Of a stretch of DNA of 64,000 bases, positions 1 to 64,000 are shown piece by piece. The stretch is from a virus. Its lineage: Duplodnaviria > Caudoviricetes. The notes under the pieces were generated by a model. That model did no database searches. It saw only the letters and a program-made list of their open reading frames with translations, and had not been told where the DNA came from. The first letter of the stretch is position 1; every line of letters starts with the position of its first letter. The DNA is taken from positions 45,483 to 109,482 of the IMG/VR virus record IMGVR_UViG_3300023174_005626; one strand, written 5' to 3'. A program made the position numbers and the translations under genes.

Positions 1-655
1 TATATTGTGTAACAACTGGCCAATAATCAGAACCTGGTATTGCACCATAGAATGCAACTGTTGTTGCAGATAATGATGGTTGTTGTGCTATACTATTAAT
101 CTCGGTTGAGAAATCAGCAAATAAGTTAGATGTACTTCCATCGCTCATTCTATATTGAACATAAAGATTTGGTGTGATATAACTATCAAACACCGCATCA
201 GGTGTTGTAAAATTAAACGTATCACCTGTAGAATTTCCACTGAAATCTATAGAGAAAGCTTGACCAACATTTGTTTCTAATCCAATTGTTGTTGGGTCAA
301 CATTAGCTGTTGTTCTAATACTCCATGATGGACCCGCATCATAACCCGAAAGACCCAATACTCTCGTAACAAACAATTGGTTAGATTGTTGTAAATAAGA
401 TTTTGCGATATACGCAGCCTCATATTGTGGGATTTGTGTATTCACAAACTTGACAGGTTCTGTACCACCGAAGTAGGCTTGGAATTCGTCATAGTTTGTT
501 ATAAAGACAGGTTCAAAAGCGGGACCCTTTATAGTCTCACCTACTAAACCTAATGTTGTAACACCCACGCTCTGAGCCACGAACGATAAGTCCGTTTCAG
601 ATGTATAAACACCTGGGGATACAAATACTTTTTGATTAACTTGTGCTGTTGCCAT
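1..655 (-). CDS. gp18: Tail sheath protein, N-terminal part (runs off window; not in ORF track)
   Basis: Manual translation from ATG at 655: MATAQVNQKVFVSPGVYTSETDLSFVAQSVGVTTLGLVGETIKGPAFEPVFITNYDEFQAYFGG...YLQQSNQLFVTRV, the typical contractile sheath N-terminus (SPGVY..E.D, KGP, FG, RV). Confidence 0.9.
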   Translation of the reverse strand, partial: MATAQVNQKVFVSPGVYTSETDLSFVAQSVGVTTLGLVGETIKGPAFEPVFITNYDEFQAYFGGTEPVKFVNTQIPQYEAAYIAKSYLQQSNQLFVTRVLGLSGYDAGPSWSIRTTANVDPTTIGLETNVGQAFSIDFSGNSTGDTFNFTTPDAVFDSYITPNLYVQYRMSDGSTSNLFADFSTEINSIAQQPSLSATTVAFYGAIPGSDYWPVVTQY

Positions 656-773
656 TATTAAATTATTCTTTGCAGATTTATTTTAATGATAAATATTCAA
701 TACTAACACAAAAAACTTGACTTTTGGATATGTATTTGTAAACGGTGAGAATAAATTCTGCCTTTTTTCTACC

Positions 774-935
774 ATGAAAACAAAGAAAGAAATAAAGAAC
801 ATAAAAATATCCCCTGAATCACATGAGGTACTGAAAAAGTATTGTGATAAGAGAGGTATTAAAATTTATAAATTCCTTGAGAATTTAATAATTGAAAAGT
901 GTAAAGAGAAGAAAGATATCTACGGAGAAAATTAA
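774..935 (+). CDS. Small ribbon-helix-helix-like DNA-binding protein
   Basis: ATG at 774; KNIKISPESHEVLKKYCDKRGIKIYKFLENLI fits a beta-strand plus two helices pattern. Confidence 0.6.
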   Translation: MKTKKEIKNIKISPESHEVLKKYCDKRGIKIYKFLENLIIEKCKEKKDIYGEN

Positions 936-1975
936 ACCAACTTACTATCAAACTGAATCGCGGCTTCGTTTGATGTGTTTTCTTTAGTAACCTCAATTCT
1001 CAAAACGTCATTAGTTGTTATTTGAATTTTTTGAACATCTGTTCCATAATAGTCGTCATTGATATAAACATCGTATGACGATATGTTACTTGATTTAACA
1101 AATTCCATATTTGCGGTAAAATCAATTCTTTCAACCAACATATCATTACCAACCACATATAAAAAATTAGTTAAGAATTCATCTGGATTTTCAGGAAACT
1201 GATTTTTTTTCTTTTTTAATGTTGACGTGTCAATTTCAAATACTTGAAGGACTCTGGCAATTGCGGGCTTAACTTCAAACTCGGCTTCATCAATAAGATA
1301 ACCCAACATTGTGAAATCATAGTTTTGAATATAATATTTTCTATTCTCAATTTGCATTTGAGACTCATCAGAAATATTGGTTGAAATGATTGGAACATAT
1401 TGACCTTTAATAAAGGTGTATGCTTGTCTTGATGAAAACTTTTGCATTACAACTTTATTTAGCTCGTTAAGTTCCCTCATTCTATTACAAATAATTTTAA
1501 CACTATAGTTAATATCAACGGGAACTGGCTGCGGAATTGTATAAATGTCCATACCTTGTTCATTACCATTCCAAGTCGGAACTGAGGCATAATAAAATTG
1601 TTTTCTATTTGGAATTGTATATTGAAGTGATGGATTTGTACCATACTTAACTTCGGGACTTCTAACAACAGTTATGAATGGTGGAGATGGGTTATTATCT
1701 AAATCAACAAATTGAGATGTTTCAACATATTGAGACCAGTTCTGAGTGGTAACAATAATATCAACCATTGGAACAATTTTTCCTGCCGTAACAACTTTCA
1801 AATCTTCTTTTACAAAATCTAACATACCTCTATCTAAATCAGCATGTAAAACTGATTTAGGTAAATAAGTTCCATCTTTGTTGATATATTCCAACAACTG
1901 CTCTCTTCTAGAATAAAGAGTCTTTTGTGGAACCAAAGGTAATGTAGGTTTAACTTGTGTTTTAGGTAATGGCAT
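932..1975 (-). CDS. Putative tail completion/neck protein (gp15-like)
   Basis: 347 aa; PVPVDINYSVKI segment resembles the tail-terminator fold; located between neck and sheath genes. Confidence 0.5.
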   Translation of the reverse strand: MPLPKTQVKPTLPLVPQKTLYSRREQLLEYINKDGTYLPKSVLHADLDRGMLDFVKEDLKVVTAGKIVPMVDIIVTTQNWSQYVETSQFVDLDNNPSPPFITVVRSPEVKYGTNPSLQYTIPNRKQFYYASVPTWNGNEQGMDIYTIPQPVPVDINYSVKIICNRMRELNELNKVVMQKFSSRQAYTFIKGQYVPIISTNISDESQMQIENRKYYIQNYDFTMLGYLIDEAEFEVKPAIARVLQVFEIDTSTLKKKKNQFPENPDEFLTNFLYVVGNDMLVERIDFTANMEFVKSSNISSYDVYINDDYYGTDVQKIQITTNDVLRIEVTKENTSNEAAIQFDSKLV

Positions 1976-2487
1976 TATATTCCTCTAAATTCATTTTCAC
2001 TTACCCAAGTAGCTGTAACCGTTCTATAGAATGGTTTATACCCACCATAAGTGTGTTTATTATCTGACTTAACAAGTCCGTCGTCAATAACTGTATAATA
2101 TCTAACTCTATCCTCCGTTTCATAATATCCAAGGTAATCACCCATAAAAATATTAACATCCATGTCATCAAGAGTTTTTTGGTAAATAGAAAATTTCATA
2201 TTACCTGGCTCATCTTGTTTAATCTTTGAATTACCAAGAAGTTTGTTCTGTGGTGCCATAACCTGAACCAATCCCTTAAGTTCAACAGGGGCCATGAATT
2301 GAATCCCATCTTCCAATACCTCACCATACACGCTATCAGTTTTAGTCTTGTATCTATCAATTCTATAAAGAATAACTGTGAAGTTCATATCACCCAACAA
2401 CCACTCTTCACCCATACCAATATCCAAGGCGTAGTCTTCCCCACCAAAGAATTTTCCTAAACGTGTAATTGGTACTAACTTTTGCAT
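1975..2487 (-). CDS. Putative neck/head-closure protein (gp14-like)
   Basis: 170 aa beta-rich protein with D.VYGE motif; TATTTAT element upstream; adjacent to tail genes. Confidence 0.5.
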   Translation of the reverse strand: MQKLVPITRLGKFFGGEDYALDIGMGEEWLLGDMNFTVILYRIDRYKTKTDSVYGEVLEDGIQFMAPVELKGLVQVMAPQNKLLGNSKIKQDEPGNMKFSIYQKTLDDMDVNIFMGDYLGYYETEDRVRYYTVIDDGLVKSDNKHTYGGYKPFYRTVTATWVSENEFRGI

Positions 2488-2528
2488 ATATTGATAAATA
2501 CTTAAAGAGTTATTATATTTCTAACAAA

Positions 2529-2933
2529 ATGATTATGAGATTAGACGCACCGAGTAAAATTTATGTTGACAACAGTCCGATACATGGGTTAGGTGTTTTC
2601 GCAAAAGAAAAAATATTAGTTGACGAAATATTTGAAATTTGTCCTGTAATTGATATGGGAATGAAGTTTGGTGAATCTAGTCACATATTAGTTGACTATA
2701 GATTTAATTGGCCACAAGGTGGTGGTGAATGGACAAAACAAGTTGTAACTGCTGGTTTTGGTATGTTATATAATCATAGTAATAATGCTAATGCAAATTG
2801 GAGGTCTAACTTTGATACAAACTCTTTTGAGTTTTATGCAACTAAAGACATTAACCCTGGCGATGAAATCTTTGTTTGGTATGGTGATATGAGTTATTGG
2901 AATGATGGTAGAAATCATACGAATATTATTTAA
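2529..2933 (+). CDS. SET-domain protein-lysine methyltransferase
   Basis: SPIHGLGVFA, LYNHSNNAN and ATKDINPGDEIFVWYG are SET signature motifs (GxG, NHS, EL/IxxxY); likely start ATG at 2529. Confidence 0.9.
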   Translation: MIMRLDAPSKIYVDNSPIHGLGVFAKEKILVDEIFEICPVIDMGMKFGESSHILVDYRFNWPQGGGEWTKQVVTAGFGMLYNHSNNANANWRSNFDTNSFEFYATKDINPGDEIFVWYGDMSYWNDGRNHTNII

Positions 2934-2938
2934 TTGAA

Positions 2939-4690
2939 ATGGAAATTAGTTTAGAATCTAAAGCATTAACATTGTTGGAAACTTACGAGGGGGCAAACAA
3001 TTATATATTGGAGCTCAAAAGAAAATCCCAAGTTAATAGAAAGTTTTACCCAACAAGAAGTCAATCTGAATACATTATTAATAACCACGATAAACAACCA
3101 AAGGTTGCTAAGAAGTGGGTTATACTTGATGCTTATTTTGCACAGAAACTTGCCGATGATAGACTGATGACTGAAATACCTGAAAAGGTTTGGGTTGAGA
3201 AATTATTGGCAGACAAAGAAAAAGCATTTCATATTTGGGGTAAAATAACTGAATCTCAAGAACTACATGACTTTTGGTTACCTAAAGCCTCAATAATTAA
3301 AGACAACACAGTTAAAGATGTTGTTATTAATTATGAAAAATATTCTAATCGTCCTCCACTTACACATCAAAAGGAAGCAATTCAAAAGTTAGTTGAGAAT
3401 AAGAAATTTATCTTAGCTGATGATATGGGTCTTGGTAAAACCACATCTACGATTATTGCTGCTCTTGAAGCTGGCGCTAAAAAAATATTAATCATTTGTC
3501 CAGCAACTTTAAAAATTAACTGGAAGAGGGAAATTGAAAACTACTCGGACAGGTCAACATATATTGCTGAAGGAAAAAACTTTTCAACCGAACACGACTT
3601 TGTTATCATAAACTATGACATTATAAAAAATTTCCATGACCCTAAGAAAAAAGATGATTCGCAAATTCTTAGAGCCGATTTTGATTTGGTCATCATTGAT
3701 GAGGCACACTATATCAAAAATGCTCAAGCCCAAAGAACAAAACTAATTAATGATTTAGTAAAGAAAGTTGACCGATTATGGTTACTAACGGGAACACCTA
3801 TGACTTCTCGCCCGATTGACTATTATAATTTATTAAGTCTAATAGATTCGCCTGTTGCCAAGAATTGGATGGCTTATGTTATAAGATACTGTCAAGGATA
3901 CCAATTTAAAGTTGGCCCAAGAAAGGTGTGGAATGTTATGGGAGCTTCCAATTTGGAAGAACTAAGAGACAGGACTGTAGGGTTAACACTAAGAAGATTA
4001 AAAGAAGATGTTTTAGATTTACCCGATAAAATTATCACACCCGTTTATCTTAGATTAAAATCTAAATTATATGAAGAAGTAATGGGTGATTACTATAATT
4101 GGTACGAAAAAAATCCTGAGGAATCAAAATCTTTAACGGTTCAATTTACAAAACTTACCAAAGTAAGACAAATTATTGCCGATGAAAAGATTGCCCAAAC
4201 AATTGAATTAGCCGAAAATATTATTGAGCAAGATAAAAAAGTTATTATATTCTGTAACTTTACAGATTCACTTAACAAAATTTGTGAACACTTTGGAAAA
4301 GTGGCAGTCAAACTTGATGGTTCAATGTCAAAAGGTGAAAGACAATTGTCTGTTGACCAATTCCAAGAAAATCAAAAAGTGAAAGTATTTGTTGGTAACA
4401 TTAAAGCGGCTGGTGTTGGTTTAACCTTAACAGCGGCTGAAGCGGTTATCATGAATGATTTATCCTTTTTACCATCCGACCACTCACAAGCTGAGGACAG
4501 AGCTTATAGATTTGGTCAAAAAAATAATGTATTAGTTTACTACCCAATATTTGAAAACACTATAGAAGGAATTATCTACGACATATTAGCAAATAAAAAA
4601 CAGGTTATATCTACAATCTTAGGTGATAACCAAAACAGTCCTGATGCGGCTGAAGAAATCTTAAAAAGAATTAATGAAATGCGTCGTTAA
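2939..4690 (+). CDS. SNF2/SWI2-family helicase (HARP/SMARCAL1-like)
   Basis: LADDMGLGKT, DEAH, LTGTP, QAEDRAYRFGQ motifs. Confidence 0.93.
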   Translation: MEISLESKALTLLETYEGANNYILELKRKSQVNRKFYPTRSQSEYIINNHDKQPKVAKKWVILDAYFAQKLADDRLMTEIPEKVWVEKLLADKEKAFHIWGKITESQELHDFWLPKASIIKDNTVKDVVINYEKYSNRPPLTHQKEAIQKLVENKKFILADDMGLGKTTSTIIAALEAGAKKILIICPATLKINWKREIENYSDRSTYIAEGKNFSTEHDFVIINYDIIKNFHDPKKKDDSQILRADFDLVIIDEAHYIKNAQAQRTKLINDLVKKVDRLWLLTGTPMTSRPIDYYNLLSLIDSPVAKNWMAYVIRYCQGYQFKVGPRKVWNVMGASNLEELRDRTVGLTLRRLKEDVLDLPDKIITPVYLRLKSKLYEEVMGDYYNWYEKNPEESKSLTVQFTKLTKVRQIIADEKIAQTIELAENIIEQDKKVIIFCNFTDSLNKICEHFGKVAVKLDGSMSKGERQLSVDQFQENQKVKVFVGNIKAAGVGLTLTAAEAVIMNDLSFLPSDHSQAEDRAYRFGQKNNVLVYYPIFENTIEGIIYDILANKKQVISTILGDNQNSPDAAEEILKRINEMRR

Positions 4691-4730
4691 ATAATTATTG
4701 GATTATTTATTATATGGATAATCCAAACAT

Positions 4731-6269
4731 ATGAAGAAATTAGAAGAAAAGGTACAACAACTGGAAACCCAAATACTTGAAAACCACGTTAACAAAGAAA
4801 AAGAACAGTTGCTTACCGAAATGAAGAAAATTGGAATAGAGAAATTACCTTATTCCTACTCAGCCCTTAAACCGTTCATTGACCCCGAGACAATGGACTT
4901 TCATTATAACAAACATTATAAAGGGTACGTGGATAAATTGAATGACGCTCTCTCAAAGAAAAAAAACGGGGATGTAGAGTTAGAGCAAATAATCAAAAAC
5001 ATAAGTCGTTACGACAAATCAATCAGAAATAATGCAGGTGGAGCATTCAATCACGCATTATTTTGGAACATGTTGACACCTAATCCAAAAAAACTTGAAG
5101 GGGAACTTTATAAAAAAATTGTAAAACAATTTGGTAGTTTCACAGCGTTCAAGAAAAAATTTGAGGCGGTTGCCAAAGATAGATTTGGTTCGGGATGGGT
5201 GTGGTTAGTTTTAACTGCGAAGAACACATTAAAAATAATGTCTACACCAAACCAAGATAATCCATTGATGAATGTGATTGAAGGTGGTGGTTTCCCATTA
5301 TTGGGGTTAGACTTATGGGAACACGCGTATTATTTAAAATACAGAAACAAAAGAGACGAATATATTGTAAACTTTTGGAAAGTTATTAATTGGGATTTTG
5401 TTACAAAAATGTATGAAATGAAAACCCAAACAAAGTTAATGGAGTCTGTTGAGTTAGGTAAAATTATTACTGAATCAGCAGATGCGAAATTCTGTGACGC
5501 AAAAGAAATTTTATTTTTTAAAGATTTAATTAACAATTCTAAAATTAAAAGAAGATACCAAGATGGAGTAACTGACGTATTAAGAACAGTATTCCATGAT
5601 TTTTGGGTTGAGAGTACAACAAAAGAAATGTCAGGATTCTACGGAGTTGAATCTAAAGAAGGTAGGTCAATTCTTAATAACCTTAACACCAACTTCAACG
5701 CGTTTTGTTTATTGGTTAAAGCGGTTAACAGACAAATTGAAAATATTGGTAGAACTGATAAGATTTTTAATTTTAGTTTCAAAGAAAATAGAACACTGAA
5801 AGAAGTAGAAAGATTTCTTAATGCTTTAGACCATTTCAAAAAACAAATTTTTACAAAAAATAATGAAGACTTTATTAACATTATTAAAGTTTTAAAAAAG
5901 TTATGGGACAGAGGACAAAAATCTGAAGATAACGTTCAAAAGAAACTTGAAGATTATTTTGAAGGTGACGCAAAAGTTGAAAAAATTGGAGGTCACGGAC
6001 AAAAAAGAGACGCCTTTAAAGGTGTTGATATGGTTATTGAAAAGGATGGTAAAACACATACCGCTCAAGTAAAACCATACTCAACAACAACAATTGACGG
6101 TGACAAAGTTGCTTTATCCGATACAGGTAATGTCAAACCTTACAACGTGAACTGGTTGATTTTTATTCAACCTAAAACTAATAAGATATTAATATTTGAT
6201 AATCATCCATTACAAAACGAAAATCAATATATATTTAAGTTAAGTTCACTTCTTCACGAAATAGAATAA
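4731..6269 (+). CDS. sodA: Mn-type superoxide dismutase fused to a C-terminal PD-(D/E)xK-like domain
   Basis: LPYSYSALKP, HYNKHY, GGAFNHALFW, FGSGWVW, NQD, DLWEHAYY (all four metal ligands; GG and NQD favour Mn); C-terminal GVDMVI...AQVKP. Confidence 0.85.
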   Translation: MKKLEEKVQQLETQILENHVNKEKEQLLTEMKKIGIEKLPYSYSALKPFIDPETMDFHYNKHYKGYVDKLNDALSKKKNGDVELEQIIKNISRYDKSIRNNAGGAFNHALFWNMLTPNPKKLEGELYKKIVKQFGSFTAFKKKFEAVAKDRFGSGWVWLVLTAKNTLKIMSTPNQDNPLMNVIEGGGFPLLGLDLWEHAYYLKYRNKRDEYIVNFWKVINWDFVTKMYEMKTQTKLMESVELGKIITESADAKFCDAKEILFFKDLINNSKIKRRYQDGVTDVLRTVFHDFWVESTTKEMSGFYGVESKEGRSILNNLNTNFNAFCLLVKAVNRQIENIGRTDKIFNFSFKENRTLKEVERFLNALDHFKKQIFTKNNEDFINIIKVLKKLWDRGQKSEDNVQKKLEDYFEGDAKVEKIGGHGQKRDAFKGVDMVIEKDGKTHTAQVKPYSTTTIDGDKVALSDTGNVKPYNVNWLIFIQPKTNKILIFDNHPLQNENQYIFKLSSLLHEIE

Positions 6270-6287
6270 TAAAGATATTTATTTGAT

Positions 6288-7412
6288 ATGGCAGCAATAC
6301 CAGAACCAGAAAGGTCAAAAATTTATACGAGAATTAAACACCAATTAGGTGCGCCCTTAAGAAGTGTAGAACTTGAGGACGAAATGTTAGACTCATTGAT
6401 GGAATTAGCAATTGGGGATTATGAAGAATATATCCTACAATGGTTAATTGATTCTCAATGGGTTAACCTTGTTAATTTAAACATGAATGAAAGGTCTGTT
6501 GCGAGAGCCCTTGTTACAAGAACAATGGATTTTGAACAACAATTTTCATATTCATATTCTAAAATTGTGGGTCTTCAAACTGAAGGTCCTTGGGTTTTAA
6601 AGAAAGATTATTTTATTCTTGAAAAGAATGTTCAAACATACGAAATTCCTGCTGGTAGAGAAGTAAACGAATTATTATGGTTTTCAGACCAAGCTTGGAC
6701 TGCATTTGGAATTGGTGGTATGGGTGGATTTGGTGGTGGTATTGGATTAGGTGCAGACCAACCTGGATTTGCTCAGATGGGTAATACGGGTTCTTATTTT
6801 ATGATGTCAGGTTTTGATTATCTAATTAGAATGCAAGAAGCCAATATTCTTAGTAGAATCTTAGGTGGTTCGTTAACATATAGAATAACAGGACTACCTG
6901 ACGGTAAAAAATTAATTCACTTGATGAATACTCCTGGTGGTAAATTTAACTGGTCAAGTTATAGTCAATACGTGGGTAAAGCTGTTTGGTATTGGTATTA
7001 CGATGTAGAACCTGATAGTAGAGCCGATTGTTTGAAAAACAATCCCGACATTATTAAATTACCAACAGATGTACCTATTGAGGAATTGACTTGGACTGAT
7101 TTAAATGTTCCTGGTCAACAATGGGTTAGAAGATGGTTCACCGCTTACTGTAAAGAAACTTTAGCAAGAGTTAGAGGAAAATACAGTGGTAACCTTAAAA
7201 CGCCTGATTCTGAAATTGTTATGGATTACCAAAGTTTATTAACCGAGGCTAAAGATGAAAAGTCAAAACTTATTGAAGAATTAACAGGTGCTGAAGGTTG
7301 GTTAACCAGAATGAGACCTGACAAAGTTATGGAAAGAGAAGCATTAATTGCTGAAAACCTAAATAAACAAATGAAGTTCAGAGCAATGCCTCGTCAAATT
7401 TACGTAATATAA
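6288..7412 (+). CDS. Neck/head-tail adaptor protein (gp13-like)
   Basis: IKHQLGAPLRSVELEDEML N-terminus and KETLARVRGKY C-terminal motif typical of T4 gp13-like proteins. Confidence 0.75.
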   Translation: MAAIPEPERSKIYTRIKHQLGAPLRSVELEDEMLDSLMELAIGDYEEYILQWLIDSQWVNLVNLNMNERSVARALVTRTMDFEQQFSYSYSKIVGLQTEGPWVLKKDYFILEKNVQTYEIPAGREVNELLWFSDQAWTAFGIGGMGGFGGGIGLGADQPGFAQMGNTGSYFMMSGFDYLIRMQEANILSRILGGSLTYRITGLPDGKKLIHLMNTPGGKFNWSSYSQYVGKAVWYWYYDVEPDSRADCLKNNPDIIKLPTDVPIEELTWTDLNVPGQQWVRRWFTAYCKETLARVRGKYSGNLKTPDSEIVMDYQSLLTEAKDEKSKLIEELTGAEGWLTRMRPDKVMEREALIAENLNKQMKFRAMPRQIYVI

Positions 7413-7747
7413 TGGCAATAATTAAGACAGTACCAGTAAGAAAATTTATCAATGGTCATCAAATAGAAACATCTGAAATTACATTAGTTTCAGAATTAGA
7501 TTATCGTACCAATGGTGAAGACTGTTGTATCATTAGAGGTGTTGTACAATCATTCGTAACATTAGATTCAAGAACATCTGACCACATTACCGTAAAGGCA
7601 ATGACTCACCTAACAATCAGACCTGATGTTGGAAAGATTGATGAAGAATACGATGAGATTGTTGCAGACAAATTCGCTTGTATTGAATTCAGATTTGTTG
7701 GTGGAAACTGGTATATCTTATCTTCAGACGGTCTGAAGCAATCCTAA
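7412..7747 (+). CDS. Hypothetical beta-rich protein, probably structural
   Basis: 111 aa ORF coupled to the neck gene; ends in GGNWYILS. Confidence 0.55.
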   Translation: MAIIKTVPVRKFINGHQIETSEITLVSELDYRTNGEDCCIIRGVVQSFVTLDSRTSDHITVKAMTHLTIRPDVGKIDEEYDEIVADKFACIEFRFVGGNWYILSSDGLKQS

Positions 7748-10513
7748 CTTTTCCTTCCAATTTTCTTCTGCTAAATCATACATATAATCAGCCTTAAGAC
7801 CACGTCTTTCCCAATAATTTAATTCTTGTTCGGTAATATCCAAAACATCTTTTTGTAAATCATCTTGGTCACCTTCACCTAACGGATGTCCATTAATTAA
7901 TTCACACTGAGCTGTTGTAAAGATTCCCCTTTGTTCAGGGTCAGCAACAATTAACCCATTTCTAACTTCGTCTTGGAACACAACCATCAAAGGTTCAATT
8001 CTTTTATTGAATGTTGATACCGCTCTTGGTACATTATAGTCACCCGTTAAATCAGGGTCGTTCTCTAAAATATCTTTATCCAACATATAACAGTTAACCA
8101 TAACCCCATCTGTAATTGGTTTTGCCTTAGGGTTATTAAATATGTTCACTGCGTTCGTATCTTTAATTTGTTTAACTGTCATCTTTTGGACATCCCCTTG
8201 TGATGCCTTTGTTCCGTTATTAACATACATGATTACATCACCCAAGTTAACACTCAAACCGTCTTGTATTGCAAGTTCCATATGAGCCATACGAGACATA
8301 CTATTACCCGATTTAGTCTTAGTTGTTAATCTTTTCTTATATTCATCAAGAGTTAGTTTAACCTTCGCTCTTTGTGCAATCTTACTTAATGGAACCTTCT
8401 TATCAAATATTTTTTGTAGATACTCGTAGTAATATTCAACAAACGCCTTACCATCGCCTTGTAATAACATCTTAATTCCTTTATCCAAGAATTCCTCAAT
8501 ATATAATGGTAACTTTTTAGACTTAATAGAATTGCCAGTCAACTTTATCTTTCCTTTGGCATCCATTACAGCGTAATTTTTTCTGGCAAGATTTATACAT
8601 GACGGCCAAACCCCATCGGTATCAAGTGCCATTTCTCCTCTCATGAATATATCATTGTATTCTGCCACGTCAGCCTCAGGTCCATAATACTCCTTACCTT
8701 CTTTAACCTTCCAATTCAAACCACGACCAACATACACACGGTCTTTTGCTTCAGGTGGGGTTGAGAAGTTCACACCATCCGTATCCATAACCAATGGAAC
8801 ATATCCTTTTGTCATAAAGAATCTAATCATCTGACGAAGATATTGTCTACCTGTACAGGTGATTTGTTCTCCCATATACATGTCACCCCAAGCATAAACC
8901 TGAGGAGCTGACAACGCACCGAACATTGAGTTAATGAAAATCTTAATCGGTAATTGTTTGTTACCATATGTTGCAGACTTCTTTGGGTCGGTTGTATAAA
9001 ATTTTTCAGCGAGTTCTTTGTATTTGATACGGGTATTACGGAAATAACTTAACATTCCTTTCATTGCACCTGTAACATCACAGTCGGGGAATACATCGTG
9101 AACCAATTGAATAGATGGATATAGTGAACTAAAGTCCAACTTAAGTACGTCCTTGGAATATCCAACCTTCAATAATCTTGATAATCCACCAACGAAATCA
9201 GTCTTGGCTTCTTTTGCAGGAATTGCTAACCCATGTTTGTATGACCAAGCCAACATCAACATCTTCCATAATGTTGCGGTACCCATTGTGGACACTCTCT
9301 CATATGTTGTTGGAATCATTGCTGCAAGTAGAAATGAACCTTGGTTAAACTCCGTATCAACCTTTAATGTTTCATCCAAGTCATCGTCAAGATATCTCTC
9401 AACAAGGTTATCGCCAGTAGTTTTTATATATACTCCAGGAAACTTAACATCTAAGTCTTGGTATTCTGACGCCTTCTTATATTTTCCATTCTGAACATTT
9501 AACCAATACTCCTCTTTGTTAATATACATTTTGCCAATACTCTCATGGTCAATGTAAACACGGTCAGGAGCTTCAGCATTAATAAACTTGGTAATATATT
9601 TCAAACCCGCAGCTTTAATACTTGAGTTAATTGCCTGTGCTCTACGAACAGCATGAATAATATCAATTACATTGTAACCCCAAATAGATGTCTGAACATA
9701 TTCTTCCACCTCATTTGCAAGTTTTAACATACTGTCCTTTCTTGTGAATGAATGTTGGGGGTGTAATGAACGACAAGCCTTTTTTGGGTCAACACCTAAA
9801 ATTTTACATCTTTCAAATATCCAATGCCAGTCAAAGTTTGCTGAATTATATCCACCAATAATACTTGGTTTGAGGTCATCTATAACTTTAAAGAACTCAA
9901 TGATAGAATTCTTCTCCTGAGACTCATCAAGACACTCAATGACTCTGTGGTATCCTTTATTAGTCTTTATTCCAATCATGAAAATACGACCATCTTTAGG
10001 GTCAAGAGCAGTAGTTTCCAAGTCAAATACAAGTCGGGTGACTTGTTCGTAGTCTTCAAAACCTTTAAATAATCTTTTTTCTTTTGAAATTAAGTATTGT
10101 TCTACAGGAGGTAGAATCATTATCTTATCCTTTGACTTATCTCCCCAAGGGTCACAACCACCATCTCTAAAGAACTGAATAAGTTCTCTATAACCTTTAA
10201 GTGATTTAACCATATATGTAAGACCTTTTTCAAGTCTTTCATTATCTTTTGTTTCTAATTTATCAATCATGATTCCGTACTTAGTCATAGCCTCTTTTTG
10301 TGCGGCTTTGGAATCACCATAAAACTTTAATCCGCGCAAATCACCGACCCACGCAAACGGAATAAACGTATCCTTACGGATTTCTTTTCCTTTACCAGGT
10401 GCTTCTTTAATTTTGTAAATTGAGTTGGATGCGTAGTCAAATTCTATTGCGACTATAAATTCTTCAGGGTCGTTACCATGTAGGAACGATTCTATCTCTT
10501 CGTTAGATATCAT
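7724..10513 (-). CDS. polB: Family B DNA polymerase
   Basis: Exonuclease motifs FDLET and GYNSANFDW; polymerase motifs LDFSSLYPSI, KIFINSMFG, MDTDG, KNYA; no intein visible. Confidence 0.95.
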   Translation of the reverse strand: MISNEEIESFLHGNDPEEFIVAIEFDYASNSIYKIKEAPGKGKEIRKDTFIPFAWVGDLRGLKFYGDSKAAQKEAMTKYGIMIDKLETKDNERLEKGLTYMVKSLKGYRELIQFFRDGGCDPWGDKSKDKIMILPPVEQYLISKEKRLFKGFEDYEQVTRLVFDLETTALDPKDGRIFMIGIKTNKGYHRVIECLDESQEKNSIIEFFKVIDDLKPSIIGGYNSANFDWHWIFERCKILGVDPKKACRSLHPQHSFTRKDSMLKLANEVEEYVQTSIWGYNVIDIIHAVRRAQAINSSIKAAGLKYITKFINAEAPDRVYIDHESIGKMYINKEEYWLNVQNGKYKKASEYQDLDVKFPGVYIKTTGDNLVERYLDDDLDETLKVDTEFNQGSFLLAAMIPTTYERVSTMGTATLWKMLMLAWSYKHGLAIPAKEAKTDFVGGLSRLLKVGYSKDVLKLDFSSLYPSIQLVHDVFPDCDVTGAMKGMLSYFRNTRIKYKELAEKFYTTDPKKSATYGNKQLPIKIFINSMFGALSAPQVYAWGDMYMGEQITCTGRQYLRQMIRFFMTKGYVPLVMDTDGVNFSTPPEAKDRVYVGRGLNWKVKEGKEYYGPEADVAEYNDIFMRGEMALDTDGVWPSCINLARKNYAVMDAKGKIKLTGNSIKSKKLPLYIEEFLDKGIKMLLQGDGKAFVEYYYEYLQKIFDKKVPLSKIAQRAKVKLTLDEYKKRLTTKTKSGNSMSRMAHMELAIQDGLSVNLGDVIMYVNNGTKASQGDVQKMTVKQIKDTNAVNIFNNPKAKPITDGVMVNCYMLDKDILENDPDLTGDYNVPRAVSTFNKRIEPLMVVFQDEVRNGLIVADPEQRGIFTTAQCELINGHPLGEGDQDDLQKDVLDITEQELNYWERRGLKADYMYDLAEENWKEKLGLLQTV

Positions 10514-10603
10514 AATATATTTTTTAGAGTGGTCTATTAGCTTTCACAATATGTGAAATTTACCTTCCTCTATAAATATAAAAAATCTTGTGAATTAATC
10601 AAA

Positions 10604-10981
10604 TTAACAACAAGCAGTTTCAGAAATAAAACTATCTTGAATATTAACATAAAGTTCTTCTCTGATTGGTAAAATTAAATTTCCCTCGTCATTCTTAATT
10701 AAAAATTGACCTTGGTATCTACCAACAGTATCCGTATCGTATTTTGTAAATTTAAAATAGATATAATATTCTGTGGATGCGCCTTCAGGTAAAATTAAAC
10801 TAACAATTTCACATGGAGCAGAAACTATCTTAGGTATACCTGTTTCTACGTTAATCATAGAAAAATAAATTGAGGACACTTCAAGTGCCTGCATCAACTC
10901 AAGATACCCAGCTCTACCGTCTTTAACAACCTGCATTTTTAAAACAGGTAACGTTGCATTCTTTTTGATAAAAAATTCCAT
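10604..10981 (-). CDS. BppU-N/Ig-like structural protein
   Basis: Likely start ATG 10981 (MEFFIKKNATLPVLKMQV...DTDTVGRYQGQF); TATTTAT 4 nt upstream. Confidence 0.55.
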   Translation of the reverse strand: MEFFIKKNATLPVLKMQVVKDGRAGYLELMQALEVSSIYFSMINVETGIPKIVSAPCEIVSLILPEGASTEYYIYFKFTKYDTDTVGRYQGQFLIKNDEGNLILPIREELYVNIQDSFISETACC

Positions 10982-10997
10982 AACAATAAATATATTG

Positions 10998-12674
10998 TTA
11001 TGACTCTTTACGAAGGTCTCCGCTATAATGTTCAAATCTATTATGCTCAGTTGGTGTTGCCAACAATAAACCAGGATAAAGTTCATCCTTTTTTATTAGC
11101 TGATACATATGACTCATCCAAGTTTGTTCAAACGGATGTGCCCATGTTACGTCTAAGAACATTTTTTTATTTCCTGGTCTGCTAACAAGTTGAGGCCAGT
11201 TACAATAATAAACATCACCCATAGTATATGGTAATCCTTTATGACTTAAAACATGAGTATATACTGATTTTGGTGCATTTGGGTCTAATCCTTGGACAGG
11301 TAATCTATTTTTACCAGGCCAAAATTGTTCTCTAATGTGTTGAGGTACATTATACCAAGCCCATTGAGTTCCATTATCCCCATAAAATTCTGAATAATTA
11401 AGTTTTAAGAAATCAAAATTTTCTTTCTTCATAACTTCTAACGACTTAGTATAAAGATTTGGAATATATCTATTAAACCCATTTCTGCAAACAGCTCCTT
11501 CATTTGGAAAAAAGAACATGTCATCTTCAAAAAATAAGTAATAATCTAATTCAGTTGCGTCAAAATGTTCTGCAATAAACTGTCTTCCTCCACATATCCC
11601 TAAATTATCTTTCTTTATATGTGTAAAATTATGTTGATTACAAAGTGAGGCATATTCATCAAAAGTTGATTCGTCAGAAGAGTTATCTAATAAAAACTTT
11701 TCAGTCTTAAGTAAGTAATCTTTGTCGTATTCAGTCATTGATTTAATCAACGTTCTGAATTGATTTGGACTATTAAAAGTAATAACATACAATCCAACTT
11801 TAGATGTGTCTAAATTATTAACAGATTCAACTACTTTAGCCTCGTTCTTTAGTTTTAAATTATCGTTTTTTAAGTCCTCAAAGAATTTTCCAACTAATCC
11901 ATTACCCTCAATTTCAAAATAATTTATTAAATCAGAATGTTTATAACACATAATACTGAAAATAGATTCTTCAGTACCCATATAACCTTCTTCTAATGTT
12001 GTTTTTAATAATGAATAATAAATTCCATTAATATCACCAATAGAGTCTTTAGGTCCACCAAAAAACCCACCTCTAGCAACTTTAGTTACTTTATCTCCAG
12101 CAATTGAATTTAACTTATTATATTCAAAACCATGAATTTCGGTTTCAGCCGCATAAGGAAAACAAATAAATGAAAACTTAGAAATGTATTTTGGTAACTT
12201 ATCTAAAACTTTATCGTGTGTAAAATAACCAGGATGAACAGTATTTGTTAATCCACCATCAATCCAAAAAAGATATTCTGAATTAAATTGGTCCATAATC
12301 TTAGCGTCATTTAATAAAAACACTTTAGACATAACCAATGGATTATAGTTTTCTAATCTTGCTTGTGTTGAATCTTTTAACCAACCAGATAAATTAGACC
12401 AACTTTCGTTGTTTCTAATCTTCTGAATCATGTCAAAAAATTCGTTTTCTCTGAACCAACTCAAAGGTCTCGTAATAAACTGAGTATTATCTTTTGACCT
12501 TCTTTCAAAAACAAAATCTTTAAGTTCTTCATCACCAAAAATAATCATATTGGCATCAACACCTAATAATGAACTAAATTTGTCCAAATAATGTTGATAA
12601 GTTCTTGACCATCCTTCAGTTAGTTCATCTCTACCAATGTTCCATATCCCTGTTACTAATGTTATCTTACTCAT
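10998..12674 (-). CDS. Two-domain glycosyltransferase: HtrL/YibB-like domain plus GT-A domain
   Basis: ITLVTGIWNIGR, YLFWIDGG, GGFFGG, GTEESIF (HtrL-like); second domain with NLGICGGRQ and FFEDD. Confidence 0.7.
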   Translation of the reverse strand: MSKITLVTGIWNIGRDELTEGWSRTYQHYLDKFSSLLGVDANMIIFGDEELKDFVFERRSKDNTQFITRPLSWFRENEFFDMIQKIRNNESWSNLSGWLKDSTQARLENYNPLVMSKVFLLNDAKIMDQFNSEYLFWIDGGLTNTVHPGYFTHDKVLDKLPKYISKFSFICFPYAAETEIHGFEYNKLNSIAGDKVTKVARGGFFGGPKDSIGDINGIYYSLLKTTLEEGYMGTEESIFSIMCYKHSDLINYFEIEGNGLVGKFFEDLKNDNLKLKNEAKVVESVNNLDTSKVGLYVITFNSPNQFRTLIKSMTEYDKDYLLKTEKFLLDNSSDESTFDEYASLCNQHNFTHIKKDNLGICGGRQFIAEHFDATELDYYLFFEDDMFFFPNEGAVCRNGFNRYIPNLYTKSLEVMKKENFDFLKLNYSEFYGDNGTQWAWYNVPQHIREQFWPGKNRLPVQGLDPNAPKSVYTHVLSHKGLPYTMGDVYYCNWPQLVSRPGNKKMFLDVTWAHPFEQTWMSHMYQLIKKDELYPGLLLATPTEHNRFEHYSGDLRKES

Positions 12675-13551
12675 AAATTCTATTAAATTCTTCTAATATT
12701 TTAAAAAAGCTTTTATTTTTTTGGAACAACTCATCTGATGTTCCTTGAGGTGCATTATCTCTACACCACCATATATCAAAATGTTTTCTATAAAATAAAT
12801 CTTGGTGGTTAAAATACATCAAAGTCATAATTTGTTCCTCATGAGGTAACCCATTATCATTACCCAAAACACTTTGGGCATAATTTTCAAAAGTTGTTAC
12901 TACGTTATCCCATTTATCTCTATGACCTCCAAACATTCCACCTATGATATGAATACTTCTATCATAGTTAACATACCATTTCGGGTCTACAGTTCCTGAC
13001 CAATAATTTCTATCATTTTCTTTACCAAATAACAAAAATTTATCTCCAGTGTCTTCAATAACATTTTTTAAGAAATTATTATTAAAAAGATTACTTTCGT
13101 AAAACCTTTTCATTGAATGGTGTTGTTCGTCAAGATATTTTAAAGGAATAAGTCCACAATGGGATAATCCCGCATCAACCCAATAATAGTTGTCATAAGA
13201 TTTATCTTCATTCCACCACCAACTAAATTTAGAATATTGAATTTCAATACATCTATCTCCTCTTTTAATGTCCTCAACATTCTTTCTTGAATTGATTAAA
13301 TCTTTAAATTTACAATTCTCAAGGTCAAAAACTTGGAATTTTAATTGATTCTCAGATATATTATTTTGGGAATAAAAAAATTCTTTTAAGGATTCAATTT
13401 CTCTGTCTGATGTATAACAAAGAAAATCCGCATCAGTCATTTTAAGTAATGAAAGAAGACTATATCTATAATGTGAACCTCTGTTAGGTCTTCCACCTAA
13501 TTCGGTTCCATTTAAATCACTATAAATTGCGGTAATTATTTTAGTTGACAT
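12667..13551 (-). CDS. HtrL/YibB-like glycosyltransferase
   Basis: YYWVDAGL, IIGGMFGG, HEEQIMT; resembles the N-terminal domain of the neighbouring gene. Confidence 0.65.
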   Translation of the reverse strand: MSTKIITAIYSDLNGTELGGRPNRGSHYRYSLLSLLKMTDADFLCYTSDREIESLKEFFYSQNNISENQLKFQVFDLENCKFKDLINSRKNVEDIKRGDRCIEIQYSKFSWWWNEDKSYDNYYWVDAGLSHCGLIPLKYLDEQHHSMKRFYESNLFNNNFLKNVIEDTGDKFLLFGKENDRNYWSGTVDPKWYVNYDRSIHIIGGMFGGHRDKWDNVVTTFENYAQSVLGNDNGLPHEEQIMTLMYFNHQDLFYRKHFDIWWCRDNAPQGTSDELFQKNKSFFKILEEFNRIYE

Positions 13552-14284
13552 TATATGGTAAGTGTTGTTTTTGAATTTTTATTTTTTTGTTTTCACTTTC
13601 ATTTAAATATTGTCCAGGAATTTTAATTGGAGAATACTGATTCCAATTATATGTTTGAGTATAGAAATTATTGTACATACCATGAGACACGTCAGAATAA
13701 GAATTTTTTTGTGGAGCAATTGGTAATACAGGTGCAAAACATTGTACAACAGGGTAAACATGTTTAACCAATTGTTCATCAATAGGAAGAACATAATCTC
13801 CACTTTGGAAAGCATATTCTTTAATATTTTCTACAAGTTGGAATGATGACACATCATAGATAAGAATATTTGTTGCAAATGTTTCAGTTAATCTATCATG
13901 TGGTTTTGGTGGTAAATTAGTTAAGTCTAACAACATGTTATACTTTTCACTAATATTCATTGGTCTGTTTAAAGTTGGTGCCAAATTCATAACACCAAAC
14001 TCAATACCATCAATTTGTTTTTCCAAATCTTCAATAAATGATTTTGAATATGGCATCACATCACAATCATCTTCTATAACCATTACACGTTTATACCCTC
14101 TTTCTTTAGCAATATTTATAATTCCTAAATGAGAAAGGGTACAACCCATATAACTATTCCTATTAACAGCACTGAATACCTCGTAATCCCAACCAATATA
14201 ATCCAATTCAAATTTAATATCCTCTAATCTATCTGGTCTTGTTTCTAAGTTGACTACAAACTTTGGTAATTCATTAAATTTCAT
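13541..14284 (-). CDS. GT25-family glycosyltransferase
   Basis: FVVNLETRPDRLE, GCTLSH, VIEDD, PID motifs. Confidence 0.8.
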   Translation of the reverse strand: MKFNELPKFVVNLETRPDRLEDIKFELDYIGWDYEVFSAVNRNSYMGCTLSHLGIINIAKERGYKRVMVIEDDCDVMPYSKSFIEDLEKQIDGIEFGVMNLAPTLNRPMNISEKYNMLLDLTNLPPKPHDRLTETFATNILIYDVSSFQLVENIKEYAFQSGDYVLPIDEQLVKHVYPVVQCFAPVLPIAPQKNSYSDVSHGMYNNFYTQTYNWNQYSPIKIPGQYLNESENKKIKIQKQHLPYNVN

Positions 14285-15552
14285 TAACTAACAACATTAT
14301 GATTTAGTTGACCTGTTAATCTATCACACCAACCTTTTGATTCTGAGTGTGGCCAAACAACCCAGTATGATGGTAATTCTGTTGTTTGGAACTCTCTCCA
14401 AACTTTACAATAACCATCAGGGTCTCTCATGAAACCAGCAATTTCGTTTTTATCTGCATCCTTTCTAAATAAAGTCTCATCTTTTGCATTATGGAATGCC
14501 ACAACCCAAAAGTCATAATCTTTTTCGGGAACACTTGAATAACCAACATCAATACAATGTTTGTATATTGTTGCAAAACTATCCATCCATTCTTCTTCTG
14601 TTTCAAAGTTATATGGACTTGGTGGATATTGTTTGTCTAAACAATGTTTGTCAATTGCTCTTCTTTCAAACAATAAGCCAGAATATTTTTCATAATCTCT
14701 TAAAGTTCTAACAGTGCCAAATCCAAATGGTCCATCATGACCTTCTTGAACTTCACCATCCATACCAAATAATTTTCTATTAGTTAAATGAGAAACTCTA
14801 TTTTTTTCTCCCCAAGTCTTATCATCATCCCATTGTTTTGTTCTACCCTTACGAGTGTACTCATGGTAAACTACAGGAACATGTGGGTGGAATAAATCAT
14901 AACCCCATGTATAAGCTCTTGCCGCAATTGAAATCTCTTCTCCGTGGAAATAGTATTCAGGGTTGTGTTGAACTTCTACTGAAAACTCACCTAATGTAAA
15001 ACAGAAGTGAGCAGAATAAAATCTTGCTGTTACAGGTTTTGTCATTTCTCTCCAACCTGGAATTGTTTCAGGTAAGAAGAATACAGCACCTTCAGGAATA
15101 AATCTATCAAATGCCATTCTCCAAGCATCTTGTGCTCTACCTGCAGGGTCATTGTCAGGGTCAAAAGATGGGACATAACCCGTAAGTAGAGGTTTCTTGT
15201 ACCCATCCTTTTGTAACCCCTTTATCATTTTGATAAGAACATCATCCCAATCTTTAATGAATCTCATGTGAGAATCAATTTGAAGGGTATATGTTTCACC
15301 ATCATAAAGTTGTTGTGTTAGGTTTCTGGCCCAACAAACTCCTTTGGCGTCTTGATATGGGATATCTAAGATTTTAAATCTTTTATCGGTTCTGAATTCA
15401 TCTAAGTTATCAAAACCATCTGTTTCGCTAAATTGTCTTGCGATTGCAAAAACCAAATTTTTAGGTTTCTTAGCGTTGGCAATCATATCTTTTAACGTTG
15501 GGATTAATTGTGGGTCCCTGTAGGATGCGATTTGAATAAAAATTTTGCTCAT
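14284..15552 (-). CDS. GT60-family polypeptide/Skp1 alpha-GlcNAc-transferase homologue
   Basis: IFIQIASYRD, KGVCWAR, LQIDSHMRF (DSH motif), FHGEE, GYDLFHP...VYHEY are GT60 hallmarks. Confidence 0.88.
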   Translation of the reverse strand: MSKIFIQIASYRDPQLIPTLKDMIANAKKPKNLVFAIARQFSETDGFDNLDEFRTDKRFKILDIPYQDAKGVCWARNLTQQLYDGETYTLQIDSHMRFIKDWDDVLIKMIKGLQKDGYKKPLLTGYVPSFDPDNDPAGRAQDAWRMAFDRFIPEGAVFFLPETIPGWREMTKPVTARFYSAHFCFTLGEFSVEVQHNPEYYFHGEEISIAARAYTWGYDLFHPHVPVVYHEYTRKGRTKQWDDDKTWGEKNRVSHLTNRKLFGMDGEVQEGHDGPFGFGTVRTLRDYEKYSGLLFERRAIDKHCLDKQYPPSPYNFETEEEWMDSFATIYKHCIDVGYSSVPEKDYDFWVVAFHNAKDETLFRKDADKNEIAGFMRDPDGYCKVWREFQTTELPSYWVVWPHSESKGWCDRLTGQLNHNVVS

Positions 15553-15575
15553 TTATAGTATTTTGTCTTAAAAAT

Positions 15576-15604
15576 AAAAAACCCTCCACAAAAGTAGAGG
15601 GTTT
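15576..15604 (-). terminator. Intrinsic terminator
   Basis: Stem aaaccctc/gagggttt followed by a U-run on the minus strand, just after the 15628..16704 gene. Confidence 0.75.
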
Positions 15605-15627
15605 CTGAATATAATAAATTATTATTT

Positions 15628-16704
15628 TTAACAACCTGATGGGTCGACAGCCGTAATCTGTCCAGAACCACCTGTAACTTCAAACACCGCAGTTCCATTT
15701 GAGTAGAAACCATTCATAACTGGGGTAGTTAAACTTGAGTTGTAGTATAAGAATTCTGCAATGTTTGGACCAATTCCTCCTGCAACAGTTCCGTAGATTG
15801 TATTAGGAGCCCCACTGAAATCAATACAAGCTAAGTTTGCTGTACTACCTGTACCTAAAATATAGGTGTAATAACCAAATGTTGGTGTAGGAGATGGTGT
15901 GTTAGTTGGTGTCTTAGTCATTGTTGGTGTCATTGTTGGAGTTGGAGTTAACGTTACACATATTGTAACTGAACCTACAACATTTCCATTAGTATCTAAT
16001 TGTGAAACATATCCACCATTTTGAATAAATCCTGTCATATTAATTGTCGCATCTCCTGTTGAAATATTAGAGAATTGAGTACTTAAATCAAATTGTGAAT
16101 TATTTCCGTAAACAGTTACTGTTGGGTTATATCGTCCACAAGCTTCGTCATGAGTTGTTCCTGAGTAAACAGTAAATGCAACTTTAGAACGTGTTGGTGT
16201 TGGTGTTTGTGTTGGTGTGCACGTTGGTGTCACAGCAGCAGTTCCTGTTGGAGTGTTAGTTGGTGTTTGTGTTGTTGTGCACGTTGGTGTCACAGCAGCA
16301 GTTCCTGTTGGAGTGTTAGTTGGTGTTTTTGTGTTAGTTGGTGTCGGTGTCACAGCAGCAGTTCCTGTTGGAGTGTTAGTTGGTGTTCCTGTGTTAGTTG
16401 GTGTTTGAGTTTGAGTTGGTGTTTGAGTTTGAGTTACGCTTGGTGTTGGTGTATTTGTTGGTGTTAGTGTCGGTGTTGGAGTCGGAGTTGCAGTAGCATT
16501 TAATGGAGGGAAAGGTCCTTGATTAACTAAAAGTATCACATTTGAAAATGCAGTACTGTATGAGTTATTTATCAACCAAATGTTTTTAGTTTCACTTGGG
16601 TCCAAAGGAACTTGGTATTCCCACATATTGTCATCACATCTTCTATAACTAAAATTTGCTATTGAAGTTCCTGTGTTCGTTAAAGTATATTTGCTACATG
16701 CCAT
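15628..16704 (-). CDS. Mucin-like Thr/Pro-repeat protein with Cys-bracketed domains (putative virion surface protein)
   Basis: Long TPTPT/TPTNT tracts separating small Cys-containing domains; no signal peptide; TATTTAT upstream. Confidence 0.75.
16201..16386. repeat. 60-bp tandem repeat x3 (coding [15 protein letters not shown])
   Basis: ggtgtcacagcagcagttcctgttggagtgttagttggtgt recurs at 60-nt period. Confidence 0.9.
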
Positions 16705-16785
16705 CTTATTTCTTATTTATCTAATAAATACTAAGATTTTGGCTAATTTATTCAAGAAGAATAAAAAAATATTTTTTGTTAAAAG

Positions 16786-18150
16786 TTAAATATCTTCAAT
16801 TAGAATATATGATGTTTCAGTATTCAATAATGGTTGACCTGGATTTGCCATAAAAATACTAAAATAACCTGATGAATCTAAATTACCTGTAAATATAATA
16901 CCTCCATTAACATAGGTTGTAACTTTACAAGTTCCGTCTGATTGAATCAAACAATAAACTGAAGGACTTTGTGTTGAGTGGTTTCCATAATATGTTTGTC
17001 CTGAACTTACAGGTGTTGAACCCACTTCGTCAGTTAAAGTAAATGGAACCCCTCCATTAGAAGAAAAACTGTCAAGAGATGAACCTTTAGTTGACCTATT
17101 TACTACAATCGTATTTCTTGATATTGTTGGTGTTGGTGTTTTGGTCGGTGTTTCAGTTGGAGTTTCAGTCATCGTTGGTGTTAAACCAATTGTAACTGAT
17201 GGCGTTGGAGTTTGTGTTGGGGTTGATGTATTTGTTGGTGTTTGAGTATTTGTTGGAGTTTGACTTGGTGTTGGTGTTTGTGTAACACATAACGAACCAA
17301 ATCCAACAACCTCACCTTGTGAATCCAACTCAACAACATAATTATTAATATAGTCTTGAATAAACCCTGTCATATCAATTGTTGATGGTCCATTAAGTAC
17401 ATTCCAAAATTCTGATGATAAATCAAATTCAGGATTGTTTCCATATACAGTTACAGTATTAGTTTGCCAACAAGCATCGTCATTTGTTAATCCTGAATAA
17501 ACCAAGAAATAATATCTTGTGTTTGTTGGAGTTGGAGTTTGCGTTGGAGTTTCGGTTGGAGTTTGCGTTGGTGTTTCTGAAGATGTCTGAGTTGGAGTTT
17601 GCGTTGGTGTTTCAGTTGGTGTTGATGTTAAAGTTTCAGTCGGTGTAGGAGTTACTGTGTTTGTTGGTGTTTCAGTTGGTGTTGATGTTAAAGTTTCGGT
17701 TGGAGTTGGCGTTTGTGTTGAAGTTTTAGTTGGAGTTGGTGTAGGTGTTTCTGTTGAGGTAGGTGTTACAGTATTAGTTGGAGTTGGTGTTATGGTTGGA
17801 GTAACAGTTTGACTTGCGGTTTGAGTTGGTGTAATACCCGAAGTAACTGACGGTGTTGGTGTTGAGGTAATCGTTGGCGTTACAGTAGATGTAGGTGTTT
17901 CTGATGGTGTTTTTGTTTGTGTTATAGTTGGTGTTGGTGTTGGTGATGGACACGGAACTTCAACAACATAAGAATAAGCATATGTTGAAACATAACAATC
18001 ATAAGTTCCATACCAATAATCAGTCACATACGTAAACGGAAAAACTTGGTCACCCAAACTAATTGTTCCACCTGTACAAGGAAAGAAAGTAACGTTGGCC
18101 GTTTGACCACTTAAGTTATCACTAAAAATTGAAACTCCACAATATGACAT
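16786..18150 (-). CDS. Mucin-like Thr/Pro-repeat protein
   Basis: About 200 aa of TPTETPT-type repeats; shares the VYSG.T.D.AC...[12 protein letters not shown] domain with the neighbouring gene. Confidence 0.75.
   Translation of the reverse strand: MSYCGVSIFSDNLSGQTANVTFFPCTGGTISLGDQVFPFTYVTDYWYGTYDCYVSTYAYSYVVEVPCPSPTPTPTITQTKTPSETPTSTVTPTITSTPTPSVTSGITPTQTASQTVTPTITPTPTNTVTPTSTETPTPTPTKTSTQTPTPTETLTSTPTETPTNTVTPTPTETLTSTPTETPTQTPTQTSSETPTQTPTETPTQTPTPTNTRYYFLVYSGLTNDDACWQTNTVTVYGNNPEFDLSSEFWNVLNGPSTIDMTGFIQDYINNYVVELDSQGEVVGFGSLCVTQTPTPSQTPTNTQTPTNTSTPTQTPTPSVTIGLTPTMTETPTETPTKTPTPTISRNTIVVNRSTKGSSLDSFSSNGGVPFTLTDEVGSTPVSSGQTYYGNHSTQSPSVYCLIQSDGTCKVTTYVNGGIIFTGNLDSSGYFSIFMANPGQPLLNTETSYILIEDI
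17603..17697. repeat. 60-bp-period direct repeat within the mucin-like gene
   Basis: gttggtgtttcagttggtgttgatgttaaagtttc at about 17603 and 17663. Confidence 0.8.
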
Positions 18151-18180
18151 AATATATAAATACTTTAAAAAAATATTTTA

Positions 18181-18729
18181 TTAAAAACAAATACCGATAT
18201 CTAAAACTTGTCCGTTGGCAATATTAAATTGTGCCCATCTTGCACCATCAGAAACTATGTTACCAACGAAGACAGGTGGAATTGTACAAGAAGGATTTCC
18301 ATATACATAATCACCAATTTGTAGAGCTTCAAATGGAATTGCACTATAAATTGCAACATTTGTTGGACCATATCCCGCATCACCACAAGCATCCTCAAAA
18401 TATCCAGCACCCCACAAATTATATACAGGAATAAACGTTTGAGTAATACTTGGTGTTGGAGTATGAGTTGGCGTTTGAGTAATACTTGGTGTTCGTGTTG
18501 GTGTTATTGTTGGAGTTGGAGTTATGAAAGAACATATTCCTATGAATACAACAGTCAAGGGGGCTCCACAATCTTGAGCATATAAATCAGACGCACATAC
18601 ATAATGAGAATCTAATGGGTCAATTGGTGTAACACTAACAATACCAGTACAACCTGTCCAAGCATAATATCCTTGTTGAACGGTGTTATAGTTTGTTATC
18701 TTAAAGTAGTTACAGTCTGTTGTATACAT
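18181..18729 (-). CDS. Short mucin-like Cys-rich protein
   Basis: Two Cys-rich domains linked by TPTPTITPTRTPSITQTPTHTPTPS. Confidence 0.7.
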   Translation of the reverse strand: MYTTDCNYFKITNYNTVQQGYYAWTGCTGIVSVTPIDPLDSHYVCASDLYAQDCGAPLTVVFIGICSFITPTPTITPTRTPSITQTPTHTPTPSITQTFIPVYNLWGAGYFEDACGDAGYGPTNVAIYSAIPFEALQIGDYVYGNPSCTIPPVFVGNIVSDGARWAQFNIANGQVLDIGICF

Positions 18730-18740
18730 TTATATTAAAT

Positions 18741-20747
18741 TTAACTTGGGGTTATTGTAGGTGTTATTGTTGGTGTCGGTGTTAGACAGTTATACATTTC
18801 ATATCCCAAATCATTACAAGGTAGTGATAGGTATGTTAAATCAGGACAAAGTAATATTGTTGGTACTAGGTCATTACTAGGTATCACAATTCTACAGTTA
18901 GGACAATCAGGGTCTAATAATCCGTATCTATTCTTCAGAATTCTGAAGTTATGTTTAATCTGAGAAGCGTTGAGTGGTTCAAGATACATTCTAAATGCAC
19001 TTACATCCCCAATTAAACTACCACCAAAAATCTCTTCAAGTTTTATATGTGTTGTTAATCCTGAATAAATTGTGTTATCTAAATCATTTGTCGTCAAACA
19101 TTCAGGGTCTTGTTGGTATACAATATCATCAACGGTTTCAGGGCAACCTCCCGAAAAAGTTAGGTTGTCATGTAAACCTTGTGTACCACCACCAACTGAA
19201 ATGTTATAACCTACACCAATTTGTCTTTCTTTTGGTGTGTTTAATAACCTTGGTATAATCTCTTCAAAATCTTCTGCAACCATGAATAGTCTACCGTTAA
19301 CGTAAAACTTCAATGTACCCAATCTGTATTTTTCTTCTTCGGTCCACATGTCATTGAACTTAACAACTTCTGTTGTTGCTGGGTCGTAAGGCTGTTCGTG
19401 AGTCAATGGAGGTTCAATAAGACTCACACTATTATTCGCTGGTGTTGCCGTGAAAATTGTGTTAACAATTAATCCTAATCCACCTTTTTCATATAGGTCA
19501 CAAGTATCTAACCATTGGTTTCTTTGGAATACCGCGTCAATCTGAACCCAATGTTCAACGTTTGGATATGTTGTTTGAATACAATCATGGAAAATACCTC
19601 TTGTTGAACACCACTCACTTATTGTGACTCCCGTTTGATAAGTAAGACCTGTAAGACAAGTTCCCGAATGTTCACAGTGACCAGTGATTCTATAGGTTTT
19701 GACACATAATCTTGGGTTTCCTGTGTCACCACTTAATCTCAATGAAAGGGCATTTGACACACCATCATATAATGGGTCAGTTTCAGGATACTTTACGGTT
19801 ACGGTACAATTACAAGGACATCCGCAATTGCAATTTGTTGATGTTCCTCCTGATTGTTGGTAAACATGTATACAACTATGTTCCGCGGTTTTACCTGTTT
19901 GTTCACATTCACAAGTGTGCATACAAGTCAAACCTGAAGTTACTCTTGTATATCCTGTATCTTGTTTTGGACTTCCGTCAGGATAGTGGTAGAATTTATT
20001 CTCAGCTCTTGCTCCCATATAAAAGAAGGTACCTTTATTATTCGGATATCTTTTATTTAATCCTGTGTCAGTATTTCCTGTCCATCTATATTTCAACATG
20101 AATTCTGCAGTCCAACCTAATGAAACTCTTTGAGGAAAAACTTGATAATCATATCCTGGTATTTTATAAAACCCTTGGAAGAATCCTCCATCAAGTCTAG
20201 CGAAATAACCAACAGAATCTCCATTTGTTTCATAATTTAAATCATATGTATACGAATCATCATTCCATAATCTATTACTTGAGGTTGTGAATCCTGTGAT
20301 AGGATGCATTTTCATTCTCCTATCGTATTTGTATCTATTGTAAGTGTCTGCTGAGGTTGTATATAACCCTGTTGTAATTTCAATGGTTTCACCAGACATT
20401 TTTTTAGTCAATCCGTTATCAATACCTGTCAAACCAACATCACACAATTCAGTTACAACAGGACAAAAATTAGGGTCAACATAGTCTGGATTCCAATAAT
20501 TTTCAGAAACAATAACATCATTATCAAAACTACAAGAATTGGTTTGACAAATTGTTGTTGCAGAATTATTGAAGTCAAATTTGAATGGCATTCTATTCCC
20601 ATCATCTTCACCAATTAAAAGTGGTGAGAATACAACCTCTTGGTCATAATCTTTTTCGTCTGATGCAAGGCAAATGTCCGTTATTTCATTGAACGGAATT
20701 AGTCCCCATCTCCTAAAATTATATTGATTAATGTTTTGGTATGCCAT
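18741..20747 (-). CDS. Cys-rich putative structural protein (LamG/ConA-like segments) with TPTP tail
   Basis: WTAEFMLK, LKFYVNGRL and GDVSAFRMYLEPLNASQI resemble LamG strands; many Cys; 11 [ST]GxT motifs. Confidence 0.6.
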   Translation of the reverse strand: MAYQNINQYNFRRWGLIPFNEITDICLASDEKDYDQEVVFSPLLIGEDDGNRMPFKFDFNNSATTICQTNSCSFDNDVIVSENYWNPDYVDPNFCPVVTELCDVGLTGIDNGLTKKMSGETIEITTGLYTTSADTYNRYKYDRRMKMHPITGFTTSSNRLWNDDSYTYDLNYETNGDSVGYFARLDGGFFQGFYKIPGYDYQVFPQRVSLGWTAEFMLKYRWTGNTDTGLNKRYPNNKGTFFYMGARAENKFYHYPDGSPKQDTGYTRVTSGLTCMHTCECEQTGKTAEHSCIHVYQQSGGTSTNCNCGCPCNCTVTVKYPETDPLYDGVSNALSLRLSGDTGNPRLCVKTYRITGHCEHSGTCLTGLTYQTGVTISEWCSTRGIFHDCIQTTYPNVEHWVQIDAVFQRNQWLDTCDLYEKGGLGLIVNTIFTATPANNSVSLIEPPLTHEQPYDPATTEVVKFNDMWTEEEKYRLGTLKFYVNGRLFMVAEDFEEIIPRLLNTPKERQIGVGYNISVGGGTQGLHDNLTFSGGCPETVDDIVYQQDPECLTTNDLDNTIYSGLTTHIKLEEIFGGSLIGDVSAFRMYLEPLNASQIKHNFRILKNRYGLLDPDCPNCRIVIPSNDLVPTILLCPDLTYLSLPCNDLGYEMYNCLTPTPTITPTITPS

Positions 20748-20756
20748 AAACTAATG

Positions 20757-20783
20757 ATAAATACCTTGTATCAGAGTATTTAT
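20757..20783. promoter_or_regulatory. Back-to-back pair of TATTTAT elements (representative of about 20 copies; putative late promoter)
   Basis: ataaata at 20757-20763 (for the minus gene starting at 20747) and tatttat at 20777-20783 (for the plus gene starting at 20800). Confidence 0.65.
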
Positions 20784-20799
20784 AGATTAAAAAGAAGAG

Positions 20800-21624
20800 A
20801 TGATTACCACAGATAAAGAATTTTATTCATCACCATATTATTTTTTCCTTAGAGATAAGGGAAAAGATTATTCTTTATACTTCTCGGTTGAAGAAACTTT
20901 AACTGAAGCAAGAAAAAAAGATGAGATGATTAAAGTACCAAAAGATAAGGTTAAACATGTTAAAGCATATTTGGAAAAGTTATTAAAGGGAAAAAAGAAA
21001 AAATCAACAAAAGATGTTTCAGGTGAGTTAGAAGAACTTGTTAACTTGGATGGTGCGATATCAAATAGTAAAATTCCAATCCTTGACCCTAAGCTTCATC
21101 CAAGAAAAACTATGGACCAAACTGTTGCAGCGGCAAGAATTACAAACGACCCAATATCTCGTGGATATAGAACATATTATGGTGAGTCAGTAGAAGAAGA
21201 AGTTAGTGAAATAGATATGTCAAAAGCATTTGGTTACGAAGAAACTGAAGATATGGATGGTAAAGAAACTTTTGACTACATGGTTGATGAATTAGAAATG
21301 GAACCTGAAGAGGCAATAGATAGAACTGAACAACAAGGTAAAGACCCATCAGGAAAGAAAGATAAAAAGTCAGAATATTACCACGACAAGAATTTTATTA
21401 CAAGAGCAACATTATCTGAGATTCAAAAACAAAAAGCAATCAAAATGGTTGAGGATTTGTTAATGAAGAAAAAAAATACAGATAACTCTGAGGTTGGTAA
21501 AAAAGAGTCTAGCTCTAAAGAAGCGTCAAATATTCTAAAAAAGAATCTTAAGTCTCTTCTTAAACAGATGGATAAAGAAGGATTATCAAGAAAAGATATT
21601 CTTAAACTATTAGACGGTGAATAA
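20800..21624 (+). CDS. Hypothetical charged protein (putative internal head protein)
   Basis: 274 aa; TATTTAT upstream; LTE/LEE/LSE motifs. Confidence 0.6.
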   Translation: MITTDKEFYSSPYYFFLRDKGKDYSLYFSVEETLTEARKKDEMIKVPKDKVKHVKAYLEKLLKGKKKKSTKDVSGELEELVNLDGAISNSKIPILDPKLHPRKTMDQTVAAARITNDPISRGYRTYYGESVEEEVSEIDMSKAFGYEETEDMDGKETFDYMVDELEMEPEEAIDRTEQQGKDPSGKKDKKSEYYHDKNFITRATLSEIQKQKAIKMVEDLLMKKKNTDNSEVGKKESSSKEASNILKKNLKSLLKQMDKEGLSRKDILKLLDGE

Positions 21625-22093
21625 AGATTTATATAACTCGGCCAAAGGTGAGATAGAATTTCCTCAAGACAAACAGGAACATATGAGAGTATGTTTCCAT
21701 ATGGTAAAAAATGCCGATGAAAACACCGAGGGATATAACAGAAATAAAGAACTTCAAGTACAATCGTTCATTGATTACAAACAATTAAAAAGAATTAAAA
21801 ACTTTTTTGATAATTTCAAAGGAAGTGAAAAGCATCCATCGTTTATTTTGAACGGAGGTGTGGTTATTAAAAACTGGGTTAATGATGAACTTAGAAAAAT
21901 GAGAGACTACACTAAAATGACAAAAAGAAATAAAATGGATACAGGGATGCAAAATCAATTTTTGGACCCTCATCAAAAGAAAGATTTTAATAATGTAAGA
22001 CCATCTCAAGAACATTCAAAAACTGTGGATAAATACAATGCGGCAGTCACTGAAAGTTTAAAGAGAATAAATGAATTAATATCAAAAATATAA
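21617..22093 (+). CDS. Hypothetical protein
   Basis: 158 aa, translationally coupled; C-terminal VTESLKRINELI. Confidence 0.6.
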   Translation: MNKDLYNSAKGEIEFPQDKQEHMRVCFHMVKNADENTEGYNRNKELQVQSFIDYKQLKRIKNFFDNFKGSEKHPSFILNGGVVIKNWVNDELRKMRDYTKMTKRNKMDTGMQNQFLDPHQKKDFNNVRPSQEHSKTVDKYNAAVTESLKRINELISKI

Positions 22094-22097
22094 AAAC

Positions 22098-22391
22098 ATG
22101 GCACTAGAAATCGCAGTTGATTTAACACAAAATGAACCAAACGCACTAACAGCTGTTGCTGATATGGAAAGAGCTAAATTAATCCCAAGAAATGATTACA
22201 ACGAAGTTGGTAATCAATATTCCGTAGTAAACCGTGACGCTTTGGCTGACGGGGATGCTAAAGGAAGAGGTACTGGTATTTTTTTAGATGTTTATAATGC
22301 AAATGCTGGAACAATTACTGATGTAGTTGAAAGAAAAAATGAAATTAAAATAAACAATTACAATTCTTCAAAACCATATCCTAATTTCTAA
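22098..22391 (+). CDS. Hypothetical protein
   Basis: 97 aa; DGDAKGRGTG motif. Confidence 0.6.
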   Translation: MALEIAVDLTQNEPNALTAVADMERAKLIPRNDYNEVGNQYSVVNRDALADGDAKGRGTGIFLDVYNANAGTITDVVERKNEIKINNYNSSKPYPNF

Positions 22392-22801
22392 TGAAATTAA
22401 CTGAATCACTTAAAGGTTTAATATGCGAAATTGCGGCAATTGATGACATAATTAATGCCATCAAAAATAAGCATAAAGTAGTAATTTACTATGATGGTGA
22501 TGAACCAGGTGGTAGAGGCATTAGAGAGATTGAGCCAGTGTGTTTAGGTATGAGTAAAGCGGGAAATAAGGTATTAAGAGCTTGGGATATGGAGGGTTCT
22601 TCTCACACTGATTATACAGGTGAACAACCTTTACCAGGATGGAGACTTTTTAGGTTAGATAAAATTTTGTCTCACAAACCAACTGGTGAAGTTTACTATG
22701 AACCTAAACCAGGTTATAATTTTAATGGTGACAAAAGCATGGTTAACGTAATAATAAATGCAAAATTCGGAAACGAAGGTCCACAACAAAACTTAGCTTA
22801 A
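22391..22801 (+). CDS. Stand-alone WYL-domain protein
   Basis: VVIYY...REIEPVCLG...LRAW...WRLFRLDKI. Confidence 0.85.
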   Translation: MKLTESLKGLICEIAAIDDIINAIKNKHKVVIYYDGDEPGGRGIREIEPVCLGMSKAGNKVLRAWDMEGSSHTDYTGEQPLPGWRLFRLDKILSHKPTGEVYYEPKPGYNFNGDKSMVNVIINAKFGNEGPQQNLA

Positions 22802-22805
22802 TATT

Positions 22806-23438
22806 ATGAATGAAAACGATTTAATGAGTAGATTGGTAGCGTCAAAGGCTATTATGGATAATCCAAAATTTACTAAAAGCAGAAATACAATGAATGACGG
22901 ATTACCTCCAACATCTTTACAAGATTTTGACGTACCTAATGCAAAATATAATATTCCTCAGGAATTCTTACAAGAATCTCCATCAATGAGTCAACCTTAT
23001 TTATCTGAACTTCCTAAAGTTAATACAAAACCAGTTGGTGTACCAAGTGTTGATGCAATAAAAAGTTCTAAATTACCTGATGAGATTAAAAGATTAATGA
23101 TTGAACACCCAATTGCACAAGCACAACAACAAGGAGGAGGAGCGACATTATCTGATGATTTAATTGAGAGAGCATCAAGACTAATGAAAAATGAAAATTC
23201 AAACAACTATATTCCTGAGTCTATTAAACCCAAAGCACAACAACAACCTCAAACACAACCTACATCACAAATTGATTATAAGTTAATTAAAAAAATGATT
23301 AGAGAAGCTGTTGATGAAGCATTACAAGAAAATGGATTAATGGTTGAGAGTAGTGAAAAGGCTAACGAGATGTTAAGTTTTAAAGTTGGAAAACACCTTT
23401 TTGAAGGTAAAGTAACAAAAATCAAAAAATTACTTTAA
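22806..23438 (+). CDS. Hypothetical protein
   Basis: 210 aa; SKLPDEIKRLMIEHPI; IKKMIRE motif. Confidence 0.6.
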   Translation: MNENDLMSRLVASKAIMDNPKFTKSRNTMNDGLPPTSLQDFDVPNAKYNIPQEFLQESPSMSQPYLSELPKVNTKPVGVPSVDAIKSSKLPDEIKRLMIEHPIAQAQQQGGGATLSDDLIERASRLMKNENSNNYIPESIKPKAQQQPQTQPTSQIDYKLIKKMIREAVDEALQENGLMVESSEKANEMLSFKVGKHLFEGKVTKIKKLL

Positions 23439-23493
23439 GGCATTTTCTTATTGGATATAAATTATTATATTTCTTTAAATATATTAATAATTT

Positions 23494-24705
23494 ATGTCTA
23501 AAATCAATGTACTAGTCGTACCCTCCGATAGAACTGGAGTTGGTAAATTTAGGTCTATAGACCCTCACATTTTTCTTCAAAACTTATATCCTGAAGATTT
23601 CCATATAGACATCATATATGATGTCGCATATGACGATTTGGAATTCTTTAAAAAGTATCAAATAGTTTCTTTTCATAGAAGTATTGGTCCTGATTTTGAA
23701 AGAGCTAATCAGTTAATTCTCAAATTAAATGAACTTGGTATTGCCACTGTTGGTGATATTGATGATTATTGGATGCCAGGTAAAGAACATCCAATTCACG
23801 ATGTTATCAGATTTAATAAAATCAATGAAAAAATTGTTGCAAACTTAAAAATTGCAAAATATGTTTCAACTACAACATCATTATTTGCTGATGAAATAAT
23901 GAAAATGAATAAAAATGTTGTGGTGTTTCCTAACGCAGTTAACCCAAAAGAATCTCAATTTAAAGAACCAACACCTGAATCAGATAGATTAAGGATTGGA
24001 TGGTTAGGTGGTTCGTCTCACTTACATGATTTGCAATTATTAGACCAATCATTTAGTAAGTTAGGTTCAATTAGTGATAAATTACAATATGTCCTTTGTG
24101 GATTTGATACAAGAGGAACTGTTACTGAAATTAATTCTCAAACAGGAGAACATGTTAAAAGAAATATCACACCTGAAGAAACTGTATGGGCATCATACGA
24201 AAAAATATTTACTCAAAACTATTCAACTATTTCTGAAGACTATAAAAAGTTTTTAGAAAAATACGTACAAGAATCTTACCCTAACGAAAATGATGAGGCA
24301 TATGTTAGAGTTTGGACTAGACCTGTACAATCATATGCTAAGAATTATTCAAAATTTGATGTATCTTTGGCACCAATCAAAAACCACATGTTCAATAGAA
24401 TGAAATCTCAATTAAAAGTTATTGAAGCTGGTTTCTATAAAAAAGCAATTATTGCATCAAATGTTGGTCCATATACTTTAGACTTAAAACATTGTTTAGA
24501 CCATGGTAATTTTGTTGATGGGAACGCATTATTAGTTGATGAAAATAGAAATCACTCTGATTGGGCTAAATTCATTGATAAATTGGTAAAAAACCCAAAC
24601 ATGGTAAAAGATATGGGCGAAAGATTATATGAGACTGTAAAAGACACATATGATTTAAATGTTGTAACAAAAGCAAGAGCAGAATTTTATAAATCAATCG
24701 TATGA
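23494..24705 (+). CDS. GT-B (GT4-like) glycosyltransferase
   Basis: DIDDYW, IGWLGGSSH, DVSLAP...FNRMKSQLKVIEAG, IIASNVGPY. Confidence 0.8.
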   Translation: MSKINVLVVPSDRTGVGKFRSIDPHIFLQNLYPEDFHIDIIYDVAYDDLEFFKKYQIVSFHRSIGPDFERANQLILKLNELGIATVGDIDDYWMPGKEHPIHDVIRFNKINEKIVANLKIAKYVSTTTSLFADEIMKMNKNVVVFPNAVNPKESQFKEPTPESDRLRIGWLGGSSHLHDLQLLDQSFSKLGSISDKLQYVLCGFDTRGTVTEINSQTGEHVKRNITPEETVWASYEKIFTQNYSTISEDYKKFLEKYVQESYPNENDEAYVRVWTRPVQSYAKNYSKFDVSLAPIKNHMFNRMKSQLKVIEAGFYKKAIIASNVGPYTLDLKHCLDHGNFVDGNALLVDENRNHSDWAKFIDKLVKNPNMVKDMGERLYETVKDTYDLNVVTKARAEFYKSIV

Positions 24706-25406
24706 TAAATAATATACCATTAAACAAATTTTTATTCTTAGATATTGAAACAGTTGGATGCGAATCTAATTGGGAAAACTTTAAGAAAAATAAAAAAGAA
24801 CTTTCATTTCAATTTGAACACATTCAAGATAATCTTAGAAAAAGATTTCCTGAGGAATCTGATACACCTATTGAACAATTGTTTGTAAATAGGGCTGCTT
24901 TAGTTCCTGAATTTTTAAAGATAGTTTGTGTTAGTGTTGCATTTGTTATGGATGATGGAACAGTTAAACTACAATCTTTTCATAGTGAAGATGAAGGTAA
25001 ACTACTTCAAGATGTGCAAAAATTATTAAATCGTACAGGTGATTTAGGATTCTACTTGTGTGGCCATAATGTTAAGGGATTTGATATTCCAACACTGGCT
25101 AAACGTATGATGATGTACGGATTAGAACCACCAAAATTATTACCAAGTTATGATACAAAACCTTGGGAAGTTAAAGCGATTGACACTAAAGACATATGGC
25201 AATATGGTGGATATGGTCAATTTGCATCTCTTGAACTAATGTGTGTTTGTATGGGTGTTGAGTCATCTAAAAATACAGAAGTAACAGGGAATAGAGTTCA
25301 TGAGGCGTATTGGATAGATAAAAACATTGAGGGTATTGTAAAATATTGTGAGAAAGATGTTGAAGTTTTGATAGATATAATTAAAAAATTAAAACAATTA
25401 AAATGA
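24702..25406 (+). CDS. DnaQ/PolB-like 3'-5' exonuclease
   Basis: FLDIET, GHNVKGFDIP, YCEKDV (DEDDy). Confidence 0.85.
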   Translation: MINNIPLNKFLFLDIETVGCESNWENFKKNKKELSFQFEHIQDNLRKRFPEESDTPIEQLFVNRAALVPEFLKIVCVSVAFVMDDGTVKLQSFHSEDEGKLLQDVQKLLNRTGDLGFYLCGHNVKGFDIPTLAKRMMMYGLEPPKLLPSYDTKPWEVKAIDTKDIWQYGGYGQFASLELMCVCMGVESSKNTEVTGNRVHEAYWIDKNIEGIVKYCEKDVEVLIDIIKKLKQLK

Positions 25407-26032
25407 TGCAAGAAACTAATAGAGAAGAAGAATCTGATTTATGGAAACAGGTTCAAGAACAATTTGAAAAATTAAAATTACAAACAGGTATTGAATCTGA
25501 CGAGGCTTACCAAAAAGAACTTGATGAAATACTTGGATTAACCGATGAAGATTTTAAAGAAATGGATGAAAGTACAACGTTACTATTATCAAGAAAAAAT
25601 GTTCAAGTTCAATTGTTGGACAATCTCGCAGTTTATCCAAAATATGCTTACCCAACAGATTCTGGTTTTGATTTACATTCTACAATAGAATACACTTTAC
25701 CATCTCTTGGTAGAGCCATAATTCCAACAGGAATTAAAGTATCTTTTGATGAAGGTTTGGAATTACAAATTAGACCCAAGAGTGGTTTAGCAATCAATCA
25801 AGGAATTACCGTTTTAAACACACCTGGTACTGTAGATGCAGGATATACAGGAGAACTCAAAGTAATTGTTTTTAACACAAACAAGAATGATTTTACAATT
25901 ACAAAAGGTATGAAGATTGCTCAAGCGGTTTTTGCACCTGTAATAAACGGTAGACACATTAACTTTCAAACGGTTAGTGAAGTAGAAAAAAAAGATAGAG
26001 GTAATAATGGTTTTGGTAGTACAGGTATTTAA
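25403..26032 (+). CDS. dut: Trimeric dUTPase with acidic N-terminal extension
   Basis: SGFDL, RPKSGL, GTVDAGYTGE, IAQAV, RGNNGFGSTG. Confidence 0.93.
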   Translation: MMQETNREEESDLWKQVQEQFEKLKLQTGIESDEAYQKELDEILGLTDEDFKEMDESTTLLLSRKNVQVQLLDNLAVYPKYAYPTDSGFDLHSTIEYTLPSLGRAIIPTGIKVSFDEGLELQIRPKSGLAINQGITVLNTPGTVDAGYTGELKVIVFNTNKNDFTITKGMKIAQAVFAPVINGRHINFQTVSEVEKKDRGNNGFGSTGI

Positions 26033-26046
26033 GTTAAGCTTATTTT

Positions 26047-26217
26047 ATGGGAAAGTATTACGAAAATTTATCAACCTTAATAGAACTTATAAATAAATTA
26101 GATAAAAAAAATATTTTAGCAGAATTTATTTTGGACTGTATTGTCATGGCAAAAGACGCTCCTGACAAATCACCACATGAAATAATAAAAGAGGCGAAGA
26201 AAAAAAGACTCAAATAA
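26047..26217 (+). CDS. Small hypothetical protein (56 aa; below ORF-track cutoff)
   Basis: MGKYYENLSTLIELINKLDKK...KEAKKKRLK; its stop overlaps the next ATG (TAATG). Confidence 0.5.
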   Translation: MGKYYENLSTLIELINKLDKKNILAEFILDCIVMAKDAPDKSPHEIIKEAKKKRLK

Positions 26218-27845
26218 TGTTAACAGTAGCATATTCAACAAGAGAACACAAACCAGAATTTATTGAATACCTGAAAAAAAGTTCAGGATTTAAAAAAATT
26301 GAAGTTATTGAAAAAGTTAATAATGGTGAAAAATCTTTATCTCAAGTATATAATGAAATTTTGTCTGAATCAAAAACTGACATAATTGTTTTTTGTCATG
26401 ACGACATTTATTTTGATACGACAGGTTGGTATCATAAATTAATGAAACATTTTGATAAATCAGATTATGGTATTATCGGAATGGCAGGTACAACTGATAT
26501 GCCATCAAGTGGTAAATGGTGGGAAGATAGAAAAAAAATGATTGGAATTGTTAACCACGAAAATGGTGGAAAAAAATGGGAATCAAAATATTCCGAATCA
26601 TTAAACAACAATATTGGTCAAACAATAATTGTTGATGGTTTATTTATTGCAATTGATAGAAGAAAAATTAAAAAAAGTTTTAACGAAGAATTTGAAGGGT
26701 TTCATTTTTATGACATCCCTTTTTGTTTTGAAAACCATTTAGAAGGTGTCAAAATTGGCGTAATAACAAATATTAGAATCACTCATAAATCTATTGGTCA
26801 AACCAACGAACAATGGGAAAAAAATAGACAGTTATTTGAAAAAAAATATAAGAACAACCTTCCATTAAAACTTCCTTTTGACCCAAAAAAAAGGCTTAAG
26901 GTTTTAATCTCTTGTTTATTTTTTAGAACATTCACAGGCTCTGAATTATATGTTTATGAATTAGCCAAAGGTTTACAAAAAGAAAATTGTGATGTTACGG
27001 TTATGTCACAAATAGGTGGACCATTGACCGACATGGCAAAAAAAGCGGGTATTAAATGCATAACATTTGAACAAGCACCAGGTTTTAAACTTGGAGATGG
27101 TGTGTGGACTTTTGACGCTGGAAATGGTGTACAAACTTCAACACCAAATATGATGTATAGAATCTCGGATGTTAATTTTGATTTGATACATATGCAACAC
27201 AAACCAGTTGCTGAAAGAATGATTCAGTTTTATCCTGAAATTGACAAAATATATTCAATTCATTCTGAGGTTATAGAATTAGAAGACCCAATCACACATA
27301 AATCAATTAAAAAATATATTGCAATTAGACCTGAGATTAAAAACTATATGATTAATAATTTTGAAATCCCTGAAAAAGATATTGAAGTTATTTATAATCC
27401 TGTAGACAACGAAAAATTCAAATCAAAACCTTCAAAAGTTCAAAACGCTGTTTTATTTGTTGGTACGATAGATTATCTGAGAAGAGAAACAATTATGGAT
27501 TTAATTGAATATACAAAAGATAATGATAAAGAACTTTGGTTAATGGGAGAAGACAAACAAAATTATTTGTCAACAATTTTAACACAATCTCACGTCAAAC
27601 ATTTTAACCCAAATTGGAATGTTGAAAAACTAATTAATGAGTGTGATGAAACAGCAGGAATACAATTAGGAAGAACTACAATTGAAAGTTGGTTATGTGG
27701 GAAACCAAGTTGGATTTATAAAGTAAATTCATTTGGAAATATTGAGTCTAAAGAAAAATTTGACCCACCTACTGATTTAGAAAAATACCATGTAAATAAT
27801 GTTGTTAAACAAATCAAAGAACAATATTTAAAGATTCTCTCATGA
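26217..27845 (+). CDS. Bifunctional glycosyltransferase (GT-A plus GT-B)
   Basis: N-terminal FCHDDI, VDGLF, FHFYD; C-terminal TGSELYVYELAKGL, IYNPVD, GRTTIE. Confidence 0.8.
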   Translation: MLTVAYSTREHKPEFIEYLKKSSGFKKIEVIEKVNNGEKSLSQVYNEILSESKTDIIVFCHDDIYFDTTGWYHKLMKHFDKSDYGIIGMAGTTDMPSSGKWWEDRKKMIGIVNHENGGKKWESKYSESLNNNIGQTIIVDGLFIAIDRRKIKKSFNEEFEGFHFYDIPFCFENHLEGVKIGVITNIRITHKSIGQTNEQWEKNRQLFEKKYKNNLPLKLPFDPKKRLKVLISCLFFRTFTGSELYVYELAKGLQKENCDVTVMSQIGGPLTDMAKKAGIKCITFEQAPGFKLGDGVWTFDAGNGVQTSTPNMMYRISDVNFDLIHMQHKPVAERMIQFYPEIDKIYSIHSEVIELEDPITHKSIKKYIAIRPEIKNYMINNFEIPEKDIEVIYNPVDNEKFKSKPSKVQNAVLFVGTIDYLRRETIMDLIEYTKDNDKELWLMGEDKQNYLSTILTQSHVKHFNPNWNVEKLINECDETAGIQLGRTTIESWLCGKPSWIYKVNSFGNIESKEKFDPPTDLEKYHVNNVVKQIKEQYLKILS

Positions 27846-28552
27846 TTATTTTAACAACAACATATAATTGTGCTCCGTATGTTGAAAGGAGTCTACTGAG
27901 TATTATGTCTCAGAGATTTAAAGATTTCACTTGTTACATACTTGATGATGTGTCTACTGACAACACAATAGAAATTGTAAAAAAAACAATAGAAGGTGAT
28001 TCAAGATTTATACTTGTTGAAAATCACACCAAGTTTTACCAACCAGGAAATTATAACCAAGTAATAAATTGGAGAGCGATACCTGGTGATGAAATTTGTG
28101 TTGAGGTTGATGGTGATGATTGGTTACCAAACTCAAATGTTTTTGATTTAATTAATGAAACATACAAAGACCCTGAAGTTTGGATGACAAGTGGTTCATT
28201 TAAATATCACGATGGAAGACCAGGGTTTGCGAATCCTCCTACTCACTTCACAAATGTTAGAAAACAAGCGTTTACCCTTTCTCATCTTAGAACTTGGAAA
28301 TCTTGGTTATGGAAAAAAATTAAAGAAGAGGATTTAAGAGATGAAAATGGTAATTATTGGAGCGTTGCTGGTGACTTATCATTTATGTTTCCAATGTTTG
28401 AAATGTCAGGTCAAGAACATTATAGATTTTTACCAAACATAAATTACATTTATAACGAATCTAACCCAATCAATGACCATAAAGTCAACATGTCTAATGT
28501 TACTCAAACGGTAAATAAAATAAGAAATAAAACACCATACACAAAATTATGA
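27842..28552 (+). CDS. GT2-family glycosyltransferase
   Basis: TTTYN, DDVSTDNT, VDGDDWL. Confidence 0.85.
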   Translation: MIILTTTYNCAPYVERSLLSIMSQRFKDFTCYILDDVSTDNTIEIVKKTIEGDSRFILVENHTKFYQPGNYNQVINWRAIPGDEICVEVDGDDWLPNSNVFDLINETYKDPEVWMTSGSFKYHDGRPGFANPPTHFTNVRKQAFTLSHLRTWKSWLWKKIKEEDLRDENGNYWSVAGDLSFMFPMFEMSGQEHYRFLPNINYIYNESNPINDHKVNMSNVTQTVNKIRNKTPYTKL

Positions 28553-29196
28553 GTTTTGACACAAGTATTGAGAACATTATTTTAGAACTCAATGAAACAA
28601 AAAAAATTGATAACATACTTCATATTGGAGCGTGTTTAGGTGAAGAAATATCATTCTACCAAAGACTACAACCTAAAAACATTTATTGGTTTGAACCTAA
28701 CCCAAAATTGGTTAAACAACTTAACGAAAATGTTACTAAACAAGACTTTATAAGTATTGTATTTCCTTATGCCGTTAGTAGTAAAAAAGGTACCGCTGAA
28801 TTTAACATTATTGAAAATACAACTAAAACAAATCCTGGATGCTCTTCATTACAGAATTTAAAAATTCATGCAGAATTATATACAGACATTACAAAAGTTG
28901 ACACTTGCATTGTTGAGACAATTAACATTGATGAATTTCTTCGTGAAAATAACTTAGAATCAAATTTTGATTTAGTTAGTTTAGATACACAAGGTCATGA
29001 TTTTGAAATATTAAATTCAAGTGACATTATTTTTAACGCAAAAGTAATTGTAATTGAAACTGCAAAAGTAGAACTTTACGAAGGACAAAAAGTTGATACA
29101 GAAATTGACGCTCTTTTAGAATCTAAAGGATACTATAAAAACTACTATCATCAATTCCATAATGTTTGGGGTGATAGTTTATACTTAAAAAAATAA
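28549..29196 (+). CDS. FkbM-family methyltransferase
   Basis: LHIGACLGEE, FEPNP, LDTQGHDFEIL, ELYEGQ. Confidence 0.85.
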   Translation: MSFDTSIENIILELNETKKIDNILHIGACLGEEISFYQRLQPKNIYWFEPNPKLVKQLNENVTKQDFISIVFPYAVSSKKGTAEFNIIENTTKTNPGCSSLQNLKIHAELYTDITKVDTCIVETINIDEFLRENNLESNFDLVSLDTQGHDFEILNSSDIIFNAKVIVIETAKVELYEGQKVDTEIDALLESKGYYKNYYHQFHNVWGDSLYLKK

Positions 29197-29200
29197 AACT

Positions 29201-29815
29201 ATGTCAGTAAAAACTGAAGTTGATAAGTGGATTGCCGATAAATGTAATGAAAGGTTAATAGCTAATTACCCGTTAGACGAAAACTCTTGGGTAATTGATT
29301 TGGGTGGTTATTTTGGTGCGGCAACACAAAAAGTTGTTTCAAAATATAACTGTAATGTTTTAGTGATAGAACCCGTAGAAGATTTTTACAATATTATTAT
29401 TGAAAAGTTCAAGGATAATTCCAAAGTTATTGTTGAAAATAATGGAATTTCCACAGAAGAAAAAGAAGTTGTTTTGGATTACAACTACGATGGAACATCT
29501 TCATATACAAACACAAGTGAAATAAAAATAAATGTCAAATGTTATCCAATAGATTATTATCTGAAAAAATATAATATTGATAGAATTGATTTATTGATGG
29601 TCAACATTGAGGGTGAAGAATTTCCTCTTTTTGAAAAATGGATTAAAACTGATTTTTTGAATAAAGTTAATTATCTTGAAATACAATTTCATCCTTGGAT
29701 TGATGATTCGGTTGAAAGAAAAAACAAAATTGAAAATGGTTTTGTAAATCTTGGATTTGAAAACCTATGGGATTATCAATTCGCATTTACATCTTGGAAA
29801 AATAAAAATTATTAA
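29201..29815 (+). CDS. FkbM-family methyltransferase
   Basis: IDLGGYFG, IEPV, VNIEGEEF, EIQFH. Confidence 0.85.
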   Translation: MSVKTEVDKWIADKCNERLIANYPLDENSWVIDLGGYFGAATQKVVSKYNCNVLVIEPVEDFYNIIIEKFKDNSKVIVENNGISTEEKEVVLDYNYDGTSSYTNTSEIKINVKCYPIDYYLKKYNIDRIDLLMVNIEGEEFPLFEKWIKTDFLNKVNYLEIQFHPWIDDSVERKNKIENGFVNLGFENLWDYQFAFTSWKNKNY

Positions 29816-29816
29816 T

Positions 29817-30644
29817 ATGGGAAATTTAATCACAGCCAACTTAATGGGTGGTTTAGGTAATCAATTATTTGAAGCCGCCCACGCACTATCACAAGGTTGG
29901 AAACACAATAGAGAAACAGTATTCCTTCCACATTCTTGGACACCTGGTCAAGGTAGAGGTGCCGAAAATTATATTAACAATGTATTCAGAAATTTAAAGT
30001 TTATTGAAAGAGTTGAAGACACGACTACAGTAAACGAAGGACCTTTTGAATATTCAGAAGTTAATCCAGTAGAAGGAGATACCGCATTTCACGGATACTT
30101 TCAATCAACAAAAAATTGGTTTGGATTTGACGAAAAGATTAGAGAAATATTCCAACCACCTGTAGAACTTGTAGAAGAGTTCATGGGAAAATATCCCCAA
30201 CTGTCTCAACCAAATACATTATCACTTCACGTTAGAAGAAGTGAGTATCTTCAGTTCCCTGAAATACACCCAACAATTAGTATTGAATACATCCAAGAAG
30301 CTTTAAAAGTTATTGGTGAATATTCTACTGTGTTTGTATTCAGTGACGACCACGACTTTGTAAAAGAGAATTTAAATTTCCCTTCAGTTATTTTTGTTAA
30401 CGAACCTGAAGATTATAGAGAATTATGGTTGATGGGATTATGTCAAAATCATATTATGTCAAACTCTACATTCTCATGGTGGGGAGCTTTCTTAAATAAA
30501 AAAATAAACAAAAAAATTGTTGCCCCATCTCGTTGGTTTGGTCCAAGAGGTCCTGAAGCAAAAGATATCTACGAACCATACTGGAATGTAATTCCTTGTG
30601 ATTGGGTTGAGGGCGGTAAATTAATGCCGATTAAAAATGATTAA
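29817..30644 (+). CDS. GT11 alpha-1,2-fucosyltransferase-like
   Basis: MGGLGNQLF, GYFQS, HVRRSEY, FSDD, SNSTFSWWGA; likely start ATG 29817. Confidence 0.88.
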   Translation: MGNLITANLMGGLGNQLFEAAHALSQGWKHNRETVFLPHSWTPGQGRGAENYINNVFRNLKFIERVEDTTTVNEGPFEYSEVNPVEGDTAFHGYFQSTKNWFGFDEKIREIFQPPVELVEEFMGKYPQLSQPNTLSLHVRRSEYLQFPEIHPTISIEYIQEALKVIGEYSTVFVFSDDHDFVKENLNFPSVIFVNEPEDYRELWLMGLCQNHIMSNSTFSWWGAFLNKKINKKIVAPSRWFGPRGPEAKDIYEPYWNVIPCDWVEGGKLMPIKND

Positions 30645-31263
30645 TACAAATCCTAACAACAAAACATGTGAAATATCTCACATCCAATATACCGTAAAAA
30701 CTAACAATTATAACTTGATTGGTGACGTTATTGAATTTGGAACTTTTACGGGAGGGAGCACAAAAACCTTATCATCATTATTTCCTGATAAAACAATATT
30801 CACAATTGACCATTTTCAAGGGTTAGAACAAACCAACAAGAACGTACCAAGTGACAGTGATTGGATTGAAAGAGCATTCGCATTAGATAATCCATTATAT
30901 GTTAATAACCATAATGTACCTAAATCTATTGATGAAGTTAGAGAAAGATTTGTAGGATTTAATAATATCAAAATGATTATCTCTGATGTTCACGAATTAA
31001 CAGAACCATCTGATTATGGTATTGGTAAAATTGCTATTTGTAATTTAGATGTTGATATCTACGAACCAGCAGTGTCAGCGTTAGAGTTCTTAACTAAATG
31101 TGAATGGTCAGAAGTATTCATCAGATTTGACGATTGGCACGGTGGTGAAAAAGAATATGACCAACATGAAAGATTGGCATTTACAGAATGGATTGAAAAA
31201 TATAACTATAAATTTAACATCACTCATGGAGGATATATTGGTGGTGTATATGTAAAACGATAA
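30637..31263 (+). CDS. TylF/MycF-like sugar O-methyltransferase (copy 1)
   Basis: GDVIEFGT, DHFQGL, LDVDIYE, FDDW. Confidence 0.8.
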   Translation: MINTNPNNKTCEISHIQYTVKTNNYNLIGDVIEFGTFTGGSTKTLSSLFPDKTIFTIDHFQGLEQTNKNVPSDSDWIERAFALDNPLYVNNHNVPKSIDEVRERFVGFNNIKMIISDVHELTEPSDYGIGKIAICNLDVDIYEPAVSALEFLTKCEWSEVFIRFDDWHGGEKEYDQHERLAFTEWIEKYNYKFNITHGGYIGGVYVKR

Positions 31264-31821
31264 AATGATTAACACAAATCCAAACATAGATTCTTGTACA
31301 TTAGAAACTCTCTGTTCTGTTATCCAAAACTATAATTTAGTTGGGGATGTTTTAGAATTTGGAACATGTACTTGTCAAAGTGCAATTCAATTAGCAACCT
31401 CATTACCTGAAAAAACTATTTTTACAATAGACCATTTTAAAGGGTTAGAAAAAACTAATAAACCTTTACCATTCACAAGTGACTGGAGTGAAGGGTCTTT
31501 CGCTTTAGGTGCTTGGAATGCAATAGGAGAAGATTTTCCAAGAACAATAGAAGAAGCGAAACGTAAATTATCCACAAGACCAAACATTACACTTATCTTG
31601 TCTGACATTCATAAACTAACCGAACCTGCAGATTATAATATTAAAAAGATTGCAATTTGTAATGTGGATGTGGATATCTATGAACCAACCGTATCATCAT
31701 TAGAATTTTTAACTAAATGTGAATGGTCAGAAGTATTTATCAGATTTGACGATTGGCACGGTGGTGAATCAGAATATGACCAACATGAAAGATTGGCATT
31801 CACAGAATGGATTGAAAAATA
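31081..31821. repeat. Near-identical ~120-bp direct repeat between the two TylF paralogues
   Basis: taactaaatgtgaatggtcagaagtatt...gattggcacggtggtgaa...gaatggattgaaaaata at about 31081-31202 and 31700-31821. Confidence 0.9.
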
Positions 31822-31882
31822 CAATTACCAATATGAAGTCGTATATGGCGGATTATATGGAGGAGCAATAATAAAACGATAA
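31265..31882 (+). CDS. TylF/MycF-like sugar O-methyltransferase (copy 2)
   Basis: Same motifs as copy 1; tandem paralogue. Confidence 0.8.
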   Translation: MINTNPNIDSCTLETLCSVIQNYNLVGDVLEFGTCTCQSAIQLATSLPEKTIFTIDHFKGLEKTNKPLPFTSDWSEGSFALGAWNAIGEDFPRTIEEAKRKLSTRPNITLILSDIHKLTEPADYNIKKIAICNVDVDIYEPTVSSLEFLTKCEWSEVFIRFDDWHGGESEYDQHERLAFTEWIEKYNYQYEVVYGGLYGGAIIKR

Positions 31883-31884
31883 AA

Positions 31885-32718
31885 ATGGAAAAAAAATTAA
31901 TTAGAAAAGTATCTGATTGGTGGGGTGAATATGATTGTTCATCAAACCGTAACATGCCAAAACACATTCAATGGCTATCAAGAGACACCGAAACACCACA
32001 CGAAGTGAGTGTTTATGTTGATAACTACATCAAAGATTGGGGATTCAATGACCCAAAAAGAGATAAGATTGGGTGGTTATTAGAATCACCTCAAATGAAT
32101 GAAGGTACCATCAAATATCTCGTTGACAACATTGATATGACAAGAGAACATTTCAAATGGATTTTCACTTGTATGGATAGTCTTATTGAATTAGGAGCTC
32201 CATTTGTATATAACATTTCAAATGCAGTTCCTTGGATTTGGGAAAAAAACAGAGCAATTCATCCTAAAACTAAATTGGTATCAATGATTGCATCTAACAA
32301 AGGATGGTTACGTGGACACCAAAATAGATTACAGTGGGTTGAAAGATTGAAAGATAAAGTTGACTTATTTGGTTCAGGAAGACCAAATCAATTAAACGAT
32401 AAAGAAGATGGGTTAAGAGATTATATGTTTTCAGTAGCAATTGAAAATGATGACTCAGACACTTATTTCACAGAAAAATTAACTGACTGTTTTGCCATGG
32501 GTACTGTACCAGTATATTATGGTTCAAGAAAAGTTGTTGAAAAATACTTTGACCCAACTGGTGTTATTTTCTTAGAAGATGATGCTGACTTGTCAACATT
32601 GACACCAGAAAAATATCAATCATTAATGCCAGCAATTGAAAGAAATTTTGTTGCAGCAAATAATCTACCTGTATCTGAAGACTACATGTGGGAAAATTAT
32701 CTAAAAAATTTATTTTAA
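31885..32718 (+). CDS. GT10 alpha-1,3-fucosyltransferase-like
   Basis: YMFSVAIEND...YFTEKLTDCFAMGTVPVYYG matches the GT10 donor-binding motif. Confidence 0.8.
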   Translation: MEKKLIRKVSDWWGEYDCSSNRNMPKHIQWLSRDTETPHEVSVYVDNYIKDWGFNDPKRDKIGWLLESPQMNEGTIKYLVDNIDMTREHFKWIFTCMDSLIELGAPFVYNISNAVPWIWEKNRAIHPKTKLVSMIASNKGWLRGHQNRLQWVERLKDKVDLFGSGRPNQLNDKEDGLRDYMFSVAIENDDSDTYFTEKLTDCFAMGTVPVYYGSRKVVEKYFDPTGVIFLEDDADLSTLTPEKYQSLMPAIERNFVAANNLPVSEDYMWENYLKNLF

Positions 32719-32719
32719 T

Positions 32720-33535
32720 ATGAAATATCTAGTACTTGGCTCATCAGGGCAAATTGGAGCAGAACTTTGTAAATTTTTAAAGAAAGAAGGTCACGAAGTT
32801 TTAACATTTGATATAGAAAACGATTCTATACAAGATTTAAGAATTAAAGGAATTGTTGATTCACACATTAACGAAGCAGATTTTGTGATGTTTTTAGCGT
32901 TTGATGTTGGTGGTTCAAGATATTTGAAAAAATATCAAAACACTTATGACTTTATTGATAATAATGCTAAACTTATGGTTCATACATTTAACTCGTTGAA
33001 ATCATACAGAAAACCATTTATTTTTGCATCATCTCAGATGTCCAACATGTCATATTCCCCATACGGGATTGCAAAGGCTTTAGGTGAATCTTACACAAGA
33101 GCGTTAGGAGGTATCACAGTTAAGTTTTGGAATGTTTATGGTCCTGAACACAATTTAGAAAAATCTCACGTAATTACTGACTTTATCTTAAAGGCAAACA
33201 ATTATGGACACATTACCATGATGACCGATGGAACCGAACAAAGACAATTCTTACACGCTGAAGATTGTTCAAATGCATTGATGATTCTTTCTCAAAAATA
33301 TAATGAAATAGATAGAGACAAAGAATTACACATTACAAATTTTAAGTGGGAGTCTATTCTTGAAGTTGCATTAATTATTAGCGAAGAAATACCTTGTAGA
33401 ATTACTCCAGGGAAAGATACTGATACAGTTCAACTCAATAAAAGAAATGAACCAGACCCTTATGTTTTGAATTTTTGGGAACCAAAGATTTCATTAAGAG
33501 AGGGTATAAAAAGAATAATTAATGAAATGATATGA
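32720..33535 (+). CDS. NAD-dependent nucleotide-sugar epimerase/dehydratase (extended SDR)
   Basis: GSSGQIG, FASS, YGIAK, NVYGP, RQFLH. Confidence 0.85.
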   Translation: MKYLVLGSSGQIGAELCKFLKKEGHEVLTFDIENDSIQDLRIKGIVDSHINEADFVMFLAFDVGGSRYLKKYQNTYDFIDNNAKLMVHTFNSLKSYRKPFIFASSQMSNMSYSPYGIAKALGESYTRALGGITVKFWNVYGPEHNLEKSHVITDFILKANNYGHITMMTDGTEQRQFLHAEDCSNALMILSQKYNEIDRDKELHITNFKWESILEVALIISEEIPCRITPGKDTDTVQLNKRNEPDPYVLNFWEPKISLREGIKRIINEMI

Positions 33536-34626
33536 AAAAAATAGTAGTATTAGGTGGAGGTGGATTCATCGGAGGACACCTTGCAAAAAGATTAAAAGAA
33601 GAAGGTAATCACGTTAGAATCTGTGATATTAAAAAACACGAATACTTCTTTCAAGATGAAATATGTAACGAGTTTATTTTAGGGGATTTAACAGACCCTA
33701 AGGTCGTAGATTTAGTCATTGAAGAGGGAGTTGATGAAGTATATCAATTAGCTGCTGACATGGGTGGAGCTCTTTATATCTTTACTGGTGAGAACGACGC
33801 AAATCTTATGCACAACTCAGCAACCATCAACCTAAACGTATCAAGAGAATGTGTTAAGAAAAAAGTTGGAAAAGTATTTTATTCTTCTTCGGCTTGTATG
33901 TATCCTGAACACAACCAACTTGACCCATTAAATCCAAACTGTGAAGAAAGTTCCGCATATCCTGCGAACCCAGATTCAGAATACGGATGGGAAAAATTAT
34001 TCTCTGAAAGAGTATTTTTGGCATACCATAGAAACTACGGATTAAATGTAAGAATTGCAAGATTCCATAACATATTTGGGCCGCAAGGTACTTGGAAAGG
34101 TGGTCGAGAAAAATCGCCAGCAGCAATGTGTAGAAAAGTCGCTGAAGCTAAAGACGGAGATATTATTGAAGTGTGGGGTAACGGTATGCAAACACGTTCA
34201 TTCTTATATGTTGAGGAATGTGTTGAGGCAGTTCTAAGATTAATGAACAGTGACTTCACTGGACCTGTTAATATTGGTAGTGAAGAAATGGTAACAATCA
34301 ACCAACTTGCTGGAATGGCAATTGCAATTTCTGAAAAGAATTTAGAAATCAAAAACATTGATGGAGAAGAATTTGTTCAAAAATATGGATTCAAATGTCC
34401 ATTAGGTGTTAAAGGTAGAAATTCAGATAATAAACTTTACCGAGAAAAAATTGGATGGGAAGTTAGTCAACCACTTTCAATTGGGCTAAAAAAGACTTAT
34501 AATTGGATTAAGTCACAAGTTGACCATGTAGAACTTAACACTCCTTGGATTTATGAAAGTCCTGATGGTGGTAATTCAATCTACAGAAGAGAACCAGGTA
34601 GTTTAGAAAAACAAAAAATTAAATAA
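33532..34626 (+). CDS. GDP-mannose 3,5-epimerase-like
   Basis: GGGGFIGGHL, QLAADMGG, YSSSACMYPE, YGWEK, RFHNIFGP.GTWKGGREKSPAAMCRK, GVKGRNSDN closely match GME. Confidence 0.85.
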   Translation: MKKIVVLGGGGFIGGHLAKRLKEEGNHVRICDIKKHEYFFQDEICNEFILGDLTDPKVVDLVIEEGVDEVYQLAADMGGALYIFTGENDANLMHNSATINLNVSRECVKKKVGKVFYSSSACMYPEHNQLDPLNPNCEESSAYPANPDSEYGWEKLFSERVFLAYHRNYGLNVRIARFHNIFGPQGTWKGGREKSPAAMCRKVAEAKDGDIIEVWGNGMQTRSFLYVEECVEAVLRLMNSDFTGPVNIGSEEMVTINQLAGMAIAISEKNLEIKNIDGEEFVQKYGFKCPLGVKGRNSDNKLYREKIGWEVSQPLSIGLKKTYNWIKSQVDHVELNTPWIYESPDGGNSIYRREPGSLEKQKIK

Positions 34627-34627
34627 A

Positions 34628-35008
34628 ATGGTAACAGTTCCTGTTAGTGTTGGAGAAATGATTGATAAGTTATCAATCCTCCAAGTAAAAAAGAATAATG
34701 TAAAAGATGAAAACAAATTAGTCTTCATCAACAAAGAGTTTGAATTACTTTATAATTTTTCTTCAGAGTATCTTAGTAATTTAGAAACAGAATCAATTTA
34801 TCACAGATTGGTTGAAGTCAATTCTAATCTTTGGGAGGTTGAAGACAAATTAAGAATCATGGAAAAAGAACAAAGATTTGATGATGAATTTATATCCTTA
34901 GCAAGGAAAGTATATTTTACGAATGATGAAAGATTTACATTAAAAAATGAAATTAATCTAATAACGGATTCAGAAATCCGAGAGATTAAAGATTATGTAA
35001 AGTATTAA
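34628..35008 (+). CDS. DUF6165-like protein
   Basis: VPVSVGEMIDKLSIL...LWEVEDKLR...ARKVYFTNDER...EIKDY. Confidence 0.7.
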   Translation: MVTVPVSVGEMIDKLSILQVKKNNVKDENKLVFINKEFELLYNFSSEYLSNLETESIYHRLVEVNSNLWEVEDKLRIMEKEQRFDDEFISLARKVYFTNDERFTLKNEINLITDSEIREIKDYVKY

Positions 35009-35025
35009 ATAATAAAAAAATATTA

Positions 35026-35760
35026 ATGGGTAAAACAACCAGAAGACAACCGACTCAAACTCCCACTCAAGAAGAGGGAATCGTCAAAACAAAAAAACAA
35101 TTAATTTGTTCAATTGTAAAAAAGAAAACTAAACAAAAATTTTTATCTGAAAGTCAAAGAATTTATTACGAAACATTATTATCAAACCAAATAACAATTT
35201 GTTCAGGCCCAGCAGGTGTTGGTAAAAGTTATATTGCAATGAAATGTGCTGTAGACTTATTAGTTGACCCTGAAACACCATTTGAAAAAATTATTATTGT
35301 TAGACCAGCAGTTGAAGCAGAAGAAAAACTTGGAAGTTTGCCTGGCGGTGTTGAAGAAAAATTAGACCCTTATATATTCCCATCATATTATCTTTTAAAT
35401 AAAATAATTGGTAAAGAATCAAGAGAAAAATTGAAAGATATTGAAGCGATTGAGGTTTTTGCGTTAGCTTACATGAGAGGAATGAATATAGATAATTCAA
35501 TTCTTATTTTTGAAGAGGCACAAAACTCAACTCCAAGTCAAATGAAACTCTTATTAACAAGGATTGGTTTCAATTCAAAATTTTTTATATCAGGTGATTT
35601 AGAACAATTTGATAGGCACAAAGATAAAACACAAACAGGATTGTGGGACGCATTGAAAAAATTCCAAAACATGAACGATATTGGTGTTTTTGAATTTAGT
35701 CCTGAGGACATTGTTAGAAATCCGTTGATTTCAGACATATTAAAAAGATACGAAGAATGA
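35026..35760 (+). CDS. phoH: PhoH-family ATPase
   Basis: GPAGVGKS, RPAVEAEEKLGSLPG, YMRG, EEAQN, GDLEQFD, DIVRNPLI. Confidence 0.93.
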   Translation: MGKTTRRQPTQTPTQEEGIVKTKKQLICSIVKKKTKQKFLSESQRIYYETLLSNQITICSGPAGVGKSYIAMKCAVDLLVDPETPFEKIIIVRPAVEAEEKLGSLPGGVEEKLDPYIFPSYYLLNKIIGKESREKLKDIEAIEVFALAYMRGMNIDNSILIFEEAQNSTPSQMKLLLTRIGFNSKFFISGDLEQFDRHKDKTQTGLWDALKKFQNMNDIGVFEFSPEDIVRNPLISDILKRYEE

Positions 35761-36368
35761 AAATAGGAATAGAAATTAATGGAGTACTAAGAGACACTCT
35801 GAAAAAAGTTCAACAAGAGTATGAAAAGTGGTACCTCAATGAAAATTTGAAGGAACTGAAACTAATTGAGGATGACCCGACCATTGAAAGAAAGATAATA
35901 TCAGATGTTACTTCATTAGAATTAACCAAACATTTATCATTTAAAGATGAAAACGAAGTTTATAATTTTCTATACAAAGAACATACCATGGAAATTTTTG
36001 GTCATGCAGGTTCTGTTGAGTATAATGGGATGAGTGATTTAAATGATTTTTATTTTGATATGAGAGATTCTCACGAAATCATTATTGTTTCTGATGAAAT
36101 TGGAAAATCAAAACCAGCATCTCTATTCTTTTTAGCTAAGTTTGGTTGTTTAGTTGAAAACATTAAATTTTATAGTGAAATTACAATTAATTCATTATGG
36201 GATTCAATAGACATTTTACTTACAGCAAATCCTAATCTATTATTAAATCACCCAACAAATAAACGAGTAATAAAATTTAATACTGATTACAACTCCAACA
36301 TTAAAGTTGAGAATGAAATATCAAGTATGAAAGAACTCAAAACAAAAATAGAACAAATATATGCTTAA
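35757..36368 (+). CDS. HAD-fold 5'(3')-nucleotidase-like protein with degenerate active site
   Basis: IGIEINGVLRD in place of DxDGV. Confidence 0.55.
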   Translation: MKIGIEINGVLRDTLKKVQQEYEKWYLNENLKELKLIEDDPTIERKIISDVTSLELTKHLSFKDENEVYNFLYKEHTMEIFGHAGSVEYNGMSDLNDFYFDMRDSHEIIIVSDEIGKSKPASLFFLAKFGCLVENIKFYSEITINSLWDSIDILLTANPNLLLNHPTNKRVIKFNTDYNSNIKVENEISSMKELKTKIEQIYA

Positions 36369-36642
36369 TGTTTTAGGAGAAAATTATTATGTAGATTTAG
36401 ATGCCATTGAAGAGTATCTTGATATGACTGATGAAGTATCTATCGAACCAACAAGTGGTACAACAGAAATGAGAATTAATATCATAAAATTTGAAATGGT
36501 TAAAATGATGTTAGAAACTGTATTATCAGAACACGACGATGTTGATGAGAGTTTAGGTATAAAATCATCTACAAAAACAAGTATCCCTTTCAAAATTGCA
36601 TTTAACAGTTTATTAAATAAAAACCTTATCAATCATTATTAA
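36361..36642 (+). CDS. Hypothetical protein
   Basis: 93 aa, coupled in operon. Confidence 0.65.
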   Translation: MLNVLGENYYVDLDAIEEYLDMTDEVSIEPTSGTTEMRINIIKFEMVKMMLETVLSEHDDVDESLGIKSSTKTSIPFKIAFNSLLNKNLINHY

Positions 36643-36643
36643 T

Positions 36644-37696
36644 ATGGAAAATACATTAAAAGAAAAAGTACTTAAATCCATTGAAGTATTAAAAAACAAA
36701 CAAGCAAGAATTTATTTCCTAACACAAGATACAAAAGGAAATGCAAAAGCTTCTGTTAGATTTATATACCAAGTAGCAAAAACACTAAAAGATGCAGGAT
36801 TCAATCCAATCATCTTACACGAAAAAAACGACTATGCTGGTGTTGCAAAATGGCTTGGCGAAGAATATATGAATATTCCTCACAGAGTTATTGAAGGTCA
36901 AAATTTAGAAATATCTCCTGAAGATTTTTTAATTATTCCTGAAATTTTTGGTTTCATGATGGAACAAGTTAAACAATTGCCTTGTGCTAAGGTTGTTTTG
37001 GCACAGTCTTACGCTTACATTGTTGAAACTCTACAACCAGGTCAAAACTGGGCACAATATGGTTTCTTTAAATGTTTAACAACAACAAATAATCAAAAGG
37101 ACTATATTGAAAGGGTAATGAGACAATCAACGTGTGATGTTATCAAACCTTATATCTCAGAAAACTTCCACCCTAAATCACAACCACCAATGCCAATTGT
37201 TGGTGTTCATACTAAAGAACAAAGTGACGCAATTAACATTATTAAAACATTTTATTTAAAATTCCCTCAATATAGATGGTTTACATTTAGAGATTTGAGA
37301 GGACTTACAGAAGTTGAGTTTTCTAATTCACTAAGAGATTGTTTTGTTAGTGTTTGGATTGATGACGAAAGTGGATTTGGTACATTCCCATTAGAATCTA
37401 TGAAATCTAATGTTCCTGTAATTGGAAAAGTTCCAAACTTGCCAGCAGAGTGGATGACTGAAGAAAATGGTATTTGGATTACAGACAAAACTTTATTCGC
37501 AGATGTAATTGCAGACTTTATTCAAAATTGGTTAGAAGATAATATCAAACCTGAAATGTATGAAGAAATGAAAAAGACATCAGACAAATACTCAAATAAA
37601 CAAGAATTTGAAAGTTCTGTGACAACTTTATTCTCAAAGTTTTTAAGTAACAGAGCAGATTCATTTGAAGAACAAATCATTAAAACAGAAGAATAA
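36644..37696 (+). CDS. GT-B glycosyltransferase-like
   Basis: DFLIIPE, DDESGFGTFPLESMKSNVPVIG (GT4-type E-x7-E-like motif). Confidence 0.7.
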   Translation: MENTLKEKVLKSIEVLKNKQARIYFLTQDTKGNAKASVRFIYQVAKTLKDAGFNPIILHEKNDYAGVAKWLGEEYMNIPHRVIEGQNLEISPEDFLIIPEIFGFMMEQVKQLPCAKVVLAQSYAYIVETLQPGQNWAQYGFFKCLTTTNNQKDYIERVMRQSTCDVIKPYISENFHPKSQPPMPIVGVHTKEQSDAINIIKTFYLKFPQYRWFTFRDLRGLTEVEFSNSLRDCFVSVWIDDESGFGTFPLESMKSNVPVIGKVPNLPAEWMTEENGIWITDKTLFADVIADFIQNWLEDNIKPEMYEEMKKTSDKYSNKQEFESSVTTLFSKFLSNRADSFEEQIIKTEE

Positions 37697-37697
37697 T

Positions 37698-38504
37698 ATG
37701 GAAAATAAATTATCATTATCAGTTATACTACCAATTAAGTCAGCAAAAGCAAAAGACTTTGACGAACTTTTTGGAAAAGCAATTAATTCTTTAAAAGAAC
37801 AAAAAGTTGATTTTGAAGAATTAGTAATCGTCCATACTCAAGAAGAAACTTTAATTAGTGTTTTAGATAACTATGACTTTGGAAATATAAATGTTACCAA
37901 AGTATTATGGGATAAAGAACCAAACTATGCATCACAAGTAAATTATGGTATTGAAAAAGCAAAAGGTACTTGGGTTTCACTATTTGAATTTGATGATGAA
38001 TACTCATCAATTTGGTTTAAAAATATAAAAAAATATTCAGAATCATATCCCGATGTTCAAATGTTCTTACCTGTAGTTGTTGAGGTTGATGAAAAAGGGA
38101 TGTTTGCAGGATTCACTAATGAGGCAACTTTTGCGGCAAATTTTAGTCAAGAAATGGGATTCTTAACTAATGAAACTTTACAAGATTATCAAAACTTTCA
38201 AACCGCAGGTTCTGTTTTTAAGAAATCTGTGATTGAAGATTTTGGTGGGTTTAAATCATCAATAAAATTAACCTTTGTTTACGAATTTTTATTAAGATTA
38301 TCTTATAATTCTGTATCAATCATGACAATACCTAAGTTAGGATATAAACATGTTAACATGAGAGAAGGTTCAATATTTTGGACATATAAGAACGGAGAAA
38401 ACAAAATGATTGAGGACGAAGTTAAGTTTTGGATTCAAACTGCAAAGAAAGAATATTTTTTTACTGACGATAGAGTCATAAAATACCAATCAGAAAATGC
38501 ATAA
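37698..38504 (+). CDS. GT2-like glycosyltransferase
   Basis: LSVILPI, VNYGIEKAKGTWVSLFEFDDEY; likely start 37698. Confidence 0.75.
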   Translation: MENKLSLSVILPIKSAKAKDFDELFGKAINSLKEQKVDFEELVIVHTQEETLISVLDNYDFGNINVTKVLWDKEPNYASQVNYGIEKAKGTWVSLFEFDDEYSSIWFKNIKKYSESYPDVQMFLPVVVEVDEKGMFAGFTNEATFAANFSQEMGFLTNETLQDYQNFQTAGSVFKKSVIEDFGGFKSSIKLTFVYEFLLRLSYNSVSIMTIPKLGYKHVNMREGSIFWTYKNGENKMIEDEVKFWIQTAKKEYFFTDDRVIKYQSENA

Positions 38505-39251
38505 ATGCAAGAAACTCTATCTGCACAAACAGAAGATGTTTCATCCAAAAAAAGAGGTAGAAAGGCAGTCAAAGAAAATTATTTTGATGTAAGAGAAGAA
38601 ACCGCAGTTAGAAAATTTTTAATTGCTGAAACCTCATACGAAAAAAACAAAATATATAATGAATTCTTAAGAGCTCCTCTTGATAAGATGATTTCATCAA
38701 TTATAAGACGTTACAAATTGTATCGTAAAGATATGGATTTTATTGAAATTCATACAGACACACATTCTTTTTTGATGACTAAGGTTGATAAATTCAAACC
38801 AGACAAAAACAAAAAAGCATATTCATATTTTGGAACGATTTGTAAAAATTATTTAATGGGTCAAATCATTAAAGACCAAAAAGAAACAAATCGTAAAATT
38901 TCATATGAAGACATTTCTTCAAGTATTGAAGAGAGACCTGACATGATTTATCGTATAGACGACGATATTGTTGAAACTGATGTTATAATAACTCAATACC
39001 TTAAAGAACTCAAAGATTTCATTGAAACTGAATCATTGAACGATAATGAAAAAAAATTAGGTTACGCATTAATTGATTTATTTGACAATTACGAAACTAT
39101 ATTTTCAGGTGCAGATAATAACAAATTCAATAAAAATGTCATACTACTTTCATTAAGAGAAATGACAAATCTTAGTACAAAAGAGATAAGAAGTTCAATA
39201 AAAAGATTCAAAAAACTTTATTTAGTTATTCAACATAAAATGAAAAACTAA
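38505..39251 (+). CDS. gp55-like (late) RNA polymerase sigma factor
   Basis: DKFKPDKNKKAYSYFGTICKNYL resembles the region-2 motif of T4 gp55-like sigma factors. Confidence 0.65.
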   Translation: MQETLSAQTEDVSSKKRGRKAVKENYFDVREETAVRKFLIAETSYEKNKIYNEFLRAPLDKMISSIIRRYKLYRKDMDFIEIHTDTHSFLMTKVDKFKPDKNKKAYSYFGTICKNYLMGQIIKDQKETNRKISYEDISSSIEERPDMIYRIDDDIVETDVIITQYLKELKDFIETESLNDNEKKLGYALIDLFDNYETIFSGADNNKFNKNVILLSLREMTNLSTKEIRSSIKRFKKLYLVIQHKMKN

Positions 39252-39269
39252 TTAAAACTATTTATAGGT

Positions 39270-39635
39270 ATGCCAAGACCACAAAGAAAAGAAATTAATT
39301 TTACTAAAGATTCTATTTTAGCTCTTATGCAAGAAATTTATAATGAACTTGTAGAACAAAGACAAACCGCGATAAGAATCCAAAATAAAATGTTATCTAT
39401 GTTAAAGGACCCAGAGGATATGACAACTATCGGGCCAGTTATTGAAAAACAACAAAAAATTGTCAACGAATGTGTTGAAAAGAAAATTAGTCTTTCAAAA
39501 CTTCAATCAGGCATTTGGGAAAAATCAAACAATAATACTGAATCATTTTCTCTTGCCGATTTAGATGATGATTTAATTCAAAATCTTATAGAGAAAGATA
39601 TTTCCAATGATGAGGAAACTTATAAAATGAGATAA
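39270..39635 (+). CDS. Hypothetical coiled-coil protein
   Basis: 121 aa; TATTTAT 4 nt upstream. Confidence 0.6.
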   Translation: MPRPQRKEINFTKDSILALMQEIYNELVEQRQTAIRIQNKMLSMLKDPEDMTTIGPVIEKQQKIVNECVEKKISLSKLQSGIWEKSNNNTESFSLADLDDDLIQNLIEKDISNDEETYKMR

Positions 39636-39638
39636 GAT

Positions 39639-49435: not shown

Positions 49436-51247
49436 TTATCTTAACTCTTTTAAGTCAAATGTTCTAACTCCATCAACTGTGATTCTACCATAGAATCTGT
49501 TGTTCACCATTTTCTTAGCGTATCTAGTCATGATACCTTTGATTGGTGTGAAGTTAAATGGATTGTACATAGTTGGAGTAAGTTGTAAAGGTACATATGG
49601 TGCGTAAATGTAACCAGTGTCTAATAAAGACGTACCTTTATGTCCAATCAACACTTGGTTTGGTGGGAAGTAAGGGTCTCTATAAACTTGGTATCTACCA
49701 GCTAAAGTACCTACTCTCTCAATACCCATGTTGTATTGGTCTTGCTCTGGAGCCGCATTTGATACGTGGAAATATTCCAAATCATCAAAAATTGCACTGA
49801 TTTCAGAAGAAACCACAATCCAGTTAGCACCACCTCTTAAGGTAGACTTGTGAATTTGTGCAGATAATTGGTTGATTGCAGTAATCAATGTTTGGTTCCA
49901 GTCTTTTTGTGTGTAAGGTTGAGCGTTACCGCCTAATCTCTTCCAACCGTTGTAATCCCATCTTAAGTTCCAAGCCGCACCTTTTCTAAGGTCTCTCAAG
50001 ATTTCTCTATCAATTTCAGCTGCAACTTGCTCAGATAATAAAGCTGTTAATTCAGCTTCAGCATCAATGTTGTGGAATGCTGCAACGTCTTGTGCCATTT
50101 CTGGAGACCATTGAGCTCTTAATTTTCTTTCAGTTACAGAAACTGTTACTGACATAAGGTCAAACGAAACCTCACCGATTCTATCTTCAAATTCTAAGTT
50201 CTTATAGATTCTATAAGTCGCTGAGAATGCGTTATTATTTGCAGTTGAAGAAGAGAATGTTGAACCTGTATAACCGTCCATAGAACCACCACAAGTGATA
50301 CATACTGGAACTTGTAAATCAACTTCTAAATAAATTTGACCGTTTACATCACAAATGTTATCATATTGACCACCATCTGTTAATGAGTTAGGGAAAACTG
50401 CAGTTTGGTTGTTGTTACCATATTGAACAATACCTTTACCATATCTTTGAGTTACAACTCTGAATAAGTAAGGACCACCACCTGCGGTTGTTGTGTTTGT
50501 AGAAACACCATTGATTGTTAAATCAGCTAAGAAAGCTTCAGTATCAATTGGGTTACCGTCTGGACCGATTAATTTTCCTGCTGCAACTTGAGCAAAACCT
50601 GACATAATAACTAATACTTTTCTGTAATCAGTCAAAGCGTATGCTGCTGGTTCAAGGTTTAAAGTTGTATTGTTCCATTGTGCTGTAACAACTGTAGTTA
50701 CCGCAGATGTAATAGAACTAAACTGTCCTTTAGAATAATCATATAAACCTGGAGGGTCTAATGCAGGTTCGTTACCTTCGTAGAATCTATCATAAAGGTC
50801 TCTTCCTGTATTATAATCATATCCAGCGTTTGGTGATGCAGGACCACTTGGTGCTCCGTAAGGAGGATAATGTATTCCTTGGTTGTCATCTTGACCACCA
50901 CCTACTTCGTAAGATTGAATGTTAGGTACAAAGTAGAATAATTTACCGATTGGTAAGTTCATCGCTTGTACTGAAACGATATCGTTTGCTAATAATTTAG
51001 AGAAAACTCTTCTAACGATAGGGAAAACAACTGTTTCAAATGCACCTGTATCAGATGTAGATGATGCTTCATTGATTAAAAATGATGCTTGGTTTTCGTA
51101 AAGTTGAGCTACGTTTTCTCTCATGTGACCTTTAAGACCTTCTAAAAAGCCTAATTTGTCCCATTTGTTGATTGTGTCTTCTTTGATAACTTTAAGGTGC
51201 TTAAGACCGATGTTACCAACAAGACCTGATTCTAATAATGCTCCCAT
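49436..51247 (-). CDS. gp23: Major capsid protein (T4 gp23-like)
   Basis: VRRVFSKLLANDIVSVQAMNLPIG, RKLRAQWSPEMAQDVAAFHNIDAEAEL, EIDREIL, YAPYVPL, GIMTRY. Confidence 0.96.
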   Translation of the reverse strand: MGALLESGLVGNIGLKHLKVIKEDTINKWDKLGFLEGLKGHMRENVAQLYENQASFLINEASSTSDTGAFETVVFPIVRRVFSKLLANDIVSVQAMNLPIGKLFYFVPNIQSYEVGGGQDDNQGIHYPPYGAPSGPASPNAGYDYNTGRDLYDRFYEGNEPALDPPGLYDYSKGQFSSITSAVTTVVTAQWNNTTLNLEPAAYALTDYRKVLVIMSGFAQVAAGKLIGPDGNPIDTEAFLADLTINGVSTNTTTAGGGPYLFRVVTQRYGKGIVQYGNNNQTAVFPNSLTDGGQYDNICDVNGQIYLEVDLQVPVCITCGGSMDGYTGSTFSSSTANNNAFSATYRIYKNLEFEDRIGEVSFDLMSVTVSVTERKLRAQWSPEMAQDVAAFHNIDAEAELTALLSEQVAAEIDREILRDLRKGAAWNLRWDYNGWKRLGGNAQPYTQKDWNQTLITAINQLSAQIHKSTLRGGANWIVVSSEISAIFDDLEYFHVSNAAPEQDQYNMGIERVGTLAGRYQVYRDPYFPPNQVLIGHKGTSLLDTGYIYAPYVPLQLTPTMYNPFNFTPIKGIMTRYAKKMVNNRFYGRITVDGVRTFDLKELR

Positions 51248-51269
51248 TTTAGTATTTGTTTTGTTTTAT

Positions 51270-52886
51270 TTATTTTATTTTTGTCATCAAATCCTTCATT
51301 CTTAAAAATTGAGGATTTTCGTACGTTTTTGATTCAATTAAAGTTGTTGCTGAACCTGAAGACATTGTGTTATTGATTGTTTTTTCAACTGATTCATTAA
51401 CTGATTTAGTTTCTGTTTTTCCTAACTCATCTTTTAAAGACTTGTAAAGATTTTTAGATTCTTTAAGAGTTTCAACATCGTCAAATCTTCTTAAGATATT
51501 GATTTTCTCTTTTTTAGTTGTTGAATGCTCTGTAAACAATCTTGTAGCATATGCCAAGTTTGAGTTGAATATAGCAACTTCATTAAGTTTTTCTCTGAAA
51601 ACATTTAAAGCTTTTCTATATTCTTCATTCTTTTCTCTTAACATTCTTACTTCAGCCTCAAGAGATTCTACCTTAACACCACTATTACTGTAAACATAGT
51701 TTCTGTTGTTAGTGATACCTTTTCTTAAACCTCTACCTTCTTTTGAACCGTTACCAAAAGTTCTTGCAGCTTCTTTAGTTTCTGCCTTCTTAACAACTTT
51801 TGATTTTCCTTCCATATTTGCTCCCTTCTTGTATTCAAACTTAGCCTTTCCAGTTCCCATTGTTTTAGGACCTTCTTTTTTATCGTCTTTAAAACCACCT
51901 TTACCAGATGATTTGTAAGAGAATTTAGGACCATGACCAAGACCAACACCTTTAGGTTTTTTAACTGCTAATTTTTTGCCCTCTCCAACATATTGTGGGT
52001 TGTAAGATTCCTCCAAATCGTCTTCATCGTCAGACTCATCCATTTCCATTTCTTCAGACTCATCCATTTCCATTTCTTCAGATTCGTCCATTTCCATTTC
52101 TTCAGATTCATCTAATTCTTCGTCATCAGATTCGTTGAATTCAATTTCATAGACAACTTCGTCCATGTCTTCTTCTTCATCCATTTCATAGTCTTTGTAG
52201 TGTCCGTCAACATCGCCAAGTTTGTGACCATCACGTCTTTTAAACTCGTGTTCTTTGCTGCCCCACTCTTCGTCCATGTCTTCAGTTTCTTCCATTTCTC
52301 CACCACCGAAGATTGCGTTGATAACGTCTTCAGTTGATGCATCTTGACTATCGTCAGAATCATCAAAATTTAAGTCCATGTTTTCTTTAATTTTCATTTT
52401 TTTTGTTTTTGATTTTTCCTTTGATTCGCCAAGCTTTACAAGATATTCTACATCGGCGTCATTGTCTGTTAAGTGAACGTTTTCACCATCTTTTTTAACG
52501 ATGATTCCATCTTCTTCACCCATAGCTTTGAACACCTTAAGAATTTCTTCGTCAGAAGCGTCTGTTAAATCTATTGGAGTTTCTTCGGAATCCATGTCCA
52601 TATCAATGTCCATATCATCCACATTATCTGCGTCTAAATCAACGTCATCTTCAACATCAATGTCTGTATCCATCTCTGTGTCTACATCATCTTCTGTGTC
52701 ATCTACGTCAATTTCAGCATCTAAGTCAACCTCATCTTGTTCAGAAAGAGATTCTTTTACTAATTGATTGATTTCTTCCTTCATAGTAGAAGCAAGTATT
52801 CCTTTTGCATTTTCGGCGATAGCTTCTTCAACATTTTTCATTTGAATAAGTGCCTCCTCAACTGGATTTTTTTTAGTTTCTTGCAT
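51270..52886 (-). CDS. Prohead core scaffold protein
   Basis: Highly acidic, immediately upstream of the capsid gene; many (I/L/M)xE sites; LNEVAIFNSNLAYATRLF. Confidence 0.8.
   Translation of the reverse strand: MQETKKNPVEEALIQMKNVEEAIAENAKGILASTMKEEINQLVKESLSEQDEVDLDAEIDVDDTEDDVDTEMDTDIDVEDDVDLDADNVDDMDIDMDMDSEETPIDLTDASDEEILKVFKAMGEEDGIIVKKDGENVHLTDNDADVEYLVKLGESKEKSKTKKMKIKENMDLNFDDSDDSQDASTEDVINAIFGGGEMEETEDMDEEWGSKEHEFKRRDGHKLGDVDGHYKDYEMDEEEDMDEVVYEIEFNESDDEELDESEEMEMDESEEMEMDESEEMEMDESDDEDDLEESYNPQYVGEGKKLAVKKPKGVGLGHGPKFSYKSSGKGGFKDDKKEGPKTMGTGKAKFEYKKGANMEGKSKVVKKAETKEAARTFGNGSKEGRGLRKGITNNRNYVYSNSGVKVESLEAEVRMLREKNEEYRKALNVFREKLNEVAIFNSNLAYATRLFTEHSTTKKEKINILRRFDDVETLKESKNLYKSLKDELGKTETKSVNESVEKTINNTMSSGSATTLIESKTYENPQFLRMKDLMTKIK
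52028..52110. repeat. 24-bp tandem repeat encoding (MDESEEME)n in the scaffold
   Basis: catccatttccatttcttcagact-like units x3. Confidence 0.85.
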
Positions 52887-52943
52887 GAAAATATTTAATT
52901 ATTTAACTAATAAATAGTGTCAAAACATAAAAAAGTTGATTTT

Positions 52944-53267
52944 TTATATTTGAACAAACGGTCTATTTTGATATTGTAGGTTTTGTAAGCTTTTTCCTGT
53001 TTGAGAATTCACCCAAGAAATAACATTAGCATAAGTATCATAGATTATATATGATGAAATCATACTTGTAACATCATCCTTTAAACCTACATTATAAGAT
53101 TCACTTGAAGATGTGTTATTACCAATAAAATTTTGGTTTTGAATATTAATAGAACTGATAGAATCACCAGTTCCTTCAAGGTATGCAACGCAACTACTCC
53201 AAGTATTTCCGCTGATTAATTTATTTGAATTTATACCTGATATTTGTAATGAGCAACTGAATAACAT
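52944..53267 (-). CDS. Hypothetical protein with internal two-fold repeat
   Basis: 107 aa Ser/Asn-rich; the I/LQ.QN motif ends both halves; TATTTAT upstream. Confidence 0.6.
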   Translation of the reverse strand: MLFSCSLQISGINSNKLISGNTWSSCVAYLEGTGDSISSINIQNQNFIGNNTSSSESYNVGLKDDVTSMISSYIIYDTYANVISWVNSQTGKSLQNLQYQNRPFVQI

Positions 53268-53300
53268 ATTTTTTAATTTACTATAAATATGTTCTTAAAT

Positions 53301-53326
53301 AAAAAAAAGTGGTACAAGACCACTTT
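53301..53326 (-). terminator. Intrinsic terminator
   Basis: aaagtggt/accacttt stem plus A8 on the plus strand (U-run on minus). Confidence 0.75.
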
Positions 53327-53534
53327 ATTCAATTACTTCGTCAATTTTACTTTCCGAAACTGAGGTTATTCTCCAATCGTGAGTAAAACCTTCATATCTT
53401 TTTGTGACTTTTGCTTCCACATCTGTCACTGAAAAACCCTTAACAAGTTTCTCTTCTCTAATTTTTTTGATTTTACCAGAATTCTCATCAGGTAAATCGT
53501 ACTGAATTTTTGCTACAAAAAATTTTTCGTCCAT
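53325..53534 (-). CDS. DUF4494-like small protein
   Basis: FVAKIQY...GKIKKIREEKLV..SVTDVEA...ITSVSESKIDEV. Confidence 0.65.
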   Translation of the reverse strand: MDEKFFVAKIQYDLPDENSGKIKKIREEKLVKGFSVTDVEAKVTKRYEGFTHDWRITSVSESKIDEVIE

Positions 53535-53538
53535 AATA

Positions 53539-54261
53539 TTATTTTCCCAAAAAATCGTTCAATTTTTTCATTAAGTCAAGAGACTTATCCATTGAACCTG
53601 TTTGAGATTGTTGTTTGTGTTTTATTTCTTCTTCTAAATTTTCTTCGTATTTGTTTCTATCATCAGGATTAGAGAATAAATAAGCTCCTGGTGTTGATGG
53701 TGATGATACTAAGTCAAAACAAATTAACTCAAAATCATCTTGAACTTCATTTCTTTCCCCTACTTTTTTTAAAGAACCAACTCCTCTTGAAGAAACTCCC
53801 ATAGTTACTCCTTGTCTCATTAAGTTCGCTGCTTGGTCTCCTTTAGTTGACACAATACCTCTTTCATGAAATCCTGGTGATGTTAACAATTTAAGTTTAC
53901 CCATCAAAATATTTTTATCCCACCATATATCAGTAATGATGTGTGATACTCTATCTAAATCAATTAAAGATGATTCAGGGTGATTCAATTCTGAAGTAGA
54001 TAAACCTTTAGCTATTGCTTTTTTATAATTTTCGGCTTCTCTTTTTAAAATCCTTTCAGGATAAAATCTACCGTTTCTATTTGGAGTATCGTATTTTTGA
54101 AGAACCGCATAAAATTCAAATGGATTTCTGTAATCCATATTAGCCGCTTCTTTTAAAATGTCCGCATTAAGTCTGTCTTTTGGAGATACATGACCTGCAT
54201 CCATTTCAATTAATATACCATGACCAATTTCGCTAGCCTCTAAAATTCTTAAATTTTTCAT
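53539..54261 (-). CDS. gp21: Prohead core protease (T4 gp21-like)
   Basis: NRNGRFYP, ELNHP, VSHII, GVSSRGVGSL, DLVSSPSTPGAY. Confidence 0.93.
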   Translation of the reverse strand: MKNLRILEASEIGHGILIEMDAGHVSPKDRLNADILKEAANMDYRNPFEFYAVLQKYDTPNRNGRFYPERILKREAENYKKAIAKGLSTSELNHPESSLIDLDRVSHIITDIWWDKNILMGKLKLLTSPGFHERGIVSTKGDQAANLMRQGVTMGVSSRGVGSLKKVGERNEVQDDFELICFDLVSSPSTPGAYLFSNPDDRNKYEENLEEEIKHKQQSQTGSMDKSLDLMKKLNDFLGK

Positions 54262-54297
54262 CTAATCTTTTATGATAAATATACGGTATTGATAAGT

Positions 54298-54738
54298 TTA
54301 TTCTTTATTGTCTTTTTTAGAATTTGAAAACTCAAAATGTTTGTTCTCCACAATGTTGTTTTTAAAAATGTTTCTTACGATTTGTTTTACAGAATCTTTA
54401 ATTTCATTTGATTTAAAATCTAATTCAGATATTGTAAAAAGATTTACTTCTAAGTTAAAAAAGGATTTTTTTCCGTGGGATATTCCACTTGTCCTTAAAT
54501 CTAAATCAACAATACTTTTTTCTTGAAAAATTTTTTGATTGATTGAATTAAATACGGAATGTTTAATTTCTCTGTTTAAGTTCCCAACAATACGAATCCA
54601 GTTTTCGGTATCATACTTTGGTGTAATCCATGATTGGATGTTAATATATACAGATTTTAGGTTTTTGGAATCAACTGTTCCATAGATTGATTTAATAGGA
54701 TTGTATAAATTCAACTTTACACTTTTGCCTTTTTTCAT
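54298..54738 (-). CDS. Hypothetical protein
   Basis: 146 aa; YGTVD, IVDLDLRTSGI. Confidence 0.65.
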   Translation of the reverse strand: MKKGKSVKLNLYNPIKSIYGTVDSKNLKSVYINIQSWITPKYDTENWIRIVGNLNREIKHSVFNSINQKIFQEKSIVDLDLRTSGISHGKKSFFNLEVNLFTISELDFKSNEIKDSVKQIVRNIFKNNIVENKHFEFSNSKKDNKE

Positions 54739-54835
54739 TAATTTTCATTGTTATTATGTTTATTTTCATTAAAAAAATAACACATATAACTGTCAATGTC
54801 AAAAATTTTTTAAGTTTTGAAGATATTTGTAAGAT

Positions 54836-55021
54836 ATGCTAATAATAGAAATTAAAAACGGAGAGAATATTGAAAAAGCTCTCAAAACACTTAAGTCAAA
54901 AGTAATTAAGACTAAACAGAATCAAAAACTTTTAGGCAGAAAAGAATTCACTAAGCCTTCTGTTGTAAACAGAAAGAAGATTTTAAAGGCAATTTATATT
55001 CAGAAAAAAAGAATATCTTAA
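54836..55021 (+). CDS. rpsU: Ribosomal protein bS21
   Basis: MLIIEIKNGENIEKALK..K.K...RKEFTKPSV..R...KAIY, Bacteroidota-type bS21; antisense within the head module. Confidence 0.9.
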   Translation: MLIIEIKNGENIEKALKTLKSKVIKTKQNQKLLGRKEFTKPSVVNRKKILKAIYIQKKRIS

Positions 55022-55716
55022 ATTGACCCTTCTAAATTTTTAAGTTTTAAGAAATTAACTTGGTCAAACTTTTCAGTCTTAAGTCTGTCAATTGTTTCAG
55101 AAATTTTTGTTTTTAACTCAAATTCTTCTTCTTTATCTAAAATAGATTGTAATTTAGTAATAGTACTTTCTTTTAAATTTTCAAACTTTGTCTCAAGAGA
55201 TTTAGAATCTTCAGAAATTAATTGAAAAAATTCTTTTTTAGTATTTTCATCTAAAGTCTCAATATAAGTTCTTAAAGTTTGATTTGCAATATTAACCATA
55301 GATTTGATTGGTATATTGATTGATTCCTTAATTGTTTTTGAATTAGATGTTAATATAGAAATTATATTTTTCTTTGATTGAATTCTCTCATGAAGATTTA
55401 ATTTGTTAGTATAAACTAACGTATCAATATCAGAATATTTGTTTTCGGCTGATTCTTCTAAAGTTTTTGGAAGTTTAATTGATGGTAAAATTTTACCTAA
55501 AAGACTTACACCTTCCTCTAAAAAATCTTTTGCATCAGATTCTGATAATCCCTGAGGTGTACTTAATTGGTCATACACGGAATAAGCCTTTGAAATAGAC
55601 TTATCATTCAAAACATTGTGTTTGAATTCTCTCAAAGATTTCTTGAATTCTTTTTCGTTCTGATACGACTCAAGAAGATTTTTTTCAATTATGGATTTTA
55701 TTTTACCGAAGGTCAT
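55018..55716 (-). CDS. Hypothetical head-module protein
   Basis: 232 aa downstream of portal; LLE/LEE/IKE sites; TATTTAT upstream. Confidence 0.65.
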   Translation of the reverse strand: MTFGKIKSIIEKNLLESYQNEKEFKKSLREFKHNVLNDKSISKAYSVYDQLSTPQGLSESDAKDFLEEGVSLLGKILPSIKLPKTLEESAENKYSDIDTLVYTNKLNLHERIQSKKNIISILTSNSKTIKESINIPIKSMVNIANQTLRTYIETLDENTKKEFFQLISEDSKSLETKFENLKESTITKLQSILDKEEEFELKTKISETIDRLKTEKFDQVNFLKLKNLEGSI

Positions 55717-55737
55717 CTTAATATTTTTTAATAAATA

Positions 55738-57597
55738 TTAGGAATTTAGTAACTTATCCAATTCTTTTGAAATTTCTCCTAAAGATTCTTGTCCATGACC
55801 TAAATCTATGAATGTTGAACCGTCAATTAAGTTACTTTCAATCAACATGTTTAAGCTATTTAATTTTGACTCAGGTATTGGTGGTTCTCCTTCAGTTGGT
55901 GGTGGAGGAGCTTCTCCTCCTAATTCTTCACCTCCTGGAGGTGGTGGCGGTGGTGGTGCCCCTGAGTCTCCACCTGGAGGAGGTCCTAATTCTTCTGTTC
56001 CACCTGGAGTTGTTGATGCTCCCGCTGATGGCGTAGAACCCGAAGGACTTCCGTAAAGTTTGTCAATATTATCAAAAATACCTGTTTTAGTAATAACAGT
56101 TGGAGTTGCTTTAAGTTCTTCTCCAACGGCTCTTTCAATTCTTTGTTGTTGTAAGTCAAGTCTAATTTCTTCGTCTGACCAACCAAAAATGTGTTTCTTA
56201 GCCCAAGTAGATGATGTTGCCTGAATACCATTTCCAGGGTCAGCAACCAAGTCTTTATATAATAATATTTTTTCTTTCCAAATATCTACTTTAAGTAAAT
56301 CTGCTTGTGTAGATGGGTTAGTTAATCCTAATGTGAAGTTTTGTAATTCGTCTTCAAATCCTAATAAGAATAAATGTACAATTGCAATCTTATTAAGTTC
56401 TTGAATCATGCTTTTTTGAATTCTATTAATCGTACGGGCAAATCTGATATCTTGTAACGCCAAATTTTTTCCGTCACCAACAACTTCTTCAAATCCTAAA
56501 AATGCTTTAGGTACACGAAGAGCTGTTAATAATTTCTTTTGAATATATTCAATATCTGCAATTTCTGATAGGTTTGTTGCCCCTGGTAATGTATCAATTG
56601 GGCTTGGTGCCGCTGGGTCTCTAACAGGAACAAAATAATCTTGGTCAACTGCCATTTGATTAAATCTCATATCTACGTTACCTGTCTTACTATCAACAAT
56701 TTGTTCTCTTTTAAATTTGTTTGCAACACGTTGTACATATGCCTCAACATCATCATCATTCATATTTCCAACAAATACCTTAAAGATTCTTCTTTCAGGT
56801 GCTCTTGAAGTTCTATAGATTAACATCGCATCTTCACACAATAAAAGTTGTTTCCAAGTTCTTCTTGCTTTTTCTAACATAGAAGTACCATAAGGAAGTT
56901 TTCTATCATCACCTAATAATCTAAAATGAGCAATTTCCCATGATTGAAATTCCATGTTTTTGTTCTTCCAAGTAAAATGTAATGCTTTTTTATCTTTGTC
57001 TAATTCTTTTGTAATATCTACCGAAATCTTTTGACTAACTCCAACTTCATGTCTTTCAATTTCAATTGTTGGTAATTGTTGAACACCAACAACTCCTTTC
57101 TCAGGGTCTAATTTCAAATACACAAAGTTATCACCATACTTACAAGTGTTTCTTGTCCACATAGGTAAGTTAGTGTTAATGTCTAATGCATTGTTAAATA
57201 AATCGGCTAATACACCCTTAATTCTTTTTGATTCAGAATAAATTTGTAATATAAATCCATCTTCATTTGTTGTTGTAGATTCTTCAGCATAAATGTCCAA
57301 AGCGGCAGAAATCTCAGGAGTATATTCCATTGATTCATAATCATACTGAGAAGATAATCTTGTTGGCTCATAATAAATTGCTTGAGAATATAAGTTATTC
57401 TCAACTTTAGCCCATTGATTTGCTAAATAAAAAGTTTGTTGTGCTTGAAGTTTTTCGGTTTCGTATTCTTGTTTGTCTGTTGTACGCAACAATTCCTTTT
57501 TATCAAACTTAAATGTTGGATAATCTTGTCCTAAAAGTGAATTAGGTCCAAATGTTTGCGACAATCGTTGCCAAACTGTCATGTTCTGTTCTGCCAT
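55738..57597 (-). CDS. gp20: Portal protein (T4 gp20-like)
   Basis: PEISAALDIYAEE, YGTSMLE, EDAMLIYRTSRAPERRIF, IDTLPG, ALRVPK. Confidence 0.95.
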   Translation of the reverse strand: MAEQNMTVWQRLSQTFGPNSLLGQDYPTFKFDKKELLRTTDKQEYETEKLQAQQTFYLANQWAKVENNLYSQAIYYEPTRLSSQYDYESMEYTPEISAALDIYAEESTTTNEDGFILQIYSESKRIKGVLADLFNNALDINTNLPMWTRNTCKYGDNFVYLKLDPEKGVVGVQQLPTIEIERHEVGVSQKISVDITKELDKDKKALHFTWKNKNMEFQSWEIAHFRLLGDDRKLPYGTSMLEKARRTWKQLLLCEDAMLIYRTSRAPERRIFKVFVGNMNDDDVEAYVQRVANKFKREQIVDSKTGNVDMRFNQMAVDQDYFVPVRDPAAPSPIDTLPGATNLSEIADIEYIQKKLLTALRVPKAFLGFEEVVGDGKNLALQDIRFARTINRIQKSMIQELNKIAIVHLFLLGFEDELQNFTLGLTNPSTQADLLKVDIWKEKILLYKDLVADPGNGIQATSSTWAKKHIFGWSDEEIRLDLQQQRIERAVGEELKATPTVITKTGIFDNIDKLYGSPSGSTPSAGASTTPGGTEELGPPPGGDSGAPPPPPPPGGEELGGEAPPPPTEGEPPIPESKLNSLNMLIESNLIDGSTFIDLGHGQESLGEISKELDKLLNS

Positions 57598-57634
57598 ATT
57601 ACAATTTTACTTATTACCTTGATAATATAAATAG

Positions 57635-59395
57635 TTATTTGGCACCAAATAACCATCCATATTTTTGATAATCGGCTTTAGTGGCTGCTTGGTTGTTATA
57701 TGGGTTTTGTCTTCCCATTTGAGGAATCATTGGATTAAAGTAATCTGAAGTATTTTTATTCTCATTAACAACTGATGTCCAAGAATTTAACATCGCCTTT
57801 GTATGATTAACCACTTTTTGTAAAGATTGGAATGATTTTTCTGCAACATATATTGCCATAGAAATACCCATAATACAGTCATCGTGATGACCTTTTTGGT
57901 GGTCAGGTCTACCATTTACGTAAATAAATGTGTTCATTTCGTTATATAATCTGTGTGAATATATTTTAAAATCGTGTCTACATGCCTCTTCCAGTGCGGC
58001 AATAATTTGAACTCTTTTATTGTTAAAATTAATACCAGGTATTTTTTCATTCATTTTTGGGTCCCACTTCCACTTATTATTTGGGTCAACATTATCAACG
58101 TACATTCCTCCTTGATACCCCATTTCTTGCATTTTTCTTGCTGTTGCAACTCCCATTCCGCCCGTTAAATCCACAACACAATATGCCGTATACATACTTC
58201 CCCACTTATAAGCAATTTCTGCAGTAATATCTGGAGGAACCTTTCCAACATATTCAAGTACTTGTTCTCTTGTGTCAAAATCAATTATTTGAATGCTACT
58301 AAAATCTTCAGAGTCACCTCTTGATACGTCCACACCCATAACATATTTATGATTATTTTCTGGTTCTTTAAAAATCCAAAGTGAACCACCCATCATTTTA
58401 GCCAAAGGCTCCCTCAATTGATTTTTAGAAATATTTTGCATTAACTCAGAATCAAAAACGTTATCACCTGAACCCAAGAAATTACATTCCAATTCCTGAG
58501 CCACTTTTCTCCTATCAAATTTCAACTTTTTAACCATACTTTCAAACCAAGCTGAACATGGTTTGTATCCTTGATTTATATAATCAGTTGTTATTGCGTG
58601 GTCTCGTTCATACGGATTGTCAATGGATAAATCCACAACAACATCTTTGGCATAATCTTCTCTATTCAACAGAAAGTGAACTAAATCATTTGTTTTAACC
58701 ATATACAAATCTTTAGTATATCTTGGGTCACGATACCAATACATTTCAGAAATTTTGAAGTCATTCATATTTCTTAATGCTTGGTCATAAATTTCATAAT
58801 AAATTGCATCGTACCCATTTGGTGTAGATACAACAATAACCTTACCACCCGTAGATAGTGAGGCCATACACGCTGACCAGAAATCTCCGTCAGCCTCAAT
58901 GAACGCAGCCTCATCAAAAATAAGAATAGTCGGGGTATAACCTCTCAACGCATCCTTTGATGTTGCAACCGCCTTAACTTCACAGTCATTAGTAAGTTTA
59001 AAATGTCTTTGTGCGTTTTTGTCAGGTGAAAATCCAACACCTACCCAAGCTGGCCATTGTTCTGTAAAATTTCTAATTTTGTTAGCCATCTCAACTGATG
59101 TATCTAACTTGTTGGCAATAATTAGAATTTTTTCTGGCTTTTGTTTTTTAGCGAATACAAGTTTTTTTGATGCCCATGCAGCTGTAACGGTTGATACACC
59201 AGCCTGACGATACTTTAAGGCAATGTTTTCATTGTGGGAATCGTAGTCTTCAATAAGTCTTACTTGGTCAGGAAAAAGGTCCAATGGAACATACTTTGAT
59301 ACTGTGTTATCGTATGTCTGTAAATAAGTACGAAGTGCGTAAGGAGTATTCCTCATACACTTCGTAACTTCTATAATTAATTGTTCTTTAGTCAC
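57635..59395 (-). CDS. terL: Terminase large subunit
   Basis: KYRQAGVST Walker A, FDEAAF Walker B, STPNG, QELEC.F, GVDVSRG, HDDCIM. Confidence 0.95.
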   Translation of the reverse strand: MTKEQLIIEVTKCMRNTPYALRTYLQTYDNTVSKYVPLDLFPDQVRLIEDYDSHNENIALKYRQAGVSTVTAAWASKKLVFAKKQKPEKILIIANKLDTSVEMANKIRNFTEQWPAWVGVGFSPDKNAQRHFKLTNDCEVKAVATSKDALRGYTPTILIFDEAAFIEADGDFWSACMASLSTGGKVIVVSTPNGYDAIYYEIYDQALRNMNDFKISEMYWYRDPRYTKDLYMVKTNDLVHFLLNREDYAKDVVVDLSIDNPYERDHAITTDYINQGYKPCSAWFESMVKKLKFDRRKVAQELECNFLGSGDNVFDSELMQNISKNQLREPLAKMMGGSLWIFKEPENNHKYVMGVDVSRGDSEDFSSIQIIDFDTREQVLEYVGKVPPDITAEIAYKWGSMYTAYCVVDLTGGMGVATARKMQEMGYQGGMYVDNVDPNNKWKWDPKMNEKIPGINFNNKRVQIIAALEEACRHDFKIYSHRLYNEMNTFIYVNGRPDHQKGHHDDCIMGISMAIYVAEKSFQSLQKVVNHTKAMLNSWTSVVNENKNTSDYFNPMIPQMGRQNPYNNQAATKADYQKYGWLFGAK

Positions 59396-59401
59396 AAATT
59401 A

Positions 59402-64000: not shown

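Follow-up and report, generated by a model that had tools for sequence, protein, structure and literature searches.

Characterised GT60 enzymes are polypeptide alpha-GlcNAc transferases that modify either Ser/Thr of mucin domains or the hydroxyproline of Skp1, and the Skp1-type enzymes are soluble cytosolic proteins (PMC8724618, PMC6939170). Glycoproteins have also been reported from a phage: virions of XacN1 are described as containing at least two, which the authors credit to phage glycosyltransferases including ORF334; the text of PMC5852040 gives no ORF assignment for the glycoprotein bands. ORF334 is a GT60 homolog, and XacN1 shares a cassette with the locus described here (46% identity for GT60, 42% between a 558-aa enzyme and ORF330, 30% between a 294-aa protein and ORF332). 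The window, the whole 64-kb stretch of DNA that was analysed, comes from a giant freshwater phage, a jumbo phage of about 320 kb. On its minus strand, four genes of the Thr/Pro (TP) type (20747-15628) are followed by GT60, GT25, HtrL-like and HtrL+GT2-like genes. A check of the window found all ORFs at the coordinates given in a preliminary description of this DNA, including a fifth TP gene at 63080-63919.

Tract proteins and glycosyltransferases of the window

A TP tract was defined by a 20-aa window with at least 12 Thr plus Pro. Exactly four ORFs in the 64 kb bear such tracts, encoding proteins of 358, 454, 182 and 279 aa. The tracts total 547 residues, with 41% Thr, 22% Pro and 6% Ser. They are above the chance level: a search of the 109-kb contig for the TPTPT-coding pattern gives 22 matches, versus 0 for a reversed control pattern. 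The 668-aa protein that begins the array (18741..20747, minus strand) is Cys-rich (27 Cys) and globular, and its TP portion is only the 16-residue tail TPTPTITPTITPS, as previously noted. It has no Pfam or PHROG match and no named-phage relative. It possibly contains a ConA/LamG-like lectin domain: an Atlas pointer to Laminin_G_3 is backed by 36% of one cluster's members, and clear LamG_3 domains (E 2.4e-34) occur at the equivalent position in one of eight larger TP proteins from related loci. Of 80 related loci, 35-38 keep each half of the protein, with a median identity of about 78%.

The remaining proteins of the array are modular. The 182-aa protein (18181..18729, minus strand) consists of two small Cys-bearing modules with a 36-residue TP linker between them; the modules are present in 35/80 related loci, and in the Atlas the protein falls in unnamed virus-only clusters only. 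The 454-aa (16786..18150) and 358-aa (15628..16704) proteins, both on the minus strand, resemble beads on a string, each with three globular modules. Their TP tracts span 151 and 60 residues in the former and 110 and 32 in the latter, and their middle modules are 59% identical. A PHROG family of unknown function (phrog_15511) matches the 454-aa protein across the tract region. No named-phage relative of the 358-aa protein was found; its N-terminal module occurs in 68 of the 80 related loci at a median identity of 64%, versus 84-98% for GT60. The fifth gene encodes a 279-aa protein (63080..63919, minus strand) in which two small modules flank a 142-residue TP tract. It sits upstream of the packaging and head module (TerL 57635-59395, portal 55738-57597, MCP 49436-51247), and complete relatives carry TP loci equivalent to it. 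The window's own TP proteins have no match to known virion proteins in Pfam, PHROG, named phages or the Atlas; by analogy with other lineages, they may be part of the particle.

The glycosyltransferase labels of the preliminary description hold. The 422-aa GT60-type enzyme (14284..15552, minus strand) matches PF11397 far above threshold (E 2.6e-64, 218 bits against a cut-off of 21) and phrog_24687 (E 8.6e-164). The IASYRD and D-S-H motifs are both present, the latter as the DxH at D93-S94-H95, and D93, H95, E205, E206 and H230 are invariant (39 aligned homologs for D93 and H95). The family comprises 6,762 matches and 4,465 representative clusters. We propose this enzyme, which is soluble and has no TM segment, as an initiating polypeptide HexNAc transferase. 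The start of the 247-aa GT25-family gene (13541..14284, minus strand; PF01755, E 1.3e-9, 38.7 bits against a cut-off of 24) overlaps the GT60 stop. Its homologs number 43 distinct sequences among related viral loci, and none was found in XacN1-type or bacterial loci. The 294-aa HtrL-like protein (12667..13551, minus strand) has no Pfam or NCBIfam match; its remote paralog is the N-terminal half of the 558-aa protein, since hhalign of its family against that HtrL half gave 99.5% probability (E 7.6e-23, 222 columns). The 558-aa enzyme (10998..12674, minus strand) has two domains, HtrL_YibB (PF09612, residues 3-255, E 1.5e-18) and a C-terminal GT2-like GT-A domain. The GT-A label comes from a Saprospiraceae homolog of 62% identity, in which residues 305-408 pass PF00535; the half's own match is only a weak one to phrog_842 (E 1.3e-4).

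The four glycosyltransferase genes overlap consecutively, at distances of -1, -11 and -8 nt, in line with the operon described earlier. A terminator-like hairpin (15577..15606, minus strand) of 13 pairs and a T-run lies in the 75 nt that separate GT60 from the last TP gene, which argues that the TP and GT genes are probably separate transcripts and not one operon. The overall terminator count of the region is not above that in shuffles (5 versus 4.6), so it is the stem length and the intergenic position that support the hairpin call. By hydrophobicity, all nine TP and GT proteins are free of TM-like segments and of hydrophobic stretches at the N-terminus (highest 19-residue Kyte-Doolittle mean 1.64), in agreement with the earlier view that the TP proteins have no signal peptides. 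Since such segments are absent from enzymes and TP proteins alike, both would share one compartment.

Recurrence of GT60 with Thr/Pro tracts in phages

The linkage of GT60 with TP-repeat genes, which the preliminary description named as a check alongside the family assignment of GT60, recurs among related loci, across phage lineages and in bacteria. Within the lineage of the window, TP-tract genes lie directly upstream of GT60 in 76 of 80 viral loci, as one to five ORFs on the same strand, with none downstream; the other four loci have less than 300 nt of upstream sequence each. The TP proteins of these loci range from 97 to 1786 aa with median module identities of 42-64%, and thus evolve much faster than GT60. 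Fast divergence is a typical trait of proteins that are exposed and interact with the host. In a complete relative, a second cluster of TP proteins is flanked by GT9 and by an FkbM methyltransferase with GT4.

Genome-wide counts of the TPTPT-coding pattern against its reversed control show enrichment in 9/9 GT60-positive and 0/9 GT60-negative phage genomes; the 18 genomes, among them the near-duplicates G002 and G008, amount to no more than three contrasts between lineages. Pattern and control counts are 22 and 0 in G000, 36 and 3 in G001, 64 and 0 in both G002 and G008, 85 and 4 in XacN1, 71 and 2 in Xoo-sp13, 36 and 3 in RAS14, 40 and 1 in G009, and 47 and 0 in G010. The GT60-negative relatives give 0 v 0, 0 v 1, 0 v 0, 4 v 5, 0 v 0, 2 v 1, 0 v 1, 1 v 0 and 0 v 0. 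XacN1 has 15 TP-tract ORFs, several of them inside structural modules, and the cassette of XacN1-type phages is far from most of their TP ORFs. The PolB proteins of the window lineage and of XacN1 barely align. A GT60 tree, built by a quick search and with SH-aLRT as its only support measure, places the window lineage beside Bacteroidota in one half and the XacN1 group beside Betaproteobacteria in the other. This separation argues that the co-occurrence is not one inherited accident, and the grouping with Bacteroidota homologs means that the phage enzyme need not be eukaryote-derived. The third lineage consists of podophages of about 60 kb, in which GT60 and a double GT32-type enzyme lie between two TP proteins. 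One of these (2151 aa) matches phrog_14478, 'virion structural protein' (E 4e-211), and the other (640 aa) carries a crAss muzzle C-terminal domain (E 2.7e-20). One of ten loci in this lineage has no TP ORF in the 5.6 kb upstream. Relatives that have a homologous structural protein and no GT60 have no TP tracts.

Bacterial loci and alternative acceptors

The GT60 family is widespread in bacteria, so the earlier label 'eukaryote-like' is misleading. A TP-tract ORF was found in 24 of 80 bacterial GT60 loci. In 11 of these 24, from several phyla, it is 300 nt or less from the GT module, compared with 2.9 expected; in the other 13 it is not adjacent. The bacterial TP ORFs carry real domains or Tat-like N-termini. 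The 558-aa enzyme adjoins or is fused to GT60 in 35/80 bacterial loci (hand count). No TP-tract ORF occurs within 10 kb in the remaining 56 loci, and with so many loci without an adjacent one, the family may have other acceptors besides TP tracts.

Those 56 loci also fit a cassette that acts on something other than protein, building or altering a glycan such as the LPS, capsule or EPS of the host, or an oligosaccharide, either free or lipid-linked. In that case the TP tracts would be plain flexible linkers, and the neighbouring proteins would bind or act on the glycan rather than be substrates. Pfam descriptions place GT25 and HtrL_YibB in LPS loci, which counts against a protein-glycosylation reading; several neighbouring TP proteins have carbohydrate-related domains (LamG_3, BNR, GH-like), and a jumbo-phage review describes cyanophage GT clusters as surface-polysaccharide modifiers (PMC7824862). 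We nevertheless consider this explanation unlikely. The characterised GT60s act on polypeptides (PMC8724618, PMC6939170), and all four enzymes of the window are free of membrane segments. The association is with the tract itself, small bacterial neighbours being little beyond a Tat-like signal and a TP tract, and homologous virion proteins are without tracts exactly where GT60 is absent. The XacN1 virion glycoproteins (PMC5852040) point the same way.

A second alternative keeps the protein acceptor and changes the residue. Hydroxyproline would be made in the TP tracts by a 2OG-Fe(II) prolyl hydroxylase of the phage before GT60 acts on it as Skp1 Gnt1 does, giving a product that resembles plant Hyp-rich glycoproteins. 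One characterised GT60 branch modifies Skp1 hydroxyproline (PMC6939170), and Pro alternates regularly in the tracts; yet Thr dominates them. The preliminary description found no prolyl hydroxylase in the window, which is true for the contig but not for its lineage, in which two complete relatives encode three oxygenases each of the P4H-type family PF13640. However, these genes do not adjoin the TP or GT clusters, PF13640-type oxygenases are generic, and XacN1 and Xoo-sp13 combine the cassette and abundant TP tracts with no PF13640 match. Hydroxyproline is a distinctly improbable acceptor.

The GT genes are immediately upstream of PolB and share its strand, and XacN1-type phages also have them close to PolB. 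This position would suit glycosylation of phage DNA bases against restriction, as by T-even glucosyltransferases. The weak matches of the 558-aa C-terminal domain to phrog_842 (beta-glucosyl-HMC alpha-glucosyltransferase) and, below cut-off, to TAGT count against protein glycosylation. DNA as the acceptor is nonetheless very improbable: the curated thymidylate synthase model accepts the thymidylate-synthase homologs tested from the relative G001 (310 bits) and from XacN1 (219 bits, cut-off 108) and nothing points to a hydroxymethylase, BssHII, NaeI and SpeI were used to map XacN1 DNA (methods of PMC5852040), the third-lineage GT60 lies inside a structural module, and a paper on glycosylated 5-hydroxycytosine mentions none of XacN1, carbamoyl, Stenotrophomonas or PF11397.

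A candidate mucin-like O-glycosylation system

Phage-encoded, cytoplasmic, mucin-like O-glycosylation of the TP-linker proteins is the best reading of the locus, and we regard it as reasonably probable. The partners are soluble, their adjacency is tight and conserved, and GT60 and TP tracts have come together repeatedly and independently. The earlier mucin-type interpretation is thereby supported, with the sugar on the window's TP proteins itself a prediction from sequence. The soluble GT60 would place the first sugar on Thr in the long T-P-x-T tracts that the phage's own modular proteins carry. From analogy with every characterised GT60, we infer that this sugar is an alpha-HexNAc donated by UDP-GlcNAc. 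The products of the three overlapping downstream genes (GT25, two HtrL-type domains and a GT2-like domain) would then lengthen it into a short glycan. Densely glycosylated tracts may form stiff, protease-resistant stalks that hold the small Cys-bearing or lectin-like modules off the particle. The result would be fibres, whiskers or decoration that serve adhesion or shielding. The recurrence of the GT60/TP pairing in unrelated phages and in bacteria suggests a mucin-like type of protein glycosylation that is so far undescribed.

Candidate acceptors and glycosyltransferases in the window

All ORFs listed in the preliminary description are present at their coordinates, and its account of Thr/Pro-rich (TP) tracts was confirmed with a fixed criterion. 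The 454-, 358- and 182-aa ORFs of the minus-strand group at 20747-15628 and the 279-aa ORF at 63080-63919 are the only four in 64 kb to meet it. In the 668-aa protein of the same minus-strand group, the tract is limited to a 16-residue tail, as had been described. TP tracts in the window are confined to these five ORFs, and the major capsid protein (MCP, 49436-51247) has none. The TP proteins have a beads-on-a-string architecture, in which Cys-bearing globular modules of 60-107 residues are spaced by tracts of 32-151 residues. The tracts consist of 41% Thr and 22% Pro, and TPT predominates. None of the nine proteins (TP proteins and enzymes together) contains a signal-like or membrane-like hydrophobic segment, in agreement with the earlier statement that signal peptides are lacking. 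A composition artefact was rejected as an explanation of the tracts: reversed-pattern controls gave 0-5 occurrences per genome, and the modules of the ORFs are conserved. A tblastn search with the 668-aa and 358-aa proteins found no match among named phages, a PDB search with the 558-aa enzyme and the 668-aa protein gave chance-level matches only, and an Atlas search with the 182-aa protein returned unnamed viral clusters only.

The cassette begins with a 422-aa protein (14284-15552) whose assignment to GT60 was borne out by an HMM check. It matches PF11397, which we take to be CAZy family GT60, with E 2.6e-64 and 218.3 bits against a cut-off of 21. The match falls in two stretches, the best of which aligns residues 54-295 with model positions 94-350 of 352, and it was reproduced in a genome-wide profile search. 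PF11397 is the sole Pfam match of the protein at E <= 0.1, with no ricin-type lectin domain, and the protein also matches a glycosyltransferase-annotated PHROG (E 8.6e-164). An alignment of 39 homologs with identities as low as 36% shows no variation at D93 and H95 of the DSH motif, at E205, at E206 or at H230; for DxH and H230, this conservation is evidence at the sequence level. In the GT27 and GT60 literature, DxH is a metal-binding motif that is accompanied by a distal conserved His. The C-terminal region of the protein (approximately residues 296-422) lies outside the Pfam model and is conserved across homologs. PDB searches for GT60, by sequence and by profile, found no match.

The 247-aa protein belongs to GT25 (PF01755, E 1.3e-9, 38.7 bits against 24), with a best stretch that covers residues 46-101 only. 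The N-terminal half of the 558-aa protein matches HtrL_YibB (PF09612, E 1.5e-18, 67.8 bits against 24.1, residues 3-255). Since it misses the cut-off of the NCBIfam YibB equivalog (76.6 against 264.9 bits), it counts as a family member rather than an E. coli YibB ortholog. NCBIfam gave no match for the GT60, GT25 or 294-aa protein. The 294-aa protein has no direct Pfam match and a weak pairwise BLASTP match (E 3e-4); its label as HtrL-like was upheld by profile-profile comparison with the HtrL half (99.5% probability, E 7.6e-23, 222 columns). The C-terminal half of the 558-aa protein has no Pfam match in the window protein itself. Its GT2-like label is only carried over from a 62%-identical homolog, which exceeds the PF00535 cut-off (26.7 against 23.3 bits, residues 305-408); across 10 scanned homologs, one passes, two fall below the cut-off and seven have no match.

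The four glycosyltransferase genes overlap by 1, 11 and 8 nt and thus very probably form one operon. The preliminary description had this operon immediately follow the TP genes. The 75-nt gap ahead of GT60 contains a 13-pair hairpin with a T-run behind it, so the TP genes are likely a separate upstream transcript. As called, a 160-aa ORF (10604-11086) shares 89 nt with the 3' end of the 558-aa gene and occupies most of the 484-nt gap ahead of the family-B DNA polymerase gene (PolB); its true start is probably later than called. No Pfam match was found for this ORF or for the genes at 20800-21624 and 21617-22093.

The window corresponds to bases 45483-109482 of a 109,482-base IMG/VR viral record. 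CheckV estimates its completeness at 35%, which implies a genome of roughly 310 kb, and complete relatives with the same GT60 locus are 317-326 kb. With a GC content of ~32%, the window contains genes for a family-B DNA polymerase, a helicase, a T4-type MCP, a portal and a large terminase, and a search for tRNAs was negative. A megablast search of the locus found no match among named phages. Among named phages, the closest relatives of the MCP come from Microcystis phage Mel-JY01, Flavobacterium phage immuto and two uncultured huge phages, with which it shares 41-46% identity along part of its length only. The capsid-family match of the 603-aa MCP starts only at about residue 287, and alignment to most named relatives is limited to residues ~350-597, leaving a long N-terminal region unmatched. 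The interval from the fifth TP gene to the terminase encodes three very acidic low-complexity proteins of 434, 249 and 406 aa (59402-63060), one with PAPAP-type stretches, which may be scaffold or internal head proteins.

Co-occurrence of GT60 and TP tracts in phages

Co-occurrence of GT60 with TP-repeat genes, proposed as a check in the preliminary description, is found in the lineage of the window. This lineage comprises 373 viral contigs and 6,762 protein hits. Among the best 80 of the 373 contigs with a close GT60 relative (84-98% identity), analyzed with their flanks, 76 loci carry one to five same-strand TP-tract ORFs upstream of GT60 and none downstream. The other four have <300 nt of upstream sequence and are hence uninformative. 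The TP genes encode 97-1786 aa, and the median identity of their modules is 42-64%, as against 84-98% for GT60. Synteny within one lineage alone shows conservation and not independent association. One complete relative (G008) has a second cluster at 299500-314500, with four large TP proteins, one of which contains a SprB repeat; the cluster (locus L202) is divergent from a GT9-family gene and from a single gene that joins an FkbM methyltransferase to a GT4 domain. Two other complete relatives (G001 and G002) encode three PF13640 2OG-Fe(II) oxygenases each, one being a 246-aa protein that adjoins a 330-aa ORF. All three complete relatives have NAD-dependent epimerase/dehydratase-family genes, from two to eight each, and no sugar nucleotidyltransferase was found in them. 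This combination fits a tailoring of host nucleotide sugars. The eight epimerase/dehydratase genes of G001 represent a large outlay on such tailoring.

Among 50,697 named phage records, GT60 was detected by tblastn in four (XacN1, Xoo-sp13, CM1 and RAS14). Phages of this XacN1 type carry a homologous cassette (GT60 46%, 558-aa enzyme 42% and HtrL-like protein 30% identity), but they belong to another lineage, whose PolB barely aligns with that of the window, and their GT60 is of betaproteobacterial type. They also differ in having no GT25 homolog and in a 766-aa carbamoyltransferase inserted directly after GT60. The carbamoyltransferase gene (10415-12712 in locus L004, with counterparts in L003 and in L005) suggests a carbamoylated sugar in XacN1-type phages; the window lacks such a gene. 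A GT9 gene adjoins the XacN1 cassette. The TP genes are dispersed, and none adjoins the cassette except a giant ORF a few kb off. A scan of XacN1 identified 15 TP-tract ORFs, among them ORF174, 180, 232-237, 325, 350, 369, 370, 372 and 384. Six of the 15 form a cluster, and others adjoin the tail-sheath gene and genes labelled 'structural protein'. The tracts contain neither Lys nor Arg. Virion proteomics data for XacN1 have been deposited (PMC5852040). XacN1 has been reported to contain at least two virion glycoproteins, attributed to phage glycosyltransferases and with substrates not named (PMC5852040). The accessible text of that paper draws no connection between glycosyltransferases and TP tracts, and the ORF numbers of the TP proteins are absent from its main text.

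The TPTPT-coding pattern is far more frequent than its reversed control in GT60-positive genomes of both lineages. The counts are 22 against 0 in the contig of the window, 36 against 3 in G001, and 64 against 0 in both G002 and G008; for the XacN1 type, they are 85 against 4 in XacN1, 71 against 2 in Xoo-sp13 and 36 against 3 in RAS14. PF11397 has no match in six capsid relatives or host-matched phages, and the corresponding counts in these six are 0 against 0, 0 against 1, 0 against 0, 4 against 5, 0 against 0, and 2 against 1.

A third lineage, of ~60-kb podophages, was found from the GT60 on a low-GC marine contig (L141) and is represented by ten viral loci. Nine of them have either a TP protein of 1092-2303 aa that ends ~490 nt upstream of GT60 or TP ORFs that abut GT60, and eight of these nine have a second TP protein downstream. 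The tenth has no TP ORF in its 5.6 kb of upstream sequence. In one locus (L205), the large TP protein matches phrog_14478, a 'virion structural protein' (E 4e-211), and the downstream TP protein has a crAss muzzle C-terminal domain (E 2.7e-20). GT60 is followed by a gene for a protein with two DXD domains of GT32 type, and the flanking genes have matches to structural PHROGs. Two GT60-positive genomes of this lineage contain 40 and 47 TPTPT motifs, all in two clusters that flank GT60. Relatives with a homologous structural protein have 0 (a spring-water podovirus, whose structural protein is 48.5% identical to that of the third lineage), 1 (Cellulophaga phi46:3) and 0 (Flavobacterium elemoF), and PF11397 has no match in any of the three. 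This lineage provides the cleanest contrast and the sole direct hint that GT60-linked TP proteins may be parts of the virion, the PHROG and GenBank structural labels being annotations that are partly similarity-based.

The phage enzymes were placed in a quick maximum-likelihood tree built from 73 GT60 rows, each with 330 or more aligned residues. In it, the window lineage (support 100) belongs to a 13-row set (support 89) of Saprospiraceae, Lewinellaceae, other Bacteroidia and one row from a Melainabacteria-labelled MAG, and this set nests in a largely Bacteroidota clade. The opposite half of the tree (support 95) holds the XacN1 group, which clusters there with Oxalobacteraceae, Neisseriaceae and Burkholderiaceae (support 100). 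The query sequence of the third lineage groups with Cytophagaceae-type rows. The tree indicates separate acquisitions of GT60 from bacteria that resemble the host group of each phage, a result that is provisional because of the midpoint root and the quick search. The position of the window lineage suggests that the host of the phage belongs to Bacteroidota, possibly to Saprospiraceae.

GT60 loci in bacterial genomes

The GT60 family is large, with 4,465 representative clusters at E <= 0.001, many of which have two to four GT60 domains. Many relatives are giant proteins, 1300-2461 aa long, that carry two to four GT60 stretches each (representatives P0122, P0123, P0125 and others). Fusion of GT60 to its own substrate was rejected as the norm, a TP tract being present in only one of 150 representatives. 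Relatives are found on more than 555 stretches of cellular genomes, of which the best 80 were analyzed. An enzyme of the 558-aa type adjoins GT60 in 35 of these 80 loci by hand count and is fused to it in three. A TP-tract ORF lies within 10 kb of GT60 in 24 of the 80. In 11 of the 24 it is at most 300 nt from the glycosyltransferase module, against 2.9 expected from random placement in the same loci; this count left out TP ORFs with fewer than 40 covered residues or with an overlap of more than 100 nt with a glycosyltransferase ORF, which removed one locus (L152).

Several kinds of TP protein occur at these loci. Seven loci from five phyla (L152, L158, L183, L191, L188, L124 and L125) encode small proteins in which an N-terminus of twin-arginine type, judged by eye, is followed almost only by a TP tract. 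Cytoplasmic glycosylation of these proteins, if it occurs, would imply that the Tat route exports a glycoprotein, which would be unusual. PqqD is a peptide-recognition element of RiPP pathways. In two Gemmatimonadota loci (L132:8510-9235 and L136:9230-9955), the ORF directly upstream of GT60 encodes a PqqD domain that exceeds the Pfam cut-off and, at the C-terminus, a TP tract. Other TP ORFs adjacent to GT60 encode large proteins with BNR/fn3, LamG_3 or glycoside-hydrolase-like domains.

The closest cellular pair of enzymes is in a Saprospiraceae MAG (L125:6349-13092), with 69% identity for GT60 and 62% for a 568-aa HtrL+GT2 enzyme. Oriented divergently from this pair are a sulfotransferase and a 381-aa protein with a Tat-like N-terminus, an S/T/P tract and a T9SS sorting domain. 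This island is a lead to the phage host and hints at a possibly sulfated, mucin-like bacterial glycoprotein. That the closest 'bacterial' hits are binned phage DNA is unlikely, as the L125 island lies among housekeeping genes, with UvrB, NIF3, NAD kinase, Omp85 and OmpA at its flanks, and no capsid homolog was found in five MAGs with close GT60 hits. The origin of the short contigs L122, L123, L126, L127 and L129, bacterial or phage, is ambiguous.

The remaining 56 of the 80 loci have no TP-tract ORF nearby, which counts against the hypothesis that GT60 acts on TP proteins. The many bacterial GT60 loci without TP genes, together with the family labels of GT25 and HtrL, fit a cassette that builds polysaccharide or LPS. 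Such a role, however, leaves unexplained why the tract itself tracks the enzyme.

Known glycosylation systems and significance

GT60 enzymes are known from protists as polypeptide alpha-GlcNAc transferases that either start mucin-type glycans or modify hydroxyproline of Skp1 (PMC8724618, PMC6939170, in their accessible parts). The family is set apart from GT27 by the absence of a C-terminal ricin-type lectin domain, as stated in the same portion of PMC8724618. The phage enzyme shares the Pfam family, DxH and the absence of this domain with the mucin-type initiators of Dictyostelium and Trypanosoma cruzi and with the Skp1 enzyme Gnt1. Like the cytosolic Skp1 enzyme, it is predicted to be soluble, and its candidate acceptors are Thr-rich, Pro-rich arrays as in mucin domains. 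In contrast to protist GT60, it is prokaryotic or viral, is not Golgi-resident, groups with Bacteroidota homologs and has the extra conserved region at residues ~296-422; its partners (GT25, HtrL and GT2-like) also differ from the protist extension enzymes.

Hydroxyproline as the acceptor in the window lineage is possible, given three PF13640 oxygenases per genome in the complete relatives, but XacN1 and Xoo-sp13 have no PF13640 match. Glycosylation of phage DNA bases, as in T-even phages, would accord with weak sub-threshold hits to DNA glycosyltransferase families and is unlikely, since the ThyA homologs of G001 and XacN1 pass the curated thymidylate synthase equivalog with no sign of a hydroxymethylase, XacN1 DNA was digested by three restriction enzymes (PMC5852040, accessible text), and the GT60 of the third lineage lies within a structural module.

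The proposed cytoplasmic O-glycosylation of phage TP proteins has an established precedent in mycobacteriophages, whose glycosyltransferases modify their own structural proteins at the C-termini of capsid and tail-tube subunits (Freeman et al. 2023, as presented in the accessible text of PMC12619734). There, phage enzymes act on structural proteins in the cytoplasm, and a shielding role has been proposed. The window differs in three respects: its MCP lacks a TP tract, separate modular proteins with tracts as long as 151 residues are the candidate acceptors, and initiation would fall to an enzyme of GT60 type. In serine-rich repeat (SRR) adhesins, GtfA/GtfB place the first sugar on a long Ser/Thr tract in the cytoplasm, and accessory glycosyltransferases extend it before the adhesin arrives at its final site. 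The same logic of a soluble cytoplasmic initiator with neighbouring extending enzymes, shared also with autotransporter heptosyltransferase systems, is proposed here, and the GT9-family (heptosyltransferase-type) gene that flanks the second TP cluster of a complete relative adds to the likeness. The initiators there are GT4 or BAHT enzymes, as opposed to GT60. Unlike in the SRR system, no accessory Sec system is involved and phage proteins need no export, while the bacterial neighbours are Tat-like by eye.

Moraphages are large freshwater phages with predicted Bacteroidota hosts and four putative glycosyltransferase orthogroups among their core genes (PMC12619734). They resemble the phages described here in habitat, jumbo size and predicted host, and a Rhodothermus phage is among the MCP relatives of both; their genomes reach 307 kb, compared with 317-326 kb for the complete relatives. 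In its accessible part, the moraphage paper leaves the role of the glycosyltransferases open and makes no mention of threonine. A link of GT60 or PF11397 to phages, or mucin-like or proline-threonine glycosylation in phages, was not found in the literature collection searched. To our knowledge, phage-encoded protein glycosylation is documented for very few phages, and for none with a mucin-type initiator.

Four comparative tests made on sequences support the proposal that the virus glycosylates its own structural proteins by way of a GT60-type initiator and dedicated Thr-Pro tracts. This initiator and these tracts would be what sets it apart from known phage self-glycosylation. The broader bacterial counterpart may be the more important finding. 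A tentative reading, to which we give somewhat less than an even chance, is that GT60 and dedicated Thr-Pro-tract proteins form a widespread, undescribed prokaryotic system of mucin-type O-glycosylation. In such a system, a soluble GT60 and an HtrL/GT2 enzyme would glycosylate small bacterial TP proteins in the cytoplasm of many phyla, and the glycoproteins would then be exported by a Tat-type route or displayed through T9SS. Loci with a sulfotransferase neighbour and PqqD-fused forms would be variants. Phages would have captured GT60 on three or more occasions, drawing on their respective host groups, and would have grown TP stalks on virion proteins to make use of it. The system would be a bacterial counterpart, possibly an ancestor, of eukaryotic mucin initiation.

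If the proposed glycosylation of phage TP proteins is real, dense O-glycans of cytoplasmic origin would cover parts of the virions of an abundant group of freshwater jumbo phages, of XacN1-type phages and of a group of Bacteroidota-type podophages, with consequences for adsorption, stability, immune recognition and phage engineering. A TP tract adjoining PF11397 would serve as a simple sequence rule for predicting glycoprotein substrates, and the GT60 family would reach beyond protists to a broad range of prokaryotes, with substrates that can be identified.
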